Shown piece after piece: positions 1 through 64,000 of a DNA stretch of 64,000 nucleotides. Position 1 is the stretch's first letter. Each line of letters starts with the position of its first letter. Origin of the DNA: Deltaproteobacteria bacterium (GTDB taxonomy: Bacteria; Myxococcota_A; Polyangia; Fen-1088); the NCBI GenBank assembly GCA_033763315.1, contig JANRKS010000007.1, positions 32,001 through 96,000 of the forward strand, read 5' to 3'. The notes under the pieces were generated by a model. That model saw nothing but the letters and a program-made list of their open reading frames with translations, made no database searches and had not been told where the DNA came from. The position numbers and the translations under genes were made by a program.

Positions 1-549
1 TTTGTAGGTGCCTGGTTGATGCGTCACCTGCACGCCCGGCTCCAGCACGGTGGCCCAAAGCCGCATGTCCTGCGCCACCTTCAGTGATCCCGCATCGCCA
101 CCGCGAGACGCCACCAAACACAGCTGGTTCTTGCGCGCGTCGCCGAAAGCTTTCTGGTCGTAATTGGGAGGCAAATTCTTGGCCTCTGGGACGATCCAAA
201 TTTGCAAGAAGCGCGCGCCCTCGGTTTTCGAGTTATTGAACTCACTGTGGGTCACGCCCGTGCCCGCGCTCATCTTCTGCACGTCGCCCGGCCGGATCAC
301 CGATCCCGTGCCCATGCTGTCTCGGTGGGCCAACGCCCCCTCCAACACGTAGGAAATGATCTCCATATCCCGGTGACCGTGGGTGGGAAACCCTGCAGCT
401 GGGGTGATGCGATCTTCATTGATCACTCGTAACGCGCGAAACCCCATGTGTTCCGGATCGTAGTAATCCGAAAACGAAAACGTGTGTTTCGTGTCGAGCC
501 ACCCGTGGTTGCCGCCGCCCCGCTCTTCTGCTTTGCGAATCTTTAACAT
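1..549 (-). CDS. Pirin family protein (YhhW-like), 3' end runs off the window
   Basis: Manual translation from ATG at 549: MLKIRKAEERGGGNHGWLDTKHTFSFSDYYDPEHMGFRALRVINEDRITPAAGFPTHGHRDMEIISYV, the pirin cupin N-terminus with HxHRDMEI. Absent from the ORF track because it is truncated. Confidence 0.92.
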   Translation of the reverse strand, partial: MLKIRKAEERGGGNHGWLDTKHTFSFSDYYDPEHMGFRALRVINEDRITPAAGFPTHGHRDMEIISYVLEGALAHRDSMGTGSVIRPGDVQKMSAGTGVTHSEFNNSKTEGARFLQIWIVPEAKNLPPNYDQKAFGDARKNQLCLVASRGGDAGSLKVAQDMRLWATVLEPGVQVTHQPGTYK

Positions 550-580
550 GATGACAACAGTTTGAATCCCGGATGTGAAA

Positions 581-627
581 GAAACAATAGTTTCAATTGG
601 CGACTGACTGTTTCTATAATGGAAACA
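581..627. promoter_or_regulatory. Putative LysR-type operator and divergent promoter
   Basis: Inverted repeats GAAAC-aata-GTTTC (581-594) and TGTTTC-tataatg-GAAACA (609-627, containing T-N11-A and a TATAAT) between divergent pirin and LysR genes. Confidence 0.6.
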
Positions 628-630
628 ATT

Positions 631-1575
631 ATGCCTCGCGCTTCGCGTCCCCGCCTGCCCCTGCCCGCTTTGCACGCTTTCGTCACGTTGGCCGACCTTA
701 TTGCGGGCGGCGGCGGTGGCTTCTCTGCCACCGCAAACCAGTTGGGGCTGACAAAGGCCACCATCAGCAAACGCATTGCGGAGCTTGAGGCCACCTTGGG
801 GGCGCGGTTGCTTCATCGCACCACGCGCTCGGTCCGCTTGTCGGAGGCGGGCGAAGCGTTTTACCAGCGTTGCGCCAAAATCCTCGAAGCCGTGGAGGAG
901 GCTCAGGCAGAAGTGGGTGCCTTGTCGGGCCAGGTGATCGGCCGGCTGCGCTTTTCCACGCCGGTATCGCTTGGGCAGGCGTATTTGCTGGCGCCTGTCA
1001 CTGCTTTTGCGGCGGCAAACCCCAAGCTAGAGCTCGATTGGGATCTCGACGATCGGATGGTGGACGTGGTGACGGATGGTTATGACGTGGCCATCCGGGT
1101 GGGCCAACTCCCGGATTCGAGTTTGGTGGCCCGCAAGCTGTTCGACAGCCGGTTTGTTGTGGTGGCGTCACCCGCCTATCTCAAAGCCCACGGCACGCCA
1201 CGCGTGCCAGCTGACCTTGAACGCCACGAATGCCTTCGCTATCGCTACCAACAGGCGCCAGACGTTTGGGCCTTTTCAGGTCCAAAACCCGTTTCTGTGC
1301 GCGTGAAAGGCCGTTTCCGCGCGAATCACGGCGATGTTCTCAAGGAAGCGGCCGTTGCTGGACTGGGCATTGCGATGCTGCCCGACTTTGTGGTGTTCAC
1401 AGCCGTAAAAGCTGGCCTCCTGCAGGTGGTGCTGGATCGAAACTGCCGCAGCACCATTCCCGTTTCGGCTGTTTTCCCTTCAAGTGGTGCGCGCGCGGCG
1501 AAGGTGGACACCTTTGTTCACATGTTGGCCAAGGACTGCAAGCCTGTTTCCCTTCCGATCGCAAGATTGAGGTAA
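631..1575 (+). CDS. LysR family transcriptional regulator (CrgA/DmlR-like)
   Basis: HTH FSATANQLGLTKATISKRIAELEATLGARLLHRTTRSV plus substrate domain (DVVTDGYDVAIRVG). Start taken at ATG 631. Confidence 0.93.
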   Translation: MPRASRPRLPLPALHAFVTLADLIAGGGGGFSATANQLGLTKATISKRIAELEATLGARLLHRTTRSVRLSEAGEAFYQRCAKILEAVEEAQAEVGALSGQVIGRLRFSTPVSLGQAYLLAPVTAFAAANPKLELDWDLDDRMVDVVTDGYDVAIRVGQLPDSSLVARKLFDSRFVVVASPAYLKAHGTPRVPADLERHECLRYRYQQAPDVWAFSGPKPVSVRVKGRFRANHGDVLKEAAVAGLGIAMLPDFVVFTAVKAGLLQVVLDRNCRSTIPVSAVFPSSGARAAKVDTFVHMLAKDCKPVSLPIARLR

Positions 1576-1584
1576 AATGTTTGA

Positions 1585-2952
1585 ATGACTTATTCTCGCT
1601 TTGGCTTAATCGCCTTCATCGTTGCGGCGTTGGCGGCCCAAGCTCCGACCGCGTTTGCGATCGACGAAACGATCACTGACATCAAGATTCGCGAAAACAA
1701 CCGCACAAGCGAAGACACCATTCGCGCCATGGCGGGCGCCGACATTGGCGACGACCTAGAGAGCGACACGCTCGAGTCGATACGCGAGCGGCTTAACAAC
1801 AGCGGCATGTTCGCCGACGTTGACGTGTTCTGGGAGCCCTACAAGGGCGGCGCGCGCGTGGTGATCACGGTGCGCGAGAAGTTCCCCTGGGCGCCGGTGC
1901 CCACGTTCTCGCTTTCGCCAGGCAACATTTCATTTGGTGCCGTCCTCGTTCACGGCAACCTGTGGGGCCGCGGCAAACAAGGTGTTATCGGTGGCCGCAT
2001 CTCGAACGTCAACTCGGGTGCGGTGCTGGGCTACCGCGATCCGGCGTTGCTTGGGACGTGGATGTACTGGGAGTTTCAAGGCGTCTTCAAGGACCAAACG
2101 ATTCCGGAATTCGCAACGGGTGGCATCTACTCGAATTACGCTCTTCGTGAAAACGACCTGCGCTCGTTCGGTGTCGTCACACGGTTCGGTGTGTTTTGGT
2201 GGCGTCGCGTCCGCACCGAAGTGGGTTGGGATTTCACGGATTGGAAGTACCGTGACCACCGCTACTATGACGGCGATACGAAAGCAGGCGCGCCCCCTGC
2301 CCTGGGCGTGGATCCAGGTCCAGGGGCCGAAAGCGCGACGGTGGGCGAAGGTGTGGCCGCCCTGCGCTTCGATTACCGTGCGCGTGAGCACGCCATCGTG
2401 ACCGGCAACTCCTTCGGCGTGGGTTTACGTTTGGGCTCGCCCCAGTGGGGCTCCGACAAAAAGATCGATTACTGGAAGCTGGGCGGTGAATACATGCACG
2501 GCTTGCGAATTCTGCGGCGAATCAACTGGATCAACACCGCCGGGTTCAACGTGGGCGAACGGTTGCCGCTGTGGTCCGAAAACTGGGCGGGCGGAGCCAA
2601 CCTGCGCGGTTACCAATACATGCGGTTCCGTGGCGACACCCACGCCTACTTCGAGAGTGAGTTTCACTTCCCCCTGTTCTCGATCTCGCAACTGGACGTT
2701 CGGGCGCTGGGATTTTACGACCTGCATTCAGTGTGGTGGCGCAACCAAGACTCGCTGCGAACCGATGGCCGCCGCTTCCTGGGCGAGGTCTACCAACCCA
2801 CGGGGTTCAAGCTGACACGCGACATTCACCACGGCGTGGGGGGCGGTTTGCGGTTTTACCTTCGCACGGTGGCGGTTCCTCTTGTGGGCGTCGATTATGG
2901 GTACGGTATTGAAGATGGGGTGTGGCGCTTGGTGCTGGTGGTGGGCGCGTAG
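1585..2952 (+). CDS. Omp85/BamA-TamA family outer membrane protein with a single POTRA domain
   Basis: Signal peptide; POTRA (ITDIKIRENNRTSEDTIR...RLNNSGMFADV...VITVREK); barrel with NLRGY loop motif and GVGGGLRF...VGVDYGYG. Confidence 0.85.
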   Translation: MTYSRFGLIAFIVAALAAQAPTAFAIDETITDIKIRENNRTSEDTIRAMAGADIGDDLESDTLESIRERLNNSGMFADVDVFWEPYKGGARVVITVREKFPWAPVPTFSLSPGNISFGAVLVHGNLWGRGKQGVIGGRISNVNSGAVLGYRDPALLGTWMYWEFQGVFKDQTIPEFATGGIYSNYALRENDLRSFGVVTRFGVFWWRRVRTEVGWDFTDWKYRDHRYYDGDTKAGAPPALGVDPGPGAESATVGEGVAALRFDYRAREHAIVTGNSFGVGLRLGSPQWGSDKKIDYWKLGGEYMHGLRILRRINWINTAGFNVGERLPLWSENWAGGANLRGYQYMRFRGDTHAYFESEFHFPLFSISQLDVRALGFYDLHSVWWRNQDSLRTDGRRFLGEVYQPTGFKLTRDIHHGVGGGLRFYLRTVAVPLVGVDYGYGIEDGVWRLVLVVGA

Positions 2953-2957
2953 GCCGG

Positions 2958-3833
2958 ATGCGCAAGTATGTGCGGTGGTTGCCGCTCGCCTTTCTTGCCT
3001 TCGCCCTTGCGAAGCTCAAACCCTGGAAAACTGAGTTTGCGAATGTGAACGCCTGGCCGCTGCTGCTGGGCTTGCTCATAAACTTCTGTGTGTACTTGCC
3101 ACTGCGGACGCTGCGGTGGCGCACAACCTTGTCGTCTCCCCCGCGATTTATGCGGCTTTACTGGGCGCAGATCGAGGGCATCGCCGTGGGCGGAGCCGTG
3201 GGTTTTGGCGCGCAAGACGTGGTGCGGGCCGCGCGCGTGCGCAACGACATGAGCCGCTTCTCAGACGACTTCGGCGCCACGCTGGCCGAACGCTTGGCAG
3301 AGACGCAGGCGCTGGCGTTGATGTTGGCGGGCGCCACAGCTTTGAAGCTTGTGCCCTCGTGGGGTTGGCTGCCCTCGCTGGGTGCGGGCCTGGGATTGGT
3401 CGCCATTGCAAAGCTGGGCCCGCGGCTATCACTTGTGTTTGCGCGTTGGCCAAAGATTGCCCGTGCTTTGATTGCGGTGTCGGGCGCACTAACGGTGGCC
3501 AAGGTGGCAAAGGTGGTGGCTTTTTCGTTGCTGGGATGGGCCACCGAGGTGGTGATTCTTGTGCTGAACTTCTTGGCATTTTCGTTGCCGGCGTTGTTCA
3601 GCAACGCAGTGTTGGTGGTGATCGGCATCAACGTGGCGATCACTTTCCCTGGCCCGCCCGCCAGCGTGGGCACCTTCGAGGCTGGTGTGGCCGGGACGTT
3701 GGCTTGGCGGGGCATAGCGGCAGATAAGGCGCTAGCATTTGCCCTCGCTTATCACGTGATCATGGCTTTGCCGGTCTATGCTGTGGGAGCGGGCATCGTT
3801 GTGGCGCGCGCCTACCGGCGCAAGCCTGCGTGA
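2958..3833 (+). CDS. Lysylphosphatidylglycerol synthase TM / flippase-like (UPF0104) membrane protein
   Basis: Multi-TM protein with LRTLRW, QDVVRA, LAERL and PGPPASVGTFEAG motifs typical of the family. Confidence 0.8.
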   Translation: MRKYVRWLPLAFLAFALAKLKPWKTEFANVNAWPLLLGLLINFCVYLPLRTLRWRTTLSSPPRFMRLYWAQIEGIAVGGAVGFGAQDVVRAARVRNDMSRFSDDFGATLAERLAETQALALMLAGATALKLVPSWGWLPSLGAGLGLVAIAKLGPRLSLVFARWPKIARALIAVSGALTVAKVAKVVAFSLLGWATEVVILVLNFLAFSLPALFSNAVLVVIGINVAITFPGPPASVGTFEAGVAGTLAWRGIAADKALAFALAYHVIMALPVYAVGAGIVVARAYRRKPA

Positions 3834-5002
3834 GTTTCACACGTCTTGGGAAAGTTCACAGCCAAAGCTGTTGAGGGCCAACCGAGCACGCGTTCATAAA
3901 CGCCCAAAACCTTCCCGCACACCGCGGACCAATCGAAGGCCTGCACGATTTCTCTTCCCTGACGCACGCGTTCACTCGCGCCGTCTCGCTTGGCCTCAGC
4001 AATGGCGGGCACCAACGCACGCACAAGTGATTCCGTGGAGATGTCATCCGAAAGCGTCACCGTGGCCCAGTGCTTGTCTTTGCGGCACGCCTGCACGAAC
4101 GGGGTCGCCACCACAGGCTTGCCGGCGGCGAGCGCCTCAAGCAAGATGATCGAGAAGGTCCCAGCGCGGGCGGGCAAAACGCAAAGGTCGGCGGTGGCAT
4201 ACACGTCGGGGCGCTCCTCAAAAACCGAACCCAAGAACACGACGTTGTCGCGCGCCGCCTGCGGCACCATGGCTTTATGTCGTTCTGTGCCTGAAGGCTT
4301 CTCTTCGCCGGCAACCAACAGGCGCACATCGGGATGCACTTTGAGGATCTCGGGCAGCGCATTGAACATGAGATCAGGTCCATTGCGCGGCTCTAAGCGG
4401 CCCAACATGAGAATGTTGAACTTGCCATCGCGGTAGCGTTGCATCGGCTTGCCCGAGGACATGGCGCGCACGTCAACGCCGTTGGGTATCACCTCGCTAT
4501 CGAAGGTGACGAGCTTTCCCATCGCCAACCGCGCCGCTTCTGAAACGGCGATCACAGCTTGATGCCGTGCCATCGACCAACGATAAAAACCACGAAACAG
4601 GCGGCGGACGCGCGCCATGTCGTTCATCGGCGAGTGAAGGGTCGCAATGGTGGGCAAGTTCGACAGAAGATAAAGCAGCACAGGCAAGCCCACGTCGCTT
4701 GGGCCGTGCACGTGAACGAGATCAAACCGTTCACGTGCCAAGGTCTTGTGCAAATTCCAGGCGACTCGCGGCCCAAATGTACTGGCGCTGGCGGTTCCCA
4801 GAGCGCCATAGCGGGTTCCACTGCCAACGCGCAACACCCAATCCTCATCACGCGGACCGCGCCACTGCTTAACGCGAGGCAAGCCTGTAATGACCTTTGC
4901 ATCCACGCCCACGCGACGCAACCCTTGCGCCAAGTGATACACGTGCTCTTGGATCCCACCCAGGGTTGGGTAGTAGTTCTCACACAACAGCGCGACCTTC
5001 AT
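3812..5002 (-). CDS. GT4 glycosyltransferase, PimA-like
   Basis: MKVALLCENYYPTLGGIQEHV, DLVHVH, IPNGVD, GRLEPRNG, FSIILLEALAAGKPVV. Start taken at ATG 5002. Confidence 0.88.
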   Translation of the reverse strand: MKVALLCENYYPTLGGIQEHVYHLAQGLRRVGVDAKVITGLPRVKQWRGPRDEDWVLRVGSGTRYGALGTASASTFGPRVAWNLHKTLARERFDLVHVHGPSDVGLPVLLYLLSNLPTIATLHSPMNDMARVRRLFRGFYRWSMARHQAVIAVSEAARLAMGKLVTFDSEVIPNGVDVRAMSSGKPMQRYRDGKFNILMLGRLEPRNGPDLMFNALPEILKVHPDVRLLVAGEEKPSGTERHKAMVPQAARDNVVFLGSVFEERPDVYATADLCVLPARAGTFSIILLEALAAGKPVVATPFVQACRKDKHWATVTLSDDISTESLVRALVPAIAEAKRDGASERVRQGREIVQAFDWSAVCGKVLGVYERVLGWPSTALAVNFPKTCETHAGLRR

Positions 5003-5136
5003 GGGAAACTGCCCGCCTCGTTTATCGTAGAATGCAGCGAAGAACAATGCCCCTGAAGGGCGAAGCGGTTGGTCCGCCCCGGGTGCGTAGAAAATGACCC
5101 GCTCGTCCATCCGACGTGGGCGCCCTTAATGCAAAA

Positions 5137-7041
5137 ATGCAGCGCGCCCAGTACTCTCCCGGCGTGTTGCGTGCGCCTGCAGCGAAAACCTGGCTGATTC
5201 TACCCGCGATCTTTTTGATCGCGCGGTGCCTTTCCACCGTGGCGCTCTATGCCTTCGTGACGCCCAACGGCGGGCACGTGACTGAAATCCCCTGGCGCTT
5301 TGGCCATGTGGCGTGGCTGTCTGAAACGGGCACCTTCTTGGTCCTGGCCGCCCTCGTGGGATATGCCACGCAGCGCGCAGGCAGCCGAACAAAGCACGCG
5401 CGTTGGTACCTTTGCTTTGCCTTGCTGTTCGGCTACGCGGTGGTCGCCGAAATCGACGTGCATCTGCGGCGCTGGTTGGGATTGCGGCTGAACCTGGTGT
5501 TTTTGCGCCACTTGCTTCATTCCGCGAGCCAAGGCGGCTTCTGGGAGACGCTGTCGCACTTCCTGGCGCAGGATTGGCAAGCCATCGCGCTGTCGGTGGT
5601 GCTTTTGGCGGCGCCGGCTTTTGCGGTGTGGCGCGTGGGCGCGAAAACCGCTGACCCACAATCACGCTGGACCTACCCTGCGATGGTTGTCGTGGGTGGC
5701 GTGGCCTTGGCGGCCAGCGCTCAACTGGGGATCGCGGTGCGCAAATGGCGCATGATTAGCCCTTGGCCTTACGGCATGAGCATGGACTTGGCGCGTGCCT
5801 TCGCCGAAGGGGACAAGCCGCCCACGTCGCAGCAGATCGCTCAACTTCAATCCTTGGTCGGTGACCCGCGGGCGCGAAACCCTGCATACCCCCTGTGGCA
5901 CTCTGGCGCGTCCAAGGCCGACGCACACAAAAACTTCGATGTCTTTCTTATCGCCGTGGAATCGATGCGCGGTTGGGCAAGTGACTTGCGCGCAGCGGAC
6001 GCGCGCCGCCGCCTGCCGAACCTGCACCGCTTGTTTGCCGAGGAGGGTGTGTTCTTCCCGCACGCTCACAGCAACGGCTATCCCTCAGGCGAGGGCAACG
6101 TGCACCTTCACCTCGGCGTGTGGAGCCATCCCGCGCGTGCCCTTGCGGCCGAACACGTTGGCATCGCTTCCCGCTCACTGCCCGAAATCTTGCGCGACAA
6201 AGGCTACGTCACACGCTGGTTTGCCGGCAACGATCCCAGCTTCGACAACCTGCAGCACTTCATGGGCCGCTGGTTTCACAAATGGGAAGTGATTGAAGGC
6301 GGCGATGTGGCGCTGGCCCAGCACGCCGTGAAGGTGTACGACGAACTTGGCGACAAGCAGCCACGCTTCATCTCCGTCTACACGGCGTCAACCCACCCTT
6401 TTTACGAGTTGCCCGCAAGCGAAGGCCCCAAGCCGCCCGATCCTGAACAGGCCTATTTAAAAGCATTAACGTTCGCCGATCGTTCGTTAGGGGTGATCTT
6501 CGATCATGTGCGTGCCCGAGGGCGTTTGGACAAGACGCTGTTTGTGATCACTGGTGACCACGCGCAACCAAATCATTGGCAGCTTGAACATGATGCCGAG
6601 GTGGGCCTGCCCAACGCCGGTCGCACCTGGACCAGCCTTGTGATTGCCGGCCCCGGCATTGCCGCCGGCCAGGTGCGCGAAGACGCTTCGTCACACGTTG
6701 ACGTGCCGCCAACGGTGCTGGGATACCTGGGCATCGGCGCCGACAACCATTTCTTCGGCCGCGACTTGCTGGCCGACACAAAGCCCCGCCCGATCGTTGC
6801 CACCTTTGGTGGAGGCGCCTCAGTCATTCTGGGTGACACAATGCTGATCGGCGATCTCTCGGGGCCCGAGCGCTCGAAATACCGTTACGACCAACAAAAC
6901 AACGAAAACCCAGCCGCGTACCAACACGGTGAAAAGATCCCATTGGCCCCCGGTGATGCGCAGCGATTCGAAAGCGTGGTTGGCGCGTTAAAGGCGTTTG
7001 CATGGCTGGCGGATCACGATCGGTTGCGGCCAGCGGAGTAG
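5137..7041 (+). CDS. LTA synthase (LtaS/MdoB) family membrane sulfatase-like protein
   Basis: About five N-terminal TM segments, then VFLIAVES, YTASTHPFY, ADRSLG, TLFVITGDH, SHVDVPPTVL, FFGRDLL. Start uncertain (5116 or 5137). Confidence 0.82.
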   Translation: MQRAQYSPGVLRAPAAKTWLILPAIFLIARCLSTVALYAFVTPNGGHVTEIPWRFGHVAWLSETGTFLVLAALVGYATQRAGSRTKHARWYLCFALLFGYAVVAEIDVHLRRWLGLRLNLVFLRHLLHSASQGGFWETLSHFLAQDWQAIALSVVLLAAPAFAVWRVGAKTADPQSRWTYPAMVVVGGVALAASAQLGIAVRKWRMISPWPYGMSMDLARAFAEGDKPPTSQQIAQLQSLVGDPRARNPAYPLWHSGASKADAHKNFDVFLIAVESMRGWASDLRAADARRRLPNLHRLFAEEGVFFPHAHSNGYPSGEGNVHLHLGVWSHPARALAAEHVGIASRSLPEILRDKGYVTRWFAGNDPSFDNLQHFMGRWFHKWEVIEGGDVALAQHAVKVYDELGDKQPRFISVYTASTHPFYELPASEGPKPPDPEQAYLKALTFADRSLGVIFDHVRARGRLDKTLFVITGDHAQPNHWQLEHDAEVGLPNAGRTWTSLVIAGPGIAAGQVREDASSHVDVPPTVLGYLGIGADNHFFGRDLLADTKPRPIVATFGGGASVILGDTMLIGDLSGPERSKYRYDQQNNENPAAYQHGEKIPLAPGDAQRFESVVGALKAFAWLADHDRLRPAE

Positions 7042-7057
7042 AGGGTGGGCTCCTCCG

Positions 7058-8749
7058 CTATTGCAAGTCTTTCACGAAAATGGCGTTGCCGCTCACGATG
7101 GCGATGCGCTTGCCATCGGGACTTGGCGCCACCTCACCAGGAACACGGGCGCTCGCGACAACGCGACGTTCACCTGTGAGCGGTGACACCATAAGAAGTT
7201 CGCTGTGGCAATAGGTCTCGAAAAGGCCTTTGCACTTGCTGACCCACACAAAGGCTCTGGGGTTTACAGGATCGTCTACGGTGCGAATGAATTGAGGGAG
7301 CAGGCGGCCTTCGTTGGTGGCAATCACGTTACCGACGAGAGGTTGATCCTCGGGCGAAATCAACGAAAGGCCCAAGTCGATGTTTGACATGAAGATCTTG
7401 AGGCCCGCAGCCGTGATGACCGGAAAGGCGGGAAACTGAACATGGGTAGGAAAGGCTCCCAGAACTTCTTCAGTTCCTCTACTTGTAAGTTTTCTAAACT
7501 CCCAGTTCGTTCTGCCATTGATGGTGCCGTTGCCCTCTAGGCCGCTGAACTGCACTTTGGTTAATACGCCGGTGTTATCGCTCGTCCATCGCAACAAACC
7601 TGGCTGCCCTTGCGCCAGCTTCTGGCCTGTTTCTAAGGAAAAGATCTGCGTGCCCTTGCCCCCGAAAACCTCGCGCGCAACCATCGAGCCATCAGGGGAT
7701 ACAAGCCCGCCGGGTGCAGGCAAGGAACGCAAGACGGGGCCGTGATCGGAAGTGAACAAGACTTCGGCCAGAACATCATCGGCAGCCAGGTCGTGTGCAG
7801 TCACTGCCGCTGTCACAAAAACCTTTTGACCTGAAGGATCCCAGCTCAGCGGTGGCTTGAAGGAGCCGGAGGACAACGTCAGAGGCGCTGATCCATCCGT
7901 GGCCACACGTCGGATTGAAGAGGGAAGCGCGGGCGTTGGCCGAAGCGTGAGCGACCAAATCTTGGGTTGAGAATCTGGAAAGTAGACCAACGCCGAGCTA
8001 TCAGGATTCCAGGCGAGGTTCAATCCGCCTTCATCGGCAATCTTCATGCCCAAATCATCGGGCTGCTGCGGGTATTGGCAGCCGCGAAGAAACTCAAGCT
8101 CCGTTCCGGAAGGGTCGAGCGGATCTCGCTCGGCGACGTCGTTGTTGATTTTAAAGAGTTCAATCACTGTCTCGTTGGGAACAGGAACGAGCTTGATCGC
8201 TCTTTCACCGCATGTCCTCTGCCATAAGCTGAGACCGCTAGGAACCAACACGTCCTCCCCGTCGACCCCAAATGGTTTCTGCAACGTTGAAGACTGCGCG
8301 GCGCCAACTAGGAAGGGGCTCCCAAATGAAGTGACGCGTCCATTCTCCTGTGGAGGACCGTCGAAGCTTGGCCGCAAGAACCCGTAGACATCGATGCGTT
8401 GGAAGACGGACCCTTCGATGATTTGAAACGGCGGATTCTCAACGCTTGCCCGCGCAACCTGGATCACGGGCAGGTCGCAAACTTGGTTCGCGCAAGGAGA
8501 ATAGAATGACCTCAGACCGCCATAATCCGCGGATGTCTTATCGTAGCCAGGAAAGCCTGGGCGCCCCCTGGTTGTAGCCGCTACGACACTACCGCTGAAG
8601 TCCATCGGCCCTTGTTCCGACGCTTCAGAAGGAATCCGTAAAGCGAATGTGCCCACGACCTCGCTGCCGAGGTGAAGCCCAAGCGCCCCGTCTCCACACG
8701 ACGACATTAGAACGTTGAGAAGACAGACGCAGACGTGTCTCTTTGTCAT
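7058..8749 (-). CDS. Putative lipoprotein with TolB/PD40-like beta-propeller
   Basis: Lipobox-like LMSS-C; repeats LAWNPDSSAL, LSWDPSGQKV, VSPDGSMV, LRWTSDNTGV, PSPDGKRIA. Starts 8 nt after the caspase stop. Confidence 0.65.
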   Translation of the reverse strand: MTKRHVCVCLLNVLMSSCGDGALGLHLGSEVVGTFALRIPSEASEQGPMDFSGSVVAATTRGRPGFPGYDKTSADYGGLRSFYSPCANQVCDLPVIQVARASVENPPFQIIEGSVFQRIDVYGFLRPSFDGPPQENGRVTSFGSPFLVGAAQSSTLQKPFGVDGEDVLVPSGLSLWQRTCGERAIKLVPVPNETVIELFKINNDVAERDPLDPSGTELEFLRGCQYPQQPDDLGMKIADEGGLNLAWNPDSSALVYFPDSQPKIWSLTLRPTPALPSSIRRVATDGSAPLTLSSGSFKPPLSWDPSGQKVFVTAAVTAHDLAADDVLAEVLFTSDHGPVLRSLPAPGGLVSPDGSMVAREVFGGKGTQIFSLETGQKLAQGQPGLLRWTSDNTGVLTKVQFSGLEGNGTINGRTNWEFRKLTSRGTEEVLGAFPTHVQFPAFPVITAAGLKIFMSNIDLGLSLISPEDQPLVGNVIATNEGRLLPQFIRTVDDPVNPRAFVWVSKCKGLFETYCHSELLMVSPLTGERRVVASARVPGEVAPSPDGKRIAIVSGNAIFVKDLQ

Positions 8750-8757
8750 ACAGGCCC

Positions 8758-10389
8758 TCAAAAAAAGATGCCCACAGAAACTGTTCCTCGCCAAGACGTC
8801 TGTACCTTTAACGCCGGGGAGATAGACGCGGTGTCGTAAGCCTTAAGCAGGTGGAACGGTCTGGCGCCCTCAAACCTTAGGTAAGCACGAAATCGAAAAG
8901 GGACATCAAGCTGTAAAATGGGGCTCAACTCACCTCCAAGTGAACTCTTTAAGCCCTCTGATGGCGACCTAAAGTAGACAAACGAAGGATGAATTTGCGC
9001 ATTTGTGTACTCAATCAGAGCAATACTTCTTTGTTCGAGTCTGAAAACCCCAGCCTCAATACCGGCGGACAATGTTACGTACTCAAAGTCTTTGGGGTAA
9101 AGCAGCAAGGCGGAAAGATCCCACTGCTCTTGTTCTCGGATGTACGATTCCTTGTGACCCGAAGTCTTGCTTCCAGCGATCCGAGCCTCAAGCGCGAAAC
9201 GACGCCGGTCTTGGCGGTAGGATAAGGTTGTCACCCACGCTGAAATTCCTATCATTGGATCTGTCCGATAGCCCCCGCCGAGCGACGCGCTATGCACGGT
9301 CCGCGGTGCATCTCCCTTTCTCACCATGCGCGCGTAAGTGAGGTGTTTCATCTCGTCGCTGGCCACGATCTCCGTAAGCCCCGCCCGAACCTTGTAGTCG
9401 CCAGCGAGCATGTGGTTGCTTCCTCTCTTCGTCACTTCGTAGCGGCCAGACTCAAGCGCAACCATCGCACCACCTGCGTGCGATGCAATCTCGGCCACAG
9501 GCAAGTTCAAGCCCGCGTCGCCATCGAGCCGGGTCACCGTGTAGCCGCCAGCATCGATGAACTGCAAAGCACCGATGGTTCCGTCTAAGCGGCGAGGGCG
9601 CGTCAACGCCAAGTCCTCGCGGCCGCCCCAGTTCATTCGGAACGTGGGATGTTGAGGGCCAGCCTCCGTGCGCAATGTGGCCGACATGGTCTCGCGGGAC
9701 GAGAAGTCGAACGCCTCCGAGACCGTGACAACCCCATCGCCGTTGGCGTCGCCAGCGCCGCGCATCGCAGACACGAAGAAGTGCGAGAAGAACGATGCTT
9801 TAAGAGACTCGGCTTCTTGTGAATCTTCGTGTGCAGCGCTTGAGGTTAAGATTGCAAAGCCTTTCGGCAACGGTTGAGCCTGCAAAGCCACCTCGAAAGC
9901 CGGCGTCGGGCGGCCTCCCTTCACGCGCGTGGCGGTGCCGGACCGGCAGGAATCAATAACAAGCACCCTGGTTGCCGCTGATGATCCCTCAACGAGCAGG
10001 CGCATTTCTTCCACATGAAGTTGTGTGCCCGCCATTTTGAGATGGTTGCCGTCGGCGTGTCCCGAGTAGTACACAAACAACACAGCCTCATCGGCGCGCT
10101 CGCGAATACGTGCGTTCAACCTGTGCAGAGTGTCTCGCACATCTGCAGCGCGCACGCCGTTCAAAAGCAACACTTGATCAGGCGGAAAGTCGCCCACGTC
10201 TCGCAAGGTCTGCGCCACATTTTGAGCGTCACGTTCAGCGTACCGCAGACGCGGCTCCGTTCCGTCACCGATATTTGCACCGACAACCACCGCAAAGCGC
10301 GCCGCATGGCGATCTTCAGCGCCGCTCGCCAGCGAGGCGTGGCAAGCCAGCGACGCCACCACCACAACGCCTAAAGGGTTGCCAAGCAT
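8758..10389 (-). CDS. Exported caspase-family (peptidase C14) protein with probable C-terminal outer-membrane beta-barrel
   Basis: Hydrophobic N-terminus; RFAVVVGAN...LRYAERDA; catalytic dyad YYSGHAD and IDSCRSG; GAGDANGDGVVT; C-terminus GTVSVGIFF resembles a beta-signal. ATG overlaps upstream TGA (TGATG). Confidence 0.88.
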   Translation of the reverse strand: MLGNPLGVVVVASLACHASLASGAEDRHAARFAVVVGANIGDGTEPRLRYAERDAQNVAQTLRDVGDFPPDQVLLLNGVRAADVRDTLHRLNARIRERADEAVLFVYYSGHADGNHLKMAGTQLHVEEMRLLVEGSSAATRVLVIDSCRSGTATRVKGGRPTPAFEVALQAQPLPKGFAILTSSAAHEDSQEAESLKASFFSHFFVSAMRGAGDANGDGVVTVSEAFDFSSRETMSATLRTEAGPQHPTFRMNWGGREDLALTRPRRLDGTIGALQFIDAGGYTVTRLDGDAGLNLPVAEIASHAGGAMVALESGRYEVTKRGSNHMLAGDYKVRAGLTEIVASDEMKHLTYARMVRKGDAPRTVHSASLGGGYRTDPMIGISAWVTTLSYRQDRRRFALEARIAGSKTSGHKESYIREQEQWDLSALLLYPKDFEYVTLSAGIEAGVFRLEQRSIALIEYTNAQIHPSFVYFRSPSEGLKSSLGGELSPILQLDVPFRFRAYLRFEGARPFHLLKAYDTASISPALKVQTSWRGTVSVGIFF

Positions 10390-11120
10390 CACAAGCCAAC
10401 TCGTTTGTTGAAGTTCACACGAGTCGTGCGGCAACCAAACGGCGCGACGTCGAGGTTGCGGCGCAAGGCAACTGTCAGCGTTTCGATCTCTTGTCTTTCT
10501 TCGCAGAGAAACAGAAGGAGGCTTTCAGCACCTGCGGCATTGTCTAAAACGACCGCATCAGGCAGCAGAATCTTGTCCGACGTTGTTAGTGCGTACAACC
10601 AGCCCTTCGGAGGAGCCAACGCGGACACGGTGCCTGTACCGTCGATGCCGATTACCCCCACGAATCCCGGCGCCGGAGAAGACACTTCAAAACGCAAGCG
10701 ATCCCCCGCTGCAAGTTCATCGCCCTCCAGTAAACGCTCAACCGGTTTGGTACCGCCCTTAACAAGCACGTCGAGGTGCAGACCAGAAGCCTTGCGACGA
10801 ACGTTTTGTACCGACGAGAACGGCAATGCATCACGCACCGGCGTCGGGGTCGGGACAAATAGCAACCCCACCACCGCCGCGACCGCAAGCAACGACAACG
10901 CTGTGGCCCTGCGCGCGCCTGCCGGCCGCAGAGGCTTCACCACCTCCCAAGCTGGAGCGGGAACGCGTGCCTGCCTAACGAAGGCCGCACAGCCTTCGCA
11001 TCCCTGCAGATGCTTCGCCACGAATATGGCACGCGAGTCATCGGTGAGTTCTCCTTGCGTGTATCGATCCAAAAGGTATTCCGAAGGGCACGAGCGCCTT
11101 GTTGAGCTGTCAGCGGTCAT
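10389..11120 (-). CDS. Zinc-binding membrane anti-sigma factor with DUF4384-like periplasmic domain (ActD-like)
   Basis: HLQGCEGC (HxxxCxxC), one TM (ALSLLAVAAVVGLLFVP), then GDELAAGDRLRFEV...LPDAVVLDNAAGAE. TGATG coupling to the sigma gene. Confidence 0.8.
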   Translation of the reverse strand: MTADSSTRRSCPSEYLLDRYTQGELTDDSRAIFVAKHLQGCEGCAAFVRQARVPAPAWEVVKPLRPAGARRATALSLLAVAAVVGLLFVPTPTPVRDALPFSSVQNVRRKASGLHLDVLVKGGTKPVERLLEGDELAAGDRLRFEVSSPAPGFVGVIGIDGTGTVSALAPPKGWLYALTTSDKILLPDAVVLDNAAGAESLLLFLCEERQEIETLTVALRRNLDVAPFGCRTTRVNFNKRVGL

Positions 11121-11620
11121 CAGTTCTTCCCTCGGCTTTGGCAGGCGTGGCTGGGCTCGTCAGCCCACAAACAAGCAAGAACGATCTTGAGATCAGCGAT
11201 GCGGCTGCACACGGTTCTTTGTGACACCCCGAGCAACTCTGCGATTTCTTCCTGCGTCATCTCGTCGACGTAGTAGTGCAAGGCCAACGTTTGCAAGTCG
11301 GGAGGCACACCGCGGAGCAGTACACCCAACGGCGGTCCACTTGGCTGCACCGGCGATTGCAACGTCTGCAGCAACATTGAATGCTTGCCCGCGTCCCTTA
11401 GAAGATTAAGGCAATGGTTCGTTGTGACGCGGTAGAACCACCCCACGTTCACTTCATAGAGGCTGTCGGCCCGCCCCATCAACGCCAGGAACACCTCGTG
11501 GCAAACGTCCCTCGCGAGGGCGTCGTTGCGCAATAGTTTACGGGCCCTTCGATACACGAGGTTGCCGTATCTATCGTAAAGCGCGGCCAGCTTGAGCCGT
11601 CGGTCGTCCTCTAACGCCAT
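11120..11620 (-). CDS. ECF RNA polymerase sigma factor
   Basis: Region 2 LYDRYGNLVYRRARKLLRNDALARDVCHEVF...WFYRVTTNHCLNLLR; region 4 YYVDEMTQEEIAELLGVSQRTV. Start at ATG 11620. Confidence 0.9.
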   Translation of the reverse strand: MALEDDRRLKLAALYDRYGNLVYRRARKLLRNDALARDVCHEVFLALMGRADSLYEVNVGWFYRVTTNHCLNLLRDAGKHSMLLQTLQSPVQPSGPPLGVLLRGVPPDLQTLALHYYVDEMTQEEIAELLGVSQRTVCSRIADLKIVLACLWADEPSHACQSRGKN

Positions 11621-11760
11621 TTTCAGAGGAGTAAAACACCTAGGACGAACATTTTTAGAAGCCGAAAGACGTTTTTCTTTTCTGAGCCTGCAAACAGCAG
11701 GAGGCCCGCCAAGCAAGCCTGGGCCAGGCGACGGCCATCGGTCATAATGCCCGGCTGCAC

Positions 11761-13290
11761 GTGAGCCAGTCCCCCTCCCCCACTTCCGCAACGGCCTCCA
11801 AGCATGGCGCCAGCGACGCGCGCTACGCCTTTCGCGGCGGGCTTGTGCAGTTGCTCGGAATCTTGGGGCAAGCCTTCATGACTCTGCAGGGAGTCATCGT
11901 GCCGCGTCTATTTGGGCCCACGGCCTATGGACTTTACAGCGGTCTGCGCGATCTGGTTGAGATTCTGGCGCGGGCGGCCTGCCTCGGCACCGACAAGGGC
12001 CTTTACCGGTTCGTGGCAGGCCACTGCGCTGCCGGCGAGCCGGAGCGAGCCGCAGATGCGACCGCGGTTGCATTGCGCATCACAGCCGTCACGGGTGTGG
12101 TGCTAGCGGGCGTGGCAGCTGTGGCGGCGCCTTTCATTGCAAAAGTGTTTCATCGTCCCGAGGTCGCGGGGCTGTTGCCATTCATCGCGCCCGCGATCTT
12201 TGGCCTTTCTATGACATTCACGGCTGTGGCTGCGTCGCTTGGCTACAAGCGTCCCAAGGCACAATTGCACGTGCGCGGCATCGCAGAGCCCTTGCTTTTG
12301 GTGGGCGCAACCGCCGTGGCAGGCGTTGTGCTTCCCAGGATCACAACTTTGGCCGTGATTCATGGGGCTGTCTATTTCGTCATTGCGTGGTTCGCCGTGA
12401 GCCGCCTGCCACGAGATGTGTACGCGAGTCTGTGGTCTCGCCTTCGCCACGCTCGCTATCCGGGCTTGCTCGCCTTTTCACTACCTGTGGCGGCACTTGA
12501 GTTGACCAACATCGTCCGGCACCGCGTGGACGGCATGGTTGTGTTTGCGATGTTTCCACCCAAGACGGCCGCGCTATACTTCGCTAGTGAAACGATTGGC
12601 CGCATCGCTGCCAATATCCGCTACGCGTTTGACGGGATTGTGGCGCCGATGTTCTCAGAAGCCATTCACACCCACGATCGGCTCCGTCTGCAGAACTCCT
12701 ACCGCGTTCTCACGCGCATGGTTGCCACGTTGTCGTTTCCGCTTGCCATGTCGCTGATCAGTTTGCGGGAGCGGCTGGTGTTGCTTTCCGGCGATGCGTT
12801 TGCCTCGGCGGCCATGCTTGTGCCGTTTCATGTCAGCGGACATCTGGCGAATGGCGTGCTTGGCCTCGCGGGCCACGTTCTCATGATGGCGGGGCGAACT
12901 CGCTGGCTTTTGATCAATCAATTGATCGCTGCCGGCGTCAACATACTCGCTTGCGTGCTCCTCATCCCTCGCTTCGGCCTGCTGGGCGCCGCTTATGCTT
13001 TTCTTCTGGGTTGGGCGGTGTCGCTCGGCACCACGCTGGTTGAGGTCGCCATCGTTGAACGCGTTCAGCCGTTTGGCGCAGGGCTATTTAAGCCGGGCGC
13101 TGCCGCCGTGCTCATGTATCTGGCGCAGCGGCAGGCCCAGCACATAGACAATGTGTTCATCAATGTCGGTGTAACTTTACTTGGCGGTCTCGCTGTTTAT
13201 GCGACGTCCTTGGTTGCCCTCGGCCTTGACCCCACCGAGAAGGCTGCCGTGGCAAAACAATGGCAACGGCTCCGGCGGAGGTCCGAATGA
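11761..13290 (+). CDS. Polysaccharide flippase (Wzx/MATE-like)
   Basis: About 12-14 TM segments; RLFGPTAYGLY, APMFSE, LIPRFGLLGAA. Confidence 0.85.
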   Translation: MSQSPSPTSATASKHGASDARYAFRGGLVQLLGILGQAFMTLQGVIVPRLFGPTAYGLYSGLRDLVEILARAACLGTDKGLYRFVAGHCAAGEPERAADATAVALRITAVTGVVLAGVAAVAAPFIAKVFHRPEVAGLLPFIAPAIFGLSMTFTAVAASLGYKRPKAQLHVRGIAEPLLLVGATAVAGVVLPRITTLAVIHGAVYFVIAWFAVSRLPRDVYASLWSRLRHARYPGLLAFSLPVAALELTNIVRHRVDGMVVFAMFPPKTAALYFASETIGRIAANIRYAFDGIVAPMFSEAIHTHDRLRLQNSYRVLTRMVATLSFPLAMSLISLRERLVLLSGDAFASAAMLVPFHVSGHLANGVLGLAGHVLMMAGRTRWLLINQLIAAGVNILACVLLIPRFGLLGAAYAFLLGWAVSLGTTLVEVAIVERVQPFGAGLFKPGAAAVLMYLAQRQAQHIDNVFINVGVTLLGGLAVYATSLVALGLDPTEKAAVAKQWQRLRRRSE

Positions 13291-14363
13291 CGACGGCGTT
13301 AACGCGAACCACCCCACCTCGCGTGTTGTTTTTCCTGCAAGGGCAAAACGTGCCGTCGAGCCGGTTTCGCGTCGCCCAATTCATCCCGCATTTCGAGAGC
13401 CACGGCATTGCCTGCACAGTTCGTGCTCCCTATCCAAGTTTGCAAGGAGACGTCAAAGCGCGGTTCTTCCATGGCTGGCGGCGTCAGTTCACGCGGCCGT
13501 TAAGTGTGGGCGTGCGGCTTAGCCAAATGAAAGGCATAAGGAATCACGATCTCGTGTACTTGCAGCGACCTCTGCTGAGTTACTACACAACGGCGCTCGA
13601 AGAAGTTGTGTGCCGCCTTCGACCGGCGATCTTCGATATAGACGATGCGATCTTTCACAACTTCTTTGGCTGGGAGCGCTTCAAGATCAAACGCATCGTG
13701 AAGCTTTGCCGGCATCTGGTGGCGGGCAATCAATACTTGGCCGATTTTTTCGAGGCGCCCCACAAGACAACCATCATACCCACTGTGGTTGATGCAGAGC
13801 GATTCGTCGTTCGACCTGAACCGCCGGAGGACCAACCCTTCACGATTGTGTGGACAGGGCTGTCATCAAATCTAAAGGAACTGGCGCCGGTGCTGCCTGG
13901 AATCAAGGCCGCGCTCGACGAGACCCGCGGGCGGCTTGTGGTCGTCGCCGATCGGCTCGACGAAGATGTTGTGCGCGGCTTGCCCGTTGACTTTGTCAAA
14001 TGGTCTCCCGAAACCGAGGTGCAAGCCTTGGGTCGTGCGCACGTGGGCATCATGCCCCTGCGGGATACACCCTATAACCGAGGCAAGTGCGGCTTTAAGC
14101 TGATCCAGTACATGGCGCGAGGCATGTGCGTGGTGGCTGCGCCGGTGGGCGCCAACGTAGAGATCGTGCGCGCTCACAAAGATGGTCTGCTTGCCAACAG
14201 CTCCGATGATTGGGCCGACGCGCTCGTCAGCTTGGCTCGCGATCGGGATATGCGCCATCGCATGGGCCAATCGGGCCGAGAACGCGTTGAACAACGTTAC
14301 AGCATCAAAGCCGTGCTTCCGCAGTTTCTCGATTTGTTCGCACGCTTCGGTGCAGGCGCGTAA
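13287..14363 (+). CDS. GT4 glycosyltransferase
   Basis: PSSRFRVAQF, FDIDDAIF, GIMPLRDTPYNRGKCGFKLIQYMARG. ATGA overlap with the flippase. Confidence 0.88.
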   Translation: MTTALTRTTPPRVLFFLQGQNVPSSRFRVAQFIPHFESHGIACTVRAPYPSLQGDVKARFFHGWRRQFTRPLSVGVRLSQMKGIRNHDLVYLQRPLLSYYTTALEEVVCRLRPAIFDIDDAIFHNFFGWERFKIKRIVKLCRHLVAGNQYLADFFEAPHKTTIIPTVVDAERFVVRPEPPEDQPFTIVWTGLSSNLKELAPVLPGIKAALDETRGRLVVVADRLDEDVVRGLPVDFVKWSPETEVQALGRAHVGIMPLRDTPYNRGKCGFKLIQYMARGMCVVAAPVGANVEIVRAHKDGLLANSSDDWADALVSLARDRDMRHRMGQSGRERVEQRYSIKAVLPQFLDLFARFGAGA

Positions 14364-15870
14364 CAATGCGCTCACTCACGCGCAGAGCGTTGGCTGCAAT
14401 CGTGAGGCTGGGATTCACGCCGGCCGCCGTGGGCATCACGCTGCCGTCCGTGACGAAGACATTCGGTACACCGTGAAGGGCGCAATCGACGTCCAACACA
14501 GACTTCTTGGGATCAACGCCCATGCGTGCGGTGCCCACCGCATGTGAGAAGCTATCCACAAGGTTGACCTTGCCCACCAAGCCTCCGGCCTTCCGCAAGA
14601 TCTTGCGCGCGGCTTTGATCAGTTGGTGCCGCCGCCTCAGATCGTTTTCAGAATAGCTATGCTCGATGCTTGTGACCGGCAGGCCTAAGTCATCCAAACG
14701 TTCTGACAAGAAAACGCGGTTGTTGACCTGTGGATCGTCTTCCGCGATGCATATCAGCGTTTGAATGTGATTCGCCACCGTGTGTGCAGCGACGCGAAAG
14801 CCCTTCGGCGCTAAAACGCGCACAACCTCGGGCGGCGGCATCATCATATCCTGGATGACCCCCACGGCGCGCCCTGTGGCCGCGCGTTCGAATTCATACA
14901 AGTCGCTGATGCAGACTTGTTTGTGGTTGAGCTTTTGCGGATTGGTCGCGAAGGGAAACACATACCCCACCATCGCGTTGCAATGCCGCATGAGGTTGCG
15001 CCCCAGAAGGTTCGAGCGGTCGGTGGACTGCAAGCCGGAGCGCAAGAGTACGGCCGGTGTTTGCACGGCGCCAGCAGCCACCACGACAGCATCTGCCGTG
15101 ACTGTGTATTGTTTACCGGTGTGTTTGTCGTGAACCAACACGCCGCGTGCAAGGTGTCCCTCGGTGAGAATGCGCAACACCGTAGCGCCGGCGACGATTG
15201 TTAAGAAATTGTGATCCGCGTTCGCAAGAAACGTCATCGCGACGTCGTTTTTCGCGCTCACTTTGCACGGGAAGCCATCGCACGTTGAGCACCGCATGCA
15301 AGCCGTGCCGCGGCTGCCTTGAAAGTCAATCGCTGTCGGCACCGAGAACGGGTGAAAGCCAGCAGCTTTCGCCGCTTTGAAGATACGTTCGGCGGGCGGC
15401 GTCAGTGGCTGCGCTGGCAGTGGGTAAGGGGCGGACCGCGGCGGCTCGGTGGGATCCTCGCCGGCGTTGCCGTGCACCCCCAACAACCGCTCCGCCCGGG
15501 CGTAAAACGGTTCGAGATCCGCATAACGCAAAGGCCACTCGGCGAAATCAGTTTCGCGTAAGCGTAGGGCAGCGCCACCGAAGAAGACTGAATTGCCACC
15601 CACAACAGCGTTGAGCACAACGTCTTTCGCCGCGCGGTCATATTGCGCAATGCTGACAGGAGAGTCCGCCCTGTATCGCCCCTCCAGCAAGATCTTGCTG
15701 CCACTCCAATCGTCGTCGTCGCGCAACGGCCAGGGGCCGCGCTCAAGCAGCAGCGTCTTAACACCGGCTCGCGATAAGTCGTAAGCTGCGGCACCGCCGC
15801 CGAAGCCCGAACCCACGATGACAACATCGTAGTGTTCATCCAAAGGTTTGCTGCGCCCCTCCTGCCCCAT
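14305..15870 (-). CDS. GMC family FAD-dependent oxidoreductase
   Basis: YDVVIVGSGFGG, VGGNSVFFGG, CMRCSTCDGFPC, HAVGTARMG, DGSVMPTAAGVNPSLTIAANALR. Start uncertain (15870 or 15894); 59-bp convergent overlap with the GT4 gene. Confidence 0.9.
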   Translation of the reverse strand: MGQEGRSKPLDEHYDVVIVGSGFGGGAAAYDLSRAGVKTLLLERGPWPLRDDDDWSGSKILLEGRYRADSPVSIAQYDRAAKDVVLNAVVGGNSVFFGGAALRLRETDFAEWPLRYADLEPFYARAERLLGVHGNAGEDPTEPPRSAPYPLPAQPLTPPAERIFKAAKAAGFHPFSVPTAIDFQGSRGTACMRCSTCDGFPCKVSAKNDVAMTFLANADHNFLTIVAGATVLRILTEGHLARGVLVHDKHTGKQYTVTADAVVVAAGAVQTPAVLLRSGLQSTDRSNLLGRNLMRHCNAMVGYVFPFATNPQKLNHKQVCISDLYEFERAATGRAVGVIQDMMMPPPEVVRVLAPKGFRVAAHTVANHIQTLICIAEDDPQVNNRVFLSERLDDLGLPVTSIEHSYSENDLRRRHQLIKAARKILRKAGGLVGKVNLVDSFSHAVGTARMGVDPKKSVLDVDCALHGVPNVFVTDGSVMPTAAGVNPSLTIAANALRVSERIVTRLHRSVRTNRETAEARL

Positions 15871-15880
15871 GTGCCTTCGA

Positions 15881-17044
15881 TTATAGAAGATCATGCTCTT
15901 CGCGCCGCCCGTGGCGCCGCAAAAGCTCGTCGTAGATGGCAACAGTTTGGTCAACGACGTGTAGCGGCGTCGGCGCAAAACGCGCGCGCATATGCTGGGC
16001 CGCGGCAGCGCCTCGGGAAATCAGGTCTACGCGAGGCATCGTAAAAACATCCGCCAACGCCTCCACAAGAGGCGCCTGTTTGAACGTTGGAACTTCCCAT
16101 CCACTGGTTCCGGGTTCGACTATCCCGTCCACGTTAGCCGCATGCGACAGAACGGCCGGTAAACCGCAGGCGCAGCCCTCAAGAGCCGCATTCGCCAGTC
16201 CCTCATACAAAGACGGCATCACCAGAACATCTGAAGCCCAATAAAGTGATCGCATGTCCTTTTGCGCGCCCAACAATCGCACGTGCGGCTTCAGCTCGGG
16301 CGACTGAGCCAACGACGCAACCCACCGCGATGCGATGGGATCGCGATTTCGTCCGGCGAGGAGGAGCACAATGTTGCTTGGAAGACGCCGCTGCTTTGCC
16401 AAGGACCGCAAAGCGCGCAGGAGCCCAATCTGATGCTTTTGCACCCCAACCCTTCCCGGCAGCAGCAGCACCAGATCGCCATCGCTCACGTTCCACCGAA
16501 CGCGCGCTTCGGCTTTCTCGCCCGGTGTGGGTGGCCGAAAGAAGTTCACGTCGAGAATGTTGTGTATGACGCGAATCTTTGCGGCTGGCACCCGGGCATA
16601 GCGAGTGAGCTCATACTTCACGCCTTCAGAATTCGTTAAAATGACCTGGGTGCCGCGTGACATCCACTTCTCGATAAGGAGGTACCGAAGCTGCATCATG
16701 CGGTTGCGGCAAGATGTGATCAGAACGCGCACGCCCGCACGCCGGGCCGCAAGCCGCATCCAGAAGTTCGCTTTGTCGCGGTAGGAGTGAACGATGTCAG
16801 GCTGTTCCGCCTTCAAGATCTCCGTCAGTTTCCGCAACGCCGAGATCCCCATGCGCTTGACGCCCAAACTGTGCCGCGGTTGCCCCGGCAGCAGACGATC
16901 GTCGAAGAAGATCCCCTCGTCGTTGTAGACGCACAGAATGGGCTCGAACCGTTCGGGCAGATTCCTGATCATTTCGAGGATCTGTCGCTCGGGTCCCCCT
17001 TGCTGTAGGTTGGGGATGAAATAGAGGATTTTGGTACGACGCAT
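15881..17044 (-). CDS. GT4 glycosyltransferase
   Basis: KILYFIPNLQQGGPERQ, PDIVHS, DVLVMPSLYEGLANAALEGCACGLPAV. Confidence 0.88.
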   Translation of the reverse strand: MRRTKILYFIPNLQQGGPERQILEMIRNLPERFEPILCVYNDEGIFFDDRLLPGQPRHSLGVKRMGISALRKLTEILKAEQPDIVHSYRDKANFWMRLAARRAGVRVLITSCRNRMMQLRYLLIEKWMSRGTQVILTNSEGVKYELTRYARVPAAKIRVIHNILDVNFFRPPTPGEKAEARVRWNVSDGDLVLLLPGRVGVQKHQIGLLRALRSLAKQRRLPSNIVLLLAGRNRDPIASRWVASLAQSPELKPHVRLLGAQKDMRSLYWASDVLVMPSLYEGLANAALEGCACGLPAVLSHAANVDGIVEPGTSGWEVPTFKQAPLVEALADVFTMPRVDLISRGAAAAQHMRARFAPTPLHVVDQTVAIYDELLRRHGRREEHDLL

Positions 17045-18077
17045 GGAAGCAGGATCTCAGTTCAGCGTATGTTTCTTGGGTTGTGGGCAGATCAACCTAC
17101 GACACATCAAGATTCTGCGGAAACTCAAGCCAAACGCAACGGTGGCCGTGGCCAGCCGCTCCGCCGACGTGGCGAAAGACTATGCGAGCAAAGTCGCCGC
17201 GCACACTTTCTTTGGCTCGTATGAGGAGGCAGTGGCGGCGGGGCATGACCTTTACGTTGTCGGCACGATCCCTAGCAGCCACTTCTCATTGGTAAAGGCG
17301 ATCGTGCAAGGCGGGCACCATTGTTTGGTGGAAAAGCCCGCGTTTAACAGCCTTGCCGAATTTCAAACACTCTGGCCGTCCCTCTTGGCAAGCCGCGGCG
17401 TGTTCATGGTCGCGGAGAACCTTCACTTCGCACCCTTTCAGCACAAGCTGAAGCGCCTACTTGGAGATTCGGAGTTAGGCCAGCCATTGTTTTTGGATCT
17501 CGTGCGGCTAGGCCGATCCAAACCGAAAGGCTGGCGCATAGATCCGGTAGAGATGCCGTTGGGGGCCCTTCACGAAGGCGGCGTGCACTGGATACGTCGC
17601 TTGCTGGATTTGGCCTCAGTGTTCGAGCCCGACGGCAGCGCAGGCATCGTAGACGTCACAGCGTTTGCACCACCTAAGCCGCTGACAGCGACGCCACACG
17701 AAGACACGATGATGGTGGTCACGCGGCACAAGTCAGGCCTTACATCTCGCCTCCTTCACACGTGGGCCCTGCCGTGGCGCTTTTTGCCTTTCGATGTATC
17801 AAAGCTTCACGCGGAACACGGCGCGGTCTACTTCGACGCGCGGGGCATTTATGGTCGCAAGTATGGCCCCCGTGGCAAACAACTGATCTTACCGAACATC
17901 ACCGATGCGGGAGGATACGAAGCCATGTGGCGCAATCTGCTGAATGCCATCGCCACCGGCACGCAGCCCGCCCTTTCTTTGCAAACGATCTACCAGGACT
18001 TTGCATTCATGGATGCGGCATACAGATCGAAGACGTCGGGGCGCCCTGAACGTTTGCTGCCAGCCGTGGCTTCTTAG
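17043..18077 (+). CDS. Gfo/Idh/MocA family oxidoreductase
   Basis: VCFLGCGQI Rossmann start, HCLVEKP, GALHEGGVHW. Confidence 0.85.
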   Translation: MEAGSQFSVCFLGCGQINLRHIKILRKLKPNATVAVASRSADVAKDYASKVAAHTFFGSYEEAVAAGHDLYVVGTIPSSHFSLVKAIVQGGHHCLVEKPAFNSLAEFQTLWPSLLASRGVFMVAENLHFAPFQHKLKRLLGDSELGQPLFLDLVRLGRSKPKGWRIDPVEMPLGALHEGGVHWIRRLLDLASVFEPDGSAGIVDVTAFAPPKPLTATPHEDTMMVVTRHKSGLTSRLLHTWALPWRFLPFDVSKLHAEHGAVYFDARGIYGRKYGPRGKQLILPNITDAGGYEAMWRNLLNAIATGTQPALSLQTIYQDFAFMDAAYRSKTSGRPERLLPAVAS

Positions 18078-18134
18078 AACGAGCGTCATCGCCACTTTTT
18101 CTGCCGAGCCTCGTATGCGGCCGCCAAGCAGCGA

Positions 18135-18632
18135 CTAGAAGGGAGCGTCTCCTTTGCATACAACAGCGCTTGTCGACGGCACGGTGATTCGAAGCTCCTG
18201 CGTCCCATGACGAAACAGCACGGGTCCTGCAGGCAGCGGCGGCGATTCACATGTCGCATCCAGAAAGCCGCAGTCTGTGGAACACGCGTCCGTCGCCTTG
18301 CTTACGAACGATCCCTCGCTCGAGATCTCGAACTCGCCGTTGGGCAGCTTACGTACCAAGCACGTGGCCTTGCGGTCCACATCGCAAGAGGCGCTAAGGC
18401 ACGTCGGCATTCGCACGGTCACTGTGACAGAGCGCCCCTCCTGGTAGGACATCAACTCATTGGACTCCGGAAGCGAGTTTTGCCGGGACGCCCAGATACA
18501 GGCCTTTCCCTCGTCTTTAAACTTTTGCGTTTGGTCCGTAAGGCCACACCCAAGCGAGCCCAAAATGGAGACGAAGACTGCGGAGAAAGAAAGACGAAAA
18601 AAGAAGGTACGCAGACAAAATCGTGAGTTCAT
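18135..18632 (-). CDS. Cys-rich hypothetical lipoprotein
   Basis: GGAGGAG before ATG 18632, lipobox SLG-C, CLSASC...CSTDCG. Confidence 0.65.
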   Translation of the reverse strand: MNSRFCLRTFFFRLSFSAVFVSILGSLGCGLTDQTQKFKDEGKACIWASRQNSLPESNELMSYQEGRSVTVTVRMPTCLSASCDVDRKATCLVRKLPNGEFEISSEGSFVSKATDACSTDCGFLDATCESPPLPAGPVLFRHGTQELRITVPSTSAVVCKGDAPF

Positions 18633-18644
18633 GCTCCTCCACTC

Positions 18645-18660
18645 TGCAAGAGGAGTGCCC
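18645..18660 (-). promoter_or_regulatory. Candidate sigma54 -24/-12 promoter
   Basis: Minus strand GGGCACTCCTCTTGCA fits GGCAC-N5-TTGCA; A-tract just upstream and palindrome GACAAATTTGTC at 18715-18726. Confidence 0.4.
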
Positions 18661-18849
18661 ACGTTTTTTTGGTTAAAGGGGGCATGAAAGCCGCCCGGGC
18701 GTGACCGATGCCCCGACAAATTTGTCCGAGATCTGTCCTCTCGGCCACTCCGAGGCAGGTGGTTGGAACTCAGTATTTATCTTGTGCTCAGCTCTATGAC
18801 GAGTTAACGACAGGGAATTGGTGGCGCTCGCAGCGGGCAGGCGGGCCCT

Positions 18850-19848
18850 CTACTCGCCCGGCACCCATCCGATGGACAAGTCATCCACGCCATTGGTTTT
18901 CGGTGAATACACCGACTTCCACGTTTTGCCGTCGGTGGCCGTTTGAATGCTGCCGCCGATCTCGCGGACCCATAGGCCTTGCACCCAGAAGCCAGCGTTG
19001 TACTTATCGCCGTAGCAAACGCGGTTGGTTTGGAACTGGCCCGCACAGAACGCAACAACGTCGGGCACGGGCGACTTCTGCCATTTCGTTCCATCAGGTG
19101 ATGTGACCGTTTGACCGGGATCACCGGAGACCGCAAACAGACCGTTGCCGAAGACGACCCGCGAGTGTTTGCCGGTGCCCGCGTTGCCCAGGCTTGTCCA
19201 CGCCAGACCATCGCTGCTGCGCAGGATGACACCGTCGATCGTGCTGGCGATGAACATGTTGTTGCCGTAAGCCAAGCCCTGAATGATGCCAAAGTTGTGC
19301 ATGCGCAGGGTCCACGTGGCGCCATCAGGGCTCGTCCACCACTTACTCCAACCGCCGGCCACCCAAAGCTTATTGCCATACGCCACGGAGCGCAGCAGAT
19401 CGCCGTCATCGCCTCCGCCTTGGCGCACCTCGCCCGTCTTTGTCCACGTTTTGCCGCCGTCACGCGAGAGAATGCGGATGCCACCGTAGCCAACGCCGAC
19501 GGCACCTCGGACATAGCCTGCAGGAGGCTCTTCGATCGGCGAGGCGATACCACCGGCACCACTGGCACCGCCGTTCGCAGCACCACCTGCGTTGCTGCCA
19601 CCTGTGCCTTGGCCGGCCGATCCGCCCACGCCAATCACACCAGCACTGCCGCCAGCGGAAACGTCTCCAGAGCCCCCCGCGCCACGTGTGGCTTCACCGG
19701 GAGCGCCCGCTACGTTCGCCTCGTCATCTCCGCCGGCGCCGCCTTGTGGCTCGTCCTGCACTTCGCTACCCACGCTGCCGCCGCAGCCACTCGCGACAAC
19801 AATCGACGTGGTGATGGCGAGAAGCCACGGAATCCTGTTGAACTTCAT
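18850..19848 (-). CDS. Lipoprotein with Gly-rich linker and BNR/Asp-box-like repeats
   Basis: Lipobox VASG-C, Gly/Ala linker, repeats SRDGGKTW, SPDGATW, SSDGLAW, SPDGTKW, ATDGKTW. Confidence 0.75.
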   Translation of the reverse strand: MKFNRIPWLLAITTSIVVASGCGGSVGSEVQDEPQGGAGGDDEANVAGAPGEATRGAGGSGDVSAGGSAGVIGVGGSAGQGTGGSNAGGAANGGASGAGGIASPIEEPPAGYVRGAVGVGYGGIRILSRDGGKTWTKTGEVRQGGGDDGDLLRSVAYGNKLWVAGGWSKWWTSPDGATWTLRMHNFGIIQGLAYGNNMFIASTIDGVILRSSDGLAWTSLGNAGTGKHSRVVFGNGLFAVSGDPGQTVTSPDGTKWQKSPVPDVVAFCAGQFQTNRVCYGDKYNAGFWVQGLWVREIGGSIQTATDGKTWKSVYSPKTNGVDDLSIGWVPGE

Positions 19849-20131
19849 AGGATGCCTTCCTGCACGCGCTACCAATGCGCTGCCACACAAAGAAGCCTTG
19901 AAGATAACATCTGCACACGTCGGTGGCGTTACAGAGTGCTAGGCAAATACACCTACGAGCACGTCGCGCGCTCACAAAAGCAGAGACGCTAAGTCAAAGT
20001 GCCTAGGAGCTATCCCACGTGATTGGACGCGGATAGCAAACGCGAGTACATGACTCGTAGCTTCACCACATTTACGAGTTACCACCTCGTTTTTGTTGAC
20101 ACCTCTGCCCACCCCTCTAGGTAGCGGGTAC

Positions 20132-20432
20132 CTAAGCTTCCCAGCTCTCGACCCGTAAGCTGGGCACACGCCGGAACTCGGATTCGTTCGCCGTGACAAC
20201 GGTGGCGTCATGGGCCAGCGCGATGGACGCGATCAACATATCGTTCGGCCCGATGAGGGAGCCAAGGCGCGACAAGGTGGCTCGAACGACTCCGTAATGT
20301 TCTGCGCACTGGTCGTCAAAGGGAAGGCATCGAAAACGCGCAAAAAACTTCGTAAAAAGCCCAAGGTTCGCATCCACACGTTCACTCCTGCGGGCCCCAA
20401 ACAGCAGCTCGGCCTTCACTACGGAACATAGC
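20132..20432 (-). pseudogene. vapC: 5'-truncated VapC (PIN domain) toxin
   Basis: LCSVVKAELLFGARRS...IGPNDMLIASIALAHDATVVTANESEFRRVPSLRVESW is the PIN core and C-terminus; the N-terminal LLDTN strand is missing. Confidence 0.75.
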
Positions 20433-20643
20433 CACGGTGCTCGTAGTCGGGTTCGATCGGGCGGACCAAAGGGGCTCCCTGCCAGCCACCTACGACGTCC
20501 TCAAAAAAAACCTTCGGCCACCCCGATGTCAGGTCGCGCTTTGGGAGCTCAGCCACGTAGCGGGACACGCTCTGCCCCTTAGGCGCGGCGCGTGTCTTCA
20601 GCGCTTCCGCGAGGTGATCCGGAAGGTAGAAATGAAGCCGCAC
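20419..20643 (-). CDS. Ribbon-helix-helix type antitoxin (VapB-like)
   Basis: LHFYLPDHLAEALKTRAAPKGQSVSRYVAEL RHH-like N-terminus, then GWPKVFFEDVVGGWQG; directly upstream of the PIN remnant; GTG start 7 nt after TATCTT. Confidence 0.65.
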   Translation of the reverse strand: MRLHFYLPDHLAEALKTRAAPKGQSVSRYVAELPKRDLTSGWPKVFFEDVVGGWQGAPLVRPIEPDYEHRGYVP

Positions 20644-20694
20644 AAAGGGAAAGATACCCCCATGCATGTGGCATCTGTGCCCTACGTGCGCCAC

Positions 20695-22089
20695 CTAAAG
20701 AACGAAGCCCAAGACCAGCAGCAACAGCGCGCTTGCCCCGAACACCGCGCGGTGGTTCCACAACAGCTGGCGAACCGGCTGCACTCCGGCGGCCTCGTGG
20801 AACCACATCTGTCGCAGCATCTGAAAGTAATAGAAGAACGACACAAGCGTGGTGACGAAAGCGGCGCCCAGAACACCGAGGTACCAGGAAGGCAGTTCAG
20901 TGCCATGGCGCAGAAGTTCAGTGGCCGCGGCCAGCTTCGCAAAGAAACCGGCCGTGGGTGGCACCCCCGCGTAGCTCAACAGCAACACCGTGATGCCCAC
21001 CGCCACAAGCGGATGTTTGGCTGCGAGACCCGATAGATCTTTCAACTCATCGGCATCGGCGTGGTCCGTTCCCACGGCCATTATGGCCGCCCACAAACCG
21101 GTGGTCATCACACCGTATGTTGTTAGATAAAGCGCAAAAGCGCCGGGGGCGTCCGCCACGATGGTTAGCAAGATAAACGACGCGTTCACCACGCCCGAAT
21201 AGGCAAACAGGCGTTTGATTTGGCTCTGCGAAATCGCCTGCACGTTGCCGATCAAAACGCCCGCGCCGGCACACAGCAACAACGCGGGCTTCCACACGTT
21301 GGCCAAAGCCACGAAGGGACCGTTGCAAAGCGCGAACAACAAACCAAACACCGCCAGCTTCACAGGTGAAGCGATGATGGTGAGCGCCGCCAAGGACGAG
21401 CCTTGGTAAACGTCAGCCAGCCAGAAGTGAAACGGTGCCACAGCGGTCTTGAAGAATAGCGCTGACAAGATCAGCATCAGCGCGATATGCGCGAGCTGCA
21501 GTTGCCCACCCTCGGCGCTGGCCAACTTGCCCGCAATCTCTTGCAAGTGCATCTCGCCGGTGGCGCCGTAGAGAAACGAAAGGCCCATCAAGAACACGGC
21601 GCTGGCCACGGCGCCCAACAACAAATACTTGATGCCCGCTTCGTTCGATCGCGGATCACGTTGCGAGAAACCGGCCAACACGTAGGACGGGATCGAAACC
21701 ATCTCGAACGAGATGAACACCGTGGCCAGATCACCCGCAAACGACAGCGACACCATGCCCAGCGCAGACGCCATCGCCACAAGCTTCCAATCAGCTTGTT
21801 GAGCACGCACTTTCTCAAGGTAGCCATTGGTCAACACAACCGCGCCGGCCACGAGGTAAAGGCACAGGCAAGCGATTTGTTTGCCCAACACCGAGATGAC
21901 GTAGGCGCCGCCAAAGTAGGTTTCTCCCGTAGGGACGCGGTACTGTAGCAGCAAGGCGGTTGCCCCAAGCGCGGCCACGCTGATCGCCGTGGAAAGCAAG
22001 GCGCGTGGTTTTGCACGCAGAGACGCCACAACCAGCAGGGCCATGAAGCCCAAGATCAAGGGAAGCTGTGCAATCAAAATCGCGTTCAT
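20695..22089 (-). CDS. nuoN: NADH-quinone oxidoreductase subunit N
   Basis: SNEAGIKYLLLGA, FKTAVAPFHFWLADVYQGS, KRLFAYS, AGVPPTAGFFAK. Confidence 0.95.
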   Translation of the reverse strand: MNAILIAQLPLILGFMALLVVASLRAKPRALLSTAISVAALGATALLLQYRVPTGETYFGGAYVISVLGKQIACLCLYLVAGAVVLTNGYLEKVRAQQADWKLVAMASALGMVSLSFAGDLATVFISFEMVSIPSYVLAGFSQRDPRSNEAGIKYLLLGAVASAVFLMGLSFLYGATGEMHLQEIAGKLASAEGGQLQLAHIALMLILSALFFKTAVAPFHFWLADVYQGSSLAALTIIASPVKLAVFGLLFALCNGPFVALANVWKPALLLCAGAGVLIGNVQAISQSQIKRLFAYSGVVNASFILLTIVADAPGAFALYLTTYGVMTTGLWAAIMAVGTDHADADELKDLSGLAAKHPLVAVGITVLLLSYAGVPPTAGFFAKLAAATELLRHGTELPSWYLGVLGAAFVTTLVSFFYYFQMLRQMWFHEAAGVQPVRQLLWNHRAVFGASALLLLVLGFVL

Positions 22090-23579
22090 GGAACGACTCC
22101 TGCCACCACGGTGGCGAAGGCTCTCTCAACGGGCCCCACAAACAACATCGGGTAAAGGCCTAACACCAACCACACCGACACAACGGCCAAACCTAACGCC
22201 ACCTCGGGGATCCGAAGGTCAGCGGCTTGCACCACATTGCCACGTCGGGCGCCGAAGAACAGATGGTGAAAGATGCGGATCATCGCAGCCGCGGTGATAA
22301 GCGCGCCCGCGCCCGCAGCGAACGTGTACCAGGGGGATACGCGAAAGGCGGCAAAGTACACCAAGATCTCACCGGCGAAATTGCTGAGGCCGGGCAAGCT
22401 GGCGGCGGCAAACATGGCCACCAACATGAGCGCTGTGAGGCGCCCCTGCCCTGCGCGAAGACCGCCCACTTCCGACATCAGGATCCCGCGGCCGTCGACC
22501 GAAATGCGGTCATCGAGCGCAAACAAGAAAGCCATGATCAAGCCGTGGTTGAAGACCTGGAAAATTCCAGCGGTGATCGCGGAAGAGTCGGAAGCGTCTC
22601 CGCGCGTGCCTGCAAAGGCAGCCAAGGCCACCAAGCTCAAGTGTGCAAGCGAGGAGTAAGCCAGCACATCCGTTAAACGATCGCGCCCAAGGCAAACGAC
22701 GCCACCATAAATGGCGCCAGCCGCGGCCACGGCCATCAAGGTGGGCCCCCATGTCCCGAACTCGCTACCGAACGCCGGCACCAACACGATCAGCAAACCA
22801 TAGGCGCCCATCTTCGACATGATGGCCGAAAGCAGCGCACGGCACGCGGGCGGCGCCACCGCGTAAGTGTCACGCAACCAGCCGTGCAGGCCCACAAGCG
22901 GCAGCTTGACGCCGAACCCCAGTAAGAAACCCCAAAACGCGAGGCCACGCAATTCGGGCGACAAGATCGAGATGGAGCGCCCAAGGTCGGCCAGGGCCAC
23001 ATCCCCCGAGGGCAGTATTACGATGGCGATCGCCATCAGCATCGGCAAGCTGCCGAACAGCGTGATGAGAACGAAGCGCATAAGCGCTGTGTAAAGCGCA
23101 GGCGTGTCTTCGCGACGTTGGCCGTGCAAGCCGATCCAGAAGTACGCGCCCAGCAGCGCCATTTCCCAGAACAAATAGAACAGCAACAAGCTGTTGGCGA
23201 TGAACACACCCAGCAGGCTGCCGATCAAGATGTTGGCCGAGATGTAATAAGACGGCTTCACTTCCGTGCGCGGGCGGATGAACACAAAAATGATCGGCAA
23301 ACACAGACCGAGCAGCAGCACAAAGGCGCTGTTGCGCGCGTCGAGGTAAAGCGCCGTTTTGAACACCGTGCCAGAGCCGGTGATCATCATCGAGAAACCA
23401 TCGACCGCCACACGTGGGGCGTCCGACACGAAGCTTGGCAGCGCCAGTGCGGCCAAGAACAAACCAAACAAGCTTTGCGTCCAGGCCGCGAGTTTCGCGT
23501 GCCCTTGGCGGGTGAACATGTGCAACGCGATCAGCCCCAGCGGGATGAACGGTGCGACGCTAAGCAGGGTACCGCGCAT
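22086..23579 (-). CDS. nuoM: NADH-quinone oxidoreductase subunit M
   Basis: FYLFWE, VKLPLVGLHGWL, SKMGAYG, LPGLSNFAGE; operon position. Confidence 0.95.
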   Translation of the reverse strand: MRGTLLSVAPFIPLGLIALHMFTRQGHAKLAAWTQSLFGLFLAALALPSFVSDAPRVAVDGFSMMITGSGTVFKTALYLDARNSAFVLLLGLCLPIIFVFIRPRTEVKPSYYISANILIGSLLGVFIANSLLLFYLFWEMALLGAYFWIGLHGQRREDTPALYTALMRFVLITLFGSLPMLMAIAIVILPSGDVALADLGRSISILSPELRGLAFWGFLLGFGVKLPLVGLHGWLRDTYAVAPPACRALLSAIMSKMGAYGLLIVLVPAFGSEFGTWGPTLMAVAAAGAIYGGVVCLGRDRLTDVLAYSSLAHLSLVALAAFAGTRGDASDSSAITAGIFQVFNHGLIMAFLFALDDRISVDGRGILMSEVGGLRAGQGRLTALMLVAMFAAASLPGLSNFAGEILVYFAAFRVSPWYTFAAGAGALITAAAMIRIFHHLFFGARRGNVVQAADLRIPEVALGLAVVSVWLVLGLYPMLFVGPVERAFATVVAGVVP

Positions 23580-23590
23580 AAGATTCGTCC

Positions 23591-25510
23591 TTATCGCCCC
23601 GGAAGGAGCAGCAACATTAAGAAGACCGCGGCCAACAACAGCGCTGCGTAGTTTTGAAATCTTCCGCTCATCAAGCGGCGCAACATACCGGAGCCCGTTT
23701 CGCCGGCGCCGCCCATGAGTTCAAAGCCGCCCAACGCCACAGACTCAACAATCGCGCTGCAAAACCGGCCTAAGGCCCGCAGAGGCGTGAACACAGCCGA
23801 CTCGTACAGCGCATCGAAATAAAACTTCTGTGCCAAGAGGCCGCGGGTTTGGTTGCGGCCTTCGTACTTGGCGCGCTTTCCTGCGTTGGCAAACACGCTA
23901 AACGTGAGCGCCGCCACGATCAAGGAAACCACGAGCGCCGGCAGGGCGTGCAGGAAGCTCGGGCCTTCAGGCATCTCAGCGCCAGCGTTGGCGAGCGCGT
24001 AGAAACCCTTGCCCATGCCGCCGAATGAAGGCGGCGCGCTGACGAAGCCGAAGCCTAAGCCCACGACACACAAGATGCCGAGCACCAACTTCACAGTGAC
24101 GCTCGTTTCATGCGGTGCATGGCCGTGGTGGCCCTTGGCCGCTTCGCCTGGGACCTTGGATTCGAGGTAGCCGAGCAAGCGAAACATGTACACCGCCGAG
24201 AGAAGTTCGACGCCCATGATGATCCACGAGAGCGCTTTGCCCGAGACGACCAACGAGCCGAGCGTCAGCTGGCTTTCGGCCACTGATTCAAGCACCATTT
24301 CCTTGCTGAAGAAGCCCGCAGCCAGGAAGGGAATCAGGCCAACGCCGCCAAGGCAACCAATCCAAAACGAGGCGCGTGTGATGGGCAAGTGCTTGAGCAC
24401 GCCCGCCAGTTTGCGGACATCTTGTTCATGGTGGGCTGCCAAGATCACGCTGCCCGCCGCCAAAAACAACAATGCCTTGAAGGCCGCGTGACCGAACAAG
24501 TGCAAGCGCGCGGCACCCGGGCTATCCGCCGCCAGAGCCAAGAACATCAGGCCCAAGTTGGACAGCGTGGAGTACGCCAAAATCTTCTTGATGTCGAATT
24601 GGACCACCGCCAACACGGCGCCGATCACCAAGGTCACAAGCGCGCAGATGTAGATGAAGCCACGAATCTGCGGGAACAACGCATAGATCGGTGACAATCG
24701 GGCCACAAGGTAAACGCCAGCGGTCACCATCGTGGCGGCGTGGATCAAGGCGCTGACGGGCGTGGGTCCGGCCATCGCGTCGGGCAGCCAGACGTGAAAA
24801 GGCGCTTGCGCAGACTTGGCGAACGCGCCGCCCAACACCAGTAAGGCGCCCCAAGCGGCGAGGCTGTTGCCATCGATGGAATCGGCCGAAAGCGCGTCCG
24901 CTTTGGCGGCCAAGCCACTCAGATCAAAGGTGCCAAAGTGGGCGTACAAAAACGCCACGCCGAGCACGAACAACAGATCGCCCACACGGTTTGTGAAGAA
25001 CGCGCGGTAGGCGGCGAGCGGCACGCCCGCGTCTTTCCAATAGTGGCCGATCAATAGGTACGAGCACACCCCCACGCCTTCCCATCCCAAGAAGATGAGC
25101 AGCAGGTTGTCGGCCAATACCAGGATCAGCATCGAGGCGACGAATAGATTCAAGCTGGCAAAAAACCGCGCGGGCTCCTTGTCGTCATGCATGTAACCCA
25201 CGGAGTAGAGCGTGATCAAAAAGCCAAAGCCGCTGACCAGCATAACCATGGCAAAAGCCACGCTATCGAGCCGGAAACCCAGATTTGCGCTCAACACGTT
25301 TGTGGCCAACCAAGGGCCAAACGAAAACGACGCCTCAGCGCCACCACTAACGGTGGAGGCAAAACCAACGCCGACCAAGAAGGACAACGCCACGCCCAAA
25401 CAAGCGATGGTGCCGATCAGCTTCACGTTCAAACGGCGACCAAACAGGGCCAGAAGTAAGGCTGTGGCGGCCGGAAACACCGGCAGCGAGGCCAAGGCGT
25501 ATGGGGGCAT
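23591..25510 (-). CDS. nuoL: NADH-quinone oxidoreductase subunit L
   Basis: WEGVGVCSYLLI, KSAQAPFHVWLPDAMAGPTPVSALIHAATMVTAG. Confidence 0.96.
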   Translation of the reverse strand: MPPYALASLPVFPAATALLLALFGRRLNVKLIGTIACLGVALSFLVGVGFASTVSGGAEASFSFGPWLATNVLSANLGFRLDSVAFAMVMLVSGFGFLITLYSVGYMHDDKEPARFFASLNLFVASMLILVLADNLLLIFLGWEGVGVCSYLLIGHYWKDAGVPLAAYRAFFTNRVGDLLFVLGVAFLYAHFGTFDLSGLAAKADALSADSIDGNSLAAWGALLVLGGAFAKSAQAPFHVWLPDAMAGPTPVSALIHAATMVTAGVYLVARLSPIYALFPQIRGFIYICALVTLVIGAVLAVVQFDIKKILAYSTLSNLGLMFLALAADSPGAARLHLFGHAAFKALLFLAAGSVILAAHHEQDVRKLAGVLKHLPITRASFWIGCLGGVGLIPFLAAGFFSKEMVLESVAESQLTLGSLVVSGKALSWIIMGVELLSAVYMFRLLGYLESKVPGEAAKGHHGHAPHETSVTVKLVLGILCVVGLGFGFVSAPPSFGGMGKGFYALANAGAEMPEGPSFLHALPALVVSLIVAALTFSVFANAGKRAKYEGRNQTRGLLAQKFYFDALYESAVFTPLRALGRFCSAIVESVALGGFELMGGAGETGSGMLRRLMSGRFQNYAALLLAAVFLMLLLLPGR

Positions 25511-25833
25511 TAGAGTTCTCCCTCGCTCAGACGAGACGCGCGCTCACGACTGATGTCGCGGTAGTTGCGGAAAAACACAATCGTCATGCCCAAACCGATG
25601 GCGGCTTCGGCCGCGGCCACACCAATCGAGAGCATGTAGAGGTAATGGCCAAATTCGTGGGTGCCCCATAAGAAGTGGTTGAACGCGATGAGTGTGAAGT
25701 TGACGCCGTTGAGCATCACTTCCACCGAAAGCAGAATCATCACCAAGCTGCGGCGTGTGAGCAGGCCATAACAGCCCGTCAGGAACACGATGACGGCCAG
25801 CGTGAGGCAATTGGCGAGGTTGAAGTCGAGCAT
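25510..25833 (-). CDS. nuoK: NADH-quinone oxidoreductase subunit K
   Basis: LLSVEVMLNGVN, VAAAEAAIGL. Confidence 0.95.
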   Translation of the reverse strand: MLDFNLANCLTLAVIVFLTGCYGLLTRRSLVMILLSVEVMLNGVNFTLIAFNHFLWGTHEFGHYLYMLSIGVAAAEAAIGLGMTIVFFRNYRDISRERASRLSEGEL

Positions 25834-26409
25834 TTATGGCGTTCCCTTCTTCTGCGAGGGATCGCGACGTGAAAAGTTAATGGCGGCGATGATGCCCACC
25901 AAAACCAAAAACGAGATCAACTCGAACGACACCGTGAGTGGGTTCTCCATCGGGTTCTCGAAGATCATGCGCGAGATGGACGACAACTCGCCAAATTCGG
26001 CGGGATGTTCCGCGCCCACCGGCAAGCTTTCAGCCGCCTTCCGCACCAAGGTCACCAGAACCACGCCCGCCACGGCGAGGGCGCCCAGCACATTCCAATG
26101 TACGAGGCGTGTGCCCACAGGATCGGCGCCGCGCAGATGCCCGAGCTCGCCCTCTTCAGGACGGGGGTTGACCATCATCACCACGAACGTAAAGAGCATC
26201 ATGATGGCGCCCGCGTAAACGAGGACCTGCAAGATGCCCACAAACGGCGCTTTGAGCATCACGTAAACAAGCGACGTGGGCAGGAACGACATAATCAACA
26301 GCAGCGTTGATCGCACAGGGTTCCGGGCCAGAACAACCATGAGCGAGAACACAACGATGAGGATCGCGCAGGCCGAAAACAGGCCGTTGTAGAGATCTAC
26401 CTCAGACAT
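25834..26409 (-). CDS. nuoJ: NADH-quinone oxidoreductase subunit J
   Basis: RNPVRS, QVLVYAGAIMMLFTFVVMM, FELISFLVLVGII. Confidence 0.95.
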   Translation of the reverse strand: MSEVDLYNGLFSACAILIVVFSLMVVLARNPVRSTLLLIMSFLPTSLVYVMLKAPFVGILQVLVYAGAIMMLFTFVVMMVNPRPEEGELGHLRGADPVGTRLVHWNVLGALAVAGVVLVTLVRKAAESLPVGAEHPAEFGELSSISRMIFENPMENPLTVSFELISFLVLVGIIAAINFSRRDPSQKKGTP

Positions 26410-26508
26410 GACGGTGCCGTTCTTCTTGCCCGATCAAAGGCAAGGCGTGGCGGGTTTGGTTCGGCAACATGGGATTCTTGGGGGTGAAGGCGGAAGAGAA
26501 GTGGAAGC

Positions 26509-27030
26509 CTATTTCTTCGGGGCGGGCGGATCGGGCTGATCGTTGTAGAGCAGCTTTTGCATTCCGTAGATGAAATCCTTTCGGTCCGTATAGACCTTCG
26601 GGATCTTGTTCGTCATCGCGATGGCATCCTTGGGGCACGCTTCCACGCAGTAGCCACAATAGATGCACTTGAGCATGTCGATCTCGAACACCGCCGGCAC
26701 CTTGTCGCGGCCTTCCCAGCCGGGGCCTTGCGGCGCCGGTTCGGCCTCGATGTGAATGCAGTTGGCGGGGCATGCGGTGGCGCACATGTAACACGCCACG
26801 CACTTCATGTGTTCGTGTTCGTCTCGCTTGAGGTAGTGCTCGCCCCGAAAGCGCTCGTTGATCACGGCCTTCTGCTCGGGGTACTGAATCGTCACCGACT
26901 TCTTGAAGAATTGCTTGATCGAGACCGTCAAGCCGCGAACCAAGGCCGGAATATAAACGTTCACCCACCAAGGACGGCGCGCGGCCACCTTCTTGAGCAG
27001 GGCATTTGTGGGAACATGAACTTGGTCCAT
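26509..27030 (-). CDS. nuoI: NADH-quinone oxidoreductase subunit I
   Basis: TIQYPE, RFRGEH, two 4Fe-4S motifs CVACYMCATACP and CIYCGYCVEACP. Confidence 0.96.
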   Translation of the reverse strand: MDQVHVPTNALLKKVAARRPWWVNVYIPALVRGLTVSIKQFFKKSVTIQYPEQKAVINERFRGEHYLKRDEHEHMKCVACYMCATACPANCIHIEAEPAPQGPGWEGRDKVPAVFEIDMLKCIYCGYCVEACPKDAIAMTNKIPKVYTDRKDFIYGMQKLLYNDQPDPPAPKK

Positions 27031-27045
27031 CTAGACCTCCTCGAA

Positions 27046-28098
27046 CTATCGAAACAGGCCGCCGTACTCCATGGCCAAAGCCAAGATGATCAGGTTGCCT
27101 AAAGCAATGGGGATCAGCCGTGTCCAGCTGAGCTTCATCAATTGGTCCCAGCGCATACGCGGCAGGGTCCAGCGCATCCACATGAAGAAAAAGATCAGCG
27201 CCAATACCTTCACGATGAACACGCCGAAGCCCACGAGGGCAAACAGCCATTCGTCGTGAATCAAGCGGCCCATGCCGGGGAAGTGCCAGCCACCCAAGAA
27301 CAGCGCCGTGATGATGCTGCACATGGTCCACAGGCCCGCGTATTCGCCGAACATGAACCAAGCGTAACGAAGGCCGGTGTATTCCGTGTGGTAACCGCCC
27401 ACCAACTCTTGTTCAGCTTCGGGGTTGTCGAACGGGGCGCGGCTGGTTTCAGCAAACGCCGCCAGCAAGAACAAGAAAAAGCAAGGCGGCCACATGAACA
27501 AGTTCCAGCGCGGAATGAAGCCAAACACCACGCCGCTTTGCTGCTGGACGATTTCCCCCAGACTCAAGCTGCCAGTTTTGAGCAGCAACGCCACGACGGA
27601 AAGGCCCATCACGATTTCGTAGCTGATGAGCTGCGCAGAGGAGCGAATGCCTCCCAACAAGGAGTACTGGTTGTTGGACGACCAGCCTGCGAACGCGATA
27701 CCGTAGCCCGCCAGCGACGAAATGGCGAGCATCACCAACAGACCCATATTGATGTCGGTCAGACCCAGCAACTGGCCGCTGCGCGTGGCCGTCACTGACA
27801 CCAGGCCGAACGAGATCACGCCCGGCATGAAGGTCAGAATGGGCGCCAACAGGAATACAGCTTTATCGGTGTTCTTCGGGAAATAATCTTCTTTGAAGAT
27901 CAACTTCACGGCGTCAGCCACCGACTGCAGCAAGCCAAACGGCCCCACGCGGTTCGGACCCTCGCGGCGTTGAAAGCGCGCCGCTGATTTGCGCTCCATC
28001 CACACCAGCATCGGAACGGCTGCCAAGACGATGGCAAACGAAACCACCAGCTTGATGGCCGTGAACAAAATGGGATTATTGAGGACTTCTTCCAACAT
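27046..28098 (-). CDS. nuoH: NADH-quinone oxidoreductase subunit H
   Basis: ERK...GPNRVGPFGLLQSVADAVKL, AETSRAPFD, GYHTEY, TLPRMRWDQLM. Confidence 0.96.
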   Translation of the reverse strand: MLEEVLNNPILFTAIKLVVSFAIVLAAVPMLVWMERKSAARFQRREGPNRVGPFGLLQSVADAVKLIFKEDYFPKNTDKAVFLLAPILTFMPGVISFGLVSVTATRSGQLLGLTDINMGLLVMLAISSLAGYGIAFAGWSSNNQYSLLGGIRSSAQLISYEIVMGLSVVALLLKTGSLSLGEIVQQQSGVVFGFIPRWNLFMWPPCFFLFLLAAFAETSRAPFDNPEAEQELVGGYHTEYTGLRYAWFMFGEYAGLWTMCSIITALFLGGWHFPGMGRLIHDEWLFALVGFGVFIVKVLALIFFFMWMRWTLPRMRWDQLMKLSWTRLIPIALGNLIILALAMEYGGLFR

Positions 28099-28104
28099 CG
28101 TGAC

Positions 28105-29583
28105 TTACGCGCGCAGCGCCTTATCCGCGGGTTTGGCATGCGCCGGGGCAAGCGCGTGGCTTAGGTCTCGCAACACTTCTTGGGCTGTGCGCCCCGCCGT
28201 CGTGGGATCCAGTACGGGTGAGAAGGACTGCGACAGGCCTTTGCCGTTGATGTACGAGCCTGTGCTTTCGAAGTGCGTTAGTGTGGCCAACACCACCGCA
28301 ACGTTCGCGGCTTTGGTCAACGCGCTTTCGGCGAAGTCCAGCACCACCACAGCCTTGGCCGCGTCCAAAACTTTTTGCAGAGCTGGGGGCACGGGTGCGT
28401 TGGGAATGTTGTTCACCAGCACCACAGTGTCGGCGCCTTCGGCCGCCATGGCTGCCAAGGAAGCGTCGGCGTCGGCGATGGACAAGATCTTCGTGAGCCC
28501 CGAACGGTTCGGATTGCGATCGCCCGAGATCGTGAAGCCAGGAAACACTTGATCGTCGCGAGCAGGAGCTCCATAGCCAAAAAGACGTGCGCCTGTGGCC
28601 TTGGCTAAACGCCCCGCCTCTTCCATCGCTTCGCTCGTGGCCCAAGCGCTCACGCCGATGGCCACGCGGCCACCTTTGCGGATGGTCTCAGCGGCGGCCG
28701 TCATGGCCTGTGACCACGTGCTGCCCTGCCCTTTGACAAGCGGCTTTTGCAGCCGGTCCTTGGTGACGTAAGGGAAGCTCAAGCGGCCCTCGTCGCACAT
28801 CCAGGTCTTGTTTACGAGGTCGTTCTTCCGCGGCACGATGCGCTTGATGACGTTCTTCTTGTCGACGTCGACGCGGGTGTTGCAGCCGATGGAACAATCG
28901 GGGCACATCGATTCTTTGGCTTCGAGGTACCACACGCGTGATTGGTAAAGAAAATCCGCAGAAACCAGGGCGCCCACGGGGCACACATCCACGGTGTTCA
29001 TCGACAACGGGTTGTCGAGTTGTTTGCCTGGGAACACGGCAATTTCGCTGCGGTCGCCGCGGTAGATCACGCCCAACTCTTGGGTGCCGCTGACTTCTTC
29101 GGTGAAGCGTACGCAACGCGTGCACACGATGCAGCGCGACCCCCAGTACTTGACGTGGGGACCCATGGTGGCCTTTGACTTAACCACCTTCTCTTCTTCG
29201 AAACGGCCTTTGTCGCGGCCGTAGGTGTAGCTGTAGTTTTGCAGGCGGCATTCACCGGCTTGATCGCACTCGGGGCAATCGAGCGGGTGGTTGATCAGCA
29301 AGAACTCCATCACGCCTTTGCGGGCGTCATCAACGTCTTTGCTACGCGTGGTGACTTCCATGCCTTCGGCCACCGGCGTGCCGCAAGCCACCGCCAACTT
29401 CGGTTGGCCTTTGATCGCCACCAAGCAGATGCGACAGTTGGCCGCCACGCTCAAATTCTCGTGGTAGCAGTAGTGCGGAACGTCGATGCCGTTGTCGTGA
29501 CAAGCCTTGATGACGCTTGTGCCTGCAGGAACTTGCAGGTCGCGTCCATCGACTTTGAGATTGAGAAGTTTCTGTTCAGCCAT
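28105..29583 (-). CDS. nuoG: NADH-quinone oxidoreductase subunit G (short, 492 aa)
   Basis: PHYCYH...NCRICLV, NHPLDCPECDQAGEC, CIVCTRC, CPDCSIGC...MCDEGR. Confidence 0.93.
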   Translation of the reverse strand: MAEQKLLNLKVDGRDLQVPAGTSVIKACHDNGIDVPHYCYHENLSVAANCRICLVAIKGQPKLAVACGTPVAEGMEVTTRSKDVDDARKGVMEFLLINHPLDCPECDQAGECRLQNYSYTYGRDKGRFEEEKVVKSKATMGPHVKYWGSRCIVCTRCVRFTEEVSGTQELGVIYRGDRSEIAVFPGKQLDNPLSMNTVDVCPVGALVSADFLYQSRVWYLEAKESMCPDCSIGCNTRVDVDKKNVIKRIVPRKNDLVNKTWMCDEGRLSFPYVTKDRLQKPLVKGQGSTWSQAMTAAAETIRKGGRVAIGVSAWATSEAMEEAGRLAKATGARLFGYGAPARDDQVFPGFTISGDRNPNRSGLTKILSIADADASLAAMAAEGADTVVLVNNIPNAPVPPALQKVLDAAKAVVVLDFAESALTKAANVAVVLATLTHFESTGSYINGKGLSQSFSPVLDPTTAGRTAQEVLRDLSHALAPAHAKPADKALRA

Positions 29584-29595
29584 GGTCGTCCTGGG

Positions 29596-30993
29596 TCAAT
29601 CCTGACATTTGGCTTCGAATTCTTCTGGGAACATGCCCAGGTAACTCTGCATCGGCATCACAGCCGCATCGGCAAGCACGCAGATCGTCTTGCCTTGCAT
29701 GTTGCGCGTGATCTCCCAAATGAGCGGGATATCGGATTTGTGGCCATGGCCGTGGTGGAACCGGTGCATCAGCTTTTCAAGCCAGCCCGTGCCTTCGCGG
29801 CAGGGGGTGCACTGGCCACACGATTCGTGGTGATAAAAGCGCATCAAGTTGTAGATGGCGCTCACCACGTCGCGAGTCTCATTCAAAACGGTGATGGCGC
29901 CCGAACCCAACATGGTTTTGTTGGCGGCCAAACATTCATAGTCCATCGTGATATCCGCCACCTTGTCGCCCTTGATCAGCGGGGATGACGAACCACCGGG
30001 GATAACGGCCTTAACGCTTTTGCCTTTGACCCCGCCACCGTAGTGGTCGATCACCTTCGACAGCGGCGTGGCCAATGGCACTTCCATGAGGCCCGGCTTG
30101 TTCACGTCGCCCGACAGGCAAAACAGCTTGAAGCCCGGGCTCTTCTCGGTGCCCCATTGGCGGAACCATGTGGGGCCGTTCTTCATGATGTGAACAACGC
30201 TGCAAATCGTCTCAACGTTGTTGACGATCGTGGGGCAACCAAACACGCCCGAAACGGCGGGGAACGGGGGCTTGACCTTGGGGTAACCGCGGCCGCCTTC
30301 GATCGACGACAACATGCCCGTCTCTTCGCCGCAGATATAGGCACCCGCGCCGCGCACGATCGTGATCTTGAGATCGTAGCCTTTGCCGAAGATGTTCTGG
30401 CCCACGTAGCCCTTGGCTTTGGCCTCGTTGAGCGCGCCCAACAAACGTTCGTAGCCAACGATGAATTCGCCGCGCAGGTAGATAAACGCGTGGTGGCAGT
30501 CAATCGCGTACGATGAGATGATCACGCCCTCGATCAATTGGTGCGGATCGAACTCGAGAATGTAGCGATCCTTGAACGTGCCAGGCTCGCTTTCATCGCC
30601 GTTGACGGCCAGGTAGGAAGGTTTGCCCGTGCCCTTCGCCAAGAAGCCCCACTTCATACCGGTGGGAAAACCAGCGCCACCGCGGCCGCGCAATCCACTG
30701 TCTTTGACGGTTTGAACGATCTCGGCTTGCGGGGTGCCAATGAACTTGCGCGCAGTGTCGTAACCGCCGTGGCCTTCGTAGTAAGCGATGGTGTGCGAAT
30801 TAGGTTTGCCGAAGTGCGCGCTCACCACCGGTTCAAAAGGAACCTGGTTGATGGGTGCGGCGGGTGCGGGAGGCGCCGCAGCTGGCGGTGGGCCGGCGAC
30901 AGGCGAAGGCGACACGGGGCCCGCAGACACTGGCGTCTGTGCAACCGGGTTCGAAGGCGACGCGGCAGGAGGGGTAGCGGTGGTTTCAGCCAT
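29596..30993 (-). CDS. nuoF: NADH-quinone oxidoreductase subunit F
   Basis: SGLRGRGGAGFPTGMKW, DESEPGTFKDR, GAGAYICGEET, ESCGQCTPCREG. Confidence 0.97.
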   Translation of the reverse strand: MAETTATPPAASPSNPVAQTPVSAGPVSPSPVAGPPPAAAPPAPAAPINQVPFEPVVSAHFGKPNSHTIAYYEGHGGYDTARKFIGTPQAEIVQTVKDSGLRGRGGAGFPTGMKWGFLAKGTGKPSYLAVNGDESEPGTFKDRYILEFDPHQLIEGVIISSYAIDCHHAFIYLRGEFIVGYERLLGALNEAKAKGYVGQNIFGKGYDLKITIVRGAGAYICGEETGMLSSIEGGRGYPKVKPPFPAVSGVFGCPTIVNNVETICSVVHIMKNGPTWFRQWGTEKSPGFKLFCLSGDVNKPGLMEVPLATPLSKVIDHYGGGVKGKSVKAVIPGGSSSPLIKGDKVADITMDYECLAANKTMLGSGAITVLNETRDVVSAIYNLMRFYHHESCGQCTPCREGTGWLEKLMHRFHHGHGHKSDIPLIWEITRNMQGKTICVLADAAVMPMQSYLGMFPEEFEAKCQD

Positions 30994-31012
30994 AGACTTT
31001 TCTTTGAAGCGT

Positions 31013-31624
31013 TTAAGCTCCAGAGCCTCCCGCAGGCCCGGGGCCCACGCGCAATTGGTGAAGCGTTGGTTGCACGGGTTGCACAGGCACCCGTGCGTTC
31101 ATCACCACGCCGGCTTTGCCCTTGTAGTCCGCACTCGTTTTGCCTTCGGCGGCCAGAGCGCTGTCGAGGAACTTCTCAAGCGCTTCGCCCTCGAAGCACG
31201 TGCGGTGATCGAAGTTCACCTGCACGACCGGTGGAAGGTGGCAATCAGCCAAACATTCCACTTTTTCGACCGAGAACAAGCCATCTGCCGAACGCTCACC
31301 AGCCCTCAGACCAAGCCGCGCTTCAATTTGTTGCAATGCCCGATCGGAGTGACCGCCCATCGCGCACATCAACGTTGCACACACCATCAAGCGGTGCTTG
31401 CCGTGGTAAGGCCGTTTGAAGTGCGTGTAGAACGTCACGGCGCCCTGCACGTGAGCCACGCTGACTTCGCAGTAACGCGCGGCCAATTCCATGCCGGCAT
31501 CATCGATGAAGCCAAATTGGCGTTCAACCAAACGCAACATCATCAGCAAGGCTGACTTCTTGTTTGGAAAGTCGGCCAGCAGCGCTTCGGCTTCGGTCTT
31601 TATTTCAGGGGCGAAATCGGTCAC
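31013..31624 (-). CDS. nuoE: NADH-quinone oxidoreductase subunit E
   Basis: VTFYTHF, VCATLMC, VECLADC; GTGA overlap with nuoD. Confidence 0.93.
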   Translation of the reverse strand: MTDFAPEIKTEAEALLADFPNKKSALLMMLRLVERQFGFIDDAGMELAARYCEVSVAHVQGAVTFYTHFKRPYHGKHRLMVCATLMCAMGGHSDRALQQIEARLGLRAGERSADGLFSVEKVECLADCHLPPVVQVNFDHRTCFEGEALEKFLDSALAAEGKTSADYKGKAGVVMNARVPVQPVQPTLHQLRVGPGPAGGSGA

Positions 31625-32832
31625 CGATCCAGCTCTCCAGCAATGATGTTCATGGAGCCCAAGATCGCAACCAGGTCAGACACCATGTGTCCAGGCAGAA
31701 TCTTGGTCAGCACTTGGTAGTTGTAAAACGACGGCGAACGCACCCGCATGCGATAGGCGTTGTGATGCCCATCTGAAACGATGAAGAAGCCGAGTTCGCC
31801 GTTCGGCACCTCAGTGGATGAATAGAGTTCACCGACCGGAGGATGAATGCCGTGATCAGAACCGGGCATCGTGACCTTGAAGTGGTGAATCAACGACTCC
31901 ATGTCGTTGTAGGTTTCCTTCTTCACAGGCAACACGTACTTCGAGTTCGGCACGTTGATGGGGCCGGGCTCAAGCAAATCCAAAGCCTGGCGCACCATCG
32001 AGATGCTCTGCTCAAGCTCATCGAGGCGAATGAGGTAACGCGTGAGCGAATCGCCCTCGGTGTAGATGGGTACCTCGAACTTCAGTTCAGGGTAAATCAA
32101 GTAGGGGCGGTAGGTGCGTTGGTCGCAGGGCACACCCGAAGCGCGCGCCATCGGACCCGTAAGACCAAAGGAAAGCGCGTCTGCCTTGCTGATCACGCCC
32201 ACACCCTGCGTGCGGTCCAAGAAGATGCGGTTGTTGACAAAGCTTTCGCGCAGCTGCCCGAGCGTATCGGTGCAGGTGTCCATGATTTCGCGCGTCCGCT
32301 TGACGAAGCCATCGGGCAGGTCGAATGCCAAGCCGCCGACGCGCGTGTAGCTGGTGGTAAGGCGGGTGCCTGTGGTGGCCTCGAAGATGTCGTATAGCTT
32401 TTCACGCTCGATCATGCTCCACAGGACCGAGCTGAATGCACCCAAGTCCATCGTCATGAGCCCGACGGCCACGATGTGATCCGCGATGCGGCTCATCTCG
32501 GCCAGCACGGTGCGAATCACTTGGCAGCGCCGTGGCACCACAATGCCCATCAGCTCTTCCACCGCTTGCGCGTAGCCAATGTTGTTGTTAAGCGGCGACA
32601 AGTAATTCATGCGGTCGGTGACCGTGATGAACTGATTGTACGAGTGGTGCTCGCCCAGCTTCTCGAAGCCGGTGTGCAAGTAACCAATCTCTTGTTCAAC
32701 GCTGACGATCTTTTCGCCAGACAGCTCAAGCTTCACCCGCAGCGTGCCGTGCATCGCCGGGTGCGAAGGCCCCACGTTTACAAAGACCGTGTTATCGGTT
32801 TGTTCAAGAACTTCGGTTTCGTAGGAATACAT
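31621..32832 (-). CDS. nuoD: NADH-quinone oxidoreductase subunit D
   Basis: NVGPSHPAMHGTLR, IGYLHTGFEK, DRMNY, EVPNGELG, GELDR C-terminus. Confidence 0.97.
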   Translation of the reverse strand: MYSYETEVLEQTDNTVFVNVGPSHPAMHGTLRVKLELSGEKIVSVEQEIGYLHTGFEKLGEHHSYNQFITVTDRMNYLSPLNNNIGYAQAVEELMGIVVPRRCQVIRTVLAEMSRIADHIVAVGLMTMDLGAFSSVLWSMIEREKLYDIFEATTGTRLTTSYTRVGGLAFDLPDGFVKRTREIMDTCTDTLGQLRESFVNNRIFLDRTQGVGVISKADALSFGLTGPMARASGVPCDQRTYRPYLIYPELKFEVPIYTEGDSLTRYLIRLDELEQSISMVRQALDLLEPGPINVPNSKYVLPVKKETYNDMESLIHHFKVTMPGSDHGIHPPVGELYSSTEVPNGELGFFIVSDGHHNAYRMRVRSPSFYNYQVLTKILPGHMVSDLVAILGSMNIIAGELDR

Positions 32833-32883
32833 CTGGGAGGCGTCCGTCCTCTTGCCTTATGTGAAAGAAATGGTCCGCCGCCC

Positions 32884-33426
32884 CTAGTCTTTAAAGGCCC
32901 TGTAGACCTCAAAATCCGCCCGCTCCCCACGCCCCCGCAGCGGGTATTCCTTGCGCAAAGGAAAGTCCCGATAGTCATCAGGCATCAAAATGCGTTTCAA
33001 GTTCGGATGCCCCACGAACTTGATGCCGAAGAAGTCAAATGCCTCGCGCTCGCCCCACCCTGCGCCTTGGTAAAGGCTTGTGGCGGAATCGATCGTGGGC
33101 GGATCGCCTGCAACAAAGGCGCGCACCTTTACGCGCGCGCCCGAATGCGGCGACATTAAGATGTAAATCACGGCAAACCGTTCCACCTGAGGCAAAACGT
33201 ATTTGCTGTAGTCAACAGCCGTGACGTCCAAAAACCCGGTGAAGCCGAGTTCGGGATCGTCCTTTAGGAAGCTCAACACCGACAAGATGTTTTGGCCGTG
33301 CACATCAATGCCCAAAGCCAAACCCTCTTCGTACGTATGCAAAAGCTCGGACCCGCGCTGCTCTTGCAAGCGGGCCAGCACCTTGGCTTTGGCCGAAGCG
33401 TCGAAACGGATCAGAGGATGGTCCAT
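32884..33426 (-). CDS. nuoC: NADH-quinone oxidoreductase subunit C
   Basis: DVTAVDY, EREAFDFFGIKFVGHPNLKRIL, PLRKEYPLRG. Start at ATG 33426, just after the nuoB stop. Confidence 0.94.
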   Translation of the reverse strand: MDHPLIRFDASAKAKVLARLQEQRGSELLHTYEEGLALGIDVHGQNILSVLSFLKDDPELGFTGFLDVTAVDYSKYVLPQVERFAVIYILMSPHSGARVKVRAFVAGDPPTIDSATSLYQGAGWGEREAFDFFGIKFVGHPNLKRILMPDDYRDFPLRKEYPLRGRGERADFEVYRAFKD

Positions 33427-33428
33427 AC

Positions 33429-33926
33429 CTAAACGGATCCTTCCTTCACCGTGTATTCCTGTGATTTGGCCTGGCCCTTCGACGCCTTTTCCTGAACGGT
33501 CATCAAGGCCTCGATGAAAGCCTCGGGGCGTGGCGGACACCCAGGAATGTAAGCGTCAACCGGGATGAATTGATCAATGCCTTGAATCAGCGTGTACGTA
33601 TCAAACACGCCGCCCGAAGACGCGCACGCGCCCATCGAGATGCACCACTTCGGCTCGGGCATCTGCTCCCAAATGCGGAGCAAAACAGGCATCATCTTCA
33701 ACGAGATGCGGCCTGAGACGATTAGGAGATCACTTTGCCGAGGCGCGAACTTCAACACCTCAGAGCCGAAGCGGGAAGCGTCGTACTTGGACATCAACGC
33801 GGCCATCATTTCGATGGCACAGCAGGCGACACCAAACGGCATGGGCCACATGCTGTTCGATCGCGCCCAGTTGATGGCTGTATCAAGGGTGGTCGTGGTG
33901 TAATCGTTCTGCGGGTTTAGTCCCAT
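33429..33926 (-). CDS. nuoB: NADH-quinone oxidoreductase subunit B
   Basis: [37 protein letters not shown]. Confidence 0.97.
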
Positions 33927-34276
33927 TCGAGTGCCCCCGTTCTGATGACATAGAAGAGTCCTAAGCCTAGCAGGACGAGGAAGAACAAGACCGGCAACAG
34001 CGCCCCGGTACCAATGAGTGACTTAAAGCCGAACGCCCACGGCAAAAGGAAGATCGTTTCGATGTCGAACAAGATGAACAACAGAGCGAACGTGTAGAAC
34101 TTGATCGCCACCGGCTTGTGCGGGGAATCGAGTTGTTCCAAGCCGCACTCGTAGGCTTCGAACTTTTGCCGGCTTCGGGCGCGTGGGCCCATCGCCGAGG
34201 CAAAGGCGAGCACGGCGGCGGCAAACAAGAAGGCCACCAATGCGTGAATGACGATGGGGAGGTACTGGGTGAGCAT
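33917..34276 (-). CDS. nuoA: NADH-quinone oxidoreductase subunit A
   Basis: [33 protein letters not shown]. Start at ATG 34276. Confidence 0.95.
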
Positions 34277-34303
34277 TTCTATGGGCCGCTGCGAAACGGG
34301 TGG

Positions 34304-34332
34304 AACGTAGAATAACTGGGGGGGCTTTTCAA
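34304..34332 (-). promoter_or_regulatory. Putative sigma70 promoter of the nuo operon
   Basis: Minus strand TTGAAA-17 nt-TACGTT, ending 27 nt upstream of the nuoA ATG. Confidence 0.5.
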
Positions 34333-34527
34333 CAGCCGGGCGGCAAGTTGGGATGCTTTCGGATGCTTTTGTAGCGCGCTGTAGTTCACGGCGCGGAGGA
34401 TTTGCGGTTCCAACGTCGAAACAGGGCCGGCCCCGCAACCGAAAGGCAACGTTCCGTTCACACAGCGCGACAAAAGGCCCGGGCCCCAGGCCATGTCCCA
34501 CATTTACGCACACACAAGAAGACGGGA

Positions 34528-35541
34528 CTAGTAGAAGCCCACGCGGTGGAAAATCCACAAACAGAGGGCACTTACGCTGGCGGCGGCGGGGATGGTGAAG
34601 ACCCAAGCCCAAATGATGCGGCTCGCCAAACCCCAGCGAACACCCCGAAGCCGCGTGGTGGAGCCCACCCCCAGAATGGCACCCGTGATTGTGTGCGTGG
34701 TGGACACAGGGATTTTGAAATGGGTCGCGATAAACAACGTGCAAGCGCCTGCCAACTCGGCACAGAACCCGCCGAAGGGTCGCAGGTGCACGAGCTTGCT
34801 GCCCATGGTGCGCACGATGCGCCAGCCGCCCATGGACGTGCCGACGGCCATACACGCGTAACAAGCGGGAGCGATCCACCCGGGTGAGTCGTTGGAATCA
34901 GGAGCCAAGCGCCCGCCTGCCACCAAGGCAGCAATGATGATGCCCATGGTCTTCTGCGCGTCGTTGGCGCCGTGGCCAATGGAGTACGCAGCCGCGGACA
35001 ACAATTGCCCCACGCGGAACGTGCGATCCACGCGCGCGGGACGCCACTTACGAAACACCCACGCCAAGGCAAGTAGGAACAGGCCGCCCAACATGAAGCC
35101 CATCACCGGTGACAAGACGATGAATTCCGCCGTCAATGCCAGCTTTTCGAGCTTGAGGACCTTAAAGCCTCCGTAGGCCAAGCCCGCACCCGAAAAGCCA
35201 CCCATGAGGGCGTGCGACGAGCTGGAAGGCAGGCCCCACCACCACGTCAGCAGGTTCCAGAAAATGGCACCCAACAGGCCCGCCAAGACAACGAACGAGA
35301 ACGCGGGATCGCCGGGTTCCAGCTTCACCAATCCCGCCACCGTTTTTGCCACGCCTTCGTGAAACAAAAACAGCGCGACGAAGTTGAACACCGCCGCCCA
35401 TAAAACGGCGATGCGAGGGGTCAGCACGCGCGTCGAAACGATCGTAGCGATCGCGTTTGCGGCGTCGTGAAAACCATTGATCACGTCGAACGCCAAAGCG
35501 ACGACGACGGTGATGTACATAATGATCGTTGCGGTGGTCAT
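34528..35541 (-). CDS. pit: Inorganic phosphate transporter (PiT family)
   Basis: NGFHDAANAIAT, GLPSSSSHAL, HGANDAQKTMG, PVSTTH. Confidence 0.94.
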   Translation of the reverse strand: MTTATIIMYITVVVALAFDVINGFHDAANAIATIVSTRVLTPRIAVLWAAVFNFVALFLFHEGVAKTVAGLVKLEPGDPAFSFVVLAGLLGAIFWNLLTWWWGLPSSSSHALMGGFSGAGLAYGGFKVLKLEKLALTAEFIVLSPVMGFMLGGLFLLALAWVFRKWRPARVDRTFRVGQLLSAAAYSIGHGANDAQKTMGIIIAALVAGGRLAPDSNDSPGWIAPACYACMAVGTSMGGWRIVRTMGSKLVHLRPFGGFCAELAGACTLFIATHFKIPVSTTHTITGAILGVGSTTRLRGVRWGLASRIIWAWVFTIPAAASVSALCLWIFHRVGFY

Positions 35542-35594
35542 GAACAGGTCATCCAGTCGTTCCGTGCGGGAAGGGCCGCAGGTGCAGGGGTTGG

Positions 35595-36221
35595 TTAACC
35601 GTTCTCAAGCACAACACCTTCAATGATGTTGGCCACGTCTTCGCAGCGATCCACGGCGTTTTCAACGTTCTCGTAGATCTCTTTCCACTTGATGACCGCG
35701 ATCGGATCCTTTTCTTCCTTGAACAACCGGGCCACGGCGCGCCTCATGATGGCGTCGCTTTCGTTTTCAAGCCGGTTGATCTCGACGCAGATTTTCAGAA
35801 TCTCTGCGGGGTGGCGCAGGTTGCTCATCAACTTGCACGCTGAAAGCACCTCTTCGGCAGCGCGGGTCAGAACGTCGGCCATATCTTTAAGCTCGGGCGT
35901 CATCTCCGTGATCTCGTAAAGTAGGATTCGCTCGGCAGCGGCTTCCACGTAATCCATGATGTCGTCCAGCTTGGTGATGAACCGGTGGATGTCGTAGCGA
36001 TCCAGAGGCGTGATGAACGTTTTGTGAAGCGCTTCCACACAACGGTGGGTGATCACGTCGGTCTCGTGCTCGATCTCGGCGACCCGGCGGGTTTTGGCTT
36101 CGATGTTGGCCGCGGTGGTGACCAACGACTGAAACTCTTTGGCCCCTTGAACCGTCAAGGCCGCGTGTTGCTCAAAGAATTCGAAGAAGCTGGTTTCCTT
36201 GGGCAAGAATCGTCCGAACAT
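35595..36221 (-). CDS. DUF47 (PhoU-like) Pit accessory protein
   Basis: MFGRFLPKETSFF, EHETD, TFITPLDRYDI, IKWKEIYE...DRCEDVANIIEGV; usual partner upstream of pit. Confidence 0.9.
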   Translation of the reverse strand: MFGRFLPKETSFFEFFEQHAALTVQGAKEFQSLVTTAANIEAKTRRVAEIEHETDVITHRCVEALHKTFITPLDRYDIHRFITKLDDIMDYVEAAAERILLYEITEMTPELKDMADVLTRAAEEVLSACKLMSNLRHPAEILKICVEINRLENESDAIMRRAVARLFKEEKDPIAVIKWKEIYENVENAVDRCEDVANIIEGVVLENG

Positions 36222-36468
36222 GAGGGATCTCCGAAGGGTACGTGGGGCGGTTGTTTGGCGCAGCGGCCGGCGGGTTTGCCGCCCCTTCGCTGAACGCGCC
36301 CGCTTTACCATGCCCAGCGGCACTTCGTCACCCCTTCTTTGCGCGATCAAGACGCCGGCGTGGCGCCCGTTACCTTGTGGGGGCGATAGAACGCAGCGGG
36401 GGCCAAATAAGCGCAACGGCGCCCTTGACACAAAAGCCAACCGCGCATGTCAAACTGCGGCCACCGCC

Positions 36469-37047
36469 ATGTCTTTGCTCATCCTTTACGCACACCCGGC
36501 GTCACATCGATCTCGGCTGAACCGTCGCTTGTTGGCGGAGGCTTTGTCAGTGCCGGGCGTGCTGGTTCATGACCTTTACGAAGAGTATCCGGATTTTCAC
36601 ATCGAGGTACGGCGCGAGCAGGAATTGCTGGTGGCGCACGACACGGTGGTGTTCCAGCATCCGTTTTACTGGTACAGCGTTCCGGCACTTTTAAAACAGT
36701 GGATGGACTTGGTGTTAAAGCACGGGTGGGCCTACGGCAAAGGCGGAACCGCCCTGCAGGGCAAACGCTGGTTGACGGCGGTCACCACCGGCGGGCCGGA
36801 GGCTGCTTACCAGGAAGAAGGCGCGAATCGCTTCACCATGCGTCAACTGCTAGCGCCCCTTGAGCAAACGGCGCGTTTGTGCGGCATGGAATTTCTGGAG
36901 CCCTTCATCACGCATGCCGCACATCGAATTAGCGATGCTGATCTAGAGGCGCAAGCACACGCTTACCGAAAGCTGTTGGCCTCATTGCTGGCCGAGCGAA
37001 GCCCAAGGGCGGAAGCAAGCATGGGAGACGGTGATGAACAGCGGTAG
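36469..37047 (+). CDS. kefF: Flavodoxin-like ancillary protein of glutathione-gated K+ efflux (KefF/KefG)
   Basis: LYAHP, DLYEEYPDF, FQHPFYWYSVPALLKQWMD, GWAYG. KefF versus KefG cannot be resolved by eye. Confidence 0.88.
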   Translation: MSLLILYAHPASHRSRLNRRLLAEALSVPGVLVHDLYEEYPDFHIEVRREQELLVAHDTVVFQHPFYWYSVPALLKQWMDLVLKHGWAYGKGGTALQGKRWLTAVTTGGPEAAYQEEGANRFTMRQLLAPLEQTARLCGMEFLEPFITHAAHRISDADLEAQAHAYRKLLASLLAERSPRAEASMGDGDEQR

Positions 37048-38920
37048 TTTGCTTTATCAAGCCTTCGTGTTCTTGGCGGCCGCCGTCATCGCCGTGCCGC
37101 TCGCCAAACGCCTTGGTTTGGGATCGGTGCTGGGCTATTTGCTGGCGGGTGTGGCGATTGGCCCGTTCGCGTTGGGGCTGATCGGGGATGGTGGTGGCAA
37201 CGATGTGATGCATTTCGCAGAGTTCGGCGTTGTCATGATGTTGTTCGTGATAGGGCTGGAACTTGAGCCCGTGCGGTTGTGGAGGCTGCGTGTGCCGGTG
37301 CTGGGCGTGGGTGGGCTGCAGGTGGTTGTCACGGCCGTTGCGGTGGCCGCGGTGGCCATGCTGTTGGGGCTGCGCGTTCAAATGGCGGCAGCCGTTGGGT
37401 TGACCATCGCCATGTCATCAACGGCGATCGTCATGCAGACGCTGAATGAGAAAGGGTGGACCAACACCACGGGCGGACAAAACGCGTTCGCGGTGCTGTT
37501 GTTTCAAGACATTGCCGTGATCCCTATCTTGGCTTTCCTACCCTTGCTTGCGACGGTTGCGCCAGCGACGAGCGCCACCCATGAGGCGGGAACCACGTGG
37601 GTGGAACACTTGCCAGGCTGGGCGCACGCGCTTGTGGTGCTGGCGGCGATGGTGGGCATCGGCGGCGGTGGACGCTTTTTGATTCGGCCCGCGTTCCGCA
37701 TCATCGCAAAAACCCGCCTGCGTGAAGTGTTCACCGCCGCGGCGTTGTTGCTGGTTATCGGCATTTCGTTGTTGATGGATCAAGTTGGCCTCAGCCGCGC
37801 GCTTGGCGCCTTCTTGGCGGGGGTGGTTTTGGCTGGCAGTGAATACCGGCACGAACTTGAAAGCGACATCGAGCCGTTCAAAGGCCTGCTGCTTGGTTTG
37901 TTTTTCATTGGCGTGGGTGCATCAATCGACTTCGGCCTGATCGCTTCGCAGCCGATCACGATCGCAGCATTGGTGATCGCCCTCATCGTGGTCAAGCTGG
38001 GCGTGCTGCTGCTGCTGGGCCGCGTGTTTGCGATGCCCGTGCAGCAGAATCTTTTGTTCTCGTTCGCTCTCGCCCAAGGCGGCGAATTCGCGTTTGTGCT
38101 GTTTTCGTTTTGCACGTCAGAGGGCATCTTGACCAAGGATGTGGCTGGTCCCTTGGTGGTGGCCGTGGCCGTTTCAATGGCACTATCGCCTTTGCTGATG
38201 GTGTTCTTCGAGCGTCAGTTGATGCCTCGCTTCACCACACGAAAAACGTCAGATCGCCAAGAAGACACGCCCGACGCTCACAACCCCGTGATCATCGCCG
38301 GATACGGCCGCTTCGGGCAGATCGTGGGGCGCTTGCTAAGCGCCAACGGCATCCATGCCACGGTGTTGGAGTCAGATTCAGATCAGGTGGATCTGCTGCG
38401 TCGTTGGGGGCACAAGGTATTTTACGGCGATGCTTCGCGGCTGGATCTACTGCGCGCCGCAGGTGCAGGAAAGGCGAAGCTTTTGGTGTTGGCGTTGGAC
38501 AGCCACGAAAAACACAAAGAGCTCATCGAAACAGCGAAAAAGCACTTTCCGCACCTGCACATCGTGGGACGCGCCAAAGGCCGCATCGAGGCCTATGATT
38601 TGCTGGATCACGGCGTGGACGACGTGCAACGCGAGACGTTTGAAGGCGCCTTGCGCCTGGGCATCACGGCGCTAAGGCGCTTGGGCTTCGGCGCTCATCA
38701 GGCCGAGCGGGCCGGTGGTATTTTCCGCAGGCATGACGAGAAGATGCTGCGCGAATTTGCCGACCTTCGCCGTGGCCATGAAGCCAACACGTTCTTCAGC
38801 GCAGCACGCGAACGGCAAAAAGTGATGACGAAAGTTTTGGAATCGGACATTGAAGACAAGAATGACTTCAACGATCATGGGTGGGACGTGGAAGCGTTGC
38901 GCGCGCAGCCGCCTAAGTAG
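37034..38920 (+). CDS. kefC: Glutathione-regulated K+ efflux protein (KefB/KefC, CPA2 + KTN)
   Basis: YRHELESDIEPFKGLLLGLFF, LAQGGEFAFV, IIAGYGRFGQ, YGDASR. Confidence 0.92.
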   Translation: MNSGSLLYQAFVFLAAAVIAVPLAKRLGLGSVLGYLLAGVAIGPFALGLIGDGGGNDVMHFAEFGVVMMLFVIGLELEPVRLWRLRVPVLGVGGLQVVVTAVAVAAVAMLLGLRVQMAAAVGLTIAMSSTAIVMQTLNEKGWTNTTGGQNAFAVLLFQDIAVIPILAFLPLLATVAPATSATHEAGTTWVEHLPGWAHALVVLAAMVGIGGGGRFLIRPAFRIIAKTRLREVFTAAALLLVIGISLLMDQVGLSRALGAFLAGVVLAGSEYRHELESDIEPFKGLLLGLFFIGVGASIDFGLIASQPITIAALVIALIVVKLGVLLLLGRVFAMPVQQNLLFSFALAQGGEFAFVLFSFCTSEGILTKDVAGPLVVAVAVSMALSPLLMVFFERQLMPRFTTRKTSDRQEDTPDAHNPVIIAGYGRFGQIVGRLLSANGIHATVLESDSDQVDLLRRWGHKVFYGDASRLDLLRAAGAGKAKLLVLALDSHEKHKELIETAKKHFPHLHIVGRAKGRIEAYDLLDHGVDDVQRETFEGALRLGITALRRLGFGAHQAERAGGIFRRHDEKMLREFADLRRGHEANTFFSAARERQKVMTKVLESDIEDKNDFNDHGWDVEALRAQPPK

Positions 38921-38982
38921 ATCGCCTATCGACGCAGGTTGACGCTGGCACAAAAACGTCCGCAGCTGGTGCAAAAGCCGCT

Positions 38983-39825
38983 TTAAGGCCGGGTGTAGAG
39001 GTTGCAGTCGCCGTTGCGTGCGAAGCCTATCAAAACCAACCGAAAGGCGGTGGCCAGCTCCACCGCCAATGAACTTGGCGCGGACACGCCCACAACCGCG
39101 GAAACGCCGGCGCGAATGGCCTTCTGCACGATCTCGAAACTGGTGCGGCCACTGACAATCAAGATGTGCCCGGGCGCTGGCACGCTCGCTTGCAGAACCA
39201 ATTGGCCGATGGCTTTATCAACGGCGTTGTGCCGGCCCACGTCTTCGTGCGCGGACAAGACGGCCCCCGTGACGTCAACCACCGCGGCAGCGTGAAGGCC
39301 GCCCGTTTTCGTGAAGACCGTTTGGTGCTCTCGCAAGGCCTCGGGAAGGCGCGCGAGCATCGCGATATCAAGTGATGGCAGGGGCAATACGGGCACAAGT
39401 GCCGCCACGAGATCATCAATGGCGCCGCGGCCACAAACGCCACACGAAGCGCTGGTGAGCGAGCCGCGCTTGGCGCGTTGCCAGGCGCTGCGATCCACGT
39501 CGCCCGCCAGCGTGGCCACCGCCACGTCGCCGGCCCCCAAGGTGTGCGCGGGGCTTGGCTGAGTCTCGACGCCCAAAAGCTGCTTTGGCGAAGACAACAG
39601 CCCTTCAGCCCACAGGAGCCCTGCCACCAAGGCCTCGTCATGACCGGGGGTGCGCATGGTTGTGGCCAGGCTCTCATCACCCACGCGCACCTCAAGCGGC
39701 GATTCGACCGCCACCTCGTCTGCGAAGGCCGTCGATGAACGTGTAGCGCCTTGCCACCGCTCCACGGCCACGGAAACGACAGCCTGCGTGGCAGCACTCA
39801 TACGGAGGCGGTCGTCGACGCTCAT
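38983..39825 (-). CDS. fdhD: Formate dehydrogenase accessory sulfurtransferase FdhD
   Basis: TMRTPGHD, SASCGVCG, TGGLHAAA, EDVGRHNAVDK, SGRTSFEIVQKA. Confidence 0.94.
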   Translation of the reverse strand: MSVDDRLRMSAATQAVVSVAVERWQGATRSSTAFADEVAVESPLEVRVGDESLATTMRTPGHDEALVAGLLWAEGLLSSPKQLLGVETQPSPAHTLGAGDVAVATLAGDVDRSAWQRAKRGSLTSASCGVCGRGAIDDLVAALVPVLPLPSLDIAMLARLPEALREHQTVFTKTGGLHAAAVVDVTGAVLSAHEDVGRHNAVDKAIGQLVLQASVPAPGHILIVSGRTSFEIVQKAIRAGVSAVVGVSAPSSLAVELATAFRLVLIGFARNGDCNLYTRP

Positions 39826-39854
39826 GGAATTGAGAAAGACGCTACACCGCCGGA

Positions 39855-40415
39855 CTAAAAATAGAAACGCGCACCCAGCGCGGCTTCCAGATCGAAGCCG
39901 GCGCCTGGAACGACATAGAGCGACGGCACCACCTCAAAGAACACTTCCAGGAACGAGGGCTTCTGAAACATCAAATCGAGGCCCACGGGCATGCGTGCCG
40001 CCAGGGCCACAGTGCCATCGCCATCGTTGACATAGTTGTCTTGGTCTAGGATCCACATGCGGGCTCCGGCGCCGATGTGCCAGTCGAGCGTGACCTTTCC
40101 GTAGACCAAATTCTCCTGCCACAGGTAGTCCGCGTGAAGGCCCAACTGGCTGTAACCGTTGCCACAATTGACATAGCGACGACCGTCCCAACAACCCCGG
40201 CGCGCGTATCCGTAACCATTGCCGACGAAACCCACGCCGAAGTCGATCGCCTGGCCCGCGCCGACAAACACTTTACCCACCAAGCTGGTGGGCGCCCCCA
40301 AAGCGAAACCAAGGCCAAAGGTGCGTTCGTTGCCAACCTCAGTTGCGTGGCCGCTACGAGCCATACCCACACAAGCGACAAAGGCGGCCAGGGCCCAAAT
40401 TTTAGAAGTTTTCAT
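39855..40415 (-). CDS. Small outer-membrane beta-barrel protein, hypothetical
   Basis: Signal peptide, FGLGFALGAPTSL, amphipathic strands, C-terminal GARFYF. Confidence 0.75.
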   Translation of the reverse strand: MKTSKIWALAAFVACVGMARSGHATEVGNERTFGLGFALGAPTSLVGKVFVGAGQAIDFGVGFVGNGYGYARRGCWDGRRYVNCGNGYSQLGLHADYLWQENLVYGKVTLDWHIGAGARMWILDQDNYVNDGDGTVALAARMPVGLDLMFQKPSFLEVFFEVVPSLYVVPGAGFDLEAALGARFYF

Positions 40416-40487
40416 AACCAACGATTAACGAACCAATTTGCAGACGCATGCAAGAAAAACACGCAGCACAGTTATAGTGAGAACACC

Positions 40488-42014
40488 ATGACCGAAGCCG
40501 ATCCGCTTGTGGGGAAAATCCTTGCACAACGATACCGCGTGGTTGAGCGGCTAGCCGAGGGGGCCATGGGCGTGGTCTACCGCGGGGAACGCTTGACCTT
40601 AAACAGGAACGTGGCGATCAAGTTCCTGCATCCGGCCGTGGCCCAGCAAGAGGCTTTGCGAAAACGTTTCGAGATCGAAGCGCAAGCGATGGGGCGCCTG
40701 TCCCATCCCAATTGTGTGTCCGTGATCGACTTTGGCGTTGATGACGTGCCATATCTGGTGATGGAGTACGTGCAAGGCAAGAACTTGCGCGCGCTGTTGA
40801 ACGATGGTGGTTTTAACACCACGCGCGCGTTGTCTATCGGGCGGCAGTTGTTGACGGCGCTGGTGCACGCGCACGCTCAAGGCATCATCCACCGTGACAT
40901 CAAGCCTGAGAACCTGCTTTTGCAGCAGAGCGCGGGGCTTGACGATCATTTGCGTGTGCTCGACTTCGGGCTGGCCAAGTTGATGGACAATGGCGCCGGG
41001 CTCACAGCGGGCTTTGCCCTGGGGACGCCGAACTATATGGCGCCCGAACAGATCCAAGAAGGCGGCATCGACGCACGGGCCGATCTTTATGCGGCGGGCG
41101 TCGTGCTGTTTGAATTGCTTACAGGCGTGCAACCGTTTGCGGCAGACTCTGTAGGTGAGGTTTTGCGGCGTCATCTGCAAGTGACAGCGCCGCGGTTGCG
41201 CGAAGCCGCACCGGCGCGCGGGTTCTCACCAGCGCTGGATGACGTGGTGTTCTGCGCGATGGCCAAACGTCCATCAGAACGATTTCCGACGGCCGCACAG
41301 ATGTTGGCCGCGCTTGAACAAGTGCCTGAAATGCAGACCGAGACGGTGCCCAAACCACGCGTGACCTCGCCTTCGGTGCCAACGCGGCTACCGCCCCCAC
41401 CCACCAAGGGCAAACCTTTGCCAGCGCCGCCCGCCCCTGATCCCACCGTGTGGGATCAGGCAGCCGCGCCACCAGCAAGTGAAGCGCCAACACCCGCTGC
41501 AAGCGCCGCCGATGACAACGCCACGATGTTGTTATCGGAAGACGACAACCTTGCGGCCGCAGTCGCGATTCCTTTGAAAGAGCGCGCCAAGCGAAAAGGG
41601 GCGGCGTGGTGGTCAGCGATTGTGGCCACCGGGGCCGCGGCGCAGAGCCGCTGGAGCGCATTGTCTTTGCGCCTGCGCCTGGGATTGGCGGCAGGCGTGG
41701 CTTTGTTGTTTTTGCTGCTCATCGGACTCGGGTTGCGGGGTGATGCAACCGCGCGAAAGGCAGACGAGACAACCCCTAAGCGAGATGTGGCAGCCACCGC
41801 CCCCTCCAGCAAACCGGCATCAGACGTCAAGCCCAAGCCCGCCGCCAAGGCAGAGCCGGCGCAGGCTCCCGTGGCTGATCGTCAGGCACCAGCGCCTCGG
41901 GCCCACACATCGGAAACCACCACGCGCACCACCACCACGCGCACCGAGCGGCGAACCGTCACCACCCGGCGCGCCTCGTCCGCAGAGCGCTGGGGCACGC
42001 GCTGGAAGCAATAG
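40488..42014 (+). CDS. Membrane-anchored Hanks-type Ser/Thr protein kinase
   Basis: VAIK, HRDIKPEN, DFG, GTPNYMAPEQ; Pro-rich linker; TM LGLAAGVALLFLLLIGLGL. Start at ATG 40488. Confidence 0.93.
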   Translation: MTEADPLVGKILAQRYRVVERLAEGAMGVVYRGERLTLNRNVAIKFLHPAVAQQEALRKRFEIEAQAMGRLSHPNCVSVIDFGVDDVPYLVMEYVQGKNLRALLNDGGFNTTRALSIGRQLLTALVHAHAQGIIHRDIKPENLLLQQSAGLDDHLRVLDFGLAKLMDNGAGLTAGFALGTPNYMAPEQIQEGGIDARADLYAAGVVLFELLTGVQPFAADSVGEVLRRHLQVTAPRLREAAPARGFSPALDDVVFCAMAKRPSERFPTAAQMLAALEQVPEMQTETVPKPRVTSPSVPTRLPPPPTKGKPLPAPPAPDPTVWDQAAAPPASEAPTPAASAADDNATMLLSEDDNLAAAVAIPLKERAKRKGAAWWSAIVATGAAAQSRWSALSLRLRLGLAAGVALLFLLLIGLGLRGDATARKADETTPKRDVAATAPSSKPASDVKPKPAAKAEPAQAPVADRQAPAPRAHTSETTTRTTTTRTERRTVTTRRASSAERWGTRWKQ

Positions 42015-42030
42015 CCTGCGGGGCGACGAG

Positions 42031-43452
42031 CTACTGCACCCATTTGAGCTTCGTGAAGCTCATGCCTGACACCGCCGTTTCGATCGCTTTGGGATCGCCA
42101 ACCAAAACGATCTGAAGCGCGCCGTCGTCGAAATAACGTTCGGCTAGCAATTCAAATTCGGCCGAACGCAGAGCCGCCACGTGCTCGTGCAAGCCTGCGA
42201 TGTAATCGGTGGGCATGCCGACTTGGCCACGGAAAGCCAACGCAAGCGAGCGGCCCGCAATTGTAAAGTCATCGCGGTTCTCGTACCAAAGCAGCTGCGT
42301 GCTGATGGCAGCCAACCAATCGCTGCTGAACGACCGAATGCCTTGCACGGCCGCGTAGCTTGAAAGCAGTGCATTTACGGCGTCCTTGGTAAATTTTGCA
42401 TCAACGGCGGTGCTGGCGCCAAACAGCGCTGATTCGGCGTGAGCTTGATAAAACGGCATCACCCCGTAAGTCGCGCCTTCAAGCGTGCGCAATTGCGCGG
42501 ACGCCCTGCCTGAAGCAATCATATTGAGAACCTCAAGGACGGGGCGATCGACTTGAGCGGCGGGCAAACCTTTTCTGCCGACACGAACGATCGTCTGCGA
42601 CAGGCCTGGACGGGCAACACCGTAGACCATCGTTCGTTTTGGCGCTGAGGTGGCATCGAGGACGCCTCCAGCACGAACAGGCCCCGGCGTATCGCCGATG
42701 CCTTTCCACTTGCCCCACGCCTTTTGTAAAAGTGGCAATGCATCGCCCTCACCGATGCGGCCCGAAAGCACGATCGTCATACGCTCAGGCCGTACAACAT
42801 GGTGGTGCCAATCTTCCAGTACCGAGGGAGAAAGATGGGCCACGGTGGCGGGGGTTCCTTCAAGGGGCACGGCCAGCCTGTGTTGTTCGCCAAACACCAC
42901 CCGTTGCAGCACGTCCGTTGCGATGAGATCTGGATCTGCAGATCGCCATGACAAGCGAGACAACAACACGGCCCGTGGCATGTCAATCGCCGCGGCCCCA
43001 AACTCGGGCCGTTGCACAAACTCGGCTGCGACGGTGAAAAATGCCTCCAATCGATCCAGCAGCACGGTGGCCTGGATGACGAAGCCATCGGCCATAAGCT
43101 GCACTTGTGGAACACACGTGTCATCGAAAGCGCCGCCCAATTGCTTCCGGTCCAAACGCGCGCTTCGTTCGATCATGGTGTGAAGCATCAATGCTGTTTT
43201 GCCCGCGTCGGAGGCTGGCTCTTCCAACAAGCCGCCGTGGAAGGCCATCACCACTGACACCGCCGGGAGCGTTTGGTCTTGGCCAATGAACACCTTGGCA
43301 CCGTTTTGCAACGAGTGCTGCGTGAAGCGGGGCACAAACAGCTTTGGCTGCGGCTCGGCCACCAAAGGCGCGGTTTCTGAGTTGAATCCCGGCGCACCAC
43401 CAGTGGCACAAGCCCCCGCCGCGAGCGCCGTCATAAGTACAAACCGTCTCAT
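42031..43452 (-). CDS. M16 peptidase family lipoprotein, non-catalytic subunit
   Basis: Lipobox AAGA-C, LQNGAKV, LRTLEGATYG, IVLVGD; no HxxEH motif. Confidence 0.78.
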   Translation of the reverse strand: MRRFVLMTALAAGACATGGAPGFNSETAPLVAEPQPKLFVPRFTQHSLQNGAKVFIGQDQTLPAVSVVMAFHGGLLEEPASDAGKTALMLHTMIERSARLDRKQLGGAFDDTCVPQVQLMADGFVIQATVLLDRLEAFFTVAAEFVQRPEFGAAAIDMPRAVLLSRLSWRSADPDLIATDVLQRVVFGEQHRLAVPLEGTPATVAHLSPSVLEDWHHHVVRPERMTIVLSGRIGEGDALPLLQKAWGKWKGIGDTPGPVRAGGVLDATSAPKRTMVYGVARPGLSQTIVRVGRKGLPAAQVDRPVLEVLNMIASGRASAQLRTLEGATYGVMPFYQAHAESALFGASTAVDAKFTKDAVNALLSSYAAVQGIRSFSSDWLAAISTQLLWYENRDDFTIAGRSLALAFRGQVGMPTDYIAGLHEHVAALRSAEFELLAERYFDDGALQIVLVGDPKAIETAVSGMSFTKLKWVQ

Positions 43453-44780
43453 TGTGAAGCCTTTGCCATGGTGACCGGCCGCGAGAACACGACCACGCGC
43501 TGGTCGAGCCGCAGGTAAGTCTCGATAAACTTGCGCATGGACGCGCCGGTGACAGCGGTGTAGCGGCTTCTTTGCAATGACACTGGATCTACGTCTCCTA
43601 CGTTTGCTGCCACGTCGATTAGTGCCTGGCCGCTCGAAAGCGTGCCTTCCATGCGTTCGAACGTGTCGCGTAGAAGGGCGCGCGTGGCGCGATCAAGGTC
43701 GCGGTCGGCTGGAGGTACGGCCTTGAAGCCGACGAGTCTGGCGTCGATGTCTTGCTTGAGTTCTTCAAGTGAAACGCCCTCCAAGGGCTCAGCCTCCAGG
43801 GTGAAAACCGAGCCGGCCGACGTACTCATCTGCTGCGCGTGTACCCAGGCGGCTTTGGTGCCTTCACCACGCAACCGCGACGCGCGCGCTTGTCCCAGCA
43901 TGACCGCCAGCAAGTCGGCTTCCGCATCGAATGGCTTAAAGAGCGCCGGCGTATGCCATGCCATCATGAGTAAAGGCCGCGGCGCCAGGGGATCCACATT
44001 TTCAATGAGCGTCTCCGCATGCAGCGTGGGATCTGGTAGCGCGGGCACGGGAGGCGTCGCTGCGGCGGCAAGCGAACCGAAGTAGGCATCAATCATCGCG
44101 CTGGCGGCGGGCTCTTGAAAATCACCAATCACAGCGATCCACGTGTTGCTTGGCACATACCACCGCTCAAAGAACTGCTTCACGTCGGCGAAGGTCAGAC
44201 TTGCGAGATCCCGTCCAGCTGCATCGACGAGCCCGCGAAACGGATGCGTCGCCGGGAACAGAGCCTCAAACATCTTCAGTTTGCTGGTGTGGTGAGGATG
44301 CGTTTCGCCACGATAGCGCCCTTCGTTTCGAACGATGGGTCGTTCCCATTCAACGTCGCTTGCGCTCCAGCGCATCGGCATCGCGGTCAACCGCCACCGT
44401 TCTTCCCACAACGCCGTTCGCAAGCGATAGGGCGGCTCCAGATGGTAGTACTGGGTGAAGTCGGGGTGGGTGCTTGCATTCTGACCATGCGAGGAATCGG
44501 CCGCCACGTTGATGGTGGTGATGGCTTCGGGCCGCGGGGGGCGGAAAGAAACGTGCTCAAGCAGATGCGCCAAACCAAATTTGCCGGGCGGCTCATGTCG
44601 CACGCCTGCGTAGTACCGGGCGATGACCGCAACCTGGGGATACCGGTGATCGGGCGCCAAAATTACGTGAACGCCATTCGGAAGCTGTTTGACCTGGAAG
44701 GCTCCTTTGGCATCGGTGGACGGAGCCCGAATCGCCATGAAGCCGAACAGAAGAACACTGAAAACGAAGATGCGCTGCAC
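43449..44780 (-). CDS. M16 zinc peptidase, catalytic subunit
   Basis: LPNGVHV, GLAHLLEH (HxxEH), NAST, WYVPSN. Start uncertain (44780 or 44822). Confidence 0.85.
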   Translation of the reverse strand: MQRIFVFSVLLFGFMAIRAPSTDAKGAFQVKQLPNGVHVILAPDHRYPQVAVIARYYAGVRHEPPGKFGLAHLLEHVSFRPPRPEAITTINVAADSSHGQNASTHPDFTQYYHLEPPYRLRTALWEERWRLTAMPMRWSASDVEWERPIVRNEGRYRGETHPHHTSKLKMFEALFPATHPFRGLVDAAGRDLASLTFADVKQFFERWYVPSNTWIAVIGDFQEPAASAMIDAYFGSLAAAATPPVPALPDPTLHAETLIENVDPLAPRPLLMMAWHTPALFKPFDAEADLLAVMLGQARASRLRGEGTKAAWVHAQQMSTSAGSVFTLEAEPLEGVSLEELKQDIDARLVGFKAVPPADRDLDRATRALLRDTFERMEGTLSSGQALIDVAANVGDVDPVSLQRSRYTAVTGASMRKFIETYLRLDQRVVVFSRPVTMAKASQ

Positions 44781-44863
44781 GTGCGCATACTTGCAGATCG
44801 TTGCTGCGCGTCGCAACAACAATCATTGGACGAGTGGGCTAATCCGACGCGCTCACCTTGTCT

Positions 44864-45664
44864 TTAACCCCGCAGCAGGCGTGACCACTTGATCTTGGGG
44901 GGAAGAGCGCGAACTTCCCGTGTGGCGTCTTCGATGACGCGCGTGGCTTCGGCGGGATCGTCGGTGACGGTGAGCAGCTGCAGATCACCGGGGCTGATCA
45001 CCCCAGCCGGCACCATGTGGTTCTGCATGAAATCGAGCAGCGGTTGCCAAAACGCGACGCCCATCAACACCACGGGAAACGGCCGCATCTTCTTCGTTTG
45101 AATCAAGGTGAGCGCTTCGCTGAGTTCGTCCCAGGTGCCAAAGCCACCAGGCATCACCACGAACGCATGGCTGTACTTGACCAGCATCACCTTGCGCACG
45201 AAGAAGTATTTGAAGGTCACCACGGTATCAACGTAGGGATTCGAATACTGCTCCATGGGCAGCAAGATGTTGCACCCCACCGAAGGCGCCTTCGCGTCGC
45301 GTGCGCCGCGGTTGGCGGCTTCCATAATTCCTGGTCCGCCCCCCGTCATGATCGTGAGGCCGAGCTCGCCGACCTTGGCCGCCACCTGCCGCGCCATCTG
45401 GTAATACGGGTTGTCTTCCTTAAAGCGTGCCGAACCGAACACGGTCACGCACGGGCCAACGAAGTGCAGCGTGCGAAAGCCGCGAACGAATTCGGCGGCA
45501 ATGCGCACCACGCGGCGAAACTCTTCCCAACGGCGGCGTGGGCCATCAAGAAAGCGCAGGTTATCTTCAAGCACGCGCCATGGCAGGCTGCGCTTGGCGG
45601 GGGCGGGTGCGGCGGGAACAATTTGCTGGGTGAGGTTGTTCTCACCCTCGGACTTAGGTGTCAT
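44864..45664 (-). CDS. LOG family nucleotide phosphoribohydrolase (TIGR00730-like)
   Basis: VTVFGSAR, TGGGPGIMEAANRGA, FFVRKVML, PGGFGTWDE. Confidence 0.92.
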   Translation of the reverse strand: MTPKSEGENNLTQQIVPAAPAPAKRSLPWRVLEDNLRFLDGPRRRWEEFRRVVRIAAEFVRGFRTLHFVGPCVTVFGSARFKEDNPYYQMARQVAAKVGELGLTIMTGGGPGIMEAANRGARDAKAPSVGCNILLPMEQYSNPYVDTVVTFKYFFVRKVMLVKYSHAFVVMPGGFGTWDELSEALTLIQTKKMRPFPVVLMGVAFWQPLLDFMQNHMVPAGVISPGDLQLLTVTDDPAEATRVIEDATREVRALPPKIKWSRLLRG

Positions 45665-45669
45665 AGGTG

Positions 45670-46965
45670 TTAAGCGCTGCGCGCGTCTACGCGGTCGATC
45701 TGCGCGCCTATGGCACGCAACCGCTCTTCTATACGTTCATACCCGCGATCGATTTGTTGTGCATTGTGAATGGTGCTTTTTCCATCGGCCACCAACGCGG
45801 CGATCAACAGCGCCATGCCCGCGCGAATGTCAGGGCTCGACACGACCTGCGGGTATAACTTTGATGGCCCCGTCACAACGGCGCGGTGGGGATCACACAC
45901 GATCACGCGCGCGCCCATCGAGATCAGGCGGTCCACCCAATAAAGGCGGCTCTCGTACATCCACTCGTGAATCAAAGTTGTGCCGCGGGCTTGCGTGGCC
46001 AACACCAAAGCGATGGACGTCAAATCCGCGGGAAAGCCAGGCCAAGGCGCGTCGTGAATGCGAGGCGGCGCGCCGTGCAAACCTTCCACCGCCACCAGTT
46101 CCTGATCGCGTGGCACGAAGATGTCATTGCCACGCACCTCCCAACGCACGCCCAGCTTCGCATAGGCGGAAGCGGTGGTGCGATGTTCCTCGGGCCGCGC
46201 GTTGCGAATCAAAAGATCCCCGCCCGTCACGGCCGCCAGCGCGATGAAGCTTCCCACTTCAAGATAGTCAGGACCCACCGCCGCCGTGGCCCCATGCAAC
46301 TTGGCGACGCCTTCGATCTGCAGCACGTTGGTGCCGATGCCTTCGATGCGGCCACCCATGGCCACGATCATGCGACAAAGATCTTGAACGTGGGGCTCTG
46401 AGGCCGCGTTGCGGACGATCGTGGTGCCTTTGGCAAGGCTCGCCGCCATGACCACGTTCTCGGTGGCCATGACGCTCATCTCTTCAAGAAAAATATCGGC
46501 GCCCACGAGGCCCTTGGGCGCGCGCATGACGTAACGATCAGGGCGCACCTCAACCTCCGCCCCGAGTTCGCGAAACGCATTGATGTGCGTGTCCACGGGG
46601 CGACGGCCAATCTTGTCACCGCCAGGCGCGGGCAGATCCACGTGGCCGAGACGCGCCAACAGAGGGCCGGCCAGCACGAAACTGGCGCGCATCTTCTGGC
46701 AAATTTCGGCCGAGGGGCTGGTCTTGCCGATCGTATGCGCCGTGACCGTCACCTCGCCTCTGTGCGGGGAGGCCACACTTGCGCCTAGATCCGCAAGCGC
46801 GTCGCGCATGGTGCGCGCGTCGCGGATCTCGGGCACGTTGGTGAGGGTCACCGGCTCATCCGACAACAACGTGGCTGCCAGCATGGGCAGCGCCGCGTTC
46901 TTGTTGCCAGCCACCGCGATTTCTCCAGACAGCCGCAGGCCGCCCTGAATAACAAACGTGTTCAC
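45670..46965 (-). CDS. murA: UDP-N-acetylglucosamine 1-carboxyvinyltransferase
   Basis: GNKNAALP, MRAS, PGGDKIGRRPVDTH, PWPGFPADL, DIRAG, IDRGYE. Confidence 0.96.
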   Translation of the reverse strand: MNTFVIQGGLRLSGEIAVAGNKNAALPMLAATLLSDEPVTLTNVPEIRDARTMRDALADLGASVASPHRGEVTVTAHTIGKTSPSAEICQKMRASFVLAGPLLARLGHVDLPAPGGDKIGRRPVDTHINAFRELGAEVEVRPDRYVMRAPKGLVGADIFLEEMSVMATENVVMAASLAKGTTIVRNAASEPHVQDLCRMIVAMGGRIEGIGTNVLQIEGVAKLHGATAAVGPDYLEVGSFIALAAVTGGDLLIRNARPEEHRTTASAYAKLGVRWEVRGNDIFVPRDQELVAVEGLHGAPPRIHDAPWPGFPADLTSIALVLATQARGTTLIHEWMYESRLYWVDRLISMGARVIVCDPHRAVVTGPSKLYPQVVSSPDIRAGMALLIAALVADGKSTIHNAQQIDRGYERIEERLRAIGAQIDRVDARSA

Positions 46966-47048
46966 AAGGCAATCTTATGCCAAGCAGACAGCGTTACAGA
47001 GAATCTTGTTGTGGCTGTGTATCGAATCCTGGAGCCACCCAAAAGGGG

Positions 47049-47798
47049 TCAAGCTGCAAGCAAGCCACCATCCACCGGGATCTCGGTACCCGTCACGTAG
47101 GCAGACGCATCAGAGGCCAAGAACAAGGCCACGCGCGCCACCTCTTCGGCGGAACCAAAACGCCGCAGCGGCACCTGCGAAGTCATATGCGCCGAGAATT
47201 GATCCAACGCTTCTTTGGGCATGCCAAGCTTATCGTAGATGGGTGTGGTGATCGGGCCTGGGCTAAGAGCATTCACTCGCACGCCGCGCGGTGCAAGTTC
47301 AACCGCCAGCGAGCGCAAAAGAGCAGACAGTGCGCCCTTGGTGGCTGAATAGACTGACGCGTTCGCGATTCCCTTCGCGTTCACGACGGAGGTGTTCAAC
47401 AGCACAGAAGCGTTCGGGCGCAACAGCGGCAAAACGCTTTGCAGTGTGAAGAGCACCCCCTTGACGTTGGTGTCCATCATGTCGTCGTAAAAAGCCTCGT
47501 CGAAGGCCTCAAGCGGAGCGAACCGGGCGACGCCGGCGTTAAGGAAAACAATGTCCACGCCACCATGGCTTTCGCGAATCGTGTTGGCCAGCTTCGCACC
47601 GTCTGCCACGCTGGCGGCGTTGGCTGCCAGCACGGTGATGCCGGCGGGCAAATCGCGCCGTGCCAGGGCCAAGGTGTCGGGGTTTCGGCCGGTAACGATG
47701 ACACGGGCGCCCTGTTCATGGAACAGCCGGGCCGCCGCTTGGCCGATGCCTGTGGTGCCACCAGTGATCAACGCAACTTTGCCTGCAAGTGTGGACAT
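47049..47798 (-). CDS. Short-chain dehydrogenase/reductase
   Basis: ALITGGTTGIG, NAG, YSATK, VNALSPGPI. Confidence 0.93.
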   Translation of the reverse strand: MSTLAGKVALITGGTTGIGQAAARLFHEQGARVIVTGRNPDTLALARRDLPAGITVLAANAASVADGAKLANTIRESHGGVDIVFLNAGVARFAPLEAFDEAFYDDMMDTNVKGVLFTLQSVLPLLRPNASVLLNTSVVNAKGIANASVYSATKGALSALLRSLAVELAPRGVRVNALSPGPITTPIYDKLGMPKEALDQFSAHMTSQVPLRRFGSAEEVARVALFLASDASAYVTGTEIPVDGGLLAA

Positions 47799-47841
47799 GG
47801 GTCTGTCTCCCTCTTTGACGATTTAGGGGGGGCCAGAACAG

Positions 47842-47863
47842 TTCTGGACCATTCGTTCCAGAA
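47842..47863. promoter_or_regulatory. Putative TetR operator upstream of the SDR gene
   Basis: Inverted repeat TTCTGGA-ccattcgt-TCCAGAA; core TGGACCATTCGTTCCA resembles the site upstream of tetR. Confidence 0.6.
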
Positions 47864-47905
47864 TAGATGCGCGAGCGTCCACGGGGTTTCAAAGAAAAGT
47901 GACGG

Positions 47906-48484
47906 TTACCCCAAAACTGAAAGAGTCAGGTCGGCCACTTGTTCCAAGGTGCGCCTGTCGGAGCCCGACTTGGCAGAGATCTGTAAGCCATTGACCGCGT
48001 TCACAAAGAACTTCGCGAGCGCTTGGGGCACGTGGTGAGCGGCGATCTCACCCTCCCGGCGGGCGCGTTCGAATCGAGCGGTCAAGGCCTTCTCCATAAC
48101 CTCCGTGTTGGCGGCAAACCGCCGTTGCACCCCGCGATCGAGAGGGCAGCGTTCAGCCGCAGCGCTGAGCAGCATGCAGCTACGTGAGGGATCGTCGACG
48201 GTGAACTCGATGATCCGGGCCAACATCTCCCGCAATTGTTTGCGCACGGGCTGATCACCGAGCACGGCTTTTTCAACCTGATCGCCGTATTTTTGAACGT
48301 AACGATCCAGCGCGGCCAAGTACAACGCGTGCTTGTCGCCAAACGTGTCGTACATACTTTGCCGGCCAATGCCCGTGGCATTTATCAGATCGCCGACCGA
48401 CGTCGCTTCATAGCCGCGGGTCCAGAACACCTGCATGGCGGCGTCTAGAGCCTTGTCGCGATCGAACTCCTTGGGCCGGGCCAC
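47906..48484 (-). CDS. TetR/AcrR family regulator (ComR/NemR-like)
   Basis: MARPKEFDRDKALDAAMQVFWTRGYEATS...GIGRQSMYDTFGDKHALY. Confidence 0.93.
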   Translation of the reverse strand: MARPKEFDRDKALDAAMQVFWTRGYEATSVGDLINATGIGRQSMYDTFGDKHALYLAALDRYVQKYGDQVEKAVLGDQPVRKQLREMLARIIEFTVDDPSRSCMLLSAAAERCPLDRGVQRRFAANTEVMEKALTARFERARREGEIAAHHVPQALAKFFVNAVNGLQISAKSGSDRRTLEQVADLTLSVLG

Positions 48485-48503
48485 ACCGCAAGTCTGCCAT
48501 TAA

Positions 48504-48519
48504 TAGAACGGCTGTTCCA
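48504..48519. promoter_or_regulatory. Putative TetR autoregulatory operator
   Basis: TAGAACGGCTGTTCCA, an imperfect palindrome about 20 nt upstream of the tetR start, similar to 47845-47860. Confidence 0.55.
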
Positions 48520-48537
48520 TAATTGGCGGCGGCGTTA

Positions 48538-49116
48538 TCACATCTTCGTGATCGAGCTTAGGTACCAGCGGCCGGTGGGATCGATTATCACCCCGGCGAT
48601 GTCGAAGGGGCCCGTAGAGGGCACGTACGTGATGTTGAGCAGGCGCTTGCCCGCGTCCTCAAACTCGATGACGGTGACGTTGTTCTTCGTGTTGCGGGTG
48701 ATCTTCTTTGCGTGCATGGCCCACGTGAAGACCTGGGCGGCGCCCTTCGTGGAAGCGCTGAAGGTCCCGTTGGCGTTGATGCTGAACGTGTACGGTTGGC
48801 CGTCGTCGAACAAGGTGGCACCAGCGCCCGAAACGTTTGCGGCCTTCGCGGCGTAGTTGCCCGCGATCTCCGCAAACGCCACCGTCGGCTCCACCGAAAC
48901 GGTGGGCTGGGCATCGGCTGGCGGTCCGTCGCCCGCAAGCGGCGTGTCAGTTGTTGCGGCATCCAGTTTGGCTGTGTCCCCCGGGAGAACTCCGACGTCA
49001 GCCGCGGCGTCGACGGCGGCGTCCGAAAGTCCACCGCCTGTGTCTGCTCCACAAGCCATCAGACCCAAGGCCAGAAGAAGACAACCAGGCGAAGCGTGTA
49101 AGTGTCGGCGTGACAT
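48538..49116 (-). CDS. Hypothetical lipoprotein
   Basis: Lipobox LMA-C, Asp/Ala-rich linker, small beta-rich C-terminal domain. Confidence 0.65.
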   Translation of the reverse strand: MSRRHLHASPGCLLLALGLMACGADTGGGLSDAAVDAAADVGVLPGDTAKLDAATTDTPLAGDGPPADAQPTVSVEPTVAFAEIAGNYAAKAANVSGAGATLFDDGQPYTFSINANGTFSASTKGAAQVFTWAMHAKKITRNTKNNVTVIEFEDAGKRLLNITYVPSTGPFDIAGVIIDPTGRWYLSSITKM

Positions 49117-49360
49117 GCGGTCTCCCAAGGTGAGGCGGCGAAAAGGTCCGTGCCCCTCTTCGGCAGCTTGGCGTGCGGCATTGAGCGGCAGCCTGCGTGT
49201 GCGACGAGTCGTCCAGACACGCTGACTATGCCACCGATTTGCATGCGAGCCGTATCGGCCGACGGCGTGAATCGTTTGATCGATAACGCAATCGGTGCGC
49301 GGCGTCTTTCAAGAGGAATGTCGCTTATGCCGATGGTTCGTTGTCCACCTTTTGGAGGAA

Positions 49361-50566
49361 ATGATGAAATCCGCCGCCCTCGTTCAACGCTTCTGTTTGT
49401 TCGCTCTCATAGGGTTTTCAGGGGGCCATATGGCCAGCTGTTCGACGAGCGCGTCGGGGGTGGCCACCGAAGACGGAACGGACGCCAGCGGATTGGCGGG
49501 CGGCGCGTCGGGTGGCAACGGTGATGGAGCAGCGAACAACGGCGGCACAGGAGCGGGCGTGGGCACAGACGGCGATGGCGGCGTCGTTGATCCAACCGGA
49601 GACGGCGGCACCATAGACCCAACCATTGATGCGCCCGTGAACATGGGTGGCGGCACGGGCGCCGGCGGTTCGGGCGGAGGCGGATCTGCCACGGGTGGCG
49701 CCAATGGCGGCGGCGGCACAGGCGCCGGAACAGGTGGCGCGGGCGGCACATTCAAATGCACACCGGGGTCGAGCCAATGCACCGATTGCATCGACAACGA
49801 CAAGGATGGCCTCACCGACGCGTGGGATCACGAGTGCACCGGCCCCTTGGACAATGACGAAGCCACGTTCGGCACCGGCATTCCTGGCGACAACCAAGAC
49901 GACCTCAAGTCGTGCAAGCAAGACTGCTTCTTTGATGGCAACTCGGGTTCGGGCGGCGGCGATTGTCAGAACAACTTGCGCTGTGATCCCTTGCGAACCG
50001 GGGCTGCATGCACCTACGACGCCAATGCCAACTGCCCGACGGTGGGCGATCAGCAAGGTTCAAGCTGCGTGAACATCTGCAAAAAGCTGACGCCGAACGG
50101 GTGTGACTGCTTTGGCTGCTGCCAAGTGCCAGGCGCCGCGCACGGCGTTCGGCTGTCTGATACGTGCACGGCGGCCAACGTGAATGATCCGACGAAGTGC
50201 GAACCCTGCACCGTCTCCACGGTGTGCAACAACACGTGCGGCGAATGCGAGTTGTGCTTCGGCAAAGATAGCTTGCCGCCTTCATGCTTCCCTAACATGT
50301 CGGGCACAGGTGGCGCGTCGGGAAGTGGTGGGGCATCGGGAAGTGGTGGTGGATCTGGCAGCGGTGGGGCTTCGGGCAGCGGTGGCGGCGCTGGAACAGG
50401 CGGCGCCGCGGGTACCGGCGGTAGCTCGGGCACGGGTGGCACATACGTTCCGCCGCCCTCATGCCCCACGGGCATCACACCCTGTGGCCCGGGCGGTGTT
50501 TCGCCGGAACAATGCCCAGCAAACACGTATTGCATCACGGGTTGCTGCATCGGCTTCGTGAACTAA
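49361..50566 (+). CDS. Gly-rich/Cys-rich secreted lipoprotein, unknown function
   Basis: GGAGG RBS, lipobox-like MAS-C, two Gly linkers, Cys-rich domain with CIDNDKDGLTD and TPNGCDCFGCC. Confidence 0.75.
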   Translation: MMKSAALVQRFCLFALIGFSGGHMASCSTSASGVATEDGTDASGLAGGASGGNGDGAANNGGTGAGVGTDGDGGVVDPTGDGGTIDPTIDAPVNMGGGTGAGGSGGGGSATGGANGGGGTGAGTGGAGGTFKCTPGSSQCTDCIDNDKDGLTDAWDHECTGPLDNDEATFGTGIPGDNQDDLKSCKQDCFFDGNSGSGGGDCQNNLRCDPLRTGAACTYDANANCPTVGDQQGSSCVNICKKLTPNGCDCFGCCQVPGAAHGVRLSDTCTAANVNDPTKCEPCTVSTVCNNTCGECELCFGKDSLPPSCFPNMSGTGGASGSGGASGSGGGSGSGGASGSGGGAGTGGAAGTGGSSGTGGTYVPPPSCPTGITPCGPGGVSPEQCPANTYCITGCCIGFVN

Positions 50567-50617
50567 GGCACCGAGGCGTACGAAAGCCAGGGGCGGTCGC
50601 TGTGGACGCCCAAGGTT

Positions 50618-50647
50618 AAGGGGATGGGAGTGAATCCATCCCCTTTT
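50618..50647 (+). terminator. Intrinsic terminator
   Basis: AAGGGGATGG-gagtgaat-CCATCCCCTT followed by TT and more T, about 50 nt after the stop at 50566. Confidence 0.65.
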
Positions 50648-50804
50648 GCTTTGCCAGGCTCGGCCAGGCTCTACCCCCTGGCCATGCGCCCCCTCTAAAC
50701 GCGCGCCGTTTACCAGCGTGAAGCGCGTGTCCAGCCCATTGAGACGGCAATCGCTTGAGCGGAAGCCCAGGCTGCACAGGCGGCTCCCGCCAATGTCGCC
50801 AAAT

Positions 50805-50920
50805 GCGAGGTCCCGCCATCGGCAGATGGCTCGCTTGTTCCGTACCAAAGAGGCGCCCCCGCCATCGGCAGGCGCCTCGTTTTTCCGCATCTAGCGGTCC
50901 CCACCATCAGCAGGGGCGCT
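50805..50920 (-). repeat. Three tandem hairpins sharing a CTGCYGATGGYGGG core
   Basis: Plus-strand CCCGCCATCGGCAG at 50812 and 50858, CCCACCATCAGCAG at 50900, each inside a different outer stem. Confidence 0.65.
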
Positions 50921-50931
50921 TTTCTTGGCAC

Positions 50932-53900
50932 CTACTTGCGCTTCGACCGGCGCCGCGCGCCCACGAACAACAAGGCGAAGAACACGCTCAGCCACGCCCC
51001 CGCTTGGGCCCCCTGGGCGCCACGTGAAGCCACGCTGCAGCCACCGCCCGCGATTGAGTAGCGTTTGCTGAAGTCGCATTGACCAATCTCAACGCCTGTG
51101 GAAGTGCACACAACTTGACCAGGGCACGTGTTGCCACCGCTGCCACGGCAACCGGGCACGCAAGCGCCCGCGTTCATGTCACACACCCAACCGCTGTTGG
51201 CGGCGCCGCACATCGCGTCCGTTGTGCAGGCCGGTGACGCAGGCATCATCTCCGGCGGCATCATGACGGGAGGCTCTTTGACGTCAGGGTTGCGCTCCCC
51301 CATGTCGACCGCGCCGTTGTGATTCATGTCTTCGGTGCCATCAGGCATGCCGTCGCCGTCGCTGTCGGGCTTCAGGGGATCTGTTTTTGTCGCAGGATCA
51401 GCGTCAGGCTCGAAGTTCCCCGCGTCCACGTTTGTGCCTGGGGGCGGCGTGACCACACCACTTTCGGTGCCGTCCTTGATGCCGTCGTTGTCGCTGTCGG
51501 GATCGAGCACATTGATCACGCCATCGCCATCGCTGTCCACGAAGGGCATCGGCTCTTTGCCGTCGATGACGCCGTCGTCGTCGCTGTCGGCATCAAGAGG
51601 CTTGCTGCCACCTGCCATTTCTTGCGCGTCGGTCAGTCCGTCGCCATCGCTGTCTTTATTGGGGTCAACCACGTCTGGAACCACCACCACAACAGCCGCA
51701 GACGGATCGCTTGACAACACAGCGTTGCCATCGGGCATCTTCGCTTCCGCCACCAGAGTGTGCATGCCGGGAGCCAAGGCCATCGGCAAGGGGAAGCTGA
51801 ACATACCTGTGCCATCGGCGGTGGTCATGCCCACAGGTGTGCCGTCGACGATGATGGTCACCGTGCTTCCGGGCGCGGCCGTGCCCTTGACCGTGACCGC
51901 AGCGCCATCAACGCCGCTGCTATTGACGGGCGAACTGATGGTTGGTGCCGCAATGTCGCAAGCGAGATCCTGGCAGGTGGCACCCGCGGGGCATTGTGAA
52001 GTGAGCAGACAACGCACGCATGTCCGCAGATCCGTATTGCAAGCCGCTGTGGGGCCAGCGCAGTCAGTGTTGCCCAAGCATCCCGAAACAAGGTTGAAAG
52101 CCACGGACGCACTGGGTGAACTTGTCACTTTGGCCGCATCGGCCCCAAACGAAGCCGTAGCCACCGCTGCGTGATCCCCCACGGTGAGATCGGCCGAAGG
52201 CGTGACCGTCCAATTCCCAGCGCCGTCGGTGGTGGCGACAAGATCGATGGTGCCGTCGATCGATACGTTCACCGTTGATCCTGCGGGGGCCGTGCCGCTA
52301 AACACAGGTCGCAACAGGTTCGTGGTCAAGCCCGCTACAGGGCTGGTGATCGTGGGCGACGCCAAAGCGCACGCATTTGCGACACAAGTGGCGCCCGATG
52401 TGCAATCGGTGTTTGCAAGACACGAAACACACACGCCGCTGTCAAGCTTGCACAGGCGTCCCGAACTGCAATCAGAGTTGACCAAGCAACCACCTGTGAG
52501 CTCGAACGTCACGGGTGCGCTCTGCGGGCTCAACACCTGCGCCGCCCCCGCACCCACCGCCGACTGCGCGGTGACGGTCTGGTTGCCCACGTTCAACACG
52601 ACATTCGAAACAAAAGACCACACGCCATTGTTATCGGCGACGCCGGTGCCCACCACCGTGGCGCCCAAGAACACCGTGACCGTAGCGCCTGGGGTGGCCG
52701 TGCCCTTAAACGTGGGCGTTCCGTTGTTGGTAACGCTGCCACCAATGGGACCCGTGACGACGGGCGCAGCCAACGCGCAAATGTTGGCTGAACACGTGGC
52801 GCCATCAGGGCAGTCGGCATTCGCCAAGCAGCGCAAGCAAACATTCGAGCCGGTGTCGCACACCGGGGCGCCGTCGGGGCATTGCGTGTTGAGCAAGCAA
52901 CCGTTGATAATGGTGAATTGCCGTTGCACGCTCTCTTGGCTGGTGGAAGCCAGAGGATCCACGCCCACCGTGGCGGTGGCCTTGGCTGTGTGCGAGCCCA
53001 ACGAAAGATCGGCCGCGGGTGTGAATGAAAACGCGCCGGCGCCGTCGGCGATCGTAAATCCGCTTAGCACATCATCGATGTACACATTCACCTTCGCGCC
53101 CGGCACCGCCGTGCCCCCAATCTCAGGGCGTAGGCTTCGTGTCTTTTCAGCGGCACTTGGCGACGTAATGACAGGCACCGCCGTGATGCACGTGAACGAA
53201 CCGTCGCAGGTAGATCCACTTGGGCACTGCGCGGTGTCTGTGCAACGAACGCATTGATGCGTGGACGGCAAACAATTGGGTGTGGCACCACTGCAATCGG
53301 TATTGCCAAGACACTGCACGCAAACGTGCGTCACGGTTTCGCACAACGCCGAGGGCGCCACGCAGTCGCCATTGCCCAAACAACCGAGAATCAGCGTGGC
53401 TGTCTTCACTGTGGAGGAAGCTGTCACAGCCAGAACGTCCGCGCCGGTCGAAGACTGCGCCGCGAATGTGTGCACGCCCGTGGTGAGCGGCGAAGGAACG
53501 TCGAACGTCCACGTTCCTTGTGCGGTGACCGTTGCGGTGCCCACGCTCGCGCCGTCAACGAGCACCGACAAGGTCGTGCCGACGGCCGCCGTGCCCGTGA
53601 CCGTGGGCGTGGAATCATTAATGGTCGAACCATCAACGGGGCCTGTGACGGTGGGCTCAGCCAACGCGCACGCATTGCCAAAGCACGTGGCACCCGCGGG
53701 GCAATCGTTGTCTGCCAAGCAGCGCACGCAAGCGTTGTCGCTCGTGCGGCATTTGGGCGAAGCGCCGCCACAATCGGCGTTGATTAAACAACCCGTGATA
53801 AGCGAAAAGCTCACCGTGCTGCTGGCTGGGCTTGCGACTTCAAGCAAGGCCGCGCCCAGCTTGGCAACCGCATAGACCGAATGCGCGCCGGTGGCCAAGG

Positions 53901-55355
53901 CCATGGGCACGGGCAAGGCGAAGGCGCCTACGTTGCTGGCTGCCACAGTGCCGATAAGCCCGCCATCTAAGTACACGGAGACGGACGCATTGGCGACCGC
54001 ACTGCCACTAATCGTGGGTGTGGTGACGTTAAGCGTGCTGCCGTTCACAGGCGCTGCGATCACCGGAGCGGGAACCACGCAGGCATTCGAGACGCACGTG
54101 GCGCCCGTGGGGCAGTTGGCGTCGATCAAACAACGCGCACACGCACCTGTGCCAACGATGCAGTAAGGCGACGAGCCACTGCAATCGGTGTTAAGCAAAC
54201 ATCCGGAGCTCACGGTGAACGTGTTCACAACGCTCGATGCGCTTGTCACCGCCAAGCCCCCTGATCCTACGCTGGCCGTCGCCGCCACCGTGTGGCTGCC
54301 CAGCGCCAAAGCCATGTTCAACGTGAAAGTCCACGCGCCCCCCGCCGTTGCGGTGGTGGTGCCCACAGTCGCGCCATCGATCTTGACGGTGACGGTGCTA
54401 TTGGCCACCGCCGTGCCTGCGAGTGGTGGCGATGTCAGATTTGTTTGCGAGCCGTTGGCCGGTGTGACCACGGCTGGCGCGGTTAAGACGCAGCTATTCG
54501 ACGAACAGGACGCACCGGTGGGGCAATCGCTGGCCGAGGTGCAGCGCACACATGTGCCCGACGTGGCGTTGCAGGCGGGCGTGTTGCCTGAACAAGCCGT
54601 GCACGAAGCACCGCAGGCGGCCGCGACTGAACACGACGTGCAGCTGCTGGCGCTGCAAACAACGGGTTCACTGGCCACGTCGCTAAATACGAAACCCGAG
54701 CCGTTGACCCCCGCGGGATCCGCATCAATCTGATGAGCGTTGTTTGAGGTGCCACAGGCCATACGCAGGACGGTTGAAGCCGCAATCGCTGGCGCACCGC
54801 TGCCCCCCGATCGGATGATCGACAGCGGAATATACCAATCGAGAAAGTAGTCCGTGTTGCCACCAAACGTTGTATTCGCGGTAAGCGCACGCGCATGAGT
54901 TGTGGCAGCGTAGCCTCCGACGGTGACTTCGGAGCTATCGTTTAAAGCGCCCCCACCGGCATACACCTGGTTCCAGCGATACTGGACTTCGTCGGGGTTA
55001 TTTATGCCATCGACGACACTCATGAACTCGTATCCGTTGGTGTTGCCGTCGGTATCAATCACGCAGCCCCAACCGAAGGGTTTGAAAGTTCCATCGTTCT
55101 TGCGCACGTCGCCGTCGATGCGCAAACGAAAGAACAAATTCGTCGCGTCCTGGTACACATAAGACACGGGATTTGTGCCATCGCCCACCAAATCGCGTTC
55201 CCCTGAACCGCCTTGCGCGTCGCCAAGCACGTCACCAATCGCGGCGCCACTTTTCTTGAGCGACAACCACTGAGCGTCTGTGGGCCACGTTTGCGCCGCC
55301 GCCGTGGAAGCGAACAGCAAAGTGAAGGCCGACGCTACTGCAATAAGGAGGTTCT

Positions 55356-55359
<4 letters not shown>
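50932..55359 (-). CDS. Large surface adhesin-like protein: N-terminal domain, 7 alternating Cys-rich/Ig-like units, DxDxDG repeats, MYXO-CTERM
   Basis: Signal peptide; seven Ig-like units (P.I..P..G...GTA..G.TV.V..DG) separated by CL.N.DC blocks; DSDGDG/DSDDDG repeats; C-terminal GGGCSVA-TM-RRRSKRK. Confidence 0.85.
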
Positions 55360-57170
<1,811 letters not shown>

Positions 57171-57222
57171 CTGCGGTTTGACGCGGTTTCTTAAGGTGTC
57201 AAAGACGAACCGATTCAGGCGC

Positions 57223-57714
57223 TTAGGGCACGCAAAAACTTCGCGGCAGATGGAAGCGAAAGGCGAAGCGGCCCATCATGATCATGTCGCCCGCGACGAG
57301 CTTATGCGCTTGGCCTGGGACCAAGCGGCTCCCGTTGACTTCGGTCCCGTTGGTTGACCCCACATCTCGCAAACTGATGTGCCCCGCTTCCAGCAAGAAC
57401 TCACAGTGCCGCTTGGAGATCGAATATTCAGGGATTGCCACGTCGTTTTGCGCGTCTCGACCGACCGTCACGTTGGTACCGCCCCGGCCGTTTGTTGCTA
57501 GGAAGAAGACGCGACCAACAAGGGAGTTCACCTCCAAAACGTCGGCGTTTGGCACAGCCACGGTGGTGGCCTCAGCACTCACATGTGCATCCAACTGCCC
57601 CGCCAAACCGAGGAACACCAAAAAGGGATCGGGATAAAGCTTTTCGTAAGACGCACGTCCTTGCTTCTTCAGTGTCTCTTTGAGTTGGCTCTCGTAAACC
57701 CGCTGGCTGGCCAT
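57223..57714 (-). CDS. FHA domain protein
   Basis: VTVGRDAQNDV, ISKRHC, DVGSTNGT. Confidence 0.88.
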   Translation of the reverse strand: MASQRVYESQLKETLKKQGRASYEKLYPDPFLVFLGLAGQLDAHVSAEATTVAVPNADVLEVNSLVGRVFFLATNGRGGTNVTVGRDAQNDVAIPEYSISKRHCEFLLEAGHISLRDVGSTNGTEVNGSRLVPGQAHKLVAGDMIMMGRFAFRFHLPRSFCVP

Positions 57715-57787
57715 GAGATCTGTTCCTGCCCGTGATTGACATCGGCAGGTTCTGCCGAGACCTAACCGCGGCGCCTGCCCCGTTGCG

Positions 57788-57803
57788 TGGCACGGGCTTG
57801 GCA
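57788..57803 (+). promoter_or_regulatory. Candidate sigma54 -24/-12 promoter
   Basis: TGGCACGGGCTTGGCA: GG and GC correctly spaced, one mismatch to TGGCACG-N4-TTGCA. Confidence 0.35.
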
Positions 57804-57815
57804 GTAACGAGGCAC

Positions 57816-59189
57816 ATGCAACTTATTTTCGATCGGGGGACGCTTGTGCTGCGGGCGGTGCCCTCAGAGCTTGATGTGGGCGCCCTGCCTGGGGTTTGTT
57901 GGGACGAACGGGTGCAACTGTGGCGCGCGCCCGGCCGAGTCGCGTATTCACTGATGGCGGCGCTCAAACGCCGCGGTGTCCACGTGACGGACGGTGTTCG
58001 TCCAAAACTTGCACCACCATCCGCGTTCCGGACAATCAGCCTGCGCGACTACCAAAGCGCGGCCCTGCACGCTTGGCGTTCAGCTGGCCGTCGAGGTGTG
58101 CTGGCCCTGCCCACGGGCGCGGGCAAAACACACATCGCTTTGGCGGTCATGGCGGCAACCGCCGCTCCCGCTTTGTGTTTGGTACCCACGCGGGCGTTGC
58201 TCGGCCAATGGATGACAGCCATTCGTGAGGTCTACGGGGGTCCCGTGGGTTGTTTGGGCGATGGTGAACATCACCTTCAACCTGTCACCGTGGCCACCTT
58301 CGCCAGCGCGCACCGCCACATGCAGTCGGTTGGCGACAAATTCGGTTTGCTCGTGGTCGACGAGGCGCACCACTTCGGCAACAGCCGGTTTGACGAAGCG
58401 CTGCAGATGTCAATCGCACCCCTGCGCTTGGGTTTGACGGCGACACCACCGCAAGATGTTGAAGCGATGGATGCCTTGGCAAGGCTTGTGGGGCCTGTGG
58501 TGTTTGAGGTGGCCGTGGCCGATCTGCTGGGCACAAGCCTCGCGCCCTTCGAACGGATCACGTTGCGGCTGTGGCTTGATCCCGACGAGCAAACGGCGCT
58601 GGATGATCTGAGCCAGATTTACCGCCAGGCGTTTGCCACGTTCCAGGCGACGCACCCCCGCGGCGAATGGAAAGACTTCGTGGCCATGGCAGGGCACACC
58701 GACGAGGGTCGTCGCGCTTTGGCGGCGTGGCGGCGCACACGACGTTTGCTGGCGTTTCCGCGGTGCAAACAGCGCGCGCTGGCCAGCTTGCTGGCGCAGG
58801 CCAGAGACCGGCGAACGCTGGTGTTTGTGGGCGACAACGAGACAGCGTATGCGGTGGCGCGCGAACATTTGATCATGCCTTTGACGTGCGACATCGGACG
58901 CACCGAACGCGAGGATGTGTTGCAACGCTTTCGTGATGGGCGTTTACGGGCCCTTGTGTCAGCGCAAGTGTTAAACGAAGGGCTCGACGTTCCCGACGCC
59001 GATGTGGGCATCGTGGTCGCGGGGCGCTGCGGGACGCGCGAGCACACGCAACGTGTGGGGCGTTTGCTGCGGCCTCGACCGGGCAAACACGCTCGTGTGT
59101 ATGAACTTGTGGTGCAGCGGTCCAACGAAGTCCGCCAAGCCAACTTGCGATGGAGCCGCCTTGTTACCCGAAGCCGATCTGCCGCTTAG
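57816..59189 (+). CDS. XPB/Rad25-like SF2 DEAH helicase
   Basis: LRDYQ, LPTGAGKT, VVDEAHH, GLTATP, LNEGLDVP, TQRVGRLLR. Start at ATG 57816. Confidence 0.9.
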   Translation: MQLIFDRGTLVLRAVPSELDVGALPGVCWDERVQLWRAPGRVAYSLMAALKRRGVHVTDGVRPKLAPPSAFRTISLRDYQSAALHAWRSAGRRGVLALPTGAGKTHIALAVMAATAAPALCLVPTRALLGQWMTAIREVYGGPVGCLGDGEHHLQPVTVATFASAHRHMQSVGDKFGLLVVDEAHHFGNSRFDEALQMSIAPLRLGLTATPPQDVEAMDALARLVGPVVFEVAVADLLGTSLAPFERITLRLWLDPDEQTALDDLSQIYRQAFATFQATHPRGEWKDFVAMAGHTDEGRRALAAWRRTRRLLAFPRCKQRALASLLAQARDRRTLVFVGDNETAYAVAREHLIMPLTCDIGRTEREDVLQRFRDGRLRALVSAQVLNEGLDVPDADVGIVVAGRCGTREHTQRVGRLLRPRPGKHARVYELVVQRSNEVRQANLRWSRLVTRSRSAA

Positions 59190-60351
59190 AGTCGTGGCTG
59201 GCGCCGCGTATTTCGACTTCCTCGGCCCCCCCGATGAGCCCTGGCTTGCACGGCTCATCGATGAATCGATGCGCTTCGAGGGGCACCCGCGCCGCATGTT
59301 GGCCGAACGCCTGGCGGAGCCCCTTGCGTTCGTGGCGCCCCACTTCAAACGACGCGCGGCAAGTCGTGTGCTTCTGCGTCTGTGGAGATCGGAGGCCGTG
59401 TCTGGCATCAAGCCTATCGTTTTACGTCAGGCGGTGTTCGAAGCCGCAAGCGCCGAGCCGGCGCGAAGCCGTCCGCAAACCCTGGCCGCCGTGGCCGAAC
59501 GCTTACGTTGCCCGGTCCCCGAGATCGAGCGCAATCTGTTTGCAGACTTGCCCGCAGAGCGCGCCTTGAGGGCACCAACGCCGCCACCCACGGCGGCGGC
59601 GCTTGCACTGGCCACAAACCTCGCCATCGCTCAAGCGGCGCTGATGCGATCATGCACAGTGACCATCCATGTGGAGGGGAACACACGTCCGATCGTACGT
59701 CTGGCGAAATGGCGCGGGCTCATTTGTGTGCTGGGCGAGCCCCAACAAGTAAGAGGTGCGACGCTGGAGATCTCGGGCCCCTTCGCGCTGTTTAAGCACA
59801 CGCTGCTCTATGGCCGGGCGCTTGCCGAAGTGTTGCCTCATCTTACGTGGTGCCCACGCTTTGCACTGCGTGCTTCCTGCCAGTTGCGCGGCCGCCTGCT
59901 GGACGTGGCGCTCGACAATGAATCGCCCATCTTTCCGGCGCAACCACCCACCCCATTCGACAGCCAATTGGAACAAAAATTCGCCGACGACCTCTCTCGG
60001 CGCGCGCTCGATTGGGATCTCGTGCGCGAGCCGGAGCCTTTGGCGGCGGCCGGAACCCTCATTTTCCCCGACTTTCTCTTGCGCCACCGCATTCACACGC
60101 ACAAACGTGTGTTCGTCGAGATCATTGGCTTCTGGACGCCGGAATACCTCACAAAAAAGCTGGCCCACCTACGCGCGTGCGGCGTCACCAACATGATTCT
60201 TTGCTTGGACGAATCCCGGTTGTGCGCCGAAGAGGATCTGCCACCGGGCGCACCCGTGGTTCGGTTTCGGCGTCGCATCGATGTCGACGCCGTTATGGTG
60301 CAGGTGACCCGGCTCACCGCGAGCGGAACCGTGACCCCGAATATTCGCTAA
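59161..60351 (+). CDS. DUF790 (Bax1-like) PD-(D/E)xK nuclease family protein
   Basis: LFADL, SGPFALFKHTLLYG, FDSQLEQKF, REPEPL, IFPDF, EIIGFWTPEYL. TTG start after GGAG, overlapping the helicase end. Confidence 0.85.
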   Translation: MLPEADLPLRVVAGAAYFDFLGPPDEPWLARLIDESMRFEGHPRRMLAERLAEPLAFVAPHFKRRAASRVLLRLWRSEAVSGIKPIVLRQAVFEAASAEPARSRPQTLAAVAERLRCPVPEIERNLFADLPAERALRAPTPPPTAAALALATNLAIAQAALMRSCTVTIHVEGNTRPIVRLAKWRGLICVLGEPQQVRGATLEISGPFALFKHTLLYGRALAEVLPHLTWCPRFALRASCQLRGRLLDVALDNESPIFPAQPPTPFDSQLEQKFADDLSRRALDWDLVREPEPLAAAGTLIFPDFLLRHRIHTHKRVFVEIIGFWTPEYLTKKLAHLRACGVTNMILCLDESRLCAEEDLPPGAPVVRFRRRIDVDAVMVQVTRLTASGTVTPNIR

Positions 60352-61211
60352 ATTTTGCGGCTGACGATGACGTCTTGGTAGTGCCCAAAGAGGTTTCGTG
60401 TTTGTCCTCCACGCCAGTGACCGCGTTCGATGGACACAATCTGCAGGCCTGCACGCGCGTGGGCTTCCATGATGAATGGCAGCTTGTAAGCGGTGCACAC
60501 GAGCGGGTTCTCTCTCGAATAAGTAAGGTACTGCCCCGCATCGACGGGCAACTGTCGGTCGGCGGCGCCACTGGCCAGCGCCAAGCAGCTATGGGCGTCC
60601 ACGATCAGCCACGTGTTCACGGCCCTGCCGTGCGGTGACAGCGATGACGCCACAAACGCCAGCGCGTGTTCCACAGCTTGCGGCGTCAGGTGTGTGAAGA
60701 AGCTTGAAGACCACTGCAGATCGGCCGTAAACGAAACAGGCAAACGAAAATCGCATTCGGTACCGTCGCTTTGCGCCCACGTCGTCGCCGTATTTTTGCG
60801 ATCGGCGCCAAAGTTGCCGACGTAGTCGGCGCTCTTGGCCGCCTCGTGAAGGTGAAACAAACACTCGGGCCGCTGGTGGTAGGCCTGGCGAAGCCAAGCG
60901 ATCGCGTCGGTGCGGATGTCGATGCCCACATAACCCAACTCGTTCGAGACGTTGCTCTGCAGTGGGCGCACGGCCTCGCGAAGCGCCGCGTAGGCAAAAG
61001 CCATCGGGCCAAGCCCGCAGCCGATGTCCAAGATCCTTGGAACCGGGCCCAATAAGAATTGGCCATCCAACACTTCCAGACACCTGGGCAAAAAATTCCC
61101 AAGGTAGTCAGAGGCAAATTCTTCCTTGTATGCCGCCTCATTCGTCTCGGCCGTGTTGTAGTTGATCGATAGCGGTGGGATCAGCGTCTGCAGTACGCTC
61201 TTGATGTTCAT
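60348..61211 (-). CDS. Class I SAM-dependent methyltransferase
   Basis: RILDIGCGLG, YVGIDI, SSFFTHL, QDVIV. Confidence 0.82.
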   Translation of the reverse strand: MNIKSVLQTLIPPLSINYNTAETNEAAYKEEFASDYLGNFLPRCLEVLDGQFLLGPVPRILDIGCGLGPMAFAYAALREAVRPLQSNVSNELGYVGIDIRTDAIAWLRQAYHQRPECLFHLHEAAKSADYVGNFGADRKNTATTWAQSDGTECDFRLPVSFTADLQWSSSFFTHLTPQAVEHALAFVASSLSPHGRAVNTWLIVDAHSCLALASGAADRQLPVDAGQYLTYSRENPLVCTAYKLPFIMEAHARAGLQIVSIERGHWRGGQTRNLFGHYQDVIVSRKI

Positions 61212-61370
61212 GGGCCAGGCTCCGTGCTCACGGTAACACGGCCCACGCAAATGCACACCCGAGGCCAGCTTGGCTTAGGCGAAAGCGCGGCTTTTGGCGG
61301 GTGCATTGCTGATTTAACCTTTCGGGCGAGACGTGCGATGATGCCAAGGGGTAGCAAATCGGCAGGCAAC

Positions 61371-61931
61371 ATGGTGGCGCAACCAATCGCAGTGGGTGAA
61401 CGTCTCGAGGGACACAACGTTTCCCTTCGCTTGGTCACGCTCGATGATTGCACGCAACGCTATTGCGACTGGTTAAATGACCCCCTGGTGAACCAATACT
61501 TGGAAACGCGTTGGGCACGCCAAAGCATCGAGCAGATTGAATCATACGTGTCTGCCATGCTGGCCAGCCCCGCCCATCAACTGTTCGCCATCATTGAGAA
61601 CGACACGGACCAGCATGTGGGCAACCTGCACATCGGTCCCATCAACGCTGTTCACCAGCACGCGGACCTGAGTTACTTCATCGGAGAACGGCGCGTGTGG
61701 GGGCGCGGCTACGCCAGCGAAGCCATCGGCCTGGCTGTGACAAACGCGTTCTGCCGCCTCGGTCTTCATCGTTTGGAGGCCGGCGTTTACGACGGCAACG
61801 ACGCCAGCGCGCGCGCTTTGTTGAAAAACGGTTTCGTGTACGAGGGGCGCGCCGTGAAGCGCTACCGCTTGAACACGGATGGCCCCTGGGTTGATCGTTT
61901 GCTTTACGGATTGGTGAACAAAGAATCATGA
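61371..61931 (+). CDS. GNAT N-acetyltransferase (RimJ/RimL-like)
   Basis: YCDWLNDPLVNQYLE, HVGN, IGERRVWGRGYASEAI, NDASARALLKNGF. Confidence 0.88.
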   Translation: MVAQPIAVGERLEGHNVSLRLVTLDDCTQRYCDWLNDPLVNQYLETRWARQSIEQIESYVSAMLASPAHQLFAIIENDTDQHVGNLHIGPINAVHQHADLSYFIGERRVWGRGYASEAIGLAVTNAFCRLGLHRLEAGVYDGNDASARALLKNGFVYEGRAVKRYRLNTDGPWVDRLLYGLVNKES

Positions 61932-64000
61932 TCATCGCTGTTGTACAGGCTCGTGCCAGTTCATCGCGTTTGCCCGGCAAGGTATTGCTGCCGCTGGCCG
62001 GCGCCCCTATGTTGCAACGCCAACTCGAGCGCATCTTGCGCGCCAAAACGTTGGATAAGGTGGTCGTGGCCACCAGCACCTTGGTGGCGGACGATGAAGT
62101 GCAAGTTGTTGCAGAGACGCTTGGCCTGCCAGTGTTTCGCGGCAGCCTAGACGACGTGTTGGATCGGTTCTACCAAGCAGCGGCCCAACACAGCCCGCAA
62201 CACGTCGTTCGTCTCACGGGGGATTGCCCGCTCACCGATCCCCACCTCATTGATGAGATGGTCGCCGCGCACCTTTCGACCCATAGTGATGTGACATCGA
62301 ACGCCGTTGAGCGGACCTACCCTGACGGTCTTGACATCGAAATCGCCACATTCGCGGCCCTCAAAGCGGCCTGGCAGCAGGCAACGAAACCGAGCGATCG
62401 CGAACATGTGATGCCGTTTCTATATGCGCACCCCGAAAATTTCCGCGTCCACCATCACCGCGCCAGCGTGGATCGATCGGCGCTGCGTTGGACCGTCGAT
62501 GAGCGTGACGACTACGCATTCGTGGCTGCCATATACGATGCGCTTTTTCCGCACAACCCTACGTTCGGCACCGCCGACGTTCTGGATCTGCTGAGCAAGG
62601 ACGAGCGCCTTGCGGGACTCAATGCAGGTCACAACGCCAATGAAGGCCTAGCCCGATCGCTGGCCCGCGACGCGCTTACGCACACATCGCCACGCTCGAT
62701 CGCCAAAGGCTTCGCCCTGCAAGAACGCGCCAAACACCGCATTCCGGGGCTCAGCCAACTGCTGTCCAAGCGGCCAGATATGTTTTCTTATGGCGTTTGG
62801 CCTGGATACTATAAGCGCGCGTCAGGCACCACCATCTGGGATCTCGACGACAACCAGTTCCTGGACATGAGCATTGCGGGGATCGGCGCGAATGTGCTGG
62901 GCTATGCGGATCCGGACGTCGATGAAGCGGTGAAGGCGGCGATCACCAATGGCAGCAGCTCCAGCTTGAACTGTGAAGAGGAGGTGGAGCTTGCCGACCT
63001 ACTGTGCGAAATGCATCCCTTTGCAGACATGGTTCGCTATGCCCGATCGGGCGGTGAATCCATGGCGATCGCCGTACGGATTGCACGCGCCCACACCAAA
63101 CGCGACAAGATTGCCTTTTGCGGATACCACGGATGGCACGATTGGTACTTGGCCGCCAACGTGGGCACTGAGAACGCGTTAGGCGAGCATTTGATTCCGG
63201 GGCTCGATCCGCGCGGCGTGCCGCAGGCCTTGGCAGGCACGGCCTTGCCCTTTCGCTACAACCATCTGGAAGAACTCGACGCGATCTTGGCCAAGAACAA
63301 AGGCGAACTGGCCGCCATCGTGATGGAGCCCATTCGCGGCGAGCAACCGGCGCCGGGCTTCTTGGAAGGTGTTAAAGACCGCGCGCTGTCGGCGGGTGCC
63401 GTGCTTATTTTCGATGAGATTTCATCTGGCTTTCGACTCGCGTCGGCGGGCGCGCACACTCTGTTCGGCGTGCCCCCCGACATCGCGGTGTTCTCCAAAG
63501 CCATGGGCAATGGCTACCCCATCGCAGCGGTGATCGGCAGCGCGCGCGTGATGGAAAGCGCGCAAGCCTCGTTTATCAGTAGCACCTGTTGGACGGAAAG
63601 GGTTGGCCCGGCGGCGGCGTTGGCAACTTTAAAAAAGCATCGCAAGCTCGATGTTTCGAAGAAGCTTGTCGAACTAGGCTCACGCATGCAGGACGGATGG
63701 GCGTTCGCCGCCAGTCGCGTTGGGCTTGCCATCCACGTCAGCGGAATCCCGCCGCTGTCACATTTCGCGTTTGACGGCCCCTCCCCGCAGGAAAAGAAGG
63801 CGCTGTTTATTCAACTCATGTTGGACCAAGGCATTTTGGCTTCAACACTCTATTACCCCATGTGGGCACAAACCACAGCGGATGTAGATCGCTATCTGGC
63901 GGCGGCACGCGATGCGTTTGGTGTGGTGGCGGGTGCAGCCGCAGAGGGAACATTGATGAAGGTCTTGCGGGGACGTCCGTCAACAAGTGGATTCCGCCGG
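61928..64000 (+). CDS. SpsF-like cytidylyltransferase fused to class III aminotransferase, 3' end runs off the window
   Basis: Manual translation MIIAVVQARASSSRLPGKVL...VRLTGDCP...RWTVD continues in frame (EGLARSLARD...SQLLSKRPDMF) into SGGESM, GYHGWHDW, IFDEISSGFR, FSKAMGNG. Absent from the ORF track. Confidence 0.88.
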   Translation, partial: MIIAVVQARASSSRLPGKVLLPLAGAPMLQRQLERILRAKTLDKVVVATSTLVADDEVQVVAETLGLPVFRGSLDDVLDRFYQAAAQHSPQHVVRLTGDCPLTDPHLIDEMVAAHLSTHSDVTSNAVERTYPDGLDIEIATFAALKAAWQQATKPSDREHVMPFLYAHPENFRVHHHRASVDRSALRWTVDERDDYAFVAAIYDALFPHNPTFGTADVLDLLSKDERLAGLNAGHNANEGLARSLARDALTHTSPRSIAKGFALQERAKHRIPGLSQLLSKRPDMFSYGVWPGYYKRASGTTIWDLDDNQFLDMSIAGIGANVLGYADPDVDEAVKAAITNGSSSSLNCEEEVELADLLCEMHPFADMVRYARSGGESMAIAVRIARAHTKRDKIAFCGYHGWHDWYLAANVGTENALGEHLIPGLDPRGVPQALAGTALPFRYNHLEELDAILAKNKGELAAIVMEPIRGEQPAPGFLEGVKDRALSAGAVLIFDEISSGFRLASAGAHTLFGVPPDIAVFSKAMGNGYPIAAVIGSARVMESAQASFISSTCWTERVGPAAALATLKKHRKLDVSKKLVELGSRMQDGWAFAASRVGLAIHVSGIPPLSHFAFDGPSPQEKKALFIQLMLDQGILASTLYYPMWAQTTADVDRYLAAARDAFGVVAGAAAEGTLMKVLRGRPSTSGFRR

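Follow-up and report, generated by a model that had tools for sequence, protein, structure and literature searches.

The best-described neighbors of the operon reported here couple sigma factors to caspase-like proteases. In Myxococcus xanthus, DdvS/DdvA pairs an ECF sigma factor with a zinc-binding transmembrane anti-sigma factor, for which a periplasmic caspase-clan site-1 protease has been proposed and RseP acts at site 2 (PMC11506125; PMC6061681). As the available text describes it, RseP degrades DdvA, a myxobacterial ZAS anti-sigma factor, after removal of its periplasmic domain (PMC11506125). In the type III-E Craspase system (Csx29/Csx30/RpoE), the sigma-binding protein is cleaved within its linker by a caspase-like protease, and DUF4384 is the C-terminal domain of one group of these Csx30 anti-sigma factors (10.1101/2022.08.17.504292). 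The Haliangium PCaspase/PCc-sigma/PCi system is built on a myxobacterial C14 caspase that has a sigma factor encoded alongside it and becomes active once cleaved (10.1101/2023.06.23.546230). Finally, sigma-metacaspase operons with the order ECF sigma factor, hypothetical protein, caspase were tabulated in 2012 for M. xanthus DK1622, Anaeromyxobacter, Haliangium, Sorangium, Fibrobacter and Ralstonia; among the four M. xanthus operons in the accessible listing, a transmembrane segment was called in 2/4 hypothetical proteins and a lipoprotein follows the caspase in 2/4 (PMC3501461).

The window, i.e., the whole 64,000-nucleotide stretch analyzed, contains an operon with this gene order whose caspase is predicted to be exported and carried on an outer-membrane barrel. 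We think it somewhat probable that it encodes an autoregulated trans-envelope signaling unit of Myxococcota in which the caspase would serve as the unit's own site-1 protease; the cleavage and the signal are the steps that we infer. A search covering mostly literature outside subscriptions found no published mechanism for a sigma/anti-sigma/barrel-caspase unit. The preliminary description of this DNA mentioned similar myxobacterial triads, now traced by gene order to the 2012 tabulation (PMC3501461), and knew of no mechanistic work on them.

Gene order, promoter and lipoprotein

All four open reading frames lie on the minus strand in the order sigma, anti-sigma, caspase and lipoprotein (Table 1). 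Both the sigma/anti-sigma junction (11122-11118) and the anti-sigma/caspase junction (10391-10387) are TGATG overlaps, and 8 nt (8750-8757) separate the caspase stop from the lipoprotein ATG, so the co-orientation, coupling and gap first described hold in the coordinates and in the sequence.

Table 1. Features of the operon in window coordinates
Feature	Position	Strand	Basis
ECF sigma factor (P0001), 166 aa	11120..11620	-	sigma2 + sigma4 only; Pfam + TIGR02937
Class I zinc anti-sigma factor (P0002), 243 aa	10389..11120	-	ZAS domain, TM, periplasmic linker, DUF4384-like domain
Caspase-Ig-barrel protein, predicted exported (P0003), 543 aa	8758..10389	-	Pfam, AF2 model, structure matches
Lipoprotein (P0004), Cys18, 563 aa	7058..8749	-	family N-terminal domain + C-terminal beta-propeller
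Candidate autoregulated ECF promoter	11630..11663	-	9 nt before sigma ATG; position as homologous sites, weak sequence match
H37-x3-C41-x2-C44 zinc motif (P0002)	10989..11012	-	invariant in 72/72 aligned anti-sigma factors
Ala-rich TM helix at residues 73-89, putative site of RseP (P0002)	10854..10904	-	hydropathy + AAA-type pattern; RseP role inferred
R108-x-K110/A111 (family R-x-K/G), predicted caspase cleavage site (P0002)	10788..10799	-	
Sec signal peptide, about residues 1-24 (P0003)	10318..10389	-	h-region hydropathy 2.93
C14 metacaspase-type domain, dyad H111/C148, S1 residues D54/S109/D146, EF-hand-like loop D214-E225 (P0003)	9601..10305	-	
T154-R-V-K157/G158 loop that follows the catalytic Cys, where self-processing or self-inhibition is predicted (P0003)	9916..9930	-	
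Ig-like beta-sandwich spacer, residues 270-351 (P0003)	9337..9582	-	all-beta in AF2 model of whole caspase
V356-R-K358/G359, short-helix end just before barrel, predicted release site (P0003)	9313..9324	-	
8-stranded OmpA/OmpW-type barrel + terminal beta-signal (VGIFF) (P0003)	8761..9306	-	AF2 + VIA-align
Lipidated Cys18 + family N-terminal domain, residues 18-200 (P0004)	8150..8698	-	HHalign of mature domains
Beta-propeller, residues 232-563 (P0004)	7061..8056	-	VIA-align Z 20.5 to WD40 propellers

A genome scan, whose pattern itself demanded SGH, found 473 relatives of the caspase. We examined the best 80 of these loci and a protein set (A1) of 112 of 929 hits, gathered with the C14 dyad left unspecified, and the conservation figures therefore apply among close relatives. 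Sigma, anti-sigma and caspase genes adjoin in the same orientation at 69/80 loci, mostly with overlaps of 1-4 nt, which argues for an operon arrangement beyond chance and for the conserved gene order that had been suspected. A conserved Myxococcota lipoprotein family is present at 65/80 loci, and the fourth gene of the window is a propeller-extended relative of it. As judged from these sequences, the sigma/anti-sigma/caspase/lipoprotein unit is conserved in myxobacteria. An apparent sigma-caspase fusion (L016) and a sigma-lipoprotein fusion (P0163) were set aside as probable deletions or assembly joins. A tie to the flanking polysaccharide genes was rejected because no such neighbor recurs across the 80 loci.

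P0001 matches Sigma70_r2 (E 4e-11) and r4_2 (E 1e-7), both above the Pfam cut-off, and TIGR02937 (68.9 vs a cut-off of 42.9); it is a short protein of sigma2 and sigma4, as ECF sigma factors are. The family upstream regions share a motif, TGCC-N~18-GGTC, that is significant in 36/55 regions by leave-one-out scoring vs 2.75 expected, and at family level this common promoter motif is real by sequence statistics. The window's own candidate site scores 4.0 bits with a PWM from the 55 other upstream regions, and 24% of shuffles score equal or better, i.e., the match is weak and not significant by itself. No window site exceeded 10.6 bits with the family PWM, and a sigma-70 promoter scan gave nothing beyond chance. 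A second site near 11670-11700, spotted by eye, was dropped since it is not the best site of the PWM. Extra copies of the motif precede envelope lipoprotein genes.

The N-terminal domain of P0004 aligns to the lipoprotein family with HHalign probabilities of 93% (local) and 95% (global), vs 0.2-0.5% for controls, and its second motif alone gives E 4.5e-5. The single sequence gave E 0.14 and a probability of 0.1%, so that the homology appears only with family profiles, and a word-indexed homolog search with the lipoprotein returned the window's own protein only. An Atlas feature search with residues 1-205 of P0004 gave no more than leads at 0.84, and for the family lipoprotein the Atlas gave just a weak YscW/YbaY-like lead (TM 0.35/0.50). 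PD40 is found in 31/60 relatives and falls below the Pfam cut-off in P0004 itself. The propeller has a direct relative at only 1/80 loci and the conserved part is the N-terminal domain, which does not support the earlier suggestion of a propeller lipoprotein as sensor. At two loci (L034, L046) the lipoprotein gene is divergently placed and still lies behind a putative sigma promoter; the partner lipoprotein is thus probably at least an output of the regulon.

Anti-sigma factor and outer-membrane caspase

The P0002 family, encoded at +1 of the sigma factor and about 230-290 aa long, has HxxxCxxC and one transmembrane helix in 72/72 members, and its profile matches the structures of ChrR (E 4e-5), RsiW and DdvA. 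By these sequence features it is a family of class I ZAS anti-sigma factors. Matches to zf-HC2 and DUF4384 are below the Pfam cut-off for the window protein; at E<=0.01, they are found in 41/72 and 39/72 family members, respectively. As for the lipoprotein, a word-indexed search with the anti-sigma factor returned the window's own protein only, and in both cases the relatives were taken from the loci and a full HMMER library. The transmembrane helix has a Kyte-Doolittle value of 2.58 (>= 1.78 in 72/72 members), and a loose AAA-type pattern lies within it in 58/72. The DUF4384-like domain of P0002 holds a conserved Cys pair (C206/C230).

P0003 carries SGH (H111), DSC (C148), a hydrophobic N-terminus and a C-terminal VGIFF, which bears out the dyad, signal-like start and GIFF end first read from the sequence. 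The hydrophobic h-region is present in 76/78 intact N-termini of caspase homologs. The Peptidase_C14 match (PF00656) has E 3e-15, while the score against NF047832 (EACC1-associated caspase), 65.5 bits, stays below the curated cut-off of 140. H111 and C148 are invariant in 112/112 homologs, as are the S1-pocket residues D54, S109 and D146, which align with metacaspase S1 motifs; the corresponding S1 residues of TbMCA2 are Asp95, Ser156 and Asp211 (PMC4357240), and in AtMC4 the available text has Asp137 and Ser84 holding the self-cleaved Lys225 (10.1101/2020.03.09.983940). AtMC4 is also the best structural match of the C14 domain (Z 20.3, rmsd 2.8, 207 aligned). Sequence and model together place P0003 in the C14B metacaspase/orthocaspase type, with a caspase fold, a His-Cys dyad and an acidic S1 pocket for Arg/Lys, and we predict specificity for Lys.

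The AF2 model of the caspase (pLDDT 89) ends in 8 strands. In VIA-align, the barrel matches Legionella porin III (Z 18.6), NspA (Z 18.3, rmsd 2.6, 150/155 aligned), OmpW (16.4) and OmpA (16.3), vs soluble barrels at <= 12.4. Sequence and model show the hallmarks of the OmpA/OmpW class: a signal peptide, a barrel of 8 amphipathic strands with short turns at one end and long loops at the other, and a terminal aromatic residue, the last also found in 53/74 complete caspase ORFs. Sequence and models thus show an exported caspase whose 8-stranded barrel holds it in the outer membrane, as the preliminary description had proposed, and the OmpA-type topology would put the protease side in the periplasm. 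Type Va autotransporters export their passenger with a 12-stranded barrel; the 8 modeled strands and the 150/155 NspA residues aligned do not fit this type. The name Ig-like for residues 270-351 is our own reading of the modeled all-beta secondary structure.

Lys-Gly motifs and the proposed proteolytic route

Beyond what was first described, the analysis adds the DUF4384 and Ig-like domains, the promoter motif and a Lys-Gly motif. In the alignments, the latter is kept with hardly an exception at three sites: the caspase loop that follows the catalytic Cys, the linker just ahead of the caspase barrel and the periplasmic linker of the anti-sigma factor. In the anti-sigma family, K is found in 72/72, G in 71/72 and R in 66/72, and the window protein is the single one with Ala after Lys. 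RxKG within 40 aa after the transmembrane helix occurs in 65/72 anti-sigma factors vs 32/5978 control segments (0.5%). K110 lies a median of 13 residues from the inner-membrane helix with 8 to 32 linker residues ahead of it, and its distance to the DUF4384 core is nearly fixed (median 28 residues to G139). In the caspase, K157 and G158 are conserved in 81/81 and 112/112 sequences, though pLDDT is below 50 at 151-158. The pre-barrel motif is conserved in both A1 (R 112/112, K 111/112, G 112/112) and the loci (R 76/76, K 74/76, G 72/76). RxKG is nearly absent from the lipoproteins (0/53 and 1/60). The common motifs and the acidic S1 pocket lend independent support to the suggestion that the caspase cuts the anti-sigma factor.

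In the arrangement shown by sequence and models, the caspase barrel sits in the outer membrane, with the protease in the periplasm by OmpA-type topology, and the anti-sigma factor spans the inner membrane, DUF4384 lying on its outer side. In the proposed route, a cue from the envelope or surface, perhaps sensed through the variable barrel loops, the lipoprotein or calcium, would lead the caspase to cut its own K157/G loop and K358/G tether. The self-processed caspase would probably leave the barrel, reach the anti-sigma factor and cut after K110. Loss of DUF4384 would then let RseP cut the Ala-rich helix, and the freed sigma factor would transcribe the operon and neighboring envelope lipoproteins. 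Besides the motifs, export, gene coupling and the promoter motif, points in favor are that the K157 loop is invariant although modeled as disordered, that linker length ahead of K110 varies, that RseP acts on DdvA (PMC11506125) and that DUF4384 occurs in Csx30 (10.1101/2022.08.17.504292). The full version, a self-releasing receptor-protease whose barrel senses, whose caspase cuts its Lys-Gly tether, crosses the periplasm and cuts the anti-sigma factor, and whose lipoprotein is a regulator or feedback inhibitor, is put forward only tentatively.

Several observations speak against parts of this route. The Lys-Gly motifs could be binding or structural elements, and the near-fixed distance from K110 to DUF4384 would equally suit a structural element bordering the domain. 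Ahead of the barrel, the motif reads V-R-K-G rather than R-x-K-G and is modeled at a helix end. Further points against are the Ala after Lys in the window anti-sigma factor (1/72), the window's non-significant promoter site and locus L068, where, with full flanks, caspase and lipoprotein are present and sigma/anti-sigma were not detected.

L068, where caspase and lipoprotein stay together without a nearby sigma factor, and loci L001 and L011, where sigma and anti-sigma genes are oriented divergently from the caspase gene, would also suit a caspase that is an output of the sigma factor. It would be an envelope-processing protease co-transcribed with the sigma factor, while some general protease would cut the anti-sigma factor; the Lys-Gly motifs would be structural or serve caspase maturation only. 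The position of the entire operon behind a putative sigma promoter favors this account, which nevertheless leaves unexplained why the anti-sigma R-x-K-G equals the caspase loop in those 65/72 proteins when the flanking linker is variable, and why the lipoproteins, as obvious alternative substrates, are without the motif. We consider it rather improbable.

Alternatively, the tethered caspase might signal by contact in the manner of FecA-FecR, binding the anti-sigma factor at K110 (as pseudo-substrate or docking site) or at DUF4384, with another protease such as Prc acting at site 1. This we hold to be unlikely. The catalytic dyad is kept throughout A1, which was gathered with no requirement for it, and, given the width of the periplasm, a tethered caspase with one spacer is unlikely to bridge it since K110 is close to the inner membrane. 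In its favor, DUF4384 carries conserved residues of its own (D160, L192-D193, G197, E199, K239), AtMC4 shows that the active site of a metacaspase can hold a Lys without cutting it (10.1101/2020.03.09.983940), and ECF21 couples anti-sigma factors with outer-membrane barrels according to the accessible part of the supplement (PMC7826278 supplement). A complex prediction of caspase 26-543 with anti-sigma 92-243 scored 0.00 in two runs and was counted neither for nor against.

A module for phage defense or cell death in the manner of PCaspase or DdvA, in which attack triggers the caspase and leads to broad degradation or switches on a defense island, appears quite improbable. Of the 115 nearest non-core neighbors scanned (of about 700), 11 had a PADLOC match at E <= 1e-5, none of them a recurring system, and CRISPR or CBASS-like families did not recur among the clustered neighbors. 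In addition, the genes behind extra promoter copies are envelope lipoproteins, and the predicted location of the protease is the periplasm. Pointing the other way are a weak PADLOC match of the caspase (E 0.003) and the defensive roles reported for related myxobacterial sigma-caspase systems (10.1101/2023.06.23.546230; PMC11506125), and regulon members encoded far from the operon might nevertheless serve defense.

The proposed site-1 role touches two wider questions, namely the job of most bacterial caspases and the identity of the site-1 proteases for most ECF anti-sigma factors. The system gives a caspase a predicted place (periplasm, outer-membrane anchored), a predicted substrate, three candidate scissile bonds and a reporter promoter. 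As the accessible listing gives M. xanthus four operons with the same gene order (PMC3501461), their caspases adjoining MXAN_4950, 6682, 7215 and 7455, the mechanism is testable by point mutants. If true, it would add an outer-membrane receptor-protease route to trans-envelope signaling; self-release would further imply a diffusible-protease relay between two membranes and a non-lethal signaling job for a bacterial caspase.

Comparison with known systems

Like FecA-FecR-FecI and RseA/DegS, the unit has an outer-membrane protein, an inner-membrane anti-sigma factor and an ECF sigma factor in one operon, with two-step proteolysis proposed. TonB-dependent cell-surface signaling uses a TonB-dependent transducer and a FecR-domain anti-sigma factor; here the outer-membrane partner carries its protease on a small barrel of 8 strands, and no FecR match was found among the 72 anti-sigma factors.

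In DdvS/DdvA, TPR-CHAT lies inside the anti-sigma factor and DdvA controls a CBASS-CRISPR island (PMC11506125, available text). Here, a separate C14 protein sits on a barrel, the anti-sigma factor carries DUF4384, CHAT is absent from the Pfam matches of the 72 anti-sigma factors and no recurring defense neighbor was found among the clustered neighbors and the 115 scanned. Craspase relies on a cytoplasmic RNA-guided CHAT protease, and the available part of the report does not describe a transmembrane anti-sigma factor, barrel or lipoprotein (10.1101/2022.08.17.504292). PCaspase is activated by SAVED-CHAT and cA3, has broad specificity and acts in abortive infection, with export not described in the text available (10.1101/2023.06.23.546230). 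Neither SAVED-CHAT nor a kinase is a conserved neighbor across our loci, and the signal peptide and barrel set the caspase apart from PCaspase.

The 2012 operons, compared here by gene order, were given as a neighborhood note, which in its accessible part assigns no anti-sigma factor and names neither a barrel nor a cleavage motif nor a mechanism (PMC3501461). The ECF re-classification offers likeness in partners, with barrels in ECF21 and DUF4384 anti-sigma factors in ECF25; its available supplement contains neither "caspase" nor "C14" (PMC7826278 supplement). Our anti-sigma factors share the zinc domain and/or DUF4384 of ECF25, whereas the predicted promoter motif differs at -35 from the GGAAC/GTC given for ECF25 (PMC7826278 supplement). 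AtMC4 is eukaryotic and cytosolic, with a large linker domain and, in the text available, without a membrane anchor; it nevertheless resembles P0003 in its acidic S1 pocket and in a linker Lys downstream of the catalytic Cys that serves self-inhibition and self-cleavage (10.1101/2020.03.09.983940).

Conservation of the operon

The gene layout given in the preliminary description was recovered in the sequence, with four ORFs, TGATG junctions at both the sigma/anti-sigma and anti-sigma/caspase boundaries and an 8-nt gap before the lipoprotein gene (P0004), and so were the SGH/DSC dyad, hydrophobic N-terminus and terminal GIFF of the caspase. The proposed conservation of gene order also held, as sigma, anti-sigma and caspase genes were adjacent in the canonical arrangement at 69/80 loci, the best 80 of 473 caspase relatives from a genome scan. 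The labels of these relatives are nearly all Myxococcota or delta-proteobacteria. Overlaps of 4 nt joined anti-sigma to caspase in 53 and sigma to anti-sigma in 49 of these 69 loci. Both partners were present at 72/80 loci, and six of the other eight lie <600 nt from a contig end. The remaining two are L016 and L068, the latter having a caspase and no detected sigma or anti-sigma gene although its flanks are complete. The sigma/anti-sigma pair is divergent from the caspase in L001 and L011, and a large lipoprotein gene separates sigma from anti-sigma in L066.

Some loci showed other peculiarities. In L016 a same-family sigma is joined in frame to mid-caspase, and in protein P0163 to the middle of the propeller lipoprotein; these are probably deletions or assembly joins, but they place the propeller variant next to this operon in further records. 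L003, L004 and L021 carry an Ig-domain lipoprotein and an Oar-like TonB-dependent barrel downstream, and a divergent metallophosphoesterase lipoprotein gene upstream. The triad also occurs on L012 (DATGOH010000058.1), a 4.4 kb contig labelled Fredinandcohnia (Bacillota) that groups with Myxococcota on the tree and is likely misbinned.

The operon is flanked by a convergent sulfatase gene on one side and, on the other, by a divergently oriented cluster of polysaccharide flippase and glycosyltransferase genes. It interrupts a run of envelope genes, and these are not conserved at the other loci. GC3 is 0.62 for three of the four operon genes versus 0.67-0.75 for five flanking genes, and no second copy of the sigma, anti-sigma or caspase gene was found within the window. 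The OmpA/TSP3 and Ig-repeat/TSP3 genes elsewhere in the window presumably resemble a myxobacterial TraA/TraB-type pair.

Features of the window, the caspase and related loci
Feature	Record	Position	Strand	Remark
Anti-sigma, conserved Lys (K110)	window	10788-10799	-	Ala follows Lys, sole case among 72
Anti-sigma, V120-K-G-G	window	10752-10763	-	second Lys-Gly, ten residues further on
EF-hand-like loop of caspase, D214-E225	window	9715-9750	-	D214 and E225 in 112/112
Envelope genes	window	1585-7041, 11761-18077		Omp85, LPG synthase, GT4 glycosyltransferases, sulfatase, flippase, GMC oxidoreductase
NADH dehydrogenase I (nuo) operon	window	20695-34879	-	from translations
OmpA/TSP3 (604 aa), then Ig-repeat/TSP3 (1475 aa)	window	50932-57170	-	
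Caspase domains (AF2)	caspase	residues		signal helix; caspase domain ~29-263; beta-sandwich 270-351; short helix 352-358; eight long strands 365-542
Caspase and lipoprotein	L068	7863-12471		preceded by unexplained 669-aa ORF and promoter-motif match
Sigma-caspase join	L016	9704-10993		
PF09826 gene	L039, L050, L051, L053, L055, L058, L063, L067, L072, L074, L076, L079	~2-4 kb upstream of caspase		

Caspase architecture and Lys-Gly motifs

The caspase search gave 929 proteins at E <= 0.001 among 7999 scored, and 112 near-full-length proteins among the 120 matches listed were aligned. In the AF2 model (pLDDT 88.9, pTM 0.82), the first domain resembles plant metacaspase 4 (VIA-align Z 20.3, rmsd 2.8, 207 aligned). 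The barrel claimed earlier is upheld by the eight predicted C-terminal strands, which match small outer-membrane barrels (Legionella porin III Z 18.6, NspA 18.3, OmpW 16.4, OmpA 16.3), whereas soluble barrels reach Z <= 12.4. Turns are short at the end of the barrel where the two termini lie, and the loops at the opposite end are long. Under the established topology of OmpA, this arrangement predicts a periplasmic caspase domain. A hydrophobic h-region was found at 76/78 intact N-termini (80 loci, three truncated starts excluded), and the last residue is F, W or Y in 53/74 complete ORFs and F, W, Y or L in 65/74.

D54, S109 and D146 do not vary among the 112 aligned proteins and lie within motifs that align to yeast and plant metacaspases. 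The matching residues build the basic-residue S1 pocket of TbMCA2 and AtMC4 (PMC4357240; 10.1101/2020.03.09.983940). The EF-hand-like loop suggests periplasmic calcium binding.

The anti-sigma linker between the TM helix and the DUF4384-like domain is variable apart from R-x-K-G (K 72/72, G 71/72, R 66/72), and an alignment-free count found RxKG <=40 residues past the TM helix in 65/72 anti-sigmas versus 32/5978 control segments. V120-K-G-G in the window anti-sigma is possibly a chance match or a shifted site. In the caspase, T-R-V-K157-G follows the catalytic Cys by nine residues (K and G 81/81 and 112/112) in a loop at pLDDT < 50, and V-R-K358-G immediately precedes the barrel (R 112/112, K 111/112, G 112/112). 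We infer that these Lys-Gly motifs are cleavage sites. A precedent comes from AtMC4, in which a linker Lys obstructs the active site and undergoes self-cleavage upon activation (10.1101/2020.03.09.983940).

Partner lipoproteins and promoter motif

When 1004 called genes were clustered, a single additional conserved family emerged, lipoproteins of 200-390 aa at 65/80 loci, encoded upstream at 43 and downstream at 22. Mapped onto 81 caspases in a quick IQ-TREE tree, the upstream and downstream positions were clustered, yet with several switches, and the lipoprotein link therefore outlasts rearrangement. The family had zero Pfam matches, and in the Atlas it falls into unnamed clusters made up mostly of Myxococcota.

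P0004 has one direct relative among the 80 loci (L016) and 87 matches in a 50%-identity library, of which 60 full-length relatives were aligned. The P0004 model combines a beta domain at the N-terminus, predicted with modest confidence, with a propeller spanning residues 232-563. As a single sequence P0004 did not match the partner family; its relatives did, to E 1e-12 versus E >= 0.78 for reversed controls. Profile-profile comparison of the mature domains gave 93-95% probability (controls 0.2-0.5%), with a second motif alone at E 4.5e-5. Because of these matches and the profile score, we assign P0004 as a propeller-extended member of the partner family. In a different clade, 12 loci have a distinct PF09826 beta-propeller lipoprotein gene adjoining the partner gene, mostly behind a strong promoter-motif copy. 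For M. xanthus lipoproteins, Lys+2 signals an inner-membrane location (PMC3222651); since Lys is not among the common +2 residues of family members, an outer-membrane location is likelier. The lipoprotein may be a sensor, an inhibitor or a plain output.

A motif, TGCC(C)-N~18-GGTC, lies upstream of the first gene in these operons. The seed pattern occurred in 9/56 de-duplicated upstream regions versus 0.74 in shuffles, and leave-one-out scoring gave 36/55 significant regions versus 2.75 expected. A whole-locus scan over 2.3 million positions yielded 49 sites of at least 11 bits. Outside the training regions, ten sites lie at about -4 kb at the PF09826 gene start, and others face the divergent lipoprotein gene (L034, L046) or precede other lipoproteins (L003, L010). 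This pattern fits autoregulation plus an envelope-lipoprotein regulon. The best site in the window has the expected position, but at 4.0 bits is not above shuffles.

Proposed mechanism and known systems

We consider it moderately probable that the caspase acts as site-1 protease in the following pathway. A cue would activate the caspase, which would cut itself at K157 and at K358. The caspase-Ig fragment released in this way would then reach and cut the anti-sigma at K110, which is separated from the inner-membrane helix by a median of 13.5 residues. RseP would next cleave the TM helix, and the sigma factor would transcribe the operon and lipoprotein genes. RseP has been shown to cut truncated DdvA in M. 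xanthus (PMC11506125). The grounds for this pathway are the predicted compartments, intact catalytic and S1 residues, co-inheritance, and common motifs and promoter in sequence and model comparisons. Contact signalling as an alternative appears unlikely, and the caspase being itself an output of the sigma factor slightly more so. A role in defence or death is the least probable; against defence, PADLOC matches were scattered over 11/115 nearest neighbours with none recurring as a system.

A 2012 survey placed four of five M. xanthus metacaspases in sigma-factor operons; the gene order listed in its supplement is ECF - hypothetical - caspase, and two of the operons also include a lipoprotein (PMC3501461). 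We found no description of the barrel-anchored caspase, the Lys-Gly motifs or a mechanism for these operons in a search of mostly open-access literature, so prior mention is possible. The proposed pathway makes exact predictions that are open to testing. DdvA, Csx30 and PCaspase likewise tie caspase-clan proteases to sigma factors, although their architectures differ from this operon, which we read as regulated proteolysis of an ECF anti-sigma in a new form, with an unusual outer-membrane caspase.
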